Source: Epithemia pelagica
Taxonomy: Eukaryota > Protista > Bacillariophyta
DNA length: 64,000 nt
Reading direction: 5' to 3'
Assembly: GCA_946965045.2 (NCBI GenBank)
Contig: CAMPTO020000005.1
Coordinates: forward strand, 1 to 64,000
This document shows, in pieces, positions 1-64,000 of the stretch (its first letter is position 1; the number at the start of each line of letters is the position of its first letter). Under the pieces are notes generated by a model that saw only the letters and a program-made list of their open reading frames with translations, had not been told where the DNA came from and ran no database searches. The position numbers were made by a program, and so were the translations under genes.

Positions 1-977
1 GCCAAACTATCTGTCGTTGTGCGAGGACGATTCAACGCAGGACGAGCTAACGAAGAATTCATGAACTTGGAGGATGACGCAAGAGTACCAGGCTCGTTGA
101 CGATCGAGATACTGAATAAAGGCTTGGAACGTGGCATCCATGGCTGTCTCCATGTAGTTGCAACATCGTCGGTACAGAATGAGCTATGCAGCCGATGCAA
201 GACAGGATATACAGCTTGACTCAACAATCGACGCGACACCAATTGCAAGGCATGTGCATGACGCAATGTCTGGTATACCCAGTTCGCTAGCGCATCACGT
301 GCCATCCATTCCATGGCAGACAAATTCTGCTCTCCACTGTCGCCATTGTGGTGCTATAACAAAGGCTTGAAGGATTTGCTCCAATGTCCCTTGTTGCGAA
401 TCGAATTCTTGATCATGTCCACATATGATGCAATCCGCATCGAATCGATAGAACTCGATCAAAACATCCGAGTGTCGAGCGCGTGCGAAAGGTCGACCAT
501 GCCTCACCCACAAGATCAACAAAATTGGACCCAGTCGGTTTTGCGGTGGTAGATGGAGTTTGTGTTGGCTACTTCTCATGTCTTGTTGACACTCAAGGCT
601 TGACTCAAGGCTTTGGCTCCATTCACAGAAGTAAACCGCACGTTCGTGAGCTTGAACTTGGTCCATTGTGTATTTTGCTGCAGTGTTATTGCCAGTGCTT
701 TGACTCCTTCATCTCCAACGTTCGTCGAATCAAGCTTTCAGTGCTGCCACACATGATTGTTGTTCAAAGCGCGAACCAGTGTTTTCAATTCAATCGATCC
801 AAACTCGCATTCCCAATCGACAACTTGTCGCAGGATGGATATGTAGCAGAACATTTGCCAACATAAGCTCGTGATATGGTGTAGTGGTTTAGACAAATGC
901 ACGGGTGACCACTTCAATTCCCTCGTCACCGACATCCGTATGGGCGAGCCACAGTCCCTCATCAATTGATTCTGCAA
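1..977 (-). pseudogene. Degenerate RNI-like leucine-rich-repeat gene fragment, runs off the window start
   Basis: Minus-strand translation LKTLVRALNNNHVWQH*KLDSTNVGDEGVKALAITLQQNTQWTKFKL...GAKALSQALSVNKT* resembles the LRR units of the 35.9-39.7 kb gene (ALxxNxxWxxLxL). It has in-frame stops and frameshifts. Confidence 0.55.
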
Positions 978-1826
978 AGGTCCCCGCGAGAGTGGTTGAT
1001 AGATATACTCTCCAGGGCTTTACAGACTTTACAAACGTTTTACTCTATATAGGTAGAATAGAGAAAACTTCTCCGACCGATTAGGATTAGGAATATGGGA
1101 TCCGAAAATGAGGGGCGATCCAAGAGATGAAGTGGGGGGCCTCCAGAATGTAGGGGCGGCATCTCGGTTTGGGGGATGGTATCTTTTTCGTACATTCTTG
1201 TACAGACTTTATAGGGGGAAGTCGCAGAAGAGGAGGGGAAAGAAAGGAAGAGAAAAAAGAAGAAGAAGAAGGAAAAAAGAAAAAAGAGGAAGAATTAGTG
1301 GTAAGATTCCCTTTGCAACGAACGTGCGATTGCCACCATCATATTATGATCTCATTGGTTGGTCCATTTGTCACTGCTTCTGGTCTGTGTGGGATGTGTG
1401 GTGACTACGTGTTGCTCCAATGTCCCGGTGGAGGGGGATTTGGCAGTTCCCTACGGTCGTTCTACGTATTTGGCTACGGTAAGTGCTGACACCGTGTGTC
1501 TTTTACCTATACAAAACATCGTCAGCCTCACATATGCCTTTGATCTCTGCTTGTATTGCCTGTGCGAAGATATTGGCATACATTGTTTCCAGTATATCGC
1601 GCAATCACAGCTACGGCGCATGGACGAGAAGATTTGCACAATTTTTGTTAGTTCATTATTTTCTGATCGATGGTTTTCTCACTACTGTTGTTGTTGTCGT
1701 CGTTGTTGTTGTTATATCTCTTGAATCTTTGTGTTAAAGTGTCTGGCCTCCATGGTAAGTCGCGACTGTTGGCTGTTGATGCTGTGTTGATTTTTACTGC
1801 TCTCTAACCGATGTTGTTGTTATGTT

Positions 1827-3296
1827 TTAAGGGTACGATGCATTACTGGGATGGTTGGAACAAGATTTGTCATGGGGTGGGATGCCCCGACGATTGGGCC
1901 TCCGCCAATACTGAATATTGCGGATGCAACAATTTTGAGTCGGTTGTGGATGTGTTGGTTGTTGATGGACCGGTTGGCAACCAAGGTACGACGAGTATTA
2001 CGCCGCTTGCTGCAGCAGCTGTTGCTGAAAGTGATGAACACTAGCAAGCGGCGTATTTGGCGGAAGCAATGGTGGAAGTGATGGCATTTGTGGTTGTGGC
2101 ATGGTGATTGGTCTGGGGGCCGGTTGTATTGCTGTTCTTGGTGGCGATTTGGGAGCAGGTTGCTGTTGTGTTTGTGGTGGTGGTCGTTGTGGTCGTGTTG
2201 GAGAAGACTGTTGCACTGTTGGAGCTGGTGGTGGCGGCAGCTCTTCCTCCTCATCACTCAACATTGGATCATTGTCATCTTCTTGGTTTGCTTCGTCTTG
2301 ATGCTCTTCTTTTTCCTCAACTTGTTGCTCTTTTTCATTTTCTCGTGATTGTTCTGTATCTTGTTGTTCCAGTGTCTCGCTTGGTTGCATTGTTTCTTCA
2401 TCTTGCATATTGCGCTGAGCCTCACATTTCTCACAGGGACAGAAGTCATGCTGTTGCACCGAGATGTTCCAGACCTCGTTGAGTTGCTCATAAACTTGCA
2501 AGTACTCAGAAAAAAAGCGTTCACCATTGTCTTGCGGTAAGTGCTCGACGTCATCAAACAACTTGGACGCGCCGCATCGAACGGCCAACTTGCTGATAAA
2601 GGCAAGTTGCTGGTGGTTCCAATGACTCACCACTGTTTCCCACGCCGCAGGCATTTTCTTGCTGCGTTGTTCTGTTGTCTTCAACACAAAGCGCAGCTTG
2701 TGTCGAATCTGACGGTTGTACCACGCCGTTCCGCATAAGTTCAAGTCGTCCGAGAGTTTTTCATTTGTGCCCCCATTACTGAAATGGGCCAAGTTGCTGT
2801 GCCATGACTCCAATTTGGATTCCCCTCGGTAAGAGACCCATTCCGACAATTGATGGCTTGATTTTGGGTGTGGTTTGATCTCACGATACATGTCTTCGAT
2901 TGGAATCGGATCTGCGAGAAACTCTGCCTTTTTTTACAGTTTTCGATTGCTGAGTGTGTATCTTGTGTGAACAATGGTTGTTGTGTCTTGTGATCGAGCC
3001 TTCCTCGTGCCGGTGGCCCACTGTCACTACTACTTCTCACTTTAAATTTTATCTTCCACTCCTCCAGGCGCATCACGATTGTTTGGAACGCGCGGATGAT
3101 TTTCCGTAAGTACTTGCCGTATCTTTCGCGAAAAATCTTGGTCTGTCTCATTTCTGCTATTTGCTTGTCATTATATTTCTTGCCTCCAAGGGTGCCATTC
3201 TTTAGGGCCGTGATGACTTTGTGGAAGTCACCATCGTGATACTCGTAGATGCAATCCAACAATTCGCGCAACGCGTCACCAAAGTCCATGTGTTTA
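1827..3296 (-). pseudogene. C-terminal part of the DDE-type transposase gene split by the copia insertion
   Basis: Removing the LTR element and one TSD joins ...KTLRHK|HMDFGDALRELL in frame. There is a 1-bp frameshift in the A-run at 2929-2935 (NCKKKAEFLADPIPIEDMYREI restored). It contains RGESKLESWH (candidate catalytic Glu). A premature TAA at 1998-2000 is followed by an in-frame CC..YW.RP.RRG.PPHD..C tail ending at TAA 1827-1829. Confidence 0.75.
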
Positions 3297-4052
3297 TAGC
3301 AGAACTCTCATTGAGAATTCAGAAGGGTAATAGGTAGTTGGGTAAAAGGCTCGCTGAGCCGACAATCGATCACCAACCAATACAACAATCCTCCACGGGT
3401 CAGAGAAGAGTTGCAAGTCGAGGTCCGCCGTGGGTGGGGGCAGTCGGTCCACTGATAAGAGGTTAGTCTTAAGATGAGTGTTAAAATGGTGATATTAATG
3501 ATTGTGAGATGATTACTAACTAAGGTGTTTGATGAAGGTCGAGGTCCTGGCTCTTGTATACGGCCATGGATCTGGTGTGATAGGTCCTCAAATGGTTGGA
3601 GTAGACCTGCATTGTTGTATTGAAAGTATATGCAGTTGTATATCATATACCAATGCCAACAGCTCTTGCTTTGTTGTGATATAGGTAGTTTTCTTGGCGC
3701 GTTGTTGATTGCATTCTTGGAATTGTGGGAATGGAAATATGGTCTCGCGTGATCGTGATTCGTGCTTTGATTACTTAGGCCGTTGAGGTAAGTCGTGGAG
3801 GTGCTCACTCGGATCGTGATTGCGCGCGCTTGAGAATACTGGGCGCGCACGTGATGGGCCATAGTCAATATCCGAGCGGTCGCCGATAGCGCGTGCATTG
3901 CGAGCATGCCTTGGCCAAAATTAAAGGTCCGCGAGCATGCCGTCATTCTTTTCTCACTTTTACACAAATGTCATCGGATGCCATAAAATACTAGCATCAG
4001 TCGATGTGTTGTAGATTCCACCACCACCTAGTTAAAGGTGAGAATCCTAACA
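3297..4052 (-). repeat. 3' LTR (756 bp, TG...TA on the element strand)
   Basis: Direct repeat of 7942..8697. One mismatch seen (A3713 vs C8358). Confidence 0.95.
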
Positions 4053-6586
4053 CTCCCCACAATTCGTCGAGTGAGGATTGTTATTTTCCTTGTCATGCTT
4101 CTGAACGTTTCCTCCCCAGAAGAATATGATCTTGAACGTGGTCCATACTTTCGAGAATTTCCAATGCTTACTGACAATGTATCCCGGACGCTCTCATAGG
4201 GATATCTCAGGCAATAAGTAATCAGTTCATCATTCTTCAGTTGGTAGGTCTTGTCGGTGCCCTTTGAGCTATGCTCCCCAGGTGTCTTCTTCATCCAAAC
4301 ATTGGGATCTGCTTTAGTTGGTGACAAATCCATATCAAGTGGGATGTCAAAGAAACAGTCACGCCGACATGCTCCTGAAGATTTTAATCCCTTTGAGGCC
4401 TTGTGCGTAATCAAGATGTGACCTGATTCCTTGAGTTCTTGTCTTGCAACTATCAAGATCTTCTCTCCAGATAAAGCTTCCAGGTCGTGTGCATTTCCAA
4501 CTTTTGCTCCCCATATATCCATATCATTGAGAATCCCAAGACAGGTGGTTGTATGAAAGTTGTGAATGGAAGTAGTACACAAAAAGATTGCCTCAACCGG
4601 TTCTTTGGTAAAAGCCTCGTCTGTGATGAGAAGTGCTGGGCGACTATCATCATGTTTTACAAGATGGATTTGAATCTTGTTCTTGTGATACTCTTCTGGT
4701 GATGCATTTATCATTTCCCTTCTCTTGAACTGAGCTTGAACGCAATCCTTGACTTTTGTGAGGGATTGGATCTGTGAAGCCTGAAAGAGCTCAACTTCAG
4801 TAGTGTCGTGCCACTTTCTTTTACCATGTTGTTTGTCTAACAAAACAACTAATTCTTCATTTGTCATTGAAACTTGATAACCAAACTTGTACTTGATCGA
4901 ACGACAGGCTTGCTTGATTCTTGACTGCTGTTTGGCAGCTTGAACAAGGCATTTACTGGTCTTGACAAAACGCTTGAGATGTTTCCATCCAAGTTCATTT
5001 AATAGGTCATGTTTCTTGGCATAGGCATCATTTACCATGAGTGACGGAGGCTCATAGATCATCTCCCCAGTCTCCCAATCAACAAGTATATTACAGTGAC
5101 TTCTTTTGTAGTCAGGATTGTTGCTAATACTTGACGGTTCTTGATCTGCAACAACGTCCCTGAACTGAAAAACGTCATCTTCAGTTTCCTGTGCTTGGTT
5201 GTCCTGTTTGATGTATTCCATATGTTGACGGTATGAAATTATCTTGTCAATGTCGGAAATGGATTTGCAGAAAGTGTACTTGATACAGTCTTCTTGCTTG
5301 AGAGCATCTTGTTCTAAATCAATGACGCATCTTATAAGACACGGTTGTGGTTGCTCCCCATTATACGGTTGTCGTTGCTCCCCATTTTCCTCTGGATCAT
5401 AAACAAGGAAAGGTTGTCCAATAGTGTCGTCATGTTTGATCGTTGGAATTTGCGTGGATGGATCTTCACCTTTGCTACAAATGAAAACAATGTCAGCTTG
5501 CTTGCCGTTGGGTTCACTTGGAAGCGATTCCTCCCCTGAAGAGGTATCCACACAAAGGTTGCTGGGTGGCGTGGGTGCATCATGAAGAATGGCAGAGTAA
5601 CAAAGGGTTTGAGTGTCCAGAGACAAAGTATCACCAAGAGGAGGGGCAAAAAAAAGCCAGTAGCCAAGTGTCGTGACAAAAGAGGGAGGGTAGGGACTGT
5701 AGGGACGGTGGGAGAGGGCATATGATTCGGTAAAGTAGGGGGCCTTGTCCGAGATAAGGAAGAAAAGAGGGTGGGTAATGCCGGGTGGGCGACCGAAGGG
5801 GATCTCAAGAGGGATATGGCCCAAAACGGTCACGACGTATGTTGTCCTCTTAACGGTCTGATAACGGTTCTCAGCCATGTTCTGATCTTGGAGGTATGGT
5901 TTGGAACAGTATTCTCCAAGCAGGGGTGTGAAGAAGGAAGGCGTATCAGGTCCATGATCGTAAGGTAAATCCAAGAGAAGGTTGAGGTTACAGACAACAC
6001 GATTGGTATATTTCCCAAACGCATCATTTGGATTACCATCATTTTCAACAGTCCTCAAAGAAGGTGCCGTATCTTGCATGGGATCAAGATGCCAATGATT
6101 AAAGCCAGTCATGTGATTGTCGCCGGAGAAAGTAGACATGCGAGAGAGCAGATGTCGAGATGTCTGAACTTTCTGTTTACAATTGTTGTTCTTGGGACAA
6201 TCATTAGGGATGGATGTTGTCTTGGTATTGGATTCCAAATTAGCAAGATTAGATGTTGGATGATTGACAACAAGATTGGTCACAACTTGAGGAACACACC
6301 GGGTAATCAGATCAGAGAAATTATCTTGATGGTCTTGGGAATCATCTTGAATCATGTCGTCAATCCATGCACGACCAGGGTCGGGATCAGGTTCCGGATC
6401 AATGTCAAGAGTATGCGTCTGTTCCATGCATGCAGTTGTTGATGACGGATTCTGGGTAGACTTGTTGTAGGCAATGATTACTTGACGACTATTGTCGTTG
6501 AGTTTACTCCACAGATCTCTTGGAAGACTGATCTTTGGACGAAGCGAAGATGATTTCTTGGTCTTCACGTTAGTTCTCTTAATCAT
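4028..6586 (-). pseudogene. pol: Degenerate copia pol (852-aa open frame; RT remnants, no YVDD, no recognisable integrase core or RNase H)
   Basis: KYKFGYQV, LLDKQHGKRKWHDTTEVEL, WGAKVGNA, HKASKGLKSSGA and PTKADPNVWM match the copia RT N-terminal half. The frame ends inside the 3' LTR. Confidence 0.85.
4053..4061 (-). promoter_or_regulatory. Polypurine tract
   Basis: Minus strand TGTGGGGAG directly precedes the 3' LTR start TGTTAGG. Confidence 0.75.
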
Positions 6587-7437
6587 GCGGTGTTTTTCTT
6601 TGGGTGATAGATCTTTGATATCAAAATCTTGATCATATTGAAAGTCGCATTGCTTGGTATGCTTAAGTCGGTTAGACTTTGGTGCTCGAGTTGCTTGGTC
6701 ATGATGGCATCAAGGAGAAGACGGAAATATGATTGATAACAAAGTGTCTTTGCACCAGACAAGATGTTGACTTGTCGTAAATCAGGTACCTTTTCAACGG
6801 CTTTCATCAGGAAGGTCATCCTAGTGGAGTGGCCAGGAATGTGATCAAACATTGATCCCAGATTGTCGAGAAGATGGAATTGGTGTTGAAAGTGGAGAAG
6901 AAACTGATAGGTTGTGCCGTGCCATGAATCATCGAGACGAAGATTGGAGATGTAGTTGTTAAGACGTAGCACCTCTCTTTTTGCTAAACGAAATGACGAA
7001 ATGCAACCTTGGTTCAGACGGAGCTTGGTGAAGTCTGCATTGATTCTCCAATGATCATAATTGGCCTTGGTGAGGTTCAACCAGGTAGAGCGAGGTAAAT
7101 CAGACTGCTGCAGGGTTGAGGTTTGTTCTCGTGACCAATGTGCTAGGATCTTCAGTTGATGCCTTGTATATGTCTTCAGGTCCATGGTCTTGCTCCCATA
7201 CTTGTATTGTCCAAGGTCCTTGATATTCTTTTCTGGATTGACTGCAAGATAGTCGATGACATTCAGAATGTGTTCGAAACCACTATGTTTTATCCATTGA
7301 TGAAGGGCTTGAGCTCGTTCTTCATCACATTCAAATAGATGCTGGGTGATATGATTGAACACTTGTGTATCTGATATGTCAGGCGGTACTGAGTCGTCAG
7401 AAGGAAGAGAAGGTGTCTTGGGGTATGTTGGATCCAT
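6583..7437 (-). CDS. gag: Copia gag (284 aa, truncated)
   Basis: YISNLRLDDSWHGTTYQFLLHFQHQFHLLD and FLMKAVEKVPDLRQV resemble diatom copia gag. Position is just after the 5' UTR. Confidence 0.8.
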   Translation of the reverse strand: MDPTYPKTPSLPSDDSVPPDISDTQVFNHITQHLFECDEERAQALHQWIKHSGFEHILNVIDYLAVNPEKNIKDLGQYKYGSKTMDLKTYTRHQLKILAHWSREQTSTLQQSDLPRSTWLNLTKANYDHWRINADFTKLRLNQGCISSFRLAKREVLRLNNYISNLRLDDSWHGTTYQFLLHFQHQFHLLDNLGSMFDHIPGHSTRMTFLMKAVEKVPDLRQVNILSGAKTLCYQSYFRLLLDAIMTKQLEHQSLTDLSIPSNATFNMIKILISKIYHPKKNTA

Positions 7438-7927
7438 GGTAGTATATGGTTGGTTCGTTGTTTATTTAATGTGTGGTGTGATCTGAACCCGGATGTACCA
7501 CGTGTGTGCCACGTATGTAAGTACCCGGATGTGTGTTGTGCTTGGAACCCGGATGTGAGGATCTCAGTTTTGTCTCTGGTTTGTTGTGGAAACTACTTAA
7601 AGTTACTTATCCTTGGTCACTTCTGGACTCGTTGCGGTGATCGAGTTGAACCGGGGAGTCAGGAATAGTGGTAGCTTCCTCGTCTTGCTCGTAGTCCTCA
7701 ACAAAGTACTGGTCAGGTGAGTATTGGGAAGGTAGTTGCACGGAGTCCTGGTCCAGCTTGAGGTCCTGGAATAGGAGAGGGTTGGTGACCCTAGCCTCAG
7801 CCAGGCTGGCCCTGTTGTTGGGTTGGGTAGTTTTGTCCTCTAACTCTTGTTTGTTGGGGTAGCTCAATCTGTAATGGGTGTAGATGGGTAAGTATGATCT
7901 CCAATGCGACTGCAGGGCAATGAGCAA

Positions 7928-7941
7928 TGAGACTGTTAATC
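7928..7941 (-). promoter_or_regulatory. Primer-binding site complementary to a tRNA-Asn(GUU) anticodon arm
   Basis: Plus strand TGAGA-CTGTTAA-TC abuts the 5' LTR and has the layout of tRNA positions 27-40 with a GTT anticodon. Confidence 0.65.
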
Positions 7942-8697
7942 TAGCAGAACTCTCATTGAGAATTCAGAAGGGTAATAGGTAGTTGGGTAAAAGGCTCGCT
8001 GAGCCGACAATCGATCACCAACCAATACAACAATCCTCCACGGGTCAGAGAAGAGTTGCAAGTCGAGGTCCGCCGTGGGTGGGGGCAGTCGGTCCACTGA
8101 TAAGAGGTTAGTCTTAAGATGAGTGTTAAAATGGTGATATTAATGATTGTGAGATGATTACTAACTAAGGTGTTTGATGAAGGTCGAGGTCCTGGCTCTT
8201 GTATACGGCCATGGATCTGGTGTGATAGGTCCTCAAATGGTTGGAGTAGACCTGCATTGTTGTATTGAAAGTATATGCAGTTGTATATCATATACCAATG
8301 CCAACAGCTCTTGCTTTGTTGTGATATAGGTAGTTTTCTTGGCGCGTTGTTGATTGCCTTCTTGGAATTGTGGGAATGGAAATATGGTCTCGCGTGATCG
8401 TGATTCGTGCTTTGATTACTTAGGCCGTTGAGGTAAGTCGTGGAGGTGCTCACTCGGATCGTGATTGCGCGCGCTTGAGAATACTGGGCGCGCACGTGAT
8501 GGGCCATAGTCAATATCCGAGCGGTCGCCGATAGCGCGTGCATTGCGAGCATGCCTTGGCCAAAATTAAAGGTCCGCGAGCATGCCGTCATTCTTTTCTC
8601 ACTTTTACACAAATGTCATCGGATGCCATAAAATACTAGCATCAGTCGATGTGTTGTAGATTCCACCACCACCTAGTTAAAGGTGAGAATCCTAACA
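7942..8697 (-). repeat. 5' LTR (756 bp)
   Basis: Starts TGTTAGGATT on the minus strand and ends ...TTCTGCTA. Copy of 3297..4052. Confidence 0.95.
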
Positions 8698-10564
8698 GTT
8701 TATGGCGCAGGGTTTTTATAATTTGCTGGAGGAAATGAAAGAGTCCCAGTCTTGGGACTACATCTTCACCCAACAATCCAACCCAATAATTGCTCTTGTG
8801 GGGGAATGTGTCGGAATAGATGACGCTCGGGTTAAAATTTCCACGGCTGCAGAGTTGTTGGGCAGCATGGGAGAAGGTCTTGGTTTCCAAGTTTGGAACC
8901 AAGATTGCGCATGCAATCTCGCCTACTTCATTGGCAGCATCCCATACAGCTTCTGCCTTGAGCCTCTTGGGATAGTTCTTGACTGCTTGGAAGGTGTGGT
9001 CTTGGGCAAAACTTGTTTGGCAGCCCACTGCTTGGATTTCCCTGGTGTGCCTCTCATAGTCACTTGTTCTCCAGGGATTGAGTCTTGATCTTGATGCCTC
9101 GTGGTAGGCCTGTCTGATTGTCTCACCAAGAGGAGGATACCTGGTGAGCCACTCTCCATCTTTCGCTGGATACTCTTGCCCTTGCTGATGTGTTGCATCG
9201 CAGAAGGAGTAGTAGTTAGTTGTTCTATTCCTATAATCCCTGTTGATTGCAGCATACAATAGTCCACTACAGTGGTCACCATTGCCATAGGTAAGCATCT
9301 CCTCCTCAAACACTGTTGTTGTTGTAATGTCAAAGTGCTGGGCACCTCGAGCCCACTTTGCTTCGACCGGATACCATTTCGCAAAATGTGGAGGCAACGA
9401 ATTGAGAAGCGCTCCGTTGTTGCCGGCATGCGTGGTATTGCACTCCTTGCAATGGTAGTGCGTGACAAGGGCGTAAGACGGTGCGCCATCAAGACCAAAA
9501 ATGGGGAATAGACTTTTGCTCTTGGAAAGGTTGGTCCACTCGCGTTGTAGTGTACAGTTGTTACACTTTGGACACTTAATCCCAATTTTCTGAAACTCCA
9601 CCGGCATAAACAGCTCCCAGTCAACAATGTACAAACGTCGCCCTACAATTGAGTCCCACAGGGCATTATTGTTGTTTCGCACGTCGGGTACAGTCAAACA
9701 CATGTCGCGCATGAACGGCTTAAGTGACCGCACGTCGCGCTTCCGTTCCAGACAAGTTTCGGCGATAGTCTTGGCAAGCGCGTACATTGTTTTCGGACAC
9801 GTGATCGACTCGTCTTGCTCTATCTCCTTGTATTTAGCCAGTACCGATTGCATAAATACATACTCATCCGACCCAACGGCGGACGTCACCTGATTATTGA
9901 TCAGGCAGTCTGTGCGCGCAATACAGTTGCGCTTCCCCTTTCGAACCCTGGAAAGTTTCAAATCGTCCTCTGTCACGGTCGTTGCTTCATTTGAAGCTTC
10001 CGAGACAGGTTTATTGTTGAGACGAAAGAAGAGGTTGAAATCTTCTTGCCTCATGATGATTGGATGGTAAGTCACTTCCTTGTTGGCCTCTTTCTTCAGT
10101 CGCTCCTCCTCCTTCATGGCCTCTACCAAGTGGTCTGGTATGCCCCTGGTCTTTGTGTTCTTCGGGCAGAAGACGTGATGGGGGCGCTTGGGAGGCTTGG
10201 TCCCAAGCCTTTTGGAACTGCAGATGGTGCAGTCCCTGTCTGGCTCAAAGGCCTTTTTCTTCTCAAGCGTGAGCTGCCTCAACTGCTTTGCCTCTTGTTG
10301 CTTCCTCTTCTTGTTGCTTCTCTGTTGTGCTAACGACTTTGCCCTTTTTGTTTGGTTGTTTCGTCGTTGACTCTGCCCACCCATCTCTTGCTCCTTGCTG
10401 AGCTTTTTGTACGGGTTCACCACCAAGGGTGCTGGTGGTGGTGGAGGAGAGTCATTCTCCTCCTCAGGGACAGTCATCGTGGTTGGGTCCATTGTCGCTC
10501 CAGAAACATCGACACCATTGTCCATGTCCTGGGGCACGGCAACCGCGACCGGTCTCATTGGCAC
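8698..10564 (-). mobile_element. N-terminal ~620 aa of a DDE-type transposase (MULE/Dada/DUF6729-like), with N-terminal Zn-finger motifs
   Basis: ORF 8642..10564. Motifs CTIC...HHVFC, CPKC...HYHCKEC, FAQDHTF (candidate first Asp), VIYSDTFP (candidate second Asp) and RLGLFHFLQQI (xxFH motif). The last 18 aa of the ORF are read from the LTR. Confidence 0.65.
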
Positions 10565-12387
10565 GGAATCGTGTTGGAGACGAAATCCCTGTCATTTCGG
10601 CTGTTTTCGTGGGGAAGTCGGCAAGATTCCGTGGCTTTATGCGCGTGGCGCGCGATGTCTACTGGTAAGAGAAGACATGTCTTGTGTGAGTTTTCGTTAA
10701 GTATTTTGATGTCTTGTCTATGTCTTGTGAGTTTTCTAACCCAATCATATTTCTGCCTTCTATTTCGTGAGCCCCTGTCCATCTCACCTTCTTATTACGT
10801 ATGCGTATGGGTTCTCCCTCGGATCCTCGGCTCTTGACTCATGTCTGGGGACGTCAAGCCTTATTGCTCCTTCGAAAGACCTTTGAGGTTGACACCACGA
10901 TGCACAGTACTAGGACAGGACGAAACTGAGCTGAGCCAGTACCACGAGAACGACCGGCACCCGTCATGCTGGACTCCGAGGCATTGCGCCGAAGACCAGC
11001 AGTACTAGTAGGATGGAACAACAACTGGTCAAGTCACCCTGGAACATTTACTACGACCGACACATGCACTGTCCAATTTAAACAAGTTTCGCGCCATGTC
11101 TCCATCCACGGCCTGTGCAGTGTCGGCGCTCGGTATTTGGTGGGAACCAACAACCAGACAGACTGCGGAGCCTTCCTTGTTGGAGTATAGTACTCTAACT
11201 TCATATCAGACTATGTAGGTAGTTTTGCTCACAATTTTATTTTACTGTAGGATTTTTATTGTACGAGCGGGAAGTAGTTTTCAACCGAAAATCGTGCGAA
11301 TCGCGCGAAAACGAGCGGGGCGAGCAAACCAAGGCGAAAAAAGCGCACCACGAAAAACCAACACGAAGCAACAAACGGAACGAGAAACGAAACCAACAAG
11401 GGTAACAAAGTAGCGACACAGGACAAGGAAGAAGAAGCAAGGTTGTGTGAGAATAAGCATGTGATGCAACAATAAAACAAAGACCATCGCAATGCAACAA
11501 CTTACCGGTATCTAGAGACCAACCAACTGTGGGAGACATCGAGAAGAGACCAACCAACTCAGGGAGACATCGATAAGTGTCTGTCATCGAAGAAACAAAA
11601 ATGAGAAGATGAAGGACAATCACAATAGAAACAAAAAAAGACTCACCAATCAGCCACTAGTGGGACTTTTTGGATCCGTTGTGCTTCTTCTTTTTCAACT
11701 TCTTCGAAGTCGTGGTGGCAGGGTTGGTGTATTGAAAGGGTAGCTGCATTCCCCCAGCCATCATAGGAGCAGCCATGGCATTCGGCTGAACAGCAAAAGA
11801 ATTGAGTAGGGGTTGTTGTTGCTGCATGGAGGGGAAGAGCTGTTGTTGCATCATCTGTTGTTGATGCTGCTGCTGCATCATCCACCACATCATTTGTTGT
11901 TGGTTGAAATTGAGGTGGGGAGGAGGAACGACTTCCACCACGTTGTCATCCAAATCAGAATCGGATGAGGATGGAGATGGAGGAGCAGTTTTTTTCGTTG
12001 ATGCCGTGTTAGGCGTCGTTGTCGGCTTCGCCGCCACCGTCGTCGTGGCTTCGCCGCCACCGTCGTCGTTGGCTTCGCCGCCACCGTCGTCACCATCGTC
12101 GTCCGCATCGCCACCGTCGTCACCATCGTCGTCGGCTTCACCTCCGGACTCTGCTTCGTTCTGGGGACCAAGGGAGGTGATCCCCAACCACCTTTCTCTA
12201 CCACTACCACGTCGTCGTCGCGTTTACCAGGAACTGGGGGGCCAAACTCATCGACATTGACTGCGTTGACAACACCAATTGAAACCTTGGGCGAAGCAGC
12301 ACCAAGATCACGTCCTAGTAGAAGGTATTGAGAAGCAACTTGAGTGAGAAACAGAACGAGGCAACAATCAAACAACAACCAAACTTA

Positions 12388-13956
12388 CCATTTGGAGAGG
12401 GAGCCTTTTTTTCGCCCTTGTACCAATTCGCTTTGAGAGCTTTTGCAAACGAATCCGTCGTGAATTCTTGGTACCGAAAACTTGCACGGTCAGTTTTGTG
12501 ACGGCCAAAGGCATTGACCATGTGTTGTGGAACGCCCGCATCTGCCACGTTGAAAATACCAGTACGGCGACCAGTACGAGCGGTTGCACGGTGCCACTCC
12601 GGGTGGCCGCACCTCTTGAAGAGGATCTTCGCATTGTCGTTGGGCCAGTTCTTACCGAGAGCGCCCGAGGGGCGCATGGGAACAGAAGGTGACTTGCCTT
12701 CGGCAAGGGCCTTCTCGTACGTTCGCTTCGCTTCAATCGTGGTGTCGCGGACCATCTTCGTTCCTCCCCACCAATTGTCATTGGGTGACGGACGTTCTTT
12801 TCGTTCCTTTTCCGTTGCGATATTCAAAAAGAGAAGCCCTGTCCAGCCAGGTGGTAGTCCGTTCTGGATCCAGTGGCGGAGAATCTTGTACGTGCACATG
12901 TCATCGTCTGGATCATCAACGATCATGTTCGGCACACGTTCTTCGTCCGATCGCAGAGTCGGGTTTGAAAGCGAAAGCTTCGCCGTCTTCTCGCGCTCAC
13001 ACTCGCGTAGTTTGTATGCCGCGAGACCTGCCACATCGCCATACTCTTGCGGGAGAGCAGTGATGTGGATCACATCAGTGATCAACAACCGGTAAATCTG
13101 GGTGACGTGAGAATCAGAACGCATGTCAGAAACTTGCCAGTCGATCCACCAATCAACATGAATGGTTGAAACTTACCTCCATACCACGAGTTCCCCAACA
13201 GCGAGAGCAAAGGTACACTACCATACGCAGAGAGTCCAACGCAATCTGGAACGGACTCATTGGCGGTTGCGCCTTTGTTCGCGAAACTGGTTTGCACAGT
13301 ACGCTTGGAAAGACCCTTGCATGCTTTGCATGTGAGTCATGCTATACTGGATGCCATGCGAACGGAAGATCGCAAAGATTTGGTCCAAGATTTTTTTCAC
13401 AACGTTTGGTTGGTAAGCTTTTCCCTCCTTGGTCTTCAGATTGGAAACAAAAACAACCAACGCATCATTCAAAACTTGTTCTTTGTCTTCTGTTTTCGAG
13501 CCACGGAGCATGGGAAAGAGCCGAAAGAGTCTCTTCTCTGGGTTGTCGGGGTCGACGACGTATTCAGTGAGCACGTAGAGGGCAGGGTGCTTCGAAAGGA
13601 CTTGGAGGAAGCGCTCGAAGGAACGGGCTTTGTCTTTTTCATAACCCACCGTATTCATTGACAACTGTCGAAGGTTCCTGGTGGCATCCCTAAAGATGGA
13701 CCTCGACAAGGTGCAATACGAGGCCAAGGCGGCAAGATCGTTGGGGGAATCGAGCACTCGGGGCAGGGAATTCGACGACAACTCGGCCAGCGTAATCTTG
13801 TTTGACTGGTGGTCGAAAACCAGGGGGCGGCGTTCACAAGCAGCCTTGGCTGCAACAGCAAAGGAAGGTTCATTGGCAGCTCGTGGAGGCGGAGGAGGAA
13901 GTTCCACGGTGGGATCGACGACAGCACCAGATGGATTGACACTGCCATGAGGCCGC
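12388..13956 (-). CDS. Tyrosine recombinase core exons (frameshift near 13270; intron 13098-13176; further low-complexity exons ~11650-12314 and ~14041-14400)
   Basis: Splicing GTAAGT(13176)...CAG(13098) gives CWGTRGME|IYRLLITDV (box I Arg). Box II reads ATARTGRRTG...AGVPQHMVNAFGRHKTDRASFRYQ (R, H, Y). The upstream KTKEGKAYQPNVV resembles the Crypton N-terminal region. Confidence 0.75.
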
Positions 13957-14864
13957 CTGAATACGAACAATCAACCAGTGAGAAGAAATTGACACAACAA
14001 TGCAGCAACACAAAGCAATGACAACAATGCAACAAACTTACGGTGCGGACGGGTTGGTTGATGAGTCTTCCTGGTTGGTGGAAGAAGGTGGATGCGGGAA
14101 GACAGCAGCCGACAACCTGTCAATGGAATGAGAAAACCAATCAACAGGTTAGACCAATGGTTGCAATCAACAAACGAAGCAACAATCAACGATAGAAACA
14201 ACAAACTTACCGATTTGGAATGGATGGAGGGTCTTGTTCCTCATTGTTGGAAGGATGGGGAGGTGGTTTCTTGTTTGGTTGGATGCAACCAAGTGGCTCT
14301 CCGGTTTTCAAGCACCGACGGAGGTGCTTGGTTCTCTTTATCGGAACAATCCACAGGAGGATCGGAAACGGCGGAAGCGGCCGCTGCAGCGGCTCTTGCA
14401 TGGCGACAAGTCTTCATGGCGGCCTTTCGACTTTTGGATTCCAACGGATTATGAAGAATGAACGAGTAGAAACGAGTGTGAGATTTTGAAATGCTAAGTG
14501 CGACCGGGAAGAATTTGGGAAGAAAAGGAAGACCACCATGGCCAAAATGGCGTTCCATTGCGTGAAACAAGCCAAAATCGCAACAATCAGACGTAAAAAC
14601 TTACCATTTGGAAGGGCGTTTCATGATGCATGGGTCACTGGAGAGACTGTGCTCCTCAGACTCTCCAGTGCACTCAAGGACCCTCGGAACATACTCGTGG
14701 TTCCAGTTCCACATGTTGTCATCCTCAAAGACGAACATCATCGAGGTGTGGAATCCGAAGAGCTGGATGAGTCATCCTCGCTTGTAGTTACTAAGTCTAT
14801 AATATTCATGGCTACAAACAATGGTTTAGATAGGATGGAGCCGTCGAAAGCACAATCTCATCGT

Positions 14865-15394
14865 CTTCCTTCCTTCCTTCCTTCCTTCCTTCCTTCCTTC
14901 CTTCCTTCCTTCCTTCCTTCCTTCCTTCCTTCCTTCCTTCCTTCCTTCCTTCCTTCCTTCCTTCCTTCCTTCCTTCCTTCCTTCCTTCCTTCCTTCCTTC
15001 CTTCCTTCCTTCCTTCCTTCCTTCCTTCCTTCCTTCCTTCCTTCCTTCCTTCCTTCCTTCCTTCCTTCCTTCCTTCCTTCCTTCCTTCCTTCCTTCCTTC
15101 CTTCCTTCCTTCCTTCCTTCCTTCCTTCCTTCCTTCCTTCCTTCCTTCCTTCCTTCCTTCCTTCCTTCCTTCCTTCCTTCCTTCCTTCCTTCCTTCCTTC
15201 CTTCCTTCCTTCCTTCCTTCCTTCCTTCCTTCCTTCCTTCCTTCCTTCCTTCCTTCCTTCCTTCCTTCCTTCCTTCCTTCCTTCCTTCCTTCCTTCCTTC
15301 CTTCCTTCCTTCCTTCCTTCCTTCCTTCCTTCCTTCCTTCCTTCCTTCCTTCCTTCCTTCCTTCCTTCCTTCCTTCCTTCCTTCCTTCCTTCCT
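14865..15394. repeat. (CCTT)n/(GGAA)n microsatellite, ~530 bp, ~130 units
   Basis: Perfect tetranucleotide run read directly. Confidence 0.98.
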
Positions 15395-15593
15395 GGTTTT
15401 CGAGAACGTGAGGGAAGGAACGTCGACGAGATCGGGGGGCCTAAGTAATAGTCACAACGGATGGTTTGAAATTTTGCTACTAGTGCCCCTGTTGTAGGCT
15501 GTCTCAGCGACATTTCGGGCAATGTCTAGTTTGTTAAATAACAACGGGGCGATAGCCACTACCTACATAGCTAGATATATGGAGTAAGCATAT

Positions 15594-15765
15594 TAATTCC
15601 CTTGTGTCTGGCCGTCCTTTCGCGTCGGGCGCCCGGCTTGTCGGGAGAATGCCTCGTCGGGAACACGTCTCGACGTGCATTCGCCCTCCTCGACGTGTTC
15701 CCTCCTCGTCATTCTACCCTTCGCGCCGGGCGACCCTCCTTAAAAGGACTAGACACCGGAAATTA
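15594..15765. mobile_element. MITE-like cassette X (copy 1)
   Basis: Ends taattcccttgtgtc...gacaccggaaatta are inverted. Direct repeat of 15967-16142. Confidence 0.65.
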
Positions 15766-15771
15766 ATATCA

Positions 15772-15961
15772 CTAACTCCATACCAGACTGTGTAGGTAGT
15801 TCGTCTCACATTTTTATACTACAGTAGGAATTTTTTGTACGACCGGGAAGTAGTTTCGTGCGAGTCGCGCGGTTTCCCTCTCGTGTGTGACACTTGTGTG
15901 ACACTTTGTGACATGGCTTCCAGGAATTTCTCACTACCTACACAGCTTGATAGGGAGTAAG
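15772..15961. mobile_element. 190-bp non-autonomous derivative of the Crypton-like element
   Basis: Left IR ctaactccataccagactgtgtaggtagt and right IR actacctacacagcttgatagggagtaag match the ends of 11195..15588. Confidence 0.75.
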
Positions 15962-15966
15962 TTTAC

Positions 15967-16142
15967 TACTTCCCTGTGTCTGGCCGTCCTCTCGCGTCGG
16001 GCGCGCCCGGCTTGTCGGGAGAATGCCTCGTCGGGAACAATTGTCTTGTCGGGCGTGCGCCCTCCTCGATCATTGCCCTCCTCGTCATGCTACCCTCCGC
16101 GCCGGGCGGTCCCTCCTTGAAAGGACTCAACACCGGGAAGTA
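15967..16142. mobile_element. MITE-like cassette X (copy 2)
   Basis: tacttccctgtgt...acaccgggaagta inverted ends. Similar throughout to 15594-15765. Confidence 0.65.
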
Positions 16143-16279
16143 TTAATACTATTTCGTCAAGTCAGTCGTGCTTCCAGTCCGCACCCATCAGAGCAGCAGC
16201 AAGGAGCAGCAAACCCAAGAACCTCTCACAATACAGTGTGTCTTGATTCTCATAAATTCTGCAGTCAACGTTCGGAACC

Positions 16280-17329
16280 ATGACAATGAAGCTACAAAAA
16301 CAAGCATGGCAGTCGGGGCTTGTCCTTTTGGACGAGAAAGCAGAATGGAATGAAAACGATTGGCCTCCTCTTGTGGGTGGATGGCGTTCGCTTCATGCTA
16401 CTGTCGTACTCGATCATACCGTCGTCGTGTTGGGTGGATATACAGATTTGCAAGGCAATGTTAATTCCGTTCTTATATTGAATTTAGCAGACAAACCAGA
16501 CAAGAGGTGGCGAGAAGGGCCATCCATGAACAAGAAACGTTCTGGACATGCCGCTGTTGTGTGCAATGGCAGCGTCTACGTGATGGGAGGAGACAGAAAT
16601 GGACCTTCAAGCTTGGATTGTATGGAACAGATTGGCGCCAACGATTTGGTCCAACCATTGTTGACATCAACCAGCACGCATGAGCGTCATTGGACGACAT
16701 TGAAATGCCGATTATCAATGGGACGATATGGGTGTTGTGCCGTTACGGTGAAGAATCGATACATTGTTGTACTGGGGGGATGGGATGGAGGGCACAGGTT
16801 GTCGTCGGTGGATATCATTGATACCAGCAATCACACTGTCATAGCAGGACCAAGTATGAACGTTCCACGTATATGGTGTGCCAGTGCGGTCGTTGGCCAC
16901 CGCATCTTTGTCGTTGGAGGCTCGACAGTAGAGTATTTGGACTTTGGAAAGCCTAGTGACAATGCGGAGAGAAACGACACTCTGTCTACATTCATTTCCT
17001 CCTTGTCTGGTTGGACGACTCACTCTGATCTGGTACTTTCCAACCCACGATATTCTTGTGCAGTGGTTGCTGTTGGATCTTGTCTGGTGGTGGCGGGAGA
17101 CCATCGAACCGTGGAAGTCTTGGATACGCGTCACAACCGAATGTGGAATCTCCCACCATTCCGTAATGGCCATCATAACTGCAGTATGGTGACGGTTGCC
17201 AATCAAGTTGCCGTCATTGGTCGATGGCGTAATCCATCCTGTGCAACATTACCACTCATGGACAAGAATACGTGGTGCTTTCGTCGACTCTGTGAGCAGC
17301 CTCTGATTGACTCTGTGGGCAGCCTCTGA
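16280..17329 (+). CDS. Kelch-repeat beta-propeller protein, paralogue 1 (349 aa)
   Basis: Repeated vvlGG...v...W...psM..kR.ghaavv motifs. Intronless ORF. Confidence 0.9.
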   Translation: MTMKLQKQAWQSGLVLLDEKAEWNENDWPPLVGGWRSLHATVVLDHTVVVLGGYTDLQGNVNSVLILNLADKPDKRWREGPSMNKKRSGHAAVVCNGSVYVMGGDRNGPSSLDCMEQIGANDLVQPLLTSTSTHERHWTTLKCRLSMGRYGCCAVTVKNRYIVVLGGWDGGHRLSSVDIIDTSNHTVIAGPSMNVPRIWCASAVVGHRIFVVGGSTVEYLDFGKPSDNAERNDTLSTFISSLSGWTTHSDLVLSNPRYSCAVVAVGSCLVVAGDHRTVEVLDTRHNRMWNLPPFRNGHHNCSMVTVANQVAVIGRWRNPSCATLPLMDKNTWCFRRLCEQPLIDSVGSL

Positions 17330-19077
17330 TTGAATGGTATCATGGTCTGGAAAGATCGGGCAAGGAAGATGTCAATGATACATCCTGCACCATCTCGTAT
17401 TCGACTCTTAAACGATTGAGGACCTTTGATTACTGTGATTGTGACAAAGGGGAAGATGGCAGTTGAAGTATACAACAGGTTACACATCCAAGAGCCCGGA
17501 AACGGTCGTTATTCTCTCATACAAAACAGGAGATCTTGGCAGTTCTTAATTGCGTTGTGAATTATATAGGTTAAGGGATTAGAGAGCAACTCCTAGCATG
17601 TTTGAAGCACCACCTTATAGCATATGACCGCACGGGAATTTCTTTCTGATGCGATGGCGTTTGTGACAGTCGAACCCATCCGCCATGGTCAGCTATATCC
17701 TTGTGGCAAAAATTTTAGATGTTACAGCGTCTGCTTTTCTTTGAGAAGTACCTAGCGGATGTCTGGCAACTACTCTTGGGTGGATGGCCATGGTACCGCT
17801 CCTCTCTTTGGTGTTGAATACTCTCTGGTCTTGAATAGAATGAATCATCTTTCGATTAAAGACGACGGTCTTTGATGGTCTCGTTGCATCTTTTGGACGT
17901 GGAAAGAGCAGCCTGAATTGTGTCCCTCTACAAGTGGCACACAAGGAACCAGTAACGCCGTGGTCCTGACCTGAAAGGTGTGGGACAGCGCCACTATACT
18001 GTGGTCATTAGTTAAGCCGGTGCTATCTGGTGACAGCAAGGAGCTTTGCACGAGAAAAAAGTCGTCATCACAGTGGACATGGATTGGAAGCTGTGACAGC
18101 AACGACAGGATCTGACAGCACCACAGTTTGTTGTCAGTTTTGCGATCGGAGCAGTGTAACCAATTCTCCTCTGATTCTTGATGTGGCACTTGTTGCGATC
18201 GTCATGAAGGGCTCATCCTGTCTTGTTTCTTGCTTTGTGATACTGTTGCCACGACACGTTTTGCTGATGTGGTGTGTTTGTGTTTTGTTCACTGTTGTTG
18301 TTTCGTCCAGAGCCCCAGCGACAATGAATGTCGCTTATTCTTGGCAGATACATGATCACTTCTCTGTATCTCTTTCTGCTTGTGAAATAGCTGATAGCAA
18401 AAGGGATATCACCCGACCAGACTATGGAGCAAAATGCATCCGATCCATCCAGCGTTCTTTTGTCCCGCTTTTCATCGACAAAAGAGAACTTCGAAATAGT
18501 AGAGCCATTCCGGTGCCATATTCCAGTATAAAAGTTTTCCAAAAGTCATTTTTCCAGCACTTGAGCGGTTTCCACCGAGTACCAGTCATATGGCAACTTC
18601 ACCAACATTCTATACCAGCTCGTCCACTCCAAGAATGACTGATTGTCATATTTTTCGTCTCCAACGTGAATTTCCTATCCAGAGGGTAGAAGATGCTCCG
18701 AGCCATCGGTGGGTTTTGTGCTTCCTGAGGACTTCATTTTGTTGGCTAGATAACGTTCTTATCAACTCGAGAGGTAATTGAGAGCAGGATAATCCACCAA
18801 AGCAAGTAACAGGAAAATTCCCCTCTCGCTTCGCAAAGGCCGGAAAAATATCTGTGCGTCTTTGCTGCAGATGGGCACATTTCTACTCCACGACTGCAGG
18901 CGGCTTTTTCACGCCATTTTTGTTCCGCCAACACAAAACCAAACCTTCTTCTGCACGATTGACAGATGATCCGTAGAGATGATCCATTGCACCCACCGTT
19001 AGCTTCTCTTGGTTGACTGTCTGGATGGAACAGAGACGCGAAAGATACACGCAAGATATTACGCAAGATTTGGGTGC

Positions 19078-19346
19078 GATTGGGGGGGTACCTTTGTTCG
19101 TCCGTCATCCGAATGGAAAAAATTGTCTCGTATTTTTTATTTTCTCCCAAAGCGCCAGCCAGGTGATATCGCCAGCCTCCCTTCGATCGTTCGAAATCGA
19201 CGCGCCGGTCACGCCTTGTATTGCTGGCACATGGGCCAAGGATCGTCTCACTTTTCGAAAGACGACCATGAGCACTGACACCAAAAACCAAAAGAAAACC
19301 ACCCAGATAACCGTATGGACAGCAGACGGGAGGTACCCCCGCAATC
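19078..19346. mobile_element. Possible ~270-bp MITE
   Basis: gattgggggggtacc (19078-19092) and ggtacccccgcaatc (19332-19346) form a 15-bp IR with one mismatch. The segment is absent from the homologous 24520-24560 region. No clean TSD. Confidence 0.4.
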
Positions 19347-20189
19347 GGAGGGATATAGCACGAAGATATTAGGATTTGGGGGTGAACGCAAGAAAGGGTG
19401 GGGGAGCGTCTCTTCTACGCCGCCCCCCGATCTATTGTCTGTCCTCCGTACGTGATGGACGTCCTTTCATCTCTGCTGGTCGACCGTTTGCATGCATCAT
19501 ACAGCAAGCCATGTCAATGTCAGAAGCATGGAACAGACCTGTTATGGATTATGGATGGTGCTATACAAATTGAAAGTCACTGGGCATCATGAATCACGAC
19601 GCGCAGTCGCAGGGGTGGACCAGTCACTCGACGGTGAACACGACGACGACGAGAGACCCGCACAAATTTCCAATTCACCGGTAGTCAGTCGCCCACAATG
19701 AGACGACGTGCCAGGTGCCAGCGGTTCATTCACCGAGAACCCCCATAAAATTCTTTCGTTCTCGTTATGGCAAGCAACCAAGTTGCATTCAAGGGCTTTC
19801 TGATATCAGGGTTACACAAACTTCATGATCGCAACCAATCAAGTTGCGTTCAAGGGCTTTCTGATATCCTTGTTTTTGCTGTGCAATGGGGGAGTGTCCC
19901 CAATCATCGAGGCACAGTGTCCTTCTGAAGGGTACGACTATGCGACTGGAGCTCTGCGTTCTGTAATTTTTGACATGTCCACAGGCAACGACACTGCATT
20001 CTTGGCGGAAGACGTCCAAGTCCGCCTACCGTACAACATTGACAATGTTCAGCCATCCACCAGAACTCAAATTCACACGGACACCAAGTCCTTTTCAAAC
20101 ATTGTCAAGCTATCTGAGAGCTATTCGGTCGACTCTCAGACACAGTGGTCATCATCTGGTGGGTATGCAGACATTCTACAAGGTCTAGC

Positions 20190-20687
20190 TGGGGAGCGTT
20201 GCCTGCAGAAAGGGTTTCACTCCTCTTGGCATTGGTGAATGAGGAACGGAGAGCAGAGGAGCTGCTGTTCATTCAACACAAGCGGGGTTTTGGAATAATA
20301 CGTCCAAGACTTGGAGCAGATTATCAAGGCCGACAGAGGCCCGAACACCTGGCAGATTATTGTCAGACAATCGCTTTCTCCTGTTTCTCCTCTGATAGTG
20401 CACATCAGGCAAAAATCCGGATCCGACAAAGGTCGTTCCCGGTCCTGCTTCCAAACAGTAAGATTCCAATGTGTACATGACAGGAAGAGCTCCCACGAAT
20501 TATTGACAACAAAGTGAAGCTCAGCAAAGTCATTCAAGGTCGCGTAGTCAAGGGCGTGTAGTTCGAAGAAGCGGCGGAACAACATCATCGCTACAGTTAC
20601 CAAATAGGCGAGAGCAGAGGCAAGCGACTCCAAATACCAGGGACGGGCATCATGATTTCCAACGTGGAGATCAGCGTCGCTACACAT
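20190..20687 (-). pseudogene. Degenerate RING-HC-like gene fragment
   Basis: IICSKSW..YSKTPLVLN...LLCSP.L...*NPFCRQ resembles a decayed C3HC4 ring ending CPFCR, with an in-frame stop. Confidence 0.35.
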
Positions 20688-22135
20688 CTACACATTGAAT
20701 GGCCAAGTGCTTGGCCGTGGTCATAAAGGGAAGCTACATGTTGGTCAATTTGCTCTCGTTGAAGTCAAAAGTTGTCGTCTCGTCGTTTTTTTGTACATGG
20801 GTGGGCAATAACACACAGCAAAAGAGAACGAGGCAGAAACCTCTGCTTTCCACCCCTCGACGGCGGACGTGTGAGTCGGTACAATCTATACTGCACAGAA
20901 AAAGGATGTCGAACGAGTTCGTAACCTGTGCTGTAACAGTATCTTTGTTGGCGCGAGTTCTTTCGATCGACCTCCACATGGCACCAAAAGAAAGTGCGGT
21001 ATCGAGAATCGTGATGACCATACACATACACCAAATCCGACAGCCGACACACATAAAGAAATGAGAACAAGAAAAAGAGACGCAGAATAGAAGAAGAAGC
21101 AGAGGTCGTCTAGGCTGGACGGAAGACTTTTGAGGACTTTTCACACTATGGACGACGAAGTACTACCGACACGTGTGTTGGTGCTCCTCCTCCGCAAATC
21201 CCAACACCAACTCAAGTATAGAATACCATTCCAACAGCAATGGCATTCGTTCGCTCCGATACAGGGCAAGAAATGCAGCACAAGAAGGTGCAAGTGCAAT
21301 TGACGGTGCACCACCAATGGCTCGTCGTGGAGGCTATACTGCTATCCAAACCAAGCACAGCGACAAGGTAAAACATAGTGGCCAATCACGAAACTCCTTG
21401 TCATGAAATGTTCATCCATTGCAGGCAGCACATGCATGGGTCCTTGAGGACAAACCTCCCACTGCACTGCGAGTTGCGCAACACTACCCATGCCATGGCC
21501 AGTGCATTGTGTTCGTCGTGTTGAAGCAACAAGAGAAAGTGTCTGCTTACCCTCCGCGAGCTGATTCTTCACCCACTACTCGGTATTTGTCAGCAAGTAC
21601 CAAGACTGTGGAACCTGTGCTGTTATATGCCAATGCCAAGCCGATCATGACGGCAATGCTCTTCACCGCCCAACTACAACGAGACTGACACAAATGGCAA
21701 CAACAACCGGAACCTTCATTGCTGTTACGAGCATTCTCCTTTCATGCATCAAGGCGAGCAACGTGGTGGTCCCTTTTGACACCCTTCTTGCAATACAACA
21801 GCGACTCTTCTTGTCTCTCGAAAGTTTTGAAACGAATCGCACCAATCCTGTCATGTCATTATGTTGTATGTCGAGGTGTTTTCGGTATCCAAAAACTTCC
21901 ACGTTATTCCGAATCAATACACTATACCTATTAGGATGCGAAGTCTCTTTCAGTGTGTGACTACGGTCGCGCGACGAAAGCTACCCATCGCTCGTGTGTT
22001 TCGATCCATCACATTTCGTCAAGTGAGTCGTGATTTCAGTCCGCACCCATCAGAGCAGCAGCAAACCCAAGAATCTCTCACAATTCAGTGTCTCGATCCG
22101 CATAAATTCAGCAGTCACCGTTTGGAGTCATCACC

Positions 22136-23287
22136 ATGACACTGAAAGAACAAGCCGGGCAATCGGGCCTTGCCCTTTTGGAAAAGAGAGAAGAATGGAA
22201 TGAAACCGACTGGCCTCCTCTTGAGGGTGGGTGGCGTTGCGGTCATGCTACGGTCGTACTTGATCATACCGATAAGAACTACAATCACAAACACAAGGGA
22301 CAAACGGTTGTTGTAATGGGAGGTTTTCAACAACGCCGAGGCTATGTCAACTCTGTTCTTGTATTGAATCTGGCAGACCCGAACAAGCAGTGGCGAGAAG
22401 GGCCGACCATGAATAAGAACCGTGCGGCAAATGCCGGTGTTGTATGCAACGGAGGCATTTACGTGGTGGGAGGAGTTTATACCTTTTCGTTCTTGGATTG
22501 TGTGGAACGAATTGATACTAATGATGTTGTGCAATCTTCGTTAACAAACAGCACCGCACATGAGAGTCAGTGGACGACATTGACATGTCGCTTATCAACG
22601 CGACGATATGGATGTTGTGCTGTTGTGGTTCACAATCGGTATATCGTGGTAATGGGCGGATGGAACTCACAACGCTTGTCCGCGGTGGATATCATTGACA
22701 CCAGCAACCACACTATCATTGCGGGGCCAAATATGAACGTCCCTCGATCACATTGTTCCAGTGTGGTTGTCGGCCACCGCATCTTTATCGTTGGAGGCTC
22801 CACAGCAAACACTTCGGTAGAGTATTTAGACTTTGGAACGCCTAGTGACAATAAGGAGAGGAACGGCACTCTGTCTACATTCATTTCTTCCTTGTCGGGC
22901 TGGATAACTCATTCCGATCTGGCACTTTCCGATCCACGAGAGATTTGTGGAGTGGTTACCGTCGGATCCTGTCTGGTGGTGGCGGGGGGAAGCCGTCAAA
23001 ACGTGGAAGTCTTGGACACGCACCGCAACCGCGTGTGGGACCTCCCACCATTGCAAGGCAAACGTATGAAATGCTTTAATATAGTGACTGTTGCCAATCA
23101 AGTTGCTGTGATTGGGGGATGGCACAATCCATCCTGTGCGACACTTGAAATCATGGACAAGAATACATGGTGTTTTCAGCGACTCTGCGAGCAGCATCCA
23201 TACGGATGCCATTATTCTCTGGAAGGAATGGGCACCCGAGATGCTGATTCGAATTTCCTCTCCTCCTCGGTATTAAAATCTGAATGA
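22136..23287 (+). CDS. Kelch-repeat protein, paralogue 2 (383 aa)
   Basis: Same Kelch motifs. Insertion TDKNYNHKHKGQ in the first blade. Confidence 0.9.
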   Translation: MTLKEQAGQSGLALLEKREEWNETDWPPLEGGWRCGHATVVLDHTDKNYNHKHKGQTVVVMGGFQQRRGYVNSVLVLNLADPNKQWREGPTMNKNRAANAGVVCNGGIYVVGGVYTFSFLDCVERIDTNDVVQSSLTNSTAHESQWTTLTCRLSTRRYGCCAVVVHNRYIVVMGGWNSQRLSAVDIIDTSNHTIIAGPNMNVPRSHCSSVVVGHRIFIVGGSTANTSVEYLDFGTPSDNKERNGTLSTFISSLSGWITHSDLALSDPREICGVVTVGSCLVVAGGSRQNVEVLDTHRNRVWDLPPLQGKRMKCFNIVTVANQVAVIGGWHNPSCATLEIMDKNTWCFQRLCEQHPYGCHYSLEGMGTRDADSNFLSSSVLKSE

Positions 23288-23606
23288 AGCACGACCAATA
23301 CGCGCGGTGGTGATAAAGGAAAGGATAGTCTGGCAATATTGAATGTCCTACAATGTCGAACCTATAGCATAGTCAATTTTTTTCTCAAACACTTGCTTTA
23401 TTATGATATTGTGAAGTATTGAGATATCATGTGAAACTGAGCAATCAACAATGAAATCATGTTTTACGGCGTACGGCATTTTGCGGAGTGGTAGAGCTGC
23501 CCATAAAGGGTGGAACATTCATGTCTGGCAATAACCCGCTTGTGTAGATGCCCGCTCTCTGTGATATGGAATACTCTCTGGACTTGAATCGAAGGAATTC
23601 GCATTC

Positions 23607-23688
23607 TATGCAGGGTGACGCATAAGGAACGACCCGAATTGTCTGTATATGCAAGGTGACACGTAAGGAACGACCCGAACTGTCCGTA
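23607..23688. repeat. Two 41-bp tandem copies
   Basis: tatgcagggtgacgcataaggaacgacccgaattgtctgta followed by tatgcaaggtgacacgtaaggaacgacccgaactgtccgta. Confidence 0.85.
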
Positions 23689-24687
23689 TAGAAGTCGCAC
23701 GCTGGGTCCACGACCAAGCAGTGTGGTAGGACCGACAGTCAGTGGTACATTCCAAAGAGGAAGAGTCTCGTCCAGTCGTCACAGTGGAGGGCAATCCAGT
23801 GTTGCCGTCCATTTATCGTCATCTTGGCCATACAATTTCAGCAGTGCAATGACGAATGTTGTGATTGTCATGGGGGTTTTGCTTCTGGGCTTGTGATGTT
23901 GTTGCTTGCTATGACACTTTTGCTGTGGACCACGACCAATGACAAATGAGCTGTTACCGTCCACATCCAATACTTGAAGAGCGCCGAGAGAGACTTTCCA
24001 CCGTGGTCGTCAGTGGCAGTGATAGAATTCTTGTGTGGCTTGAGAAAAGAAGCACCTGGTTGTTGTTGCCTTTTTCGTATGGGAGGGTGAAGATGTCTCC
24101 AGAATGGCGGCTGTGGGTGGAAGAGTCTCGTGGTATCCTCCACCCTATTATTGGCATGACTGAGATGTCGTCCGTGAAGGAATGTGACGCGAGGCCCAAA
24201 GTGGCTCGGAGCTGAAAAGGATTGAACGACTGTGCCGCCAGTCTGGTACTGGGATTCTAAGGATGAAATTCAATGGACGTGGTTGTCCTGATCGACCATG
24301 CTTGATTTCGCTTTTCGTTCGCTGGAATGTGTTTTGTGGCAGTGTCATTGTGCTTGGTGACAGCAGGCGAAGAGGACGGATCATCACCACTGCACTTGTG
24401 TTGATGATTGATTAAGATACGGTGGCTTTTTCACGCCATTCTGGTTCCTCCAACGCAAAACCAAACGTTCTTCTCCACCATTGACAGATGATCCGTCGAG
24501 ATGATCAATTTGCACGGTTGCAAAAGATACAAGAAGCACAAAATTATTGGGATTTGGGGGTTAACTATAAAAAAGGGCATGTTCGCCCCCCCCCAGCGCT
24601 CTTTCGCGCGATCAATGATCGACCGTCCGTCCTCCGTACGTAATGGACGTCTTCCATGTGGATATATAACTCGAGTTCACCATGGCC

Positions 24688-24740
24688 ATGGCACTGAACG
24701 AACAAGCATGGCAGTCGTCGGGGCTTTTCGTATCGATTGA
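24688..24740 (+). pseudogene. 5' remnant of a sixth Kelch paralogue
   Basis: ATG GCA CTG AAC GAA CAA GCA TGG CAG TCG = MALNEQAWQS, matching the paralogue N-termini (MxxKEQAWQSGL), then unrelated sequence. Confidence 0.55.
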
Positions 24741-25804
24741 TCGTTACCACATGTGACACAAGACGAGGCAACAAAGAGAGCCTGTGGATGTGGACAAGAC
24801 ACGTTCTGGTGATTGTTCGACGGGCAGACGACGTCGGGCCAGAACCGTTGTCGTTGTCGACGACACAATGGACGATGAATGTTGGTGTGCTCATCCGTAT
24901 CTCTCGGGTCTCGAGCTTCCAACCAACACCATTCATGAAGGGAGAAGAAAGGTCCAAGCATTTGAACAATCGTCTCTCAAGTGGCAGATTCACCAGTGAG
25001 ACCAGCATGATGACAGGATCATGTTGTCTGAATCTAAGGGCAACGCACAATGTTGTGGAAGAACCCATGAAGGTCAATGTGGAATCGCACAGGTGGACCT
25101 TTTGTTATTGTTGCAAAAACTACAAGACCAATGGCATTTCGACAAGTGCATCAACAAGTACAACACTGAGGAATTGCACCGACGACCAGCAGTACTAGCT
25201 GGATGGAACAACAACAGGTCAAATGACCCTGGACCACAAACTACGACCGACACGTGTGCAGTCCAATTTAAGCAAGTTCCTTCCCCGACTCGCCATGTCT
25301 CCATCCACGGCCCGTGCAATGTCGTTGCTTATTCGTTGGGAACCAACGACCAGAACGACTGTGGAGCCTTTTCATTGCAGGATTGTTGCATCACAACACT
25401 ATACAGTACTCTACTGCCCATTGCAAGTGGCATCCGCAACAACCACAAACTGACGGAAACGAATCGCACCAATCCTGTCATTGTTGTTCTGCGAGGCTCC
25501 TGTGAGGATACCACAGTGGTGGTCAGTCTCGCCATGAGAAGTTTATTTCGATATCCAAAAACCTCTACGGTGGTATTCCGAATGAATAGAATGTGTGGCT
25601 TTCTTGATTTTGTGGGACTATTGCGGTCCATATCTTTCTCGCGACGAAAACTACCGATCGCTCGTGTTTAGATACATCCATTTCGTCAAATCAGTCGTGC
25701 TTCCAGTCCGTATTCATCAGCATCAGATCAGCAGCAAACCCACGAACCTCTCACAATACAGTGAGTCTTGATCCTCGGAAATCATGCAGTCACCGTTTGG
25801 AACC

Positions 25805-27019
25805 ATGAGCTTGACACTGAAAGAGCAAGCATTGCAGACGGGCCTTGTTCTATCGGACGAGAGAGCAGAATGGAATGAAAACGACTGGCCTCCTCTCGAG
25901 GGTGGATGGCGTGACGATCATGCGTCAGTCGTACTTGATCATCCCGATCAGGACAACAACAACAATGGACAGACGGTCGTGGTGTTGGGAGGAAAACAAC
26001 AACACAAAGGCTTTGTCAACTCCGTTCTTGCATTGGACTTAGCACAATCAAGCAAGCAATGGCGAGAAGGACCGCCGATGAACCAGAAACGTGATAGACA
26101 TGCTGCTGTTGTGTGTAATGGAGGCATCTACGTGATGGGAGGACGCAATAACTACTATTCGTTGTTGGATTGTGTGGAAAGAATCGATGTTAATGATCTC
26201 GTGCAATCTTGGTTAACAAACAGCACCACACACGAGAGTCACTGGACGACATTGACATGTCGCTTATCAACGGTTCGAGAAGGATGTTGTGCTGTTGCGG
26301 TTCATAATCGATATATTGTTGTTATGGGTGGACGCAACGGGGACAACAGGGAGGAATTGTCGTCGGTCGATATTATTGATACCAGCAATCATACTGTCAC
26401 TGCCGGACCATCCATGACAGTTCCACGAGTATGGTGTGCCAGTGCGGTCATTGGTCACCGAATCTTTGTCGTTGGAGGCTATAACGAGGGCGGAAATCTT
26501 GACTCAGTGGAGATTTTGGACTTTGTAAAGCCCTGGCACAACGAGGAGAGAAACGGCACTCTGTCTACATTCATTTCCTCCTTGTCGGGCTGGACGACTC
26601 ACTCTGATCTTGTACTTTCCAACCCACGGCATTCTTGTGCAGTGGTTACCGTGGGATCCTGTCTGGTGGTGGCGGGAGGACGAAGTCCAACCGTGGAAGT
26701 CATGGATACGAAGCGCAACCTCGTGTGGAATCTCCCACCATTCGAATATGGCCGTGAAGACGGCAGTATGGTGACTGCTGCCAATCAAGTTGCCATGATT
26801 GGTGGATGGTTAAATCCTGCCTGTGCGACATTGTCACTAATGGACAAGTATACGTGGTGTTTTTGTCGACTCTGCGAGCAGCATCCAAGATCGTATCATT
26901 CTCTGGAAGGAGTGGGTATTCGAGATACCAACGTTATATCAGGCACCACATCGACATTACCTCCGAAACGAGCGAGGGCCAATGCATGCCATGGTGGTAA
27001 AGAGGAGGATTGCACTTGA
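25805..27019 (+). CDS. Kelch-repeat protein, paralogue 3 (~404 aa)
   Basis: Kelch motifs. ATG at 25805 aligns with the other paralogues. Confidence 0.9.
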   Translation: MSLTLKEQALQTGLVLSDERAEWNENDWPPLEGGWRDDHASVVLDHPDQDNNNNGQTVVVLGGKQQHKGFVNSVLALDLAQSSKQWREGPPMNQKRDRHAAVVCNGGIYVMGGRNNYYSLLDCVERIDVNDLVQSWLTNSTTHESHWTTLTCRLSTVREGCCAVAVHNRYIVVMGGRNGDNREELSSVDIIDTSNHTVTAGPSMTVPRVWCASAVIGHRIFVVGGYNEGGNLDSVEILDFVKPWHNEERNGTLSTFISSLSGWTTHSDLVLSNPRHSCAVVTVGSCLVVAGGRSPTVEVMDTKRNLVWNLPPFEYGREDGSMVTAANQVAMIGGWLNPACATLSLMDKYTWCFCRLCEQHPRSYHSLEGVGIRDTNVISGTTSTLPPKRARANACHGGKEEDCT

Positions 27020-29117
27020 AATGTACAACAGGCTAGAAAAATCTAATTAAACAATATCATGGAAATACATAATCTCGAATAGTTGTCATGTTTATGTCAC
27101 GACATATTCAGCTTTGATGATGATCATGTCACTCCTTAGTTACCTAGTGAATCCTATTTGTTAATGAAAAGCTACAACTCACTTTACAGGAGTGATTTGC
27201 TCGGTCGAAAAGACATCACAATGGACAGGGATCAAAGGACCACTCGTAGCATGTTTTGAAGGCATCCAGCTGAGGTTGCATATGACCGGAAATGTATGAT
27301 GATGCTAGATTCCTCCTTGTTGTCACAGCGGTCGTCATGATGCGTGCATCCGCCACGGCCAGCAGGAGACAATTCAAGCATTTTCGTGGCGGGGTGTAGA
27401 GGAAAAGGTTTCGGGGCCTCTGATCCAGTCATCTGAACGCACTGTGGACACCCTTGTCCACCGGCAGAGGAAGCAGTCCCCATTCGGCAGCCATCGTACC
27501 GCGTCCATCCATATGTCGGTCAATCGTCTCGCTTTGGAACTGCCGTTGTGGGCAACGGCAATGCGATGTTCAGTGGTATACCTGCACCGACTCTTTCATG
27601 GCGAGTTTGGAATTTCAGGCCACACCACCAACTGTTCCACTGCTGTGGGTGCGTCGTGACAATTCAACGTCCTCCTCGTTGATGACAATGTTTTGGTCCA
27701 TCTTGTTCGCAGAGACTTGAGACTATTTGGTATTTGAGAAACCACCACAATTATTGTTACAGCAACAGCCAGTGTTGGATTGCCCATCTGCGAATGTGGA
27801 TTTGTCTCTCGAGATGGCATGGGGAACGTTCAATGCTTCAATAGTGACTGCTTTGGTTGTCAATGTACCTCCCTTCGTATCCGCATGAAATAGTAGCCTC
27901 ACAACGGTGTCATATTCCATGACTCCAGAGCAGTATGAGAACGTTCCCCCAAAGACAATTCTCCAATACTAAAGTGGCTTCCACCCCGAGTACAAGTCAT
28001 ATGGCGACTTCACAAACAATCTGCCAGCTCGCCCATTCCAAGAATGGCTGATTGTCGTATTTTTTCGTCTCCAACGTGAATTGCCCATCGCGAGGGTAGT
28101 AAATCCGGTTTTCTATTCCAGTTTTGGTCCATTAGTGGCTTTCGTGCTTCGTGAGGACCTCATTTTGTTGGCTAGATCGCTGCGGCTATTTCATTGACCT
28201 TCACAACAAACTCGAAACTCGAGAGGGATTCGAGAGCAGGAAAGTCCACCAAAGAACTAACAGGAAAATTCCCCTTCGCAGAGGCCGGTGAGCAACTGTA
28301 TGTGCTGTGTTTTGCTGTTTTGTCTTGCTGCTCTCCCTTTCACTAGCAGTGTCGTCGAGGTGCAAGGTTGACATTTCGGCTCAACGCAAGGCGATTGTAG
28401 GTGGGGTTTTCACGCCACTCTGGTACCGCCAACGCAAAACCAAACTTTCTTCTTCGCCATTGCCAGATGATCCGTTGCGCTGGTCCATTGCACCGCGAAC
28501 TTCTCATCTCGGTTGACTGTCTGGAGGGTCTGTTGTTGTTTTTGTTCAATAAAAGTTGTCGTAGATGAAAAAGTAAGGAGATCCCTTTCCTGAATAGTTG
28601 CTGCTTCTCCACTGTTCTCCTCCTCCTCCTCCTCCCACACTCCATTGTGAACGTTGAAGTGTGGTCGTATTGAGTATTATCGTATACACGGCTCCAGAAG
28701 GACAACGGCTGGTATAACATTCTAGCTGGCAACGTCGTTCACTGTCATTTCCATCAGGGACAAAGGAATTCCGCTCGTTGCTTCCAGTATATCACTCGAG
28801 AAACTGTTGTTGTAAACGTCTTCGGTGTCTTCGATATTGTCGCCATCTTCTCTACCCAAAGAAGAAAGCCACATGGTGTACTTGACACGAATGAATCCTC
28901 ATCATGACTTGTCGTGATATCTTTGCAGATCTTTGGTCTCAGTTGATTGGAGCGATTCCAACTTGCGAATGACTTGCGCTCCTTGATCTGCTTTCACTTT
29001 TTGGTGACGATGATCAACTTTAGCAACCCCATCTCGATGTTGGTGTCTCGCCGTGGTCTCGATTTTGGAAGTGCCCTAAGAGATATCACCCGTTAGCGGT
29101 GTATAGGGAATTGAGGA

Positions 29118-29270
29118 CTAACTCCATACCAGACTGTGTAGGTAGTTCGTCTCACATTTTTATACTACAGTAAGAATTTTTTGTACGACCGGGAAGTAGT
29201 TTCGTGCGAGTCGCGCGGTTTCCCTCTCCTGTGTGACAATTGCGTGACACTTGCGTGACAGCTGTGTGAC
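29118..29270. mobile_element. Solo left end of the Crypton-like family
   Basis: ctaactccataccagactgtgtaggtagt...gtttccctctc is nearly identical to 15772-15890. No matching right IR was found nearby. Confidence 0.75.
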
Positions 29271-30145
29271 ATATCTTCCAGGACCCGGCGCGAAAGGACG
29301 ATTGAATGATTATAGTTGACCTCGATCGCCGCCCACGCGAAAGCGAGACGTCTTCCTCCCATACCCAGCGGCGGACTTCTGTAAGTGCATTCGATCGTGT
29401 TAAAAGAAAAAGGTATGTGAAACGCGAGGTATGAACTGATGTAATGGTATCTTTTGCCTGTTTCGACGTTGTGGGTGTATCTTCGAGACACAAATACATA
29501 GACCCGACAGGAATGACGTGAAGGAGACGAGACGACGACGAAGAAGAGACGACGAAGAGAAGAAGAAGCAGAGACAGAGGCCAGCCGTCCTGGTCAAAAT
29601 AACAGACATAAGAAGACAGGACGAATCATACTATGGACGACGAATTACCACCGACACGTGTTGATGCTCCTCCTCTGCAGAGACCCAACACCACCATCTC
29701 AAGTTTATACCATTCCAACAGCAATGTCATTCGTTCGCTCCGATACAGGCCAAGAGATGCAGCACAAGAAGAAGCAAGTACAATTTCGGGTGGCATCCGC
29801 TACACCAATAAACTGACGGAAACGAATCGCACCAATCCTGCCATTCGTTTGTGGATACCAGTTGTTGCCTTTCTCGCCGTGTTTGATAGCATCGAAAAAA
29901 CCTCCACGGTATATTCCGAACCATAACATGCGTGGTCTTCTTCTTTATTTTGTGTGACTAGTACGGACACGATTTGTCTCGCGACGAAAGCTACCCGTCT
30001 TTGCGTGTTTCGATCCATCCACATTTCGTCAAGTCAGTCGTGATTCCAGTCCACACCCATCAGAGCAGCAGCAAACCCAAGAACCTCAAACAAGACAGTG
30101 TCTCGTTCCTCATAAATTCTGCAGTCAACGTTTGGAACTGTGAGC

Positions 30146-31228
30146 ATGACATCACTGCAAGAACAAGCATGGCATTCGGGCCTTGTCCTTTTGGACGAAA
30201 GAGCAGAATGGAATGAAGACGACTGGCCTCCTCTTGAGGGTGGATGGCGTTGGCATTATGCTACGGTCGTACTTGATCATACGGTCGTCGTGTTGGGAGG
30301 ACTGAAACAAGGAGGTGCCACCAACTCCGTTCTTGTATTGAATTTGGCAGAACCAGAAAAACAGTGGCGAGAAGGGACGCCCATGAATAAGAAACGTTGT
30401 GTCCATGCCGCTGTTTTGTGCAATGGCAGCGTCTACGTGATGGGGGGATTCAGTGGATTTTCAAATCTTGATTGCATGGAACGAATTGATTCCAATGATT
30501 TGCTTCGACCATCGACGACAACAAGTAATTCAAAAAAGAGTCCTTGGACGACATTGACATGTCGCTTATCAACGCGACGATTTGCATGTTGTGCTGTTGC
30601 GGTTCACAATCGATATATTGTTGTAATGGGTGGATGGGATGGAGGGCCAAACTTTCCGTCGGTAGATATTCTTGATACCAGTGACCACACTGTCATTGCG
30701 GGGCCAAATATGAACTTTCCACGAATATGGTGTGCCAGTGCGGTTGTTGGCCACCGCATTTTTGTCGTTGGAGGCTCCACAGCAAACACCTTGGTAGAGT
30801 ACTTGGACTTTGGAAAGCCTAGTGACAATGAAGAGGGACAGGACAATCTGTCTACATTCATTTCCTCCTTGTCTGGCTGGACGACTCACTCTGATCTGGT
30901 ACTTTCGGCCTCGGGAGATTCTTGTGCACGGGTTACCGTGGGATCGTGTCTGGTGGTGGCGGGAAGACGAAATCGAACCCTGGAAGTCTTGGATACGCAG
31001 CACAACCGCGTGTGGAATCTCCCACCATTCGAAAACAGCCGTGAAGGCTGCAGTATGGTGACTGTTGGCAATCAAGTTGCCGTGATTGGTGGACGGCGTA
31101 ATCTATCCTGTGCAACATTACGACTCATGGACAAGAATACGTGGTGTTTTCGTCAACTCTGTGCGCAGCCTCAAATTGAATGGTTTCATTCTCTGGAAAG
31201 ATTGGGTAATGTAGATGTCGACTCTTGA
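30146..31228 (+). CDS. Kelch-repeat protein, paralogue 4 (~360 aa)
   Basis: Kelch motifs. First ATG at 30146. Confidence 0.9.
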   Translation: MTSLQEQAWHSGLVLLDERAEWNEDDWPPLEGGWRWHYATVVLDHTVVVLGGLKQGGATNSVLVLNLAEPEKQWREGTPMNKKRCVHAAVLCNGSVYVMGGFSGFSNLDCMERIDSNDLLRPSTTTSNSKKSPWTTLTCRLSTRRFACCAVAVHNRYIVVMGGWDGGPNFPSVDILDTSDHTVIAGPNMNFPRIWCASAVVGHRIFVVGGSTANTLVEYLDFGKPSDNEEGQDNLSTFISSLSGWTTHSDLVLSASGDSCARVTVGSCLVVAGRRNRTLEVLDTQHNRVWNLPPFENSREGCSMVTVGNQVAVIGGRRNLSCATLRLMDKNTWCFRQLCAQPQIEWFHSLERLGNVDVDS

Positions 31229-32189
31229 ACGAATGAGGACCAATACATGATTGTCATTGTGACAAAGGGCAGGATGGCAGTTGAAATGTACAACTGGTGG
31301 CGCGGCCAAGAGCCCGGAAACTACATGGCCATTATATATGCTTGTACAAAACGGAGATTGTATCCATCTTGAGTTATGCTGTAAATAAAGGAACTGAATG
31401 AAAAGCTTTAAATCACTTTACCTATACAGGAGTGGCTTACATTGTCGAAAAATCATTCCTGTTGATGAGATGGGCAACTCCAAGGTGTCTATGAATGGGA
31501 GGAGAGTATGACGTAGGTCGTTGATGCTGCTCGGAGATGGTCTGCAGTGAGAGATTCTACCGGCTCCGTTGCAACTGGAGACAACACCATGAGGAACTCT
31601 TGGTGGTTGGTGCACCGTCATGATTCCCCCATTCGTGCCCAGTTGGACTTTTGGTATTTCTTGCGACAACTATAGAACATCGGTGTCTTCTTGGTTGGGG
31701 CCGGTTGGTTGGTTGGTTGGTTATGCATGTGTGTCTCGTTGATTGGGTGGTTGGTTATAGCCTGCGGCAGGGACTCTCTTGGCATGGTTTCTTTTGTTAG
31801 TAGAGGAGTATATATCCATCCTTAACATGGTGCAGCAGTATAGCAACAAAAGAGCGTCGAATAGTTAGATCTTGGATGGACGTTCGGAACTCCACCATCA
31901 TCGACTTGGGAGAGGATGCGACCGGAGACTGAAACGCCCCAGCGGCATAAGTGATAAAAGGCTTATTGTATGTAGTTGATCCATCGTAAGATTCAACGAC
32001 GAGGGCGTATTCGGATGGATGGTGTTGTTCTCGTAGATCTATCCACGCACAACAGCAGAAAGGGACAAGAAAAGTCTATTCTTCATTTCCAGCACACTTT
32101 GTTGTTTGGTTTCCTTTCCCGCCGCAACCGCAGCGCTGCAAATCGATCCAACCTACGTGCACAACACACACGAGCACATTGCCATGTGT

Positions 32190-33540
32190 GGTTGCTGTCC
32201 CAAAGGAGAAAAAGGACGAATAACCACCACAAGACCCACACAGAGAAGCATGGCATGGCAGTCGTATACAAGATGACGATTCTCCCAATGCGTTGTCCAC
32301 CAAAACGACGAGAAAGAGGAGACGACTACTCTTAGGAGGTGCGTGGTGGCACTGTTGGAAACGAAGACGACGATGAGGATTCAAACCGAGCTTTGCGAAA
32401 CACCAATCATAGAGAACCAAGGCAAGAAGAAAGTAAGAAGGAATTGGCTCAAGGACAACAACGACACGATTCCCTGCAGAATACTTGTTGTTCCAAGGAC
32501 ACCGCCATGCCCTTGGTAGCGTACAGCGATATACAATCACTGGGTGGAGAGCAGGATCAATTATGAGGCACGTGCCTTACCGATAGTATGAAGCGACGCA
32601 TGATACAACACTGGGGAGACCGAAACTTGCCCCATTTTAAATATACACAATGGACGATGATGCGGCGATTGCAGTGGCCCATGCGCTGCACCAAAACACG
32701 GCATGGACCTTTTTCGACTTGTCGGGAACGATTGGGAATACCGATAGACTCCAAGCCTTGGCCCAGGCACGGAGCGTCCGTACTGCATTGACACGATTCG
32801 AACTGTCGGGTTGCCGCCTACGTCACCACAATGGCCTTGAGTCTTTGAGGCTTTTGCGCTTCGGGAGACGCAAATCGACGATGCAGGAATGGAATCCTTG
32901 GGCTACGCCTTGCTGGACAATACAGGGTGGCGCGTCTTGGATGTATCGTTCATTGACTTAAGAGGAGAAGCACATGTCGATGCCTTGACAATGGCCTTTC
33001 AGGGACCATCATGATGGAGATACTTGATTCTTAATGTTGGCGGTATGGGGGACCAGGGTCTGCAAATCCTCGCCGAGCTGTTGAATATCTCCCTGAACCA
33101 CTGGCAGAGATTTACCCTTCATTTGGGTGGACATTATTCGTGGAAGAAGGCGGATGATCATGTTCAGGAATTTGGCGTGCTATTGTTACGCAAGCGACTG
33201 ACCAAGGACTGGAACTCCTTGGTGCTTTGGTTTCCCCGTTGGAGCAGCAATGAAATGAATCACTTGATTCACATATAGGAGGATAGTTCTCCAGACGAAA
33301 CCACGGCAACAACTGAGGAAAGCCACCCGGCATGCCGTAGTCATCACCAAGAACATGATCAACAGTTGTTTTGGACCAATTTAAGTGCCGAAAACTCGCT
33401 CCGCATGGCCAATTATTTGGGACAGTGCGGGCAATGCATGGATCTGTCCAGGCTTCATTCTTCCAAGCAAAGCTATTCCAACAATGAAACGTCTTGTCGT
33501 GGTGGTGATGTGAATGAAAGACAGCATCAGTCATCCAGAA
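32190..33540 (+). pseudogene. Truncated, frameshifted copy of the 5' half of the LRR-TIR gene
   Basis: Colinear with 35900-37590 but has deletions and stops (e.g. caattaTGAggc vs caattacggggc). Fused at ~33540 to the Kelch upstream module. Confidence 0.85.
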
Positions 33541-34230
33541 TACTGAGGCATTGCACCGACGAACGGCATTTCTATTAGCAGGATGGAACAACAACAGGTC
33601 AAACTACGACAAGCAACTTCCTTCCCCGACTCGCCATGTCTCCATCTATGGCCTGTGCGGTGTCGTTGCTTATTCGTTGGGAACCAACAACCAGACAGAC
33701 TGTGGAGCCTTTTCATTGCATAATTGTTTGGAACATGGCATTATACAGTACTGCAAGCGGCACCCCGAACAACCACAAACTGACTGGAACGAATCGCACC
33801 AAGCCTGCCAATTCACTCTCCAAACCAGTTTTCCATCTACTCTACCGCCCATGGCAAGTGGCATAACAACCACAAACTGACTGGAACGAATCGCACCAAT
33901 TCTGACATTTTTGTTCTGCGAGTCTCGTGTGAGGATACCACAGTGGTTGTCTGTCTCGCCGTGAGGTGTATTTCGGTATCCAAAAACATCCACGGTATTT
34001 CGAATGAATTGGAGGCGTGGTCTTCTTCGTTTTGTGGGACTATTGTGGTCCATATTTGTCTCGCGACGAAAGCTACCCATCTCGTTTCGATCCATCCATT
34101 TCGTAAAGTGAGTCGTGCTTCAAGTCCACACCCATCCGCACCCATCAGGAGACGAAAACCCAAGAAACTCTCTCACAATACAGTGTCTTGATCCTCATCA
34201 ATTCTGCAGTCAACGTTTGGAACCAGGAAC

Positions 34231-35313
34231 ATGGCATCGAAAGAACAAGCATGGCAGTCGGGTCTTGTCCTTTTGGACGAGACACCTGAATGGAATGAAA
34301 ACGATTGGCCTCCTCTTGTAGGTGGATGGCGAGAGCGTCATGCTACGGTCGTACTTGATCGTACGGTCGTCGTGCTGGGCGGATATCAACCCAACAGTTT
34401 TGCCACCAAATCAGTTCTTGTATTGAATTTAACAGAACGAGCCAAAGAGTGGCGACAAGGGCCATGCATGAACAAGACACGTTATGGACATGCCACTGTT
34501 GTGTGCAACGGAGGCGTATACGTGATGGGAGGAAATAGTAATGTACTTTCAAGATTGGATTGTATGGAACGAATTGATGCCAACGATTTGCTCCAACCAT
34601 CTACGACATCAAGCTGCACGCATGAGAGTCATTGGACGAAATTGAAATGCCGATTATCAACAGAACGGAATGGATGTTGTGCTGTTGCGGTGAAGAATCG
34701 ATACATTATTGTAGTAGGTGGATTTAACGGGGTGGAAGATTTGTCGTCGGTGGATATCATTGATACCAGGAATCACACTGTCATTGCGGGGCCAAATATG
34801 AACGTTCCACGAGTGTGGTTTGCCAGTGCGGTCATTGGTCACCGCATCTTTGTCGTTGGAGGCTCCACAACAAACACTTCGGTAGAGTATTTGAACTATG
34901 CAACACCTAGTGATAATGAAGAGGGACAGGACACTCTGTCTACATTTATTTCCTCCTTGTCTGGCTGGACGACTCACTCTGATTTGGTAGTTTCCGCCTC
35001 GCAAAGATCTTGGGCAGTGGTTACCGTGGGATCCTGTCTGGTAGTGGCGGGAGACGATCGAACTGTGGAAGTCTTGGATACTCATCACAACCGAATGTGG
35101 AATCTCCCGCCATTCAAAAATGGTCGTGAAGACTGCTGTATGGTGACTGTTGCCAATCAAGTTGCAGTGATTAGTGGATGGCGTAATCCATCCTGTGCGA
35201 CATTACCACTCATGGACAAGAATACATGGTGTTTTCGTCAACTCTGTGAGCAGCATCCAAATAGATGGTTTCATTCTCTGGAAAGATTGGGTAACGGAGA
35301 TGTTGACTCTTAA
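34231..35313 (+). CDS. Kelch-repeat protein, paralogue 5 (360 aa)
   Basis: Kelch motifs. Intact ORF. Confidence 0.9.
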   Translation: MASKEQAWQSGLVLLDETPEWNENDWPPLVGGWRERHATVVLDRTVVVLGGYQPNSFATKSVLVLNLTERAKEWRQGPCMNKTRYGHATVVCNGGVYVMGGNSNVLSRLDCMERIDANDLLQPSTTSSCTHESHWTKLKCRLSTERNGCCAVAVKNRYIIVVGGFNGVEDLSSVDIIDTRNHTVIAGPNMNVPRVWFASAVIGHRIFVVGGSTTNTSVEYLNYATPSDNEEGQDTLSTFISSLSGWTTHSDLVVSASQRSWAVVTVGSCLVVAGDDRTVEVLDTHHNRMWNLPPFKNGREDCCMVTVANQVAVISGWRNPSCATLPLMDKNTWCFRQLCEQHPNRWFHSLERLGNGDVDS

Positions 35314-35895
35314 ACGAATGTGACATGGCAGTTGAAATGTACAACAGGTTGCTCGGCCATGAGCCCGAAAACTATATCATGGCAACTATATAGTATAATA
35401 CTAAACAGGAGATCGTATCCATCTTTAGGTACGCTTTAAATCGCTACATCTAAGGACGCATCACGGACTGTCGTAGGAATGGGCTGAGAGAAAGTGCGGA
35501 TCTGTTCTGTTCCAATGGCGAAGGGACGAGTTAGGAGTTAGGACGGCTCCTCATCGAGAGGAATGGATAGCACATTACCACCATCGACTTGCGAGAGGAT
35601 GCGACTGGAGCATGAAAATCCCCAGCGACATAATTGATATAAGTCTAATTGTATGACGTCTATCCATCAAAATATACGCCTAGGGAGTATTCCGTTGGAT
35701 CTTTTTCTGCATAACAAACATAAAATTCTGTGTTGTTCATCATCATCTTCTTCTTCTGTTTTGCCTTGTCGAAAGGAATCTCCTTTTTGCTGGACGGCAA
35801 GTCCTAGCTAGTAGATCGACCCAAGCATACGAGCAATCGTGAGGGCAAACAAGAAGAGCATCGTTCCGCAGCACCAGACCCCCACACCAGACAAC

Positions 35896-38800
35896 ATGTG
35901 GTTCCTGTCTAAACGAAGAACGAACAACCACAAGACCCCGTCCAACAAGCATGGCGATGGTACAAACGGCGATTTTCCAAATCCCTTCTCCTTCAATACG
36001 AGACAGAGAAGGAGACTACTGTTTGGTGGTTCGTGGGAGTGTTGGAAACGAAAAAACCGAGACGAGGAGGATAAGGATTCGAATCGAGCATGGAAAACCA
36101 CCAATCGTAGAGAACCAAAACGGCGCCAAGAAAGCAAGCAAGCATCGGCTTCACAACAACAACAAGATTCCATGCAGAAGGCTAGTTATTCTAAAGACAC
36201 CGCCATGTCCTTGGTAACGTACAACCATATCCAATCACTGGATGGAGAACAGGATCAATTACGGGGCACGTGCCTTACTGATAGTATGAAGCGACGCATG
36301 ATACAACACTGGGGAGAACGACACTTGCCCCATCTCAACTACACATGTATAACTGATCAAGGGGCCCAAGCCCTTTTGGATTTGGATCGAGAGGCTAAAT
36401 GTGGTCGTCCCATTGACTGGTTCTTCTTGAATCTCTCTGATGGTCGTGAGCTTGGAGATGCAGGCATTACAGCTTTGGCCCAGGCCTTTGTTCAACAATC
36501 CATTCGTCATCAATCCGAGAACCCAACTTGGCTCACCATTTCCGTCCAATCGCTCAATGATAAACTGGCAGTCCAGTTGGCCGAGACTCTCAAGCAAAAT
36601 CCCTCGTGGTATTGCTTGGAACTCAAGTTATGGATTGGAGTCGATAGCTTGCAAGCACTAATTCAAGCCTTGCATACCAACCGTGTTTGGAAAGAATTGC
36701 ACTTGTACAACAACATGGATGACGATGCAGCAATTGCAGTGGCCCAGGCACTGCAACACAACACGGTATGGACCTTTTTGGACTTGTGTGGAACGATTGG
36801 GAATACCGATGGACTACAAGCCTTGGCCCAGGCACTGAGCGTCCGTACTGCATGGACACGATTCGAACTGTCGGGCTGCGGCTTACGTCACCACAATGGC
36901 CTTGCGTGTTTGGCTCGGGCAATTAGTACAAATCCAGAATGGGAGGCCTTTGCGCTTCGGGAGACGCAAATCGACGATGGGGGAATGGAATTGTTGGCCA
37001 ACGCGTTGATGGACAATACAGGGTGGCGCGTCTTGGATGTATCGTTCATTGACTTGAAAGGAGAAGTACATGCCGAGACGTTGGCTTTGGCCTTGCGGGG
37101 ACAATCATGTTGGAAGTACTTGATTCTCAACGTTGCTGGCATGGGGGACCAGGGCCTGCAAATGATTCGACAAATGTTTCATACCTCCCTAAACAATTGG
37201 CACCGTTTTGCCCTTCATTTGGGTGGCCATTCGTGGGAGGACGCCGACGATCATGTTCAGGAATTGAGCGAGCTCTTGCTACGCAAGCGACTGCGCAAGG
37301 GCTGGAAATCCTTGGTCCTTTGGTTTCCCCATTGGAGTAGCACTGAAATGACTCACTTGACTCACACATGGGAGGATGGTTCTCCAGACGAAACCACGGC
37401 AACAGCTGAGGAGAGCCAACAAGAACAAGATCAACATTTGTTTTGGACCAATTTGAGCGCGGAAAACTCGCTCCGCATGGCCAATTATTTGGGACAGTGC
37501 TGGCAATCCATGGATCTGTCCATGCTCCATTCTTCCCAGCAGCAGCAAAACGATTCGACCGACGAACTAAGTCCTTGTGGTGATGTGAATGGAGCCTCTG
37601 GTCTCCTTATTCCACGTCTCATTTCGTTACACCACATTCCACGCCTTTCCTTTGAAGCAGCCCTCGCATTGATTCAATCCATCCCGCACCACCGCCACAA
37701 GAAGCCTGCTGGTGTGTCGCACGGGACATTATGTGAGACCACGGATAGTACAAACAGAGCAACACGGATACTCACAACGCCCAATTTCTCTTGGACTCGT
37801 TTGTCCTTGAGTCACCTCAATATGAGCGATATCGGAGCCAACATGATTGCAAAAGTGTTGCAACAAAACAAAACGTGGCAAATTCTTGACCTGGCCCATA
37901 CGGCAATCGACGATCATGGCATAGCGATGCTCATGGATGGTATGAAAGAACATCTGGAGTGGCATTGCTTGAATGTGTCTCACACCAAGGTTGGACCAAT
38001 GGGAGCGCAAGTGTTGGGCATGGCATTGTTGCGTAACGTCACGTGGTCTTGTTTTTCCATCTCCCACAACAGGCTCATCACAGATGAAGGACTGCAGTGC
38101 CTGGCTCTGGGAATCGCTGGTCGACCATGGCATACAATCGATCTCGGCTTCACCAAGAACCTGTCCGACACGGGCCTTAAAGTGTTGTCGCGTGCCTTGA
38201 TGGTCACTGGAGGAGCCGCGTCGACATGCTCCTGGCGCCATTTGCGCTTGTCCCATTGCGACATGGGAGACTCGGGTGTGATTCGATTGGCCCTGGCAAT
38301 GCGACAGAATTTGCAGTGGCAAAGGATTGATCTTGGGGACACATTCATGACCAGCGATGATATGGAAGTGATTTCGGATGCTCTGGAGAAAAATCCAGAA
38401 TGGAATACGTTGGACCTGAGGCACGCTGCTCGAGACAACTTTGAAGCCAAGACAATCCTGGATATCACTCAGATGAATCCGACCTGGAAAGCGATTGAAT
38501 ACAAATTACCTTCCTCGCCCAATCATCAAGGAATCGTTCCGTTTTCTGACGTTGGCATTGACTCCATAATGAATGAAAAAACACATGAGAAGGGTAGTGG
38601 AGGGCATCTTGTGATTACCACAAAAACGTCGTCAGGGCAAGGCAGCAACGAAATATGTCTTGCCTCACAAGCAAAACCAGGTTTGGAACCGTTATTCTTT
38701 GGTTTCCATCTTGAAATGGCCATTGACTATGGTCAATCACTGATCACTTCTCTATGCATGATTAGGTCGAGGAGTTTTCTGGACGTGGGCAAAATCCTCC

Positions 38801-39676
38801 TTGAAGTGTCGGAATCACTGGCAAGGATCAATCGTATTCGACTCTCCAGGAACGGCGGCACGGAATGGAATCCTTTGCAAAAGTTGCCTCCAGCACTGTC
38901 GAGACAAGTTGAGAGCATTCTTTCCTTTGGTATGGACTTGGCAGAAATCATGCAGGACAAGTTGGACGGTACTACCCGAAAGCCTCTCTATGACGTGTTC
39001 ATCTCCTTTGCGGGAGAAGTTCGGTGCGAACGAGACTGTGACTATGTAGAAATGCTACAACAACAGATCGAACGGGCGGCAAACGGAGAGAAAGTCACCC
39101 TATTTGTGGATAGCCAGTCGATGCGTCCCGGAGAAACCAGTTGTCCCACGGTCACCATGTTCAAACACATTTTGACGTCCCGCGTGGTGGTCAGTGTTGC
39201 ATCGACACACTATGTCCAAAAACGATGGCCAATGGCTGAATTTTTGTGTGCATTGGCTCGGAACAAGAGGGTGGGACCCTTGGGTCACAGTCCACTGATT
39301 GTCGATGCCATGCCAGGACTGGAGTCGTACCATCCGTGGTTCCCACTAATACCACAGGACACAACGACTCGTATTTATGGTACTTCCAGGAGCTGGTTGG
39401 ATGACTTGATCGTGTTGTTTCCTCCCTCGAGTCAACTTCCGTCAATGCAAAAATGCTACGGCATGAGCGACCACAAACAAGGTAAGAGTGACTGCGCACG
39501 CACGCACTGTATAGTGATTGCGAATCATTCGTATTTGGTATCTGACACGTTTCACATCAAATGGCCATATCTGGTAATACAATGCAGTGGCGGATCACAC
39601 TCTGCGCATTGCCAGCCATGTCCTTCATTCCCTGAAACTCCCCAAACAGGATGACCTATCAGCATCATCGGAATGA
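35896..39676 (+). CDS. RNI-like LRR protein with C-terminal TIR domain (intron 39482-39587 predicted)
   Basis: Many ALxxNxxWxxLdLs repeats. C-terminal YDVFISFAG...LFVDSQSMRPG...SRVVVSVASTHYVQKRWPMAEF is a TIR fold with the conserved Glu. GTAAG...CAG intron adds QVADHTLRIASHVLHSL...*. Confidence 0.85.
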
Positions 39677-40233
39677 GAATCTGTGTTTGTCCCCAATCAT
39701 ACAACACATAATATAGGGCTAATAGAAAGAGTCCCCCTTTGTTCGCGAGACACGAATAAAAGGCTTCTCGGAAGACCGACCCATCCGCGATCGACCCTCA
39801 GCGGACAGACAGACAGACAATCCTACCCTTGCGCTCCGGCAATATTTTAGTCCCTACTCCTAGCTACCACGCCGGTTGTTGTTGTTGCGAAGACTGGTAC
39901 AAGTAAGGAGAACCACCTTTGTTGTCCCTCTCTATCCAAAAGCCACAAGTTCCAAACATGGGGTCGTTGTTACCACAAGGATGAAACAAAGCTCTCGAAT
40001 ACACTGAAATACGATCTCATGAGCCGATACACACACGAGTTCCAAAATCCTCTAACTAACTAGGTAGTAGATACGAATACAGTAGTAGTAGGTAGTTCCC
40101 AAGGAGCAACCCCGTGGGTCGCCGCCTTCCAAGAGAGAGAACGGTATGTGGACCACTGCACGGTCCCCGTGGAACCCAGAGTCCAACGTTACGCCATGAC
40201 GGACCCATCGGACACACATCCAGAACCTCCTAC

Positions 40234-42071
40234 TTACTTGGCGTCGTAGTAATAGGCCACCAAGACAACATCGTGCGCCGCCGAAAACCGACCTCCGCCC
40301 TTGATTTCGAGTTGAATGGTCAACGGATGCATGGGTCCCACAATGGGTGAATCATTCGTGGGGTTCAAGACGACATGAGTCGGCGGCGGTCGATCGTCAT
40401 CCTCGTCGTCCTCGTTAGTGTTGTTGGTTGGTTTGGATTGAGCGGGAATTTCCAGGGCGGGCACCACCACGGTGGCACCATTCAGGACTTGGACGGAAAT
40501 GGGTTGGGTGGACCGAGTCCAGAGAGATAATTCCACACGTTGCTGGGCCGGCACGGTCCACGAGTGACTGGCCTTGTGTCGGACACTTAGCAATTGCGTG
40601 TCGAGATTGATATACGGCGTGTTGTTGTTGCTGTCCAAAGTCGAAGTCGAATCCGTTGATGATGATTGTTGTTGCTGTAACAGTGTCACCGTATCGGGTC
40701 CGGTACCACCATAATCACTGGGCAATTGATCCGCGTCCACCAATTCTCGCAAGCGTGCTTCACTGGCGGCCTTGCCGGAAATGAGTTCCACCTTGCTGGC
40801 CGCACGGGGATCCAAAAAGGCTTTGCACAAGCGCCAAAAGGCGGTAAAGAGGAGCGGGGCGTTCACCAAAATCATGCGACTCGTCGTTTCGGGAAAGCAA
40901 ACGGCATCAATGGCCGATTGAGCCTTGATGATATTGAGCGTTTTCTTGTTCAAATGACTGGTCGTCAAGCCCTGCAAATCCAGAATGCACAAACATTCAA
41001 AGCTTTCCCAAACACAAACAATAACAACAAGGAGAATTCGAAAAACAGCAAGAGCAAGACCGAATCCATTGGAATTGAAAAAGTTGCAAAGAAACACGTT
41101 CAAATACTGTGAGAGAGCATATGTACGTGGAATCCATGCGGTTGGATGGTCATCACAACCCATCCACAACGACAACGACAGATGAATTGGTTGCTTGCTT
41201 GGTTCGACCAATCCACTGCGTCGTCACGTACGCACGTTCCTTTGTTCGTACGGAATGGTACGTACCGTGTATTCGGATACTGCGCTTTGCGTTGGACGAG
41301 TCGTTGGGCCAAATCACGGGCCATTAAGTACCAATGCAATTGCACAATGTGGGTCACGTCCGTCAAGGTTTGAATGGCGGTACTATTGACTTGTCCCGGT
41401 TTGCTAATAAAGACGGGGACACCCGTCTTGTCAAAGCCACCGGTATAGAGTTGGGGAAATTGATGATAATACAAGGCCGGATCACAGCCCAAGGCGGTCG
41501 TCGGATTGGGATAAAAGTTGGCGGCGGCCGCCGTCGCTCGAACCCGTTGTCCTTCTTCCACCAAGGCAATCGTTTTGGGCAAGTCGAATTTGGCGTGTCG
41601 CAAAAAGCGACAGAGGGCCCAGACTTCGCCTTCTTCCCGTCCAAAGCCAAAAATGGTATCGTAAAATGCTGTATCATCGGCCGCGACGCGATTGTGCACG
41701 ACGGCTTGAAATTGCAAATAGACATCGGCTTCGTCCGAGGTTAAATGACCCGGCACTCCCCACAACAAGGGATTGGCCTCCACGCCACGACCCTTGACAT
41801 TCTGTGGTTGTTGTTGGGGAGAGAAACAGGGAGCGGCATAGAAGAAACCAAGCAATACGAAACCACAGTCCGTCGTCGACCACAACAACAACAATGACAT
41901 TCAAGTGTGTGTGTCAGAGAATTGGCATTTCGACACTCTCTTTTTGGATGATGGCAAGCATTTCTTTTGTCGTTTCGTTCGTACCTTTTTGTCTGGTTCG
42001 GGAGCTGGACCTCCCATGAGTTGTTCCTTGGTCCATCCTTGGTCCGAGCTCGGCGGTGTCGTCGTCGTCAT
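40234..42071 (-). CDS. Sec14/CRAL-TRIO lipid-binding protein with C-terminal GOLD-like region, 3 exons (42071-41985, 41801-41266, 41002-40234)
   Basis: ALCRFLRHAKFDL, GFDKTGVPVFISKPG, RFECLCILDLQGL and CFPETTSRMILVNAP...LPSDYGG. GT-AG introns join the exons in frame. Confidence 0.85.
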
Positions 42072-42796
42072 TGTTGTTGTTGTCTTTTTGTTATGATTGC
42101 AGGCGAGCTTTGGCGCAGGAGTTGCCGAATGAGCCACACTAGGTAGACACTATGGAGGGATTCACACAGCAGAGGGAGACACGAAACAAGATACCCTCTG
42201 ATAGGATGTTGTTGTCTTGTGTGTTTCTCTGTACAAAAGAAGAATCCAAACCGTGCTTGTCTTGCGCCAACGTGTGTGTGTGCTGTGTTGGAGATGAGAT
42301 TCCCAGAATTCCAAACCCACAAAAAAGATGCTACGGACGGTTCGTCTGCGGTCGGTGACGACGACAAAACTCCTACCGTCGCTCCCATCACGGTGCCATA
42401 TGGGTCGCGTATAAGTCGTCCCTGTCGCCTTCCTAGACTAGCTCTAGCTAGGTAGAGCAGAGGTGATACTCTTCGAGTTCTCTAGGAGTACGATAGAGAT
42501 GCATCCTGGTCCTGGTCCTGGAGAGAGAGAGAGAGAGAATGAAAGGTTCCGACTCACTCTCTCGTTTTGATGCGGAGAATGATACCCGGAATAATGTGTG
42601 GGTCAGTGGGTTGTTTGGTTCAAGTTCTACTAAATTACAGTATCCAAAATACAGTGGAAGTGGCGTTTTCGTTCGTTCTTTTGCCGGAGGATCCCACATC
42701 CTCCGAAACAGCAAACATCGAACGAAATCAAAGAGCCACACCACGGTCGGTTTCCCTGTTTCGTCAAGTTCCTTCGTTTGGGTTGTTGGTTCGTTC

Positions 42797-44812
42797 TCAG
42801 AGTGTTCGTTTGCCATCCGAGACGGGTTTGGTCGGATACGAGTCATCGTCATCGTAATACTCGTAATGGTCATCGTACAAGAACTTGTCATCGTAATAAA
42901 AGTCGTCATACTTGGTTTTTTGGTCCGACTTTTCTTTCTTGCCACTCTTTTTGTCGTCATCAAAGTAATGATCGGTCGGGGGTGGTGCCACGGGTTTGCC
43001 ATAATACTCATCGTCGTCATCATCGTCATCGTATTTGTCGTCGTCATAGTAAATAATCACCACTTCCTTCTTGCCGCCGCCCTCCTTCTTGCCCTTGGAA
43101 TAGTAGTAGCCATCGTCGTAGGGCTCATAATCGTCGTCGGTTGGTTTGGGATGGTAGACGGGCTTGGCCGTTGGTTTGGGGACGGGTCGTGGCGTGGGTC
43201 GACGTGTGGGTTTGGGCGTTGGTTTGGGTGTTGGTTTGGGTGTTGGCTTGGGCGTGGGCTTCGGCGTTGGCTTGGGTGTTGGTTTGGGAGTTGGTTTCGG
43301 AGTCGGTTTGGGTGTTGGTTTGGGAGTCGGTTTCGGTGTTGGCTTGGGAGTTGGCTTGGGTGTTGGTTTCGGAGTCGGTTTGGGAGTGGGCTTTGGCGTT
43401 GGTTTCGGAGTTGGCTTGGGTGTCGGTGGTGGTCCTACGGGCTTGGTGGGATACGAGTCGTCGTCGTCATAATAGTAATCGTCGTAGTAATAAATCACTT
43501 CCTTTTTGCCACCCTTGTCCTTTTTGCCATACGAGGAATCGTCGTCGTAGTAGCCCTTGCCCTTGGCCGGTGGTGGTTCGGCACCCTTGCCCTTGCCTTT
43601 GGCGGGTGGTGTTTCACCACCCTTGCCCTTGGATGGTGCTTCGCCGCCCTTGCCCTTGGCAGGAGGTGACACTCCCTTACCCTTGGCTGGCGGTGACACT
43701 CCCTTGCCCTTGGCAGGAGGTGACACTCCCTTGCCCTTGGAATAGACATCATCTTCTTTCACCCAATCGTCGTCCTCGTAATAAATCACCACTTCCTTTT
43801 TGCCACTCTTGTTCTTTTTTCCACCATCGTAGTAGTCGTCCGTGCCCTTGCCGTATCCGCCCTTGGCAGGACTGTCGCCACCCTTGCCTTTTGAGGAGGG
43901 AAATCCCTTGCCCCCTTTAGCTGGAGGACTGTCGCCACCCTTGCCTTTTCCTTTCGAGGCTGGAGGACTTTCGCCACCCTTGCCTTTTCCCTTCGAGGCG
44001 GGAGGACTTTCGGAGCCTTTTCCCTTGGCAGGAGGACTCTCACCACCCTTGCTCGGTGCACCTTTGCCCTTGGATTTCATCATTTTGGAACTCTTCTGGT
44101 CCATTTTGCTGCTGCTATCATCGCCACCCATTCCCTTTCCTTTGCCCTTGGACGAGTCCATACCTTTCCCCTTGCTGCTGCTCATCATGGATTCCATGCC
44201 CTTGCCCTTGGCCGAGCCGCCCTTGGCCGGAGCATCACCGCCTTTTCCCTTGGATGGTGCATCGCCACCTTTGCTGCCCTTGGAGCGGTCCATCATTTTG
44301 CTTTTGCTACTCTTGTCACTCTTGTCCATCATTTTGCTTTTGCTACTCTTGTCCATCATTTTGCTGCTACTGTCGTCTCCGCCTTTGCCTTTGCTGCCCA
44401 TGCCGCCGCCTTTGGTGGGTGCCCCACCCTTGCCCTTACCTTTGCCCTTGCCCTTGCTGGGTGGTGGTGGTGGAGGAGGAACGGGTTTGGGATACGAGGG
44501 ATACACGTCTTCCGTGTAGTCGTCGTGGTCCTTGACTCGTACTTGGCGACCAGCAAGTAGTCGTTCTTCTTGCATTTGTGTCGGCCGAACCACTGGGAAG
44601 GACGACGATGACGACAGGAGCGAGGAGGAGGACGACGATCCAAATGGTTCCTCAGTGTCGTCATGTAATTGTGATTGTGGTTCTTGATGTTGAGGACGGT
44701 GCCAGGACCAGGACATGGCCTCCACTGGTCGTGTGGTAGTGGTACTGACAACCACAATTAGAAACACAAGGGCGACCAGGGGCACCATCTTTACTCGCCG
44801 GGGAGACGTCAT
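42797..44812 (-). CDS. Secreted Lys/Gly/Pro/Tyr-rich repetitive protein (cell-wall, biosilica or adhesion type), 671 aa
   Basis: Hydrophobic N-terminal signal ([14 protein letters not shown]). KGKG/KSSK/KSGK motifs, about 20 PTPK repeats and YYDD acidic blocks. Confidence 0.8.
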
Positions 44813-46196
44813 TATCCTATTACGGGTCGACGATCGGCGATTGTTGGAGTATTCGTTGGTTCGTTTGCCTCTCGCTCTCTGGATCAGGCTCTGCCCTTCT
44901 TCTTCTTCGTTTGGAACTTGTTGTCACTCACAAGAGAGGGAGAAAAAGTGAGGTAGCTCTTGTCTCACACCAAAGAGAGAAACAGTACCTCTCAAAGAAT
45001 ATGTGTGTGTGTTTGGTTTTCAAATACTCTCTCACACAAATCTATCTATTGTTGATGGAGTTGTGTGCCATCAATCTCACAACAACACTACGACATGCAG
45101 ATTTCGTCGTGTCTGGATGCTCATGTGTATTGTAAATGTGAGTGTGTGTGTGTCTCTGTGCCCTCTTCGATTCAAACACCAAGAGGAAAGCCAGACGCAC
45201 CGCTCTTCTCTCATCCAACTCCGCCGCGGTTGTGGTTGGTTGTTATGGTCGATATGGTTGTTGGGTGATTCAAATCAAATCGGAAGTGACCCTTCCAAAA
45301 TTTTTGGCTCGGCCGGCGACACTCGAACGGACAATTTGAATCTTGGCTCGGAACTCGGAAGCGTTTCAGGCGGCAGCAGGGCGCGCGAACTCCGGTCCAT
45401 CCCTTTTGGGGGGTGAGACTTTGGAGGGGGAATGTACTAGAGTATGCGTACCCCCCCGCTATTCTCTCTCTTCCTCTACGGAGGTAGAGGGGATAGACTT
45501 GCTCTCTAGAGAGGCGACGACCCAAACAACAACTCGGAAACGAACGAGTGCAACAGCAATAGAAGGTGAAGAACCAAGGAGCAAACTACAAACGAACTAG
45601 GTAGAGTAGGTAAGACGAGAATATAGTTGTAGAAAGATGAATGGGAGCCAAGAACCAGAACACCACGCGTGGACCGACGTCACCCAGTAGGTAGAACCCA
45701 ACGTCGTTTGCAAAGTAGTAGGTTTCTCAGGAGCATTTATGTTTGTGGAGCGCCAGAAACATTGGACGTGGAGCTTTTGGGTGAGGCCCCGAATGAGGAA
45801 CAGAATGTTAGGACTCGTGTACCCCGGACCGTGTGGAATTGTGGAGGCACGAATCGTCCGAATACAAGCCTCCGCCGCCCAAGCGCGCATGGTTCGGTCC
45901 ATTTCGAACCATTGCAAACTCAACGATCCAAAGAAGGGATAGAGGTACACGCCAAGTCTCTTGTACTCTGGCTGTTCGAAACCACGGACCGTGGAGGAAG
46001 CACCGGCAAGGACGGCGACAACGACCCAAGGAAAATAAAAGAGTGCAAGAGTATATTTGGTACAGATTCAAGGAGCAAACTAGGGATTAGGACGAGCATC
46101 GAGTTTATAGTGTAAGTATATACATAGTCGAAATGAATTGGAACGAAAACGAAAAAAACAGAGAACGACCCAGTATAATCAACCAACCGTCTCCCA

Positions 46197-47408
46197 TTAG
46201 CTGGTAGGAGGCAGTGCGGGTGCGGCAGAGGGTGGTTGTTGCGAGGGTGGTGGCCCCGTGCCTTGTCGTGGTGCTGGAGCATGATGATGCGGTTCTTGAG
46301 CTGTCGTGGGTCCCGTAGCAGTCGTCGTGGGATCGTCGTATCCACCAAACAAGATTTGATCGGCAATAAAGGCGCCGAGGGGGGCACCAAAGCACGGCGC
46401 GACAATGTACAACCACGCTTGTCGAAAGGCCAAATTGGTCCATCCTGCCAAGTAGGCCACGATGCGGGGTCCAAAGTCTCGCGCCGGATTCATGCCGGCA
46501 CCCGTCAAGGGTGCCAAGGTACAGACGAGGGCACCGACGCAAATGCCAATAAAAGGCGCCACGTAGACATTGCGTTTCGTCGTATCATTGTCGGGATGGG
46601 TCAAGGCAAAGACGACGCCAGCCAAAAAGGCGGTCCCCATGACTTCGGTAAAAAAGGCCCGGGTCATGGTGACGGGCGACTGATAATAATCGCCAAAACA
46701 CCCCGCCGTGGCCAAGGCATTGTCACTGGACCGGACAATGCCATGTTGCACTTCGTACTGTCGAATTTCTGTCCCATACATGAAAAAGTTGACCCAGGCT
46801 CCCAGGGCGGCGCCCAAGACTTGAGCGACCACGTAGGGAATGAATTTGGGCCAGCCAAATTCCGGTGTCGGCCGCAAGACGACAAAGGCCAAGGAAATGG
46901 CCGGATTAATGTGCGCTCCCGAAATGGGACCGACCGTGGCAATGGCGGTCGTGACGGCAAAGCACCAGACGGCCGCGACTTGAAACAAACCTTCCAAACT
47001 GTCGGTGATACTGGCACTCATGACACTGCCCAATCCCAAAAACAGCAAAATGAAGGTTCCAATAAACTCGGCCACGACTTGACGACGCAATTCTTCCCAG
47101 GATTCTGGTGTCGTCGAGGCGGACCATTGCGGAAAGAGACGACGCCACAACTGAAACGAGTTGAAGGACGAAAAGCGTTGTTCCAATTGTCGTTGCAAAC
47201 TGGGACGTGGGGCTGTAGTCGTGGTGGATTCGCCTGCCTTGCCCTCTTCTTCGGGAGGATTGCCATTGTTGGGATGATTATTCTTGGTGACACCATCTCC
47301 ATCACCGCCACCCAAGGGCAACGGAATGGTACTCGAGGCAGAATAGTCAAATTCACCGGCCGCCGCCTCTGTTTGGGGGACCGTCTGGTATTGGGGATTG
47401 CGACTCAT
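46197..47408 (-). CDS. Aquaglyceroporin (MIP family, GlpF-like), ~403 aa
   Basis: GAHINPAIS and GMNPARDFGPR (two NPA motifs; Asp after the second NPA is the GLP signature). Six hydrophobic helices. Likely start MSRNPQY at 47408. Confidence 0.92.
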   Translation of the reverse strand: MSRNPQYQTVPQTEAAAGEFDYSASSTIPLPLGGGDGDGVTKNNHPNNGNPPEEEGKAGESTTTTAPRPSLQRQLEQRFSSFNSFQLWRRLFPQWSASTTPESWEELRRQVVAEFIGTFILLFLGLGSVMSASITDSLEGLFQVAAVWCFAVTTAIATVGPISGAHINPAISLAFVVLRPTPEFGWPKFIPYVVAQVLGAALGAWVNFFMYGTEIRQYEVQHGIVRSSDNALATAGCFGDYYQSPVTMTRAFFTEVMGTAFLAGVVFALTHPDNDTTKRNVYVAPFIGICVGALVCTLAPLTGAGMNPARDFGPRIVAYLAGWTNLAFRQAWLYIVAPCFGAPLGAFIADQILFGGYDDPTTTATGPTTAQEPHHHAPAPRQGTGPPPSQQPPSAAPALPPTS

Positions 47409-48656
47409 GCTGCTGATGATGATGGGATTTGCGGCAGTCGCAGTAGTTGTGGAAAGAACGAGGAGAAGAACAAGAATCGACAACCAGAACAAGTATCCAA
47501 CCCACCGTCGTCGAGCGAGAATGATTGGGGAACGAATGCTGCTGCTGTAGGTAGTTTGGGGTCGTCGTCGTACCAACCAACCACACAACCAACAAACACA
47601 GACACACGACGCAAAATGACGACAACCAAGAAGAGAGTGTGAGATGACCTCGCGCTGCACCTCTACTTTGCAAACACAGGAGGACAGGCACACAAAGCAC
47701 ACACAAGCACAACCAGAAAACCAAGTCTACCATTTGCGACAGGGGTTGCTTTGTTCGTTTCCCGACTTGCTGCTCCGTTCTCGTCGGTGTTGTCGTTTTG
47801 GTTCGTCGAGAGCCATTCTTCGCTTCGTCCGGTGGCACACCTCTACCATGTCTGGCTCCAAAACTACAGCGAGAGGAGGGAGAGGTGACAACCAACCGCC
47901 ATTGTTGGATCCAAACCAGGACACGACGGCAAACCATGAATGATCCGCCTGTTGCTTCTTGGAACAGCGCCTCCATGAATACTCGGCCCATTCGTTCGTG
48001 CCAGGACGTTGACAGAAAGAAAGAGAGAATCTTTGTGCCAACCAGAGAGAATCTGCCACTTCACCACCTGTGGTCTCTCTTGTGGTTGTCGAAGAGGGGA
48101 TGGTACTTGCGGTTCGAGGCCCAACTGCCTGGACACACCAATGACCCATGGCGTGTGGTGGTGGGTGGATCGGGCGGTGTGTGTGTGTGCAATTTCAAAA
48201 TGGAATCTTTGGGGCCACAGAGTGTGCGTGTCAGAATCAAAGCAATGACACGACGAGTTTCTTCACCTACCTCGAATGAGAGTGTCGTCGTCGAGAGAGA
48301 AAGAGCGAGTAGTGTCGACAAAGCAATGAAAATGCTTCAATTCGTGTTGCTATTCTATGGTTTGGTTTTCCGAATGGATGTAATGGCCGTGGATTGCGTT
48401 CGTGTGTGGATGGCTTTGCGTTTGATTTGATGGGGTGTGTTGATGGATTCGTTCGGGTGTGGGACGAGTTCCTCCATCCGCCGCTTCGCTTCTCGTTTCG
48501 GAAGGAACCGAGTACGACTACTGTTTGGGCCTATACTGTCATTTCCGATTCTTCATGTCCCACCTTCGAAGGGACCCTGCGAACACACACTGTGCGTGTG
48601 TCCCTTCGGTGTTCTCTTGAGGTCCGCACAGTTCTGCTAGTGCTAGACTGACTGGA

Positions 48657-49213
48657 TGTTCTAGGTGACATAGTCAGACTAGCGGGTGTGAGATATCCTA
48701 GTAGAGCTAGGGATCCTAGGAAGATATCGCACATGTGCCGAAAGGCCACAAGAACCGGTGGCTCCAGGGCGGGTTAGGGGTATTTTTAAAGCTAGAGAAC
48801 TTTACGGGACCTTCTCGGAGACTGGTTGCTGAAAAGCTCGTTCCAAGAATTGTGTGCTCCTCACGTTCGAAGTCTGAGGAGAATGACTGAGCTGGGACGT
48901 GCAGGCTTGATGGGGGGAACGCCTGGCGGGTGGCTTGCGCACTCTAGCCATCTGCTCAGAGAACTAAGAGTTCCACCTGCGAGACACACCAACCCATTAC
49001 AAACAACGTGCGGTACCCCTATATGGATCCCGCCATACGTGTCGCCACGTTCCATTCACGGTTCGCGTTCTTGACACTGAGACATGAATCTTGCGCCATC
49101 TGGCTGTTCCTCCTCCAGTCATTTCTCGTCGCACGTGGCACTGTGGATTCCTCATTCCCCCTAATTCCTCGTAATTCCTAAAGATCACAATTTTTTTACC
49201 GTGCTAGTTTACA
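48657..49213 (+). repeat. Candidate 5' LTR of the gypsy element (start uncertain, partner LTR beyond the window)
   Basis: Ends ...gtttaCA followed by TGG (49214), ~135 bp before the gag ATG. A TG start at 48657 or 48734 cannot be resolved. Confidence 0.35.
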
Positions 49214-49348
49214 TGGGTATGGCACTCTGATCAGAAGCTCGAAAACTTCCCCCAACACTCTTTCACCATAACCACCTGCCGTTCTTTGGCCGATCCTCGT
49301 TGATCTCATCATCCTTTGATTCCTTTCCTTTCCTTTTGCAGTCTCATC

Positions 49349-49942
49349 ATGAGCACAGGATCTTCCCTCGTCTCCCTTGCGGATGTTCAACGCTTCCAAA
49401 AGCGCTTTGATCAAGCCTCATCTTCAGATTCTTCCTCTGCTCTTTCCACCCTCAAGATGAAAGACGACGACGATGACAAGTACTACGTCCGTCTCTTGCC
49501 ATTCCGCGATGGCGTGGACGAAGAGCCCTCGAATCTCTTCCTGTGTGTCCTCCATTTTGTTGACAAGGTCAAGATCTCCGGTCATCCAGAGCCCTTTGCT
49601 GCCTGTTGCACCTACTTTCCCCGTGTTACCACAAGTCTCGTAGCGGACAAGTTTCATGATGCATTCCAGGCCTTGCCTGATGGCGCCGACCTCGATGAGG
49701 CGTGTTTCAAACGGTTGATTGCTACGATCTTCGAACCCAAGTTGACGGTTTCCGAAGTCAATGCCTTTCGGGCACACCTTCTTAGCGGTCCTCGCAAGCC
49801 ACCTGATATGACCGTGGATATCCATTATCACACCCTCCAGAAGATTTCCAACGGTCTCCGTTACTTGTCTAACGACAACGCTGTCCAAACCCTCACTGAC
49901 GATGAGTTGAAGCAAGCCTTCTATCTCGGCTCCCCTGTTGCT
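49349..49942 (+). mobile_element. gag: Ty3/gypsy gag, N-terminal part
   Basis: RKPPDMTVDIHYHTLQKISNGLRYL...LTDDELKQAFYLGSPVA matches the diatom gypsy gag core. It is cut off by the satellite. Confidence 0.75.
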
Positions 49943-52900
49943 CATAGGCTCTGAACTCGTGTATCCCAGACCAAAAGTCTTGTTGTAGACCATACAAGTG
50001 TCGCGTTGTCGATGTCCCAAGCTTCCATGGACATGGAGCAAAGACGTTGTCGATGTCCCAAATTACCATGGACATGGAGCAAAGACTCTCTTCTATAACT
50101 CGAATCGCTCCAAATATTGGTAGAGACACTTGGGGTATCATAGACATCGACGTCATAGGCTCTGAACTCGTCTATCGCGGACCAAAAGTCTTGTTGTAGA
50201 CCATACCGGTCTTGCGTTGTCGTTGTACCAAATTACCATGGACATGGAGCAAAGACACCCTTCTATAACTTGAATCGCTCCAAATTTCGGTAGAGTTACT
50301 TGGGGTATCATAGGAATGGACGTCATAGGCTCTGAACGCGATAAGCATGGATGTCATTGGCTCTGAACTCGTCTATCGCGGACCAAAAGTCTTGTTGTAG
50401 ACCATACCGGTGTCGTGTTGTCGATGTCCCAAACTTCCATGGACATGGAGCAAAGACACCCTTCTATAACTTGAATCGCTCCAAATTTCGCTAGAGACAC
50501 TTGGGGTATCATAGGCATGGATGTCATAGGCTCTGAACTCGTCTATCGCGGACCAAAGGTCTTGTTGTAGACCATACCAGTGTCGCGTTGTTGATGTACC
50601 AAACTTCCATGGTCATGGAGCAAAGACAGCCTTCTATAACTTGAATCGCTCCAAATTTCGCTAGAGACACTTGGGATATCATAGGCATGGATGTCATAGG
50701 CTCTCAACTCGTCTATCGCGGACCAAAAGTCATGTTGTAAACCATACCGGTCTTGCGTTGTCGTTGTACCAAATTACTATGGACATGGAGCAAAGACACC
50801 CTTCTATAACTTGAATCGCTCCAAATTTCGCTAGAGACACTTGGGGTATCATAGGCATGGATGTCATAGGCTCTGAACTCGTCTATCGCGGACCAAAGGT
50901 CTTGTTGTAGACCATACCAGTGTCGCGTTGTCGATGTACCAAATTACCATGGACATGGAGCAAAGACACCCTTCTATAACTTGAATCGCTCCAAATTTCG
51001 CTAGAGACACTTGGGATATCATAGGCATGAATGTCATAGGCTCTGAACTCGTCTATCGCGGACCAAAAGTCTTGTTGTAGACCATACCAGTGTCGCGTTG
51101 TCGATGTCCCAAATTACCATGGACATGGAGCAAAGACTCTCTTCTATAACTCGAATCGCTCCAAATATTGGTAGAGACACTTGGGGTATCATAGGCATGG
51201 ATGTCATAGGCTCTGAACTCGTGTATCGCGGACCAAAAGTCTTGTTGTAGACCATACCGGTCTTGCGTTGTCGTTGTACCAAATTACCATGGACATGGAG
51301 CAAAGACACCCTTCTATAACTTGAATCGCTCCAAATTTCGGTAGAGTTACTTGGGGTATCATAGGAATGGACGTCATAGGCTCTGAACGCGATAAGCATG
51401 GATGTCATTGGCTCTGAACTAGTGTCGCGTTGTCGATGTCCCAAGCTTCCATGGACATGGAGCAAAGACGTTGTCGATGTCCCAAATTACCATGGACATG
51501 GAGCAAAGACTCTCTTCTATAACTCGAATCGCTCCAAATATTGGTAGAGACACTTGGGGTATCATAGGCATGGATGTCATAGGCTCTGAACTCGTGTATC
51601 GCAGACCAAAAGTCTTGTTGTAGACCATACAAGTGTCGCGTTGTCGATGTCCCAAACTTCCATGGACATGGAGCAAAGACACCCTTCTATAACTTGAATC
51701 GCTCCAAATATTGGTAGAGACACTTGGGGTATCATAGACATGGATGTCATAGGCTCTGAACTCGTCTATCGCGGACCAAAAGTCTTGTTGTAGACCATAC
51801 CGGTCTTGCGTTGTCGTTGTACCAAATTACCATGGACATGGAGCAAAGACACCCTTCTATAACTTGAATCGCTCCAAATTTCGGTAGAGTTACTTGGGGT
51901 ATCATAGGAATGGACGTCATAGGCTCTGAACGCGATAAGCATGGATGTCATAGGCTCTGAACTCGTCTATCGCGGACCAAAAGTCTTGTTGTAGACCATA
52001 CCGGTGTCGTGTTGTCGATGTCCCAAACTTCCATGGACATGGAGCAAAGACAGCCTTCTATAACTTGAATCGCTCCAAATTTCGGTAGAGACACTTGGGG
52101 TATCATAGGCATGGATCTCATAGGCTCTGAACTCGTCTATCGCGGACCAAAAGTCTTGTTGTAGACCATACCGGTCTTGCGTTGTCGTTGTACCAAATTA
52201 CCATGGACATGGAGCAAAGACACCCTTCTATAACTTGAATCGCTCCAAATTTCGCTAGAGACACTTGGGGTATCATAGGCATGGATGTCATAGGCTCTGA
52301 ACTCGTCTATCGCGGACCAAAGGTCTTGTTGTAGACCATACCAGTGTCGCGTTGTCGATGTACCAAATTACCATGGACATGGAGCAAAGACACCCTTCTA
52401 TAACTTGAATCGCTCCAAATTTCGCTAGAGACACTTGGGATATCATAGGCATGAATGTCATAGGCTCTGAACTCGTCTATCGCGGACCAAAAGTCTTGTT
52501 GTAGACCATACCAGTGTCGCGTTGTCGATGTCCCAAATTACCATGGACATGGAGCAAAGACTCTCTTCTATAACTCGAATCGCTCCAAATATTGGTAGAG
52601 ACACTTGGGGTATCATAGACATCGACGTCATAGGCTCTGAACTCGTGTATCGCGGACCAAAAGTCTTGTTGTAGACCATACCGGTCTTGCGTTGTCGTTG
52701 TACCAAATTACCATGGACATGGAGCAAAGACACCCTTCTATAACTTGAATCGCTCCAAATTTCGGTAGAGTTACTTGGGGTATCATAGGAATGGACGTCA
52801 TAGGCTCTGAACGCGATAAGCATGGATGTCATTGGCTCTGAACTAGTGTCGCGTTGTCGATGTCCCAAGCTTCCATGGACATGGAGCAAAGACGTTGTCG

Positions 52901-55900
52901 ATGTCCCAAATTACCATGGACATGGAGCAAAGACTCTCTTCTATAACTCGAATCGCTCCAAATATTGGTAGAGACACTTGGGGTATCATAGGCATGGATG
53001 TCATAGGCTCTGAACTCGTGTATCGCAGACCAAAAGTCTTGTTGTAGACCATACAAGTGTCGCGTTGTCGATGTCCCAAACTTCCATGGACATGGAGCAA
53101 AGACACCCTTCTATAACTTGAATCGCTCCAAATATTGGTAGAGACACTTGGGGTATCATAGACATGGATGTCATAGGCTCTGAACTCGTCTATCGCGGAC
53201 CAAAAGTCTTGTTGTAGACCATACCGGTCTTGCGTTGTCGTTGTACCAAATTACCATGGACATGGAGCAAAGACACCCTTCTATAACTTGAATCGCTCCA
53301 AATTTCGGTAGAGTTACTTGGGGTATCATAGGAATGGACGTCATAGGCTCTGAACGCGATAAGCATGGATGTCATAGGCTCTGAACTCGTCTATCGCGGA
53401 CCAAAAGTCTTGTTGTAGACCATACCGGTGTCGTGTTGTCGATGTCCCAAACTTCCATGGACATGGAGCAAAGACACCCTTCTATAACTTGAATCGCTCC
53501 AAATTTCGGTAGAGACACTTGGGGTATCATAGGCATGGATCTCATAGGCTCTGAACTCGTCTATCGCGGACCAAAAGTCTTGTTGTAGACCATACCGGTC
53601 TTGCGTTGTCGTTGTACCAAATTACCATGGACATGGAGCAAAGACACCCTTCTATAACTTGAATCGCTCCAAATTTCGCTAGAGACACTTGGGGTATCAT
53701 AGGCATGGATGTCATAGGCTCTGAACTCGTCTATCGCGGACCAAAGGTCTTGTTGTAGACCATACCAGTGTCGCGTTGTCGATGTACCAAACTTCCATGG
53801 TCATGGAGCAAAGACAGCCTTCTATAACTTGAATCGCTCCAAATTTCGCTAGAGACACTTGGGATATCATAGGCATGAATGTCATAGGCTCTGAACTCGT
53901 CTATCGCGGACCAGAAGTCTTGTTGTAGACCATACAAGTGTCGCGTTGTCGATGTCCCAAATTACCATGGACATGGAGCAAAGACACCCTTCTATAACTT
54001 GAATCGCTCCAAATATTGGTAGAGACACTTGGGGTATCATAGGCATGGATGTCATAGGCTCTGAACTCGTGTATCGCAGACCAAAAGTCTTGTTGTAGAC
54101 CATACAAGTGTCGCGTTGTCGATGTCCCAATTTTCCATGGACATGGAGCAAAGACACCCTTCTATAACTTGAATCGCTTCAAATATTGGTAGAGACACTT
54201 GGGGTATCATAGACATCGACGTCATAGGCTCTGAACTCGTCTATCGCGGACCAAAAGTCTTGTTGTAGACCATACCGGTCTTGCGTTGTCGTTGTACCAA
54301 ATTACCATGGACATGGAGCAAAGACACCCTTCTATAACTTGAATCGCTCCAAATTTCGGTAGAGTTACTTGGGGTATCATAGGAATGGACGTCATAGGCT
54401 CTGAACGCGATAAGCATGGATGTCATTGGCTCTGAACTCGTCTATCGCGGACCAAAAGTCTTGTTGTAGACCATACCGGTGTCGTGTTGTCGATGTCCCA
54501 AACTTCCATGGACATGGAGCAAAGACACCCTTCTATAACTTGAATCGCTCCAAATTTCGGTAGAGACACTTGGGGTATCATAGGCATGGATGTCATAGGC
54601 TCTGAACTCGTGTATCGCAGACCAAAAGTCTTGTTGTAGACCATAACGGTCTTGCGTTGTCGTTGTACCAAATTACCATGGACATGGAGCAAAGACACCC
54701 TTCTATAACTTGAATCGCTCCAAATTTCGCTAGAGACACTTGGGGTATCATAGGCATGGATGTCATAGGCTCTGAACTCGTCTATCGCAGACCAAAAGTC
54801 TTGTTGTAGACCATACCGGTCTTGCGTTGTCGTTGTACCAAACTTCCATGGACATGGAGCAAAGACAGCCTTCTATAACTTGAATCGCTCCAAATTTCGC
54901 TAGAGACACTTGGGATATCATAGGCATGAATGTCATAGGCTCTGAACTCGTCTATCGCGGTCCAAAAGTCTTGTTGTAGACCATACCAGTGTCGCGTTGT
55001 CGATGTCCCAAATTACCATGGACATGGAGCAAAGACTCTCTTCTATAACTCGAATCGCTCCAAATATTGGTAGAGACACTTGGGGTATCATAGGCATGGA
55101 TGTCATAGGCTCTGAACTCGTGTATCGCAGACCAAAAGTCTTGTTGTAGACCATACAAGTGTCGCGTTGTCGATGTCCCAAACTTCCATGGACATGGAGC
55201 AAAGACACCCTTCTATAACTTGAATCGCTCCAAATATTGGTAGAGACACTTGGGGTATCATAGACATGGACGTCATAGGCTCTGAACTCGTCTATCGCGG
55301 ACCAAAAGTCTTGTTGTAGACCATACAGGTCTTGTGTTGTCGTTGTACCAAATTACCATGGACATGGAGCAAAGACACCCTTCTATAACTTGAATCGCTC
55401 CAAATTTCGGTAGAGTTACTTGGGGTATCATAGGAATGGACGTCATAGGCTCTGAACTCGTGTATCGCGGACCAAAAGTCTTGTTGTAGACCATACCGAT
55501 GTGGCGTTTTCGATGTCCCAAACTTCCATGGACATGGAGCAAAGACACCCTTCTATAACTTGAATCACTCCAAATATTGGTAGAGACACTTGGGATATCA
55601 TAGGCATGGATGTCATAGGCTCTGAACTCGTCTATCGCGAACCAAAGGTCTTGTTGTAGACCATACCAGTGTCGCGTTGTAGATGTACCAAACTTCCATG
55701 GACATGGAGCAAAGACACCCTTCTATAACTTGAATCGCTCCAAATTTCGCTCGAGACACTTGGGATATCATAGGCATGGATGTCATAGGCTCTGAACTCG
55801 TGTATCGCGGACCAAAAGTCTTGTTGTAGACCATACCAGTGTCGCGTTGTCGATGTACCAAACTTCCATGGTCATGGAGCAAAGACACCCTTCTATAACT

Positions 55901-58440
55901 TGAATCGCTCCAAATTTCGCTAGAGACACTTGGGATATCATAGGCATGGATGTCATAGGCTTTGAACTCGTCTATCGCGGACCAAAAGTCTTGTTGTAGA
56001 CCATACCAGTGTCGTGTTGTCGATGTCCCAAACTTCCATGGACATGGAGCAAAGACACCCTTCTATAACTTAAATCGCTCCAAATTTCGCTAGAGACACT
56101 TGGGGTATCATAGGCATGGATGTCATAGGCTCTGAACTCGTGTATCCCAGCCCAAAAGTCTTGTTGTAGACCATACAAGTGTCGCGTTGTCGATGTCCCA
56201 AGCTTCCATGGACATGCAGCAAAGACACCCTTCTATAACTTGAATCGCTCCAAATATTGGTAGAGACACTTGGGGTATCATAGACATGGACGTCATAGGC
56301 TCTGAACTCGTCTATCGCGGACCAAAAGTCTTGTTGTAGACCATACCGGTCTTGCGTTGTCGTTGTACCAAATTACCGTGGACATGGAGCAAAGACACCC
56401 TTCTATAACTTGAATCGCTCCAAATTTCGGTAGAGTTACTTGGGGTATCATAGGAATGGACGTCATAGGCTCTGAACGCGATAAGCATGGATGTCATAGG
56501 CTCTGAACTCGTCTATCGCGAACCAAAGGTCTTGTTGTAGACCATACCAGTGTCGCGTTGTAGATGTACCAAACTTCCATGGACATGGAGCAAAGACACC
56601 CTTCTATAACTTGAATCGCTCCAAATTTCGCTCGAGACACTTGGGATATCATAGGCATGGATGTCATAGGCTCTGAACTCGTGTATCGCGGACCAAAAGT
56701 CTTGTTGTAGACCATACCAGTGTCGCGTTGTCGATGTACCAAACTTCCATGGTCATGGAGCAAAGACACCCTTCTATAACTTGAATCGCTCCAAATTTCG
56801 CTAGAGACACTTGGGATATCATAGGCATGGATGTCATAGGCTTTGAACTCGTCTATCGCGGACCAAAAGTCTTGTTGTAGACCATACCAGTGTCGTGTTG
56901 TCGATGTCCCAAACTTCCATGGACATGGAGCAAAGACACCCTTCTATAACTTAAATCGCTCCAAATTTCGCTAGAGACACTTGGGGTATCATAGGCATGG
57001 ATGTCATAGGCTCTGAACTCGTGTATCCCAGCCCAAAAGTCTTGTTGTAGACCATACAAGTGTCGCGTTGTCGATGTCCCAAGCTTCCATGGACATGCAG
57101 CAAAGACACCCTTCTATAACTTGAATCGCTCCAAATATTGGTAGAGACACTTGGGGTATCATAGACATGGACGTCATAGGCTCTGAACTCGTCTATCGCG
57201 GACCAAAAGTCTTGTTGTAGACCATACCGGTCTTGCGTTGTCGTTGTACCAAATTACCGTGGACATGGAGCAAAGACACCCTTCTATAACTTGAATCGCT
57301 CCAAATTTCGGTAGAGTTACTTGGTGTATCATGGGAATGGACGTCATAGGCTCTGAACTCGTGTATCGCGGACCAAAAGTCTTGTTGTAGACCATACCGA
57401 TGTGGCGTTTTCGATGTCCCAAACTTCCATGGACATGGAGCAAAGACACCCTTCTATAACTTGAATCACTCCAAATATTGGTAGAGACACTTGGGGTATC
57501 ATAGGCATGGATGTCATAGGCTCTGAACTCGTGTATCGCGGACCAAAAGTCATGTTGTAGACCATACCGGTCTTGCGTTGTCGTTGTACCAAATTACCAT
57601 GGACATGGAGCAAAGACACCCTTCTATAACTTGAATCGCTCCAAATTTCGCTAGAGACATTTGGGATATCATAGGCATGAATGTCATAGGCTCCGAACTC
57701 GTCTTTCGCGGACCAAAAGTCTTGTTGTAGACCATACCGGTGTCGCGTTGTCCATGTCCCAAACTTCCATGGACATGGAGCGAAGACAGCCTTCTATAAC
57801 TTAAATCGCTCCAAATATTGGTAGATACACTTGGCGTCTCGTTGTAGGCCATACCAGTATCGCGTTTTCGTTGTCTCAACCTTCCATGAGGGGTATGGAG
57901 CAACAACACCCTTCTATGACTTGAAGCGCTCCAAAATTCTGTACAGACACTTGCGGTATCGTAGGCATGGACGTCATAGGCGCTGAATTCGTCTATCATT
58001 GACGTAAATTATTGTTGTAGACCACACCGGTGCGGTGTTGTCGTCGTCCCAATCTTCCATAGACTTTTTGGAACAAAGACATTTTTCTTTTCATCTAATC
58101 GACCCAGGTATTGGTACATATCCTCGGGATATCATAGCCATGTGTACCATAGGCTCTGATCTCATGTGCCGTCAAGACAAAGGCTTGCAATAGATTAGAT
58201 CGGTTTGGCGTTGTCGTTGTGCCAAAGTTGTATGGACATGGAGCAAAGAGATCCTTCTCTTCATGGAATCGGTCCAGATTTTGGAAGAGACCCATAGTGT
58301 CTCATTTTTATGGATACCATAGGATCTGATCTCGTGATCTGTGACGAGAAAGGCTTGCAATAGACCATACCGATATAGCGTTGGCCTTGACATTGTCCAA
58401 AAATTTCGTACGCTCATTTCATCCTCCATTGATTCGTATG
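49943..58440. repeat. 170-bp tandem satellite, ~50 monomers, ~8.5 kb, with higher-order blocks
   Basis: tcataggctctgaactcg recurs every 170 bp (e.g. 54591 vs 54761). Duplicated blocks at 1424-bp and 881-bp offsets. Monomers diverge after ~57800. Confidence 0.97.
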
Positions 58441-58618
58441 ACAAAGCAAACAAGACTCAGAAATTCTTAGCGTTATTTGAATTTTTCCCCATAAAAACGA
58501 TAAGAACTGAGAGATAGTCAGGATCAGTTGTTTTCTCTGAAGTACATCTTCTTCCAACCGCAAACAGAAATCCTCGCACCATTACTCTTCAAGAAGACCG
58601 TTCGATATCGTATAAAAG

Positions 58619-59494
58619 ATGGAAGACTCGTCTTGGTTGAATACTGTTGCAATATGGAATCTCATCTCGAATACACGATTTGATGTTGAAACTTCGTTTT
58701 GTCTTCGTAGCAGTGATAGGAATGTTGTTCTCACTGAAGATGTTGCAGCGGCAGCCGAAGGAATCAAAAACGAATTCAAGGATCTTGTAGACAAGATTAT
58801 TAATCACGAGGGACGACTTGATGTGATTTCCATTATGAATGGTAATAAGGAGGGATATACAGAAGAGCACCAGTGTCAGATGGGCACATGGGCAGACAGA
58901 CCGGAATTCCTTGACGGACCCTTCATCTGGAAACAAAACTTCCTCGAGACATGTCTTGTTTGCGGTAAATTCACCTGTAATCAACAGGTAACAAGATACA
59001 CATGCAAACATTGTTTCCGTCCTTTACAAGTACCTGGGTCGTCTTCATCTTGTGATACCACTTGTGCAAAGACTCCCTGTACTTCATCCATGAACATGTC
59101 CTTCGTATGGGAGTTCTGTATGACTTTAAGAGAGGCATTCCAAGCGTGGTTTGACTTCCACAAGTTTGGAAAAAACAGAAAGATTCCCTTTTTTGAATAT
59201 ATCCCAGCCGAAACTTGTGGCATCTTGACAAAAACGGTCGGTAAAGTATGGAGAGAAAAATTGGAGCCTTATTACAACGAGGATACCAAGTGGCGTAGTC
59301 CATCTCATTTCATTCACACCGAGAAACAATGGGCATTGTGGCTGATTTCTTCACCACCTGGTTGCTCCTTTCGCAACTATATGCCTATTTTTACTGCATG
59401 TTATCACATAGCGCAGGAAAATCCAAAGAAACACGCTGCTGGTGTACCACACCAGAGTGCTCGTAAGAAGCAAAAGACGTGGAATGCTCCTTGA
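58619..59494 (+). CDS. Hypothetical 291-aa protein with a Cys-rich Zn-finger-like segment
   Basis: Intact ORF. CLVCGKFTC...YTCKHC...C..C, plus a basic C-terminus (RKKQK). Confidence 0.6.
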   Translation: MEDSSWLNTVAIWNLISNTRFDVETSFCLRSSDRNVVLTEDVAAAAEGIKNEFKDLVDKIINHEGRLDVISIMNGNKEGYTEEHQCQMGTWADRPEFLDGPFIWKQNFLETCLVCGKFTCNQQVTRYTCKHCFRPLQVPGSSSSCDTTCAKTPCTSSMNMSFVWEFCMTLREAFQAWFDFHKFGKNRKIPFFEYIPAETCGILTKTVGKVWREKLEPYYNEDTKWRSPSHFIHTEKQWALWLISSPPGCSFRNYMPIFTACYHIAQENPKKHAAGVPHQSARKKQKTWNAP

Positions 59495-59533
59495 ATTTGT
59501 TTTTCCTTGGTGATGAATGCATCCAGAAAGAAT

Positions 59534-61147
59534 TTATAATGTTCCGCTACGAATGCCTTGAACCGTTTTGGTTATACCATGGTCCTCTCTTGTTTCGTTG
59601 ACAGTTGCATTCATAGACCTGGAACTTACTGCCCAAAACCAACTAATAGTGTCGTTCTTCATGTTCCCATCTGTATGTTGTCTTTGTTTGTGTATTGACG
59701 TTCCATGCCGGATCACACGTCCATCCCATAGAACCGAAACCCCATGAAATAGTTGTATACAAAGACCATGGTATGTAGTACCATCATATTCCACAAGAAT
59801 ATTCGGCAAAACAAAGAACCAATTTTGGGAGTCACCTGGGATTGTCTCTGTCCAGATTGCGAATGAAACAGAACCATCGTGAACATCATAGTGTGTCGTG
59901 TTCATGAGGTTCAAACTCAGGGTAATGGCTGAGGTCATACCTCCGACTCTTCCTCCGAATTCACTAGGCATTTCTTCGCCAGCTGAATCTTCTAGATACC
60001 GGAATGTTGGAATCACCCCAGGATATTCGCGTTCACAGAACCTTTTTGCCGCTGTACTTATTTTCGGCAGTATCATCGATAATGTCTTGTCCTTTGTAAA
60101 TAATTTCTCGGAAACGAAAGTAGAACCGTTTCCTCTTGTCGCAGTATTACCAACAGTAGTCATAGATCCTAAGTCTCCCTTATTACATCTGGCATTGGCC
60201 GCCTTTCTCAGAGACCCAGTACGTGTAAATTCCCTTGCTCTGTGGTGTAATAGGTCCAACAACGTCTGGTCTTTCCGTAACAGAGATGTCACTCGAATGT
60301 AACTAAGTGACTCTGGTCTCCCATCATTTCGGCGTGTCCGAACAATGAAAGTAATGTTTCCCCGAATACGATGGTCGTATACCAGTGGCCTTGGGTGTGT
60401 ACCGGACGACATTTGCAACCATAGGTTTCGATGCAAAGCACCACTAACATATCTCCGACTCCCTTTCTTATCTGAGTCATTCCTGGTTATAATCAGCCTT
60501 GTTCGATATTGTTCCCGTGACATGTGATGTGTCATCGACTGTTTATTCCCTGGCTTTTCGATCTTTCCCTTGTCATCGAGGTACACGTCAGGAGGTAAAA
60601 GTGGGCTCCCATCCTCCACATCGGACCATTGGTAACATTCCTTCACAGTTTTGTCATTATTAGTAAGATGTTCACCCCAATCTAGACTCCAACAACGATG
60701 AATCTTTTTCAAGAATGCATTACTTGCAGGTTGGCCATCTTTGTGTCGCAGACGTAACCAAGACAACGGTAGTGGGACTGATGACGATGTGATGTTGGAC
60801 GACCTTGATAGTTCTTGAAATTGACGCACACATGTATAAAAAACCCCAGCCAAAGGGAAGAGGATAATAATATCTCTGAAGAGGTGATCATTTTCGTCAA
60901 GACATAAGTTTTTGTTAGTCCGAATCATCATGACAGGATCTTTGAATATAGAGGACGACACATGTGTTGTCTTTTTCCTGATTTCTCTATATCTTGTCCT
61001 CGACAAGGTACATTCCAATATGAATGCATTGTGGATCGTTTTAGTTACAAGACCCACCGGGATTTGAGTAACAATCATAGGACAACATTCTGGTATAATG
61101 TTCGAATGACTGACAACGTCATCTCTTGTCTCCACAACATCATCCAT
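59534..61147 (-). CDS. TET/JBP-like 2OG-Fe(II) dioxygenase (true N-terminus may extend upstream via introns)
   Basis: LMNTTHYDVHD (HxD at 59885-59893), FFVLPN, IQLFHGVSVLWDGRVIRHGTS (distal His 59705-59707) have the double-stranded beta-helix spacing of TET/JBP enzymes. Confidence 0.7.
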   Translation of the reverse strand: MDDVVETRDDVVSHSNIIPECCPMIVTQIPVGLVTKTIHNAFILECTLSRTRYREIRKKTTHVSSSIFKDPVMMIRTNKNLCLDENDHLFRDIIILFPLAGVFYTCVRQFQELSRSSNITSSSVPLPLSWLRLRHKDGQPASNAFLKKIHRCWSLDWGEHLTNNDKTVKECYQWSDVEDGSPLLPPDVYLDDKGKIEKPGNKQSMTHHMSREQYRTRLIITRNDSDKKGSRRYVSGALHRNLWLQMSSGTHPRPLVYDHRIRGNITFIVRTRRNDGRPESLSYIRVTSLLRKDQTLLDLLHHRAREFTRTGSLRKAANARCNKGDLGSMTTVGNTATRGNGSTFVSEKLFTKDKTLSMILPKISTAAKRFCEREYPGVIPTFRYLEDSAGEEMPSEFGGRVGGMTSAITLSLNLMNTTHYDVHDGSVSFAIWTETIPGDSQNWFFVLPNILVEYDGTTYHGLCIQLFHGVSVLWDGRVIRHGTSIHKQRQHTDGNMKNDTISWFWAVSSRSMNATVNETREDHGITKTVQGIRSGTL

Positions 61148-61187
61148 GTCTTGGCCCTTGTTCCAATTGAGAAGGGGTAGCAACACA

Positions 61188-61520
61188 GCAATCCAACAGG
61201 GTCTTGGTCGATGGAAATGGAGGGGTGAAGGAAGAGGGTGCACCAACTTGGTGTCTTTTTGCCCTTTGTTCAATTGAATCCTCACCAATCCGACCGTTCA
61301 GATCGTTGAAAATGGTCTTCTGGGATAATAGGAGGGAAGAAGCAGCGGCAATCCAGCAATCCAACCAGTTTTGGTCGATGGAAATTGATGGGAGAATGAA
61401 ATGGGTGCACCAACTTGGTGTCTTCGCCCTTTTTCAAACAGAACCACCAATCCAGTCGTTCAGAGCGTTGAAAATTGTCTTGTGGGATGATAGGAGGGAA
61501 GAAATAGTTGCCAAACAGCG
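61188..61520. repeat. Two diverged ~168-bp tandem copies upstream of the dioxygenase ORF
   Basis: gcaatccaac...tggtcgatggaaat...gggtgcaccaacttggtgtctt occurs at 61188 and 61356. Confidence 0.8.
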
Positions 61521-62040
61521 ATCACATGGTTGGGTTTTCATGGAAACAGAAGAAAATGATTAGTGGGCATATAGGAAAACGACAAAACGAACTCTCACTG
61601 TTGTCTTGTCGACTTGGCTTACCTAGCACCTTTCCAATTTGAAAAAGGAAATGATTCTCTTTGTGTTCGCCTGTTTGTTGTAGCTGTTGTTGTTGTTGTT
61701 GCTGTTGTGTTGTTGTTGTTGTTGTTGTTGCTGCTGCTGTGTGTTTTTTGGGGCGTTGGGGGTTGGTGTGAGTTGGATGAGGCACTCTATGACTCTATAG
61801 TCAAAAAGTGATCACAAAAGTGGGAGAGTATATCTTTTGTGTGGTTGTTGTGTGAGGAAAATCTAATTTTCAGCGTTCTTCTGTGATTTTGTGTCCATTG
61901 TTCTTCGTATGTCACTGTGACGTGATTTGGTGGTGGAGGAGAAATTTGTGGGTCGCTTTTGGAGTTTACGTGCGACTGGAATACTAGGTGTTATATGTGT
62001 AGCTAGTAGTTAGGTATCTAGGCAAAGGTTAGGCTCTGTG

Positions 62041-62222
62041 CACGCGTTTCCACATACAATAAACATGCTCACGCGGGTGTCAACACGTTTCACGCGTTGT
62101 CTACACGTTTCACGCGCATTCACGCGCAATCTGGAGCGCCACGCGCTTCGTACGCGCCAAATCCGCGTGATCCGTGTTCTGGGGGTGCTGCACGCGCCTA
62201 TTGGGCGTGTGTCACGCGCCTG
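62041..62222. repeat. Cluster of about ten CACGCG/ACGCG motifs at the right end of the insert
   Basis: gcacgcg, tcacgcg (several), ccacgcg, tacgcg, ccgcgtg within ~180 bp. Confidence 0.75.
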
Positions 62223-62265
62223 TTGGTGGAATTCCAGTCACTTATCTTCAAAAAACCTCCTTAGA

Positions 62266-63198
62266 CGCAACGAGTTCAAGACGGCCAATCCCTTGGTTGC
62301 ATATTTGGTGAACCATTTCAACGTCACCGACCTCCTTCATGCGATGCGTGGCTATCAACGGGCCTCCCAAGAGAAGATGGCTGCCAATGCACAGTCCCAG
62401 GCCAAGTCCCGCAATCCTCGCGATGATTCCACTTCTCGTGGTTCTACGAAGCGTTTTCGCTCCTCTAATGGTGGCCGTGGCGGTCTCCGCGGCGGCAATC
62501 GCCAGTCTAATGGTGGACGTCAAGCGTCCGGTGATCGTCCCGTCAATGACGGCAATGCCTGTCCGTACAAGGACGCGATTCCTTCGCACGCCAATCATAC
62601 TTGGGCCAACTGCATCTACAACCCGCAGTCCTCCAATTTTAACCAAGAGCGTTTCAACGCCTTTCTTGCCCGTACCGGGTCTGGTCTTCGTACCCCTACT
62701 GGGTCTCACCCCAACAATGGTTCTCAGAACCAAGGCCGTAACGGCCAAGGCTCTCGTAGCCAGGGAACTCCCTCATCTGGAGGATCGCGCCCTATTGGTT
62801 CCAGTTGGGGCGCTGTTCCCCGTCGTTCTGGATCTGGCTCAGACCAGCATGCCTCTGAAGGCACCAACACAGGCGACAATCCACCGGTTGATCCGTTGTT
62901 GGCCGAGCCGTTGCCTTCTGTGCAAGACGCGGCCTATCGTGCTCGTCAACGTCCTCTCGCTGATACTCGTGATTGGTCGAGTCTCCGCAATGCCGATCAA
63001 ACGGTCCCCGGTATGTGCTCTTCTTCCTTTTTTACCTCATCCTCTCCGGATATTTCTCATCATCTTGATGTTCTTTTTGCTCAGCAATGTCACATCCAGA
63101 CTGGCCCTCCACAGGCTATGCCGGCCGAGAATGCCATCCTCAGGCCCCAATTCTCGAGGTCCGCGAACAATTGTTCAAGATCTACGGGCGTAACATAG
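62266..63198 (+). mobile_element. gag: Ty3/gypsy gag, C-terminal part with zinc knuckle
   Basis: RNEFKTANP continues ...LGSPVA(W). CPYKDAIPSHANHTWANCIYNP is a nucleocapsid-type knuckle. Confidence 0.75.
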
Positions 63199-64000
63199 AT
63201 ATCGCCCACATCTACGACTTGTCCTCCCCTGAAGGCAACGACGAATACTGTCGCTTCCCCTTGTCTTAAAAACTGTCCCAATCCTACGGATGCTGTCATC
63301 GCTGACATCGTTGATCCCAATAATGGTTTTTTATCTAACCTAGATCACTATGAAGATGTCTACTCATCTAGTTCTGTCTCTGACGCTCCTAGTTTATCTA
63401 GTCCCCTTTCGGTCGCTCCCTCTGAGCCTCCGTCTGTTCCCCTCACCATTTTGATGGCTCGGTCCATTGGTGGAGTCGAGAACACCGTCCCGTTGCGTGC
63501 CCTGCTCGATTCAGGCGCCGACAAGACGATCCTGCACGCGCGCTGTCTTCAGCCCGGCATGCATCCACGTGTAACCAATCGGTCTGTCAATACCACCATG
63601 GGTACGCGCGACCACGTCTCCGAGATTCTTCTCGAAGATTTGGTTCTCCCCGAGTTTTCTCGGACCAAACACATTTCATACCCCCTTTGGGCCGACATTT
63701 TTGATGCCCCCAATTGTCGTTATGACATCATTATTGGCCGCGATCTCTTGCGTCGCTTGGGCATTGTGCTCAATTTCAACACTGGTCTCACAACTTGGGA
63801 CTCAGTTGATGTCGCTATGCGCCACCGCGATTCATTCGCCACAGACCAGACATTCATGTCTCATTTCATCGACATCTTTGCCGACGATCCCATTATTGGT
63901 GACCAATTCCTCTTGGATTCGAACTACGTTCCTACGGATCTACAAGAGTTGATTGACAAACAGAATCATCTTACCGATGCCCAAAAGCAAGATCTTCTTG
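63199..64000 (+). mobile_element. pol: Gypsy pol start: aspartic protease, open to the window end
   Basis: Frame-1 translation LRALLDSGADKTIL...YDIIIGRDLLRRLGIVLNF. Missing from the ORF track because there is no stop in the window. Confidence 0.88.

Follow-up and report, generated by a model that had tools for sequence, protein, structure and literature searches.

The foreign DNA of ~12.3 kb that interrupts a Ty3/gypsy gag in the window (the whole 64,000-nucleotide stretch of Epithemia pelagica DNA analyzed here; insert at 49943-62267) was identified as the remains of a giant cut-and-paste DNA transposon of the Plavaka type (~23 kb), a dead copy that keeps only one end, a reading to which a probability of roughly 0.85 was assigned. 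Full copies of the family carry TIRs, 2-bp TSDs and a Plavaka-like transposase, in agreement with the original prediction of a mobile family bearing its own TET/JBP-fold enzyme. The same prediction had taken the 12.3 kb for one complete unit lacking a transposase; it was instead found to be a left-truncated, internally deleted fragment of the ~23-kb element. The window copy is now immobile, and its sole intact cargo gene is the 291-aa Cys-rich ORF. Features were assigned as follows.

49007-49942 (+): 5' part of a Ty3/gypsy-like retrotransposon (98% identity to intact copies L027 and L028)
49943-57960: 170-bp tandem array, ~47 monomers, 340-bp higher-order periodicity (TRF)
58619-59494 (+): 291-aa Cys-rich ORF, conserved cargo gene (ORF list)
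59534-61147 (-): predicted TET/JBP-fold dioxygenase gene, N-terminally truncated (ORF, BLAST against full copy, fold)
61147-61148: internal deletion junction (BLAST against full copy, junction sequence comparison)
61148-61560: 105-bp array remnant (repeat search, BLAST against full copy)
61561-62267: right subterminal region with (TTG)n tract, CACGCG cluster and right TIR (homology end, motif count)
62268-64000 (+): continuation of gypsy gag and protease (matches to intact copies L027 and L028 from 62266)

Insert boundaries

Both flanks matched the same intact retrotransposon copies (L027 and L028; window 49007-49942 and 62266-64000, 98% identity, 3 bases between the matches), which confirmed the predicted position within one gypsy gag and supplied the uninterrupted copies from which the junction was defined. 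The insertion was received by the N-terminal gag half (ORF 49316-49954). An intact gypsy copy carries an 861-aa gag-protease ORF with RVP (retroviral protease), and RT and RNase H lie directly downstream of the window (C20:64117-65217). The empty site in intact copies reads gct-TGG-CG-CA-acg.

The true right end of the insert was placed at 62267, with the right TIR CCTTAGACG at 62259-62267, contrary to the earlier statement that there was no clear TIR; for 14 other right ends, homology stopped at query position 708-714 (window 62267-62273). The right flank opens with CA (62268-62269), which is the right copy of the 2-bp target duplication and the only one to survive. Five gag bases (TGGCG) and the left TSD copy are gone from the target. 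The gag had been described as joining without its Trp codon only: the flanks are indeed nearly contiguous, but all 5 bases are absent, and the loss appears confined to the Trp codon because the TIR-terminal CG mimics the gag CG.

The left edge (49943) falls within a satellite monomer and marks a break in the element rather than its terminus. The join 49942/49943 is known only from the assembly, and none of the listed contigs of public runs bridges it; their loose ends there enter uninterrupted gag or satellite. An assembly artefact at this junction or at the internal deletion was considered quite improbable. C20 is a small, repeat-rich subtelomeric contig (79.8 kb) with high-copy repeats on both sides, as would suit such an artefact, but a chance misjoin would not land satellite so near (within 5 bases) the place in gag where the true right end sits, 12 kb away; moreover, the public runs are stored as short unitigs, and these end at repeats in any case.

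The ~23-kb element family

The insert was aligned to a reference full-length copy (G000:C16:3193774-3216965) and matched it only at 8.8-15.2 kb and 22.07-23.19 kb. At least 14 left ends and at least 15 right ends of the family were found in the genome (97-100% identical), and a 3.2-kb core was recovered at 97-99% identity from at least 10 loci. Complete copies are bounded by 9-bp TIRs (left CGTCTAAGG, right CCTTAGACG). Matching 2-bp flanks (TSD) were present in 10 of the 11 copies having both ends, and the flanks differed among all 11, contrary to segmental duplication with common flanks. From left to right, the full element consists of the left TIR, three small minus-strand ORFs, the Plavaka-like DDE transposase (~1400 aa), a 346-aa Cys-rich gene, the 170-bp array (starting within the 3' end of the 346-aa gene; reference positions 8835-12477), the 291-aa Cys-rich paralogue, a 662-aa TET-fold gene (-), a 1007-aa RING-finger gene (-), a 105-bp array, a CACGCG-rich subterminal region and the right TIR. 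For annotation, what had been an insert without ends thereby becomes a defined fragment, and the family is supplied with termini, a TSD and a candidate autonomous copy.

Relative to this arrangement, the window copy is without the left 8.8 kb, including the left TIR and the transposase, and without 6.8 kb at 61147/61148 (reference positions 15243-22071), which took away the N-terminus and promoter side of the TET gene, the whole 1007-aa RING gene and the greater part of the 105-bp array. The earlier finding of no TSD and no transposase holds for the window copy, which has neither a transposase, a left TIR nor a paired TSD because it is truncated, but not for full copies, which carry both. Residues ~126-662 of the 662-aa TET protein are kept in the window, including the whole catalytic domain (H544, D546, D549 and H606), and residues 1-125 are gone; a 119-aa ORF and the extension of the 584-aa ORF (59534-61288) across 61148-61560 were repeat artefacts.

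Alternatively, the 12.3 kb could be a full non-autonomous unit, moving as it is and mobilized in trans; this was regarded as very unlikely, more so than an artefact. Its gag flanks are almost exactly contiguous, as in a clean insertion, and its right end is a genuine terminus; against this, its left edge inside a satellite monomer has no TIR, no other copy begins at 49943 (other left ends are 8.8 kb further left, with CGTCTAAGG), and the target lost 5 bases rather than gaining a 2-bp duplication. Two other classes were rejected. A Helitron, suggested by a 3' end that is conserved and a 5' end that varies, was discarded since full copies carry TIRs and 2-bp TSDs, and LINE-like 5' truncation was excluded by gene orientations and TIRs.

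All the components originally reported within the insert were present: the 170-bp array (degenerate monomers run on to ~58380), two convergent ORFs (58619-59494 and 59534-61288) whose stops are 39 bp apart, and CACGCG repeats (8 of 11 window sites in 62041-62213, all 8 in the same orientation). The arrays had further been called CpG-rich, which was ruled out by CpG o/e values of 0.85-0.89 (background-like) for the 170-bp array and 0.33 for the 105-bp array, the latter measured in the full-length reference copy (G000:C16) as the window keeps a remnant only. At other loci the ORFs and the satellite co-occur in copies of the family, with common right ends. That the ORFs are instead single-copy host genes beside a host satellite has negligible probability: nothing was found in its favor, 13 near-identical TET loci lie within elements with TIRs, TSDs and differing flanks, and close genomic matches of the 170-bp array (20-47 units per copy) all fall within copies of the ~23-kb family.

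Transposase assignment

In two copies the transposase has an open frame of 1410 aa. Searches were run with two transposase frames, each on its own and unjoined. Direct hmmscan against Pfam gave no PF18759 match for the transposase. The 826-aa transposase ORF aligned to P0157 by BLASTP (E 3e-33 over 567 columns), and P0157 itself passes the Pfam Plavaka model PF18759 (38.9 bits against a cut-off of 26.3; 7.7e-10), the alignment covering the PF18759-matching region of P0157. The nearest Atlas clusters of the transposase were Plavaka with PF18759, most often from Bacillariophyta. The transposase thus appears to be Plavaka-like by remote homology, with a link to PF18759 that is transitive via P0157.

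Published Plavaka elements have a 2-bp TSD and termini of TGT..ACA (PlavakaA) or CATCA..TGATG (PlavakaB) (PMC12730594). The termini found here were CGTCT..AGACG in the ~23-kb family and CATCT..AGATG in a sister family (below), similar but not identical to PlavakaB; the 2-bp TSD agrees with the published families (PMC12730594), and the CATC-type termini resemble theirs. Transposase homology and the 2-bp TSD thus both point to the carrier type, Plavaka, that had been named beforehand as a known TET carrier.

Sister family and other cargo

The sister family (18.0 kb; C11:199277-217281, TIR CATCTAAGG, TSD TA/TA) keeps the gene order of the ~23-kb family and likewise has a 2-bp TSD, with a TIR one base different. 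The TET, RING and Cys-rich genes and the 170-bp unit are conserved across both families (43-57% protein identity), and the transposase and TET proteins are 57-60% and 43% identical, respectively. RING and TET form one 1776-aa frame in the sister family but two genes in the ~23-kb family, and the sister family holds ~1.5 units of the 170-bp sequence against 20-47.

The 291-aa Cys-rich ORF was 98-100% identical in eight of nine other copies and 95.9% identical in the ninth. It is a paralogue of the 346-aa Cys-rich gene sited left of the array in full copies. It aligned to its sister-family counterpart at 31% identity (E 2e-23), and residues 128-262 also matched the sister-family homologue of the 346-aa gene. 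Pfam searches over all window ORFs and the full-length cargo returned RING and weak zinc-finger matches only (weak zinc-finger for the 291-aa ORF).

The TET-fold enzyme

Single-sequence AF2 of the 662-aa protein was unusable (pLDDT 34), and an alignment-based model (pLDDT 88) was used instead. Foldseek top matches of this model were TET2 (E 2.5e-11), CMD1, CcTet and NgTET1, with VIA Z of 19.3 for TET2, 16.2 for CMD1 and 16.1 each for CcTet and NgTET1; the next family was AlkBH3 (11.6). With these four enzymes the diatom protein shares a DSBH fold with TET-specific elaborations (Z 16-19), the HxD...H iron triad and a conserved proximal Arg, at only 11-15% sequence identity. An Asp three residues past HxD also occurs in NgTET1 and CMD1, and a conserved WDGRxIRH motif ahead of the distal His sets the diatom enzyme apart from all four.

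In a representative library 615 relatives were found; a search for homologous proteins gave three relatives only, two of them without the catalytic end. H544 and D546 were present in 57/57 relatives and H606 in 56/57, D549 was nearly invariant, and the iron-binding triad is complete in the window copy. No match to PF12851 (Tet_JBP) or PF20515 was obtained for the protein at E up to 1 (one of 56 relatives matched PF20515, at 2.6e-4), and phmmer and profile searches against PDB sequences returned nothing relevant. The ORF first described as a TET/JBP-like dioxygenase (584 aa) is thus TET-like as judged from the modeled fold and invariant HxD...H, that is, by remote homology, albeit with no Pfam match.

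Reference residues for the two 2-oxoglutarate-binding Arg were TET2 R1261 and R1896. R445, present in 55/57 relatives, is the candidate proximal Arg. At the presumed R1896 position (F629, a conserved aromatic, lies six residues further on), Asn was found in 36 of 53 sequences and no Arg was conserved; this equivalence was taken from residue spacing in PMC7854593, without superposition. TET2 and NgTET1 have an Arg here that holds the 2-OG C5 carboxylate (PMC7854593). Canonical 2-oxoglutarate chemistry is therefore uncertain for this protein family.

Comparison with known systems

Transposon-borne TET-type enzymes are known in fungi, and related oxygenase cargo in red algal Plavaka. Fungal TET-carrying transposons were reportedly first noted by Iyer et al. 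in 2014. TET-carrying Plavaka (PlavakaB) transposons have been described in fungi (Agaricales), with a proposed role in escape from methylation silencing (Kojima 2025, PMC12730594). PlavakaB shares with the diatom families a Plavaka-type transposase, a 2-bp TSD and a TET/JBP-fold passenger, and short TIRs of a similar CATC type occur in the sister family (CATCT..AGATG), the ~23-kb family having CGTCT..AGACG. The hosts differ, the diatom elements are far longer (18-25 kb) and contain additional conserved cargo (a RING protein, a pair of Cys-rich paralogues and two internal arrays), and the diatom TET has diverged beyond the reach of PF12851 and PF20515.

Giant Plavaka elements of 17-19 kb with accessory genes PAG1-3 were reported from the red alga Bostrychia moritziana, for which binding and modification of self-DNA by the element was proposed and the VANDAL analogy cited (10.1101/2025.02.11.637652). 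As in the diatom element, a 2OG-oxygenase-domain protein adjoins tandem arrays. The Bostrychia oxygenase is, however, fused to a ParB-like domain and accompanied by a 6mA-methylase/SET protein, whereas in the diatom the oxygenase is accompanied by RING and Cys-rich proteins and by fold is nearest TET2. In VANDAL/VANC of Arabidopsis, a DNA transposon carries a factor that acts on its own repeats to lose methylation; the likeness is in concept only, with no homology, and VANC is not an oxygenase.

Among the papers searched, none describing TET-carrying Plavaka elements in diatoms was found. At least 50 TET-fold loci are present in the genome, along with at least two giant and young families of Plavaka in which the TET, RING and Cys-rich cargo is conserved, and this makes the genome a tractable system for testing whether transposons edit their own epigenetic marks.

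Proposed history and function

The history would begin with insertion of a full element at TGGCG^CA in the gypsy gag, with duplication of 2 bp. The window copy would later have lost the left 8.8 kb, taking one copy of the TSD and 5 gag bases with it, as well as 6.8 kb internally. We infer that the truncation most likely arose when a cut by the transposase at the left end was followed by abortive gap repair or by end-joining.

Diatom CG methylation is directed at transposons, and an anti-silencing role of the cargo is plausible, with indirect support from the TET, RING and Cys-rich genes and 170-bp unit that both families have kept and from the C5-DNA-methyltransferase genes in the genome. That the TET-fold enzyme together with the RING protein modifies 5-methylcytosine on the element's own DNA, countering host CG methylation, was given slightly less than even odds (RING and TET share one frame in the sister family). 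Candidates for the targeting parts are the Cys-rich paralogues together with the internal arrays or the CACGCG repeats. A reading with an appreciable but lower chance keeps the element as described and has its TET-fold cargo install another base modification or act on RNA, marking the element with no erasure of 5mC. CMD1 makes glyceryl-5mC, and JBP hydroxylates thymine. CMD1 is among the best structural matches and Asn stands at the presumed C5-carboxylate Arg position, both consistent with other chemistry, but HxDxxD and R445 match cytosine-recognition residues of TET-type enzymes and TET2 leads the other matches by 3 Z units. More speculatively, and with a small chance of being correct, the cargo might form a self-targeting module in which the paralogous Cys-rich proteins recognize the arrays or CACGCG and recruit a RING-associated TET enzyme that, with the usual distal 2-OG Arg missing throughout its family, would have CMD1-like unusual co-substrate chemistry, writing a non-canonical base rather than simply demethylating.

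In favor of a plausible methylated substrate, the C5-DNA-methylase cut-off was passed by at least six loci in the genome. CpG depletion was looked for in the element by o/e and none was found, which neither proves nor excludes methylation. Likewise in favor of such a substrate, CpG transitions among copies were 2.8-fold higher per site than those at other C/G (odds ratio 3.1, Fisher p = 5e-5).

Contents of the insert and its retrotransposon host

The window covers C20:1-64000, and contig C20 is only 79.8 kb long. The DNA inside the gag occupies window 49943-62267. All of the features on which the original prediction was built (a 170-bp array, two convergent ORFs with 39 bp between their stops, and a CACGCG cluster) were present, and 8 of the 11 CACGCG sites in the window fell inside 62041-62213.

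Features of the insert (window coordinates)
49943-57960, 170-bp tandem array, with degenerate units on to ~58380
58619-59494, + strand, 291-aa Cys-rich ORF
59534-61288, - strand, 584-aa ORF

Uninterrupted copies of the host retrotransposon (loci L027 and L028) were found and used to define the junction; they matched window 49007-49942 and 62266-64000 at 98% identity, with 3 bases separating the two matches. The host is Ty3/gypsy-like. An intact copy encodes an 861-aa gag-protease ORF, and reverse transcriptase and RNase H were located at C20:64117-65217, just past the end of the window.

Copies, ends and target sites of the family

The core of the insert (window 58400-61600) was found again at 10 or more loci in a genome search, at 97-99% identity. 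Query positions 1-2748 and 2748-3201 stood ~6.8 kb apart in the other copies, so the window copy carries an internal deletion. Alignment to a copy close to one end of C16 gave the same order: satellite, window 57836-61153, 6.8 kb that the window lacks, and finally window 61147-62268. The right end was sharp, since homology in 14 other right ends stopped at query 708-714 (window 62267-62273), with identical terminal sequence and differing flanks. To the left of the satellite, the other copies shared 8.8 kb of common sequence; a search with it mapped the true left end to C16:3193774 and recovered that end at 14 loci.

The complete element at C16:3193774-3216965, used here as the reference copy, measures 23,192 bp and has inverted-repeat ends CGTCTAAGG and CCTTAGACG. 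Flanking 2-bp sequences were identical in 10 of 11 copies with both ends (CG, CA, TA, AA, TG, TC, TG, TA, AG, TC). The sole mismatched pair, at C17:1183544-1208881, had TG at its left and CA at its right, each the reverse complement of the other; an inversion, or recombination of one copy with another, is a possible cause. Paired copies spanned 7.9-25.9 kb and differed in array length and internal deletions. Plavaka target-site duplications (TSDs) are described as 2-bp or 2-3-bp, and termini as TGT..ACA or CATCA..TGATG (PMC12730594). The proposal that the insert is itself a mobile unit thus held for the family, which has terminal inverted repeats (TIRs), 2-bp flank repeats and a transposase, but not for the window copy, which is without the left 8.8 kb and 6.8 kb internally. 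Separately, window 3330-8697 is a further high-copy repeat, present 25 times or more at 96-100% identity; it also lies on both sides of the reference copy, which is therefore nested in it.

Genes of full copies

Gene order in full copies, from the left end
1, three small ORFs, - strand
2, transposase, split into frames of 826 aa and 599 aa in the reference copy
3, 346-aa Cys-rich ORF, with the first satellite unit as its 3' end
4, 170-bp array
5, 291-aa Cys-rich ORF
6, 662-aa ORF, - strand
7, 1007-aa ORF, - strand, with a C-terminal RING finger
8, 105-bp array, ~3.3 kb
9, 1-kb subterminal region holding the CACGCG cluster

The transposase had no direct match in Pfam. Its 826-aa ORF aligned over 567 columns (E 3e-33) to a bridging protein, P0157, and the aligned segment of P0157 passes the Pfam Plavaka model PF18759; the nearest Atlas clusters carry PF18759 as well, with Bacillariophyta as their commonest taxon. 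An uninterrupted 1410-aa transposase frame was present in two copies (C16:3003923-3006604 and C3:3795398-3798079). The element holding the first of these also has an intact TET frame and, because it combines the two, is a candidate autonomous copy. TET and RING are both intact in the copy at C16:2999074-3020561. At C3:487231-493872 (L014), tandem duplications of ~2 kb within the transposase gene have produced a 2730-aa open frame.

Weaker 170-bp matches (79-80% identity) adjoined the TET genes of a second family. One member was delimited at C11:199277-217281 (L051, L049, L050; 18,005 bp; TIR CATCTAAGG; TSD TA). Gene order is alike in the two families and the cargo set is conserved in both; at the protein level the transposases are 57-60% identical and the TET proteins 43%, while the Cys-rich proteins reach 37% (346-aa gene) and 31% (291-aa gene). 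The sister family differs in having a single-frame transposase (1292-aa frames in ~10 copies) and in joining the RING protein and TET in one 1776-aa open frame. Judged from their sequences, the 291-aa and 346-aa genes are paralogues, because the 291-aa protein (residues 128-262) is likewise similar to the sister-family homologue of the 346-aa gene.

Origin and CpG content of the arrays

Close matches to the 170-bp array all lay inside copies of the window family, which rules it out as a general genome satellite. The satellite arose through tandem amplification of a gene end within the transposon, since the coding sequence of the 346-aa gene ends in what is the first unit of the array (L024:9100-9243; window 49943 onward) and the sister family has only ~1.5 units of this sequence. 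The arrays had been called CpG-rich, which their composition contradicts: CpG observed/expected was 0.85-0.89 in the 170-bp array and 0.33 in the 105-bp array, against a background of 0.8-0.9. Only the CACGCG cluster was locally CpG-dense; by position it resembles a typical subterminal repeat and is a putative transposase-binding site.

Structure and predicted role of the TET-like protein

Pfam and PDB sequence searches with the TET-like protein returned nothing. HMMER, run exhaustively against 1.84 billion representatives, yielded 615 relatives, and 1 of 56 aligned relatives touched PF20515 (Tet-like 2OG-Fe(II) oxygenase; 2.6e-4). In the 57-sequence alignment H544 and D546 were invariant, and H606 (56/57), D549 (55/57) and R445 (55/57) nearly so. 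Residues 240-662 were modelled with AF2 from an alignment (mean pLDDT 88), and Foldseek ranked this model closest to human TET2 (2.5e-11), then CMD1, CcTet and NgTET1. VIA-align Z scores were 19.3 for TET2, 16.2 for CMD1 and 16.1 each for CcTet and NgTET1, falling to 11.6 for AlkBH3 and ~11 for FTO. On the conserved residues and these comparisons, the 662-aa protein has a TET-type fold and iron site, with membership by structure and not by a curated sequence model.

In TET2 and NgTET1, the 2-OG C5 carboxylate is gripped by an Arg that lies six positions ahead of the aromatic residue stacking on the base (PMC7854593). The column six before conserved F629 held Asn in 36 of 53 sequences (equivalence to the TET2 Arg being taken from spacing, not superposition), and the family alignment contained no Arg column downstream of H606; from these columns it is doubtful that the family has this TET-defining feature. 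The enzyme might instead perform a different modification chemistry, CMD1- or JBP-like, which we consider somewhat unlikely. An intact 681-aa TET frame was found in six copies. Genome-wide, at least 50 TET-fold loci formed three or more subfamilies, at 97-100%, ~50% and ~35% identity to the window-family TET.

At least six genome loci exceeded the Pfam cut-off for DNA_methylase. Comparison of ten copies showed 2.8-fold more C-to-T and G-to-A changes per CpG site than per site at the remaining C/G positions (26/208 against 42/955; odds ratio 3.1, Fisher p = 5e-5), an excess that would fit some CG methylation of the copies. That the TET-fold enzyme modifies the very element that encodes it and opposes silencing, in line with the possible anti-silencing module of the original prediction, is our main reading, at slightly under even odds (about 0.45). 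Other authors have suggested such a role for TET-carrying transposons of fungi (PMC12730594) and for the giant Plavaka elements of red algae, in which a 2OG oxygenase adjoins tandem repeats (10.1101/2025.02.11.637652). TET-carrying Plavaka in fungi, including some Agaricales families with TET/JBP genes (PMC12730594), and oxygenase-carrying giant Plavaka in red algae are already known; our literature search found no description of such elements in diatoms. A review mentions Phaeodactylum TET homologues and no 5hmC in Haslea (PMC9033121).

Proposed history of the window copy

The window contributes a one-ended, deleted copy together with its insertion history. It retains reference positions ~8.8-15.24 kb and 22.07-23.19 kb, joined at 61147/61148, and is without the left TIR, small ORFs, transposase, 346-aa gene, RING gene, most of the 105-bp array, and TET residues 1 to ~125 with whatever lies upstream of that gene. 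Its satellite (8.0 kb, ~47 units) was the longest of four arrays measured, the other three being 3.0-3.8 kb.

Intact gag copies have gct TGG CG CA acg at the unoccupied site. In the window, the left gag ends at gct, and CA acg comes directly after the right TIR. The apparent loss of the Trp codon only was a coincidence: TGGCG is missing, and because the TIR, like the lost stretch, ends in CG, it mimics the gag CG. In the simplest history, the element would have inserted at TGGCG^CA with duplication of CA, and a later event would have deleted TGGCG, the left CA and at least 8.8 kb of its left side. One-sided repair following a transposase cut would leave a copy of just this kind, with one end and internal slippage; the route may have been synthesis-dependent gap repair that used a sister element as template and aborted, or resection and then end-joining. 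The left junction (49942/49943) was not bridged by any listed contig of the public runs, which are short unitigs, and is read from the assembly alone.

Neighbouring copy and chromosome ends

Contig C20 also contributes a partner to it, a subtelomeric copy with a telomere at its end. This second copy (C20:65427-79814; L025, L026) starts 3.2 kb past the window copy, within the gypsy that holds both and directly behind its RNase H domain. The left TIR is intact, and the left 8.8 kb and a satellite are present; the transposase is broken, reference ~12-17.8 kb is deleted, the 291-aa and TET genes are absent and the RING gene is partial. It ends inside the 105-bp array, with (TTAGGG)n starting at 79337. 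At this healed chromosome end, the 3.2-kb gypsy stretch lies between the inner ends of the two copies, which stand in reversed order; the arrangement may be the trace of aberrant transposition and breakage. Other copies lay 2-35 kb from contig ends (C16, C7, C13); with C20 included, 5 of ~17 copies were within 35 kb of one, which suggests subtelomeric accumulation or local hopping.
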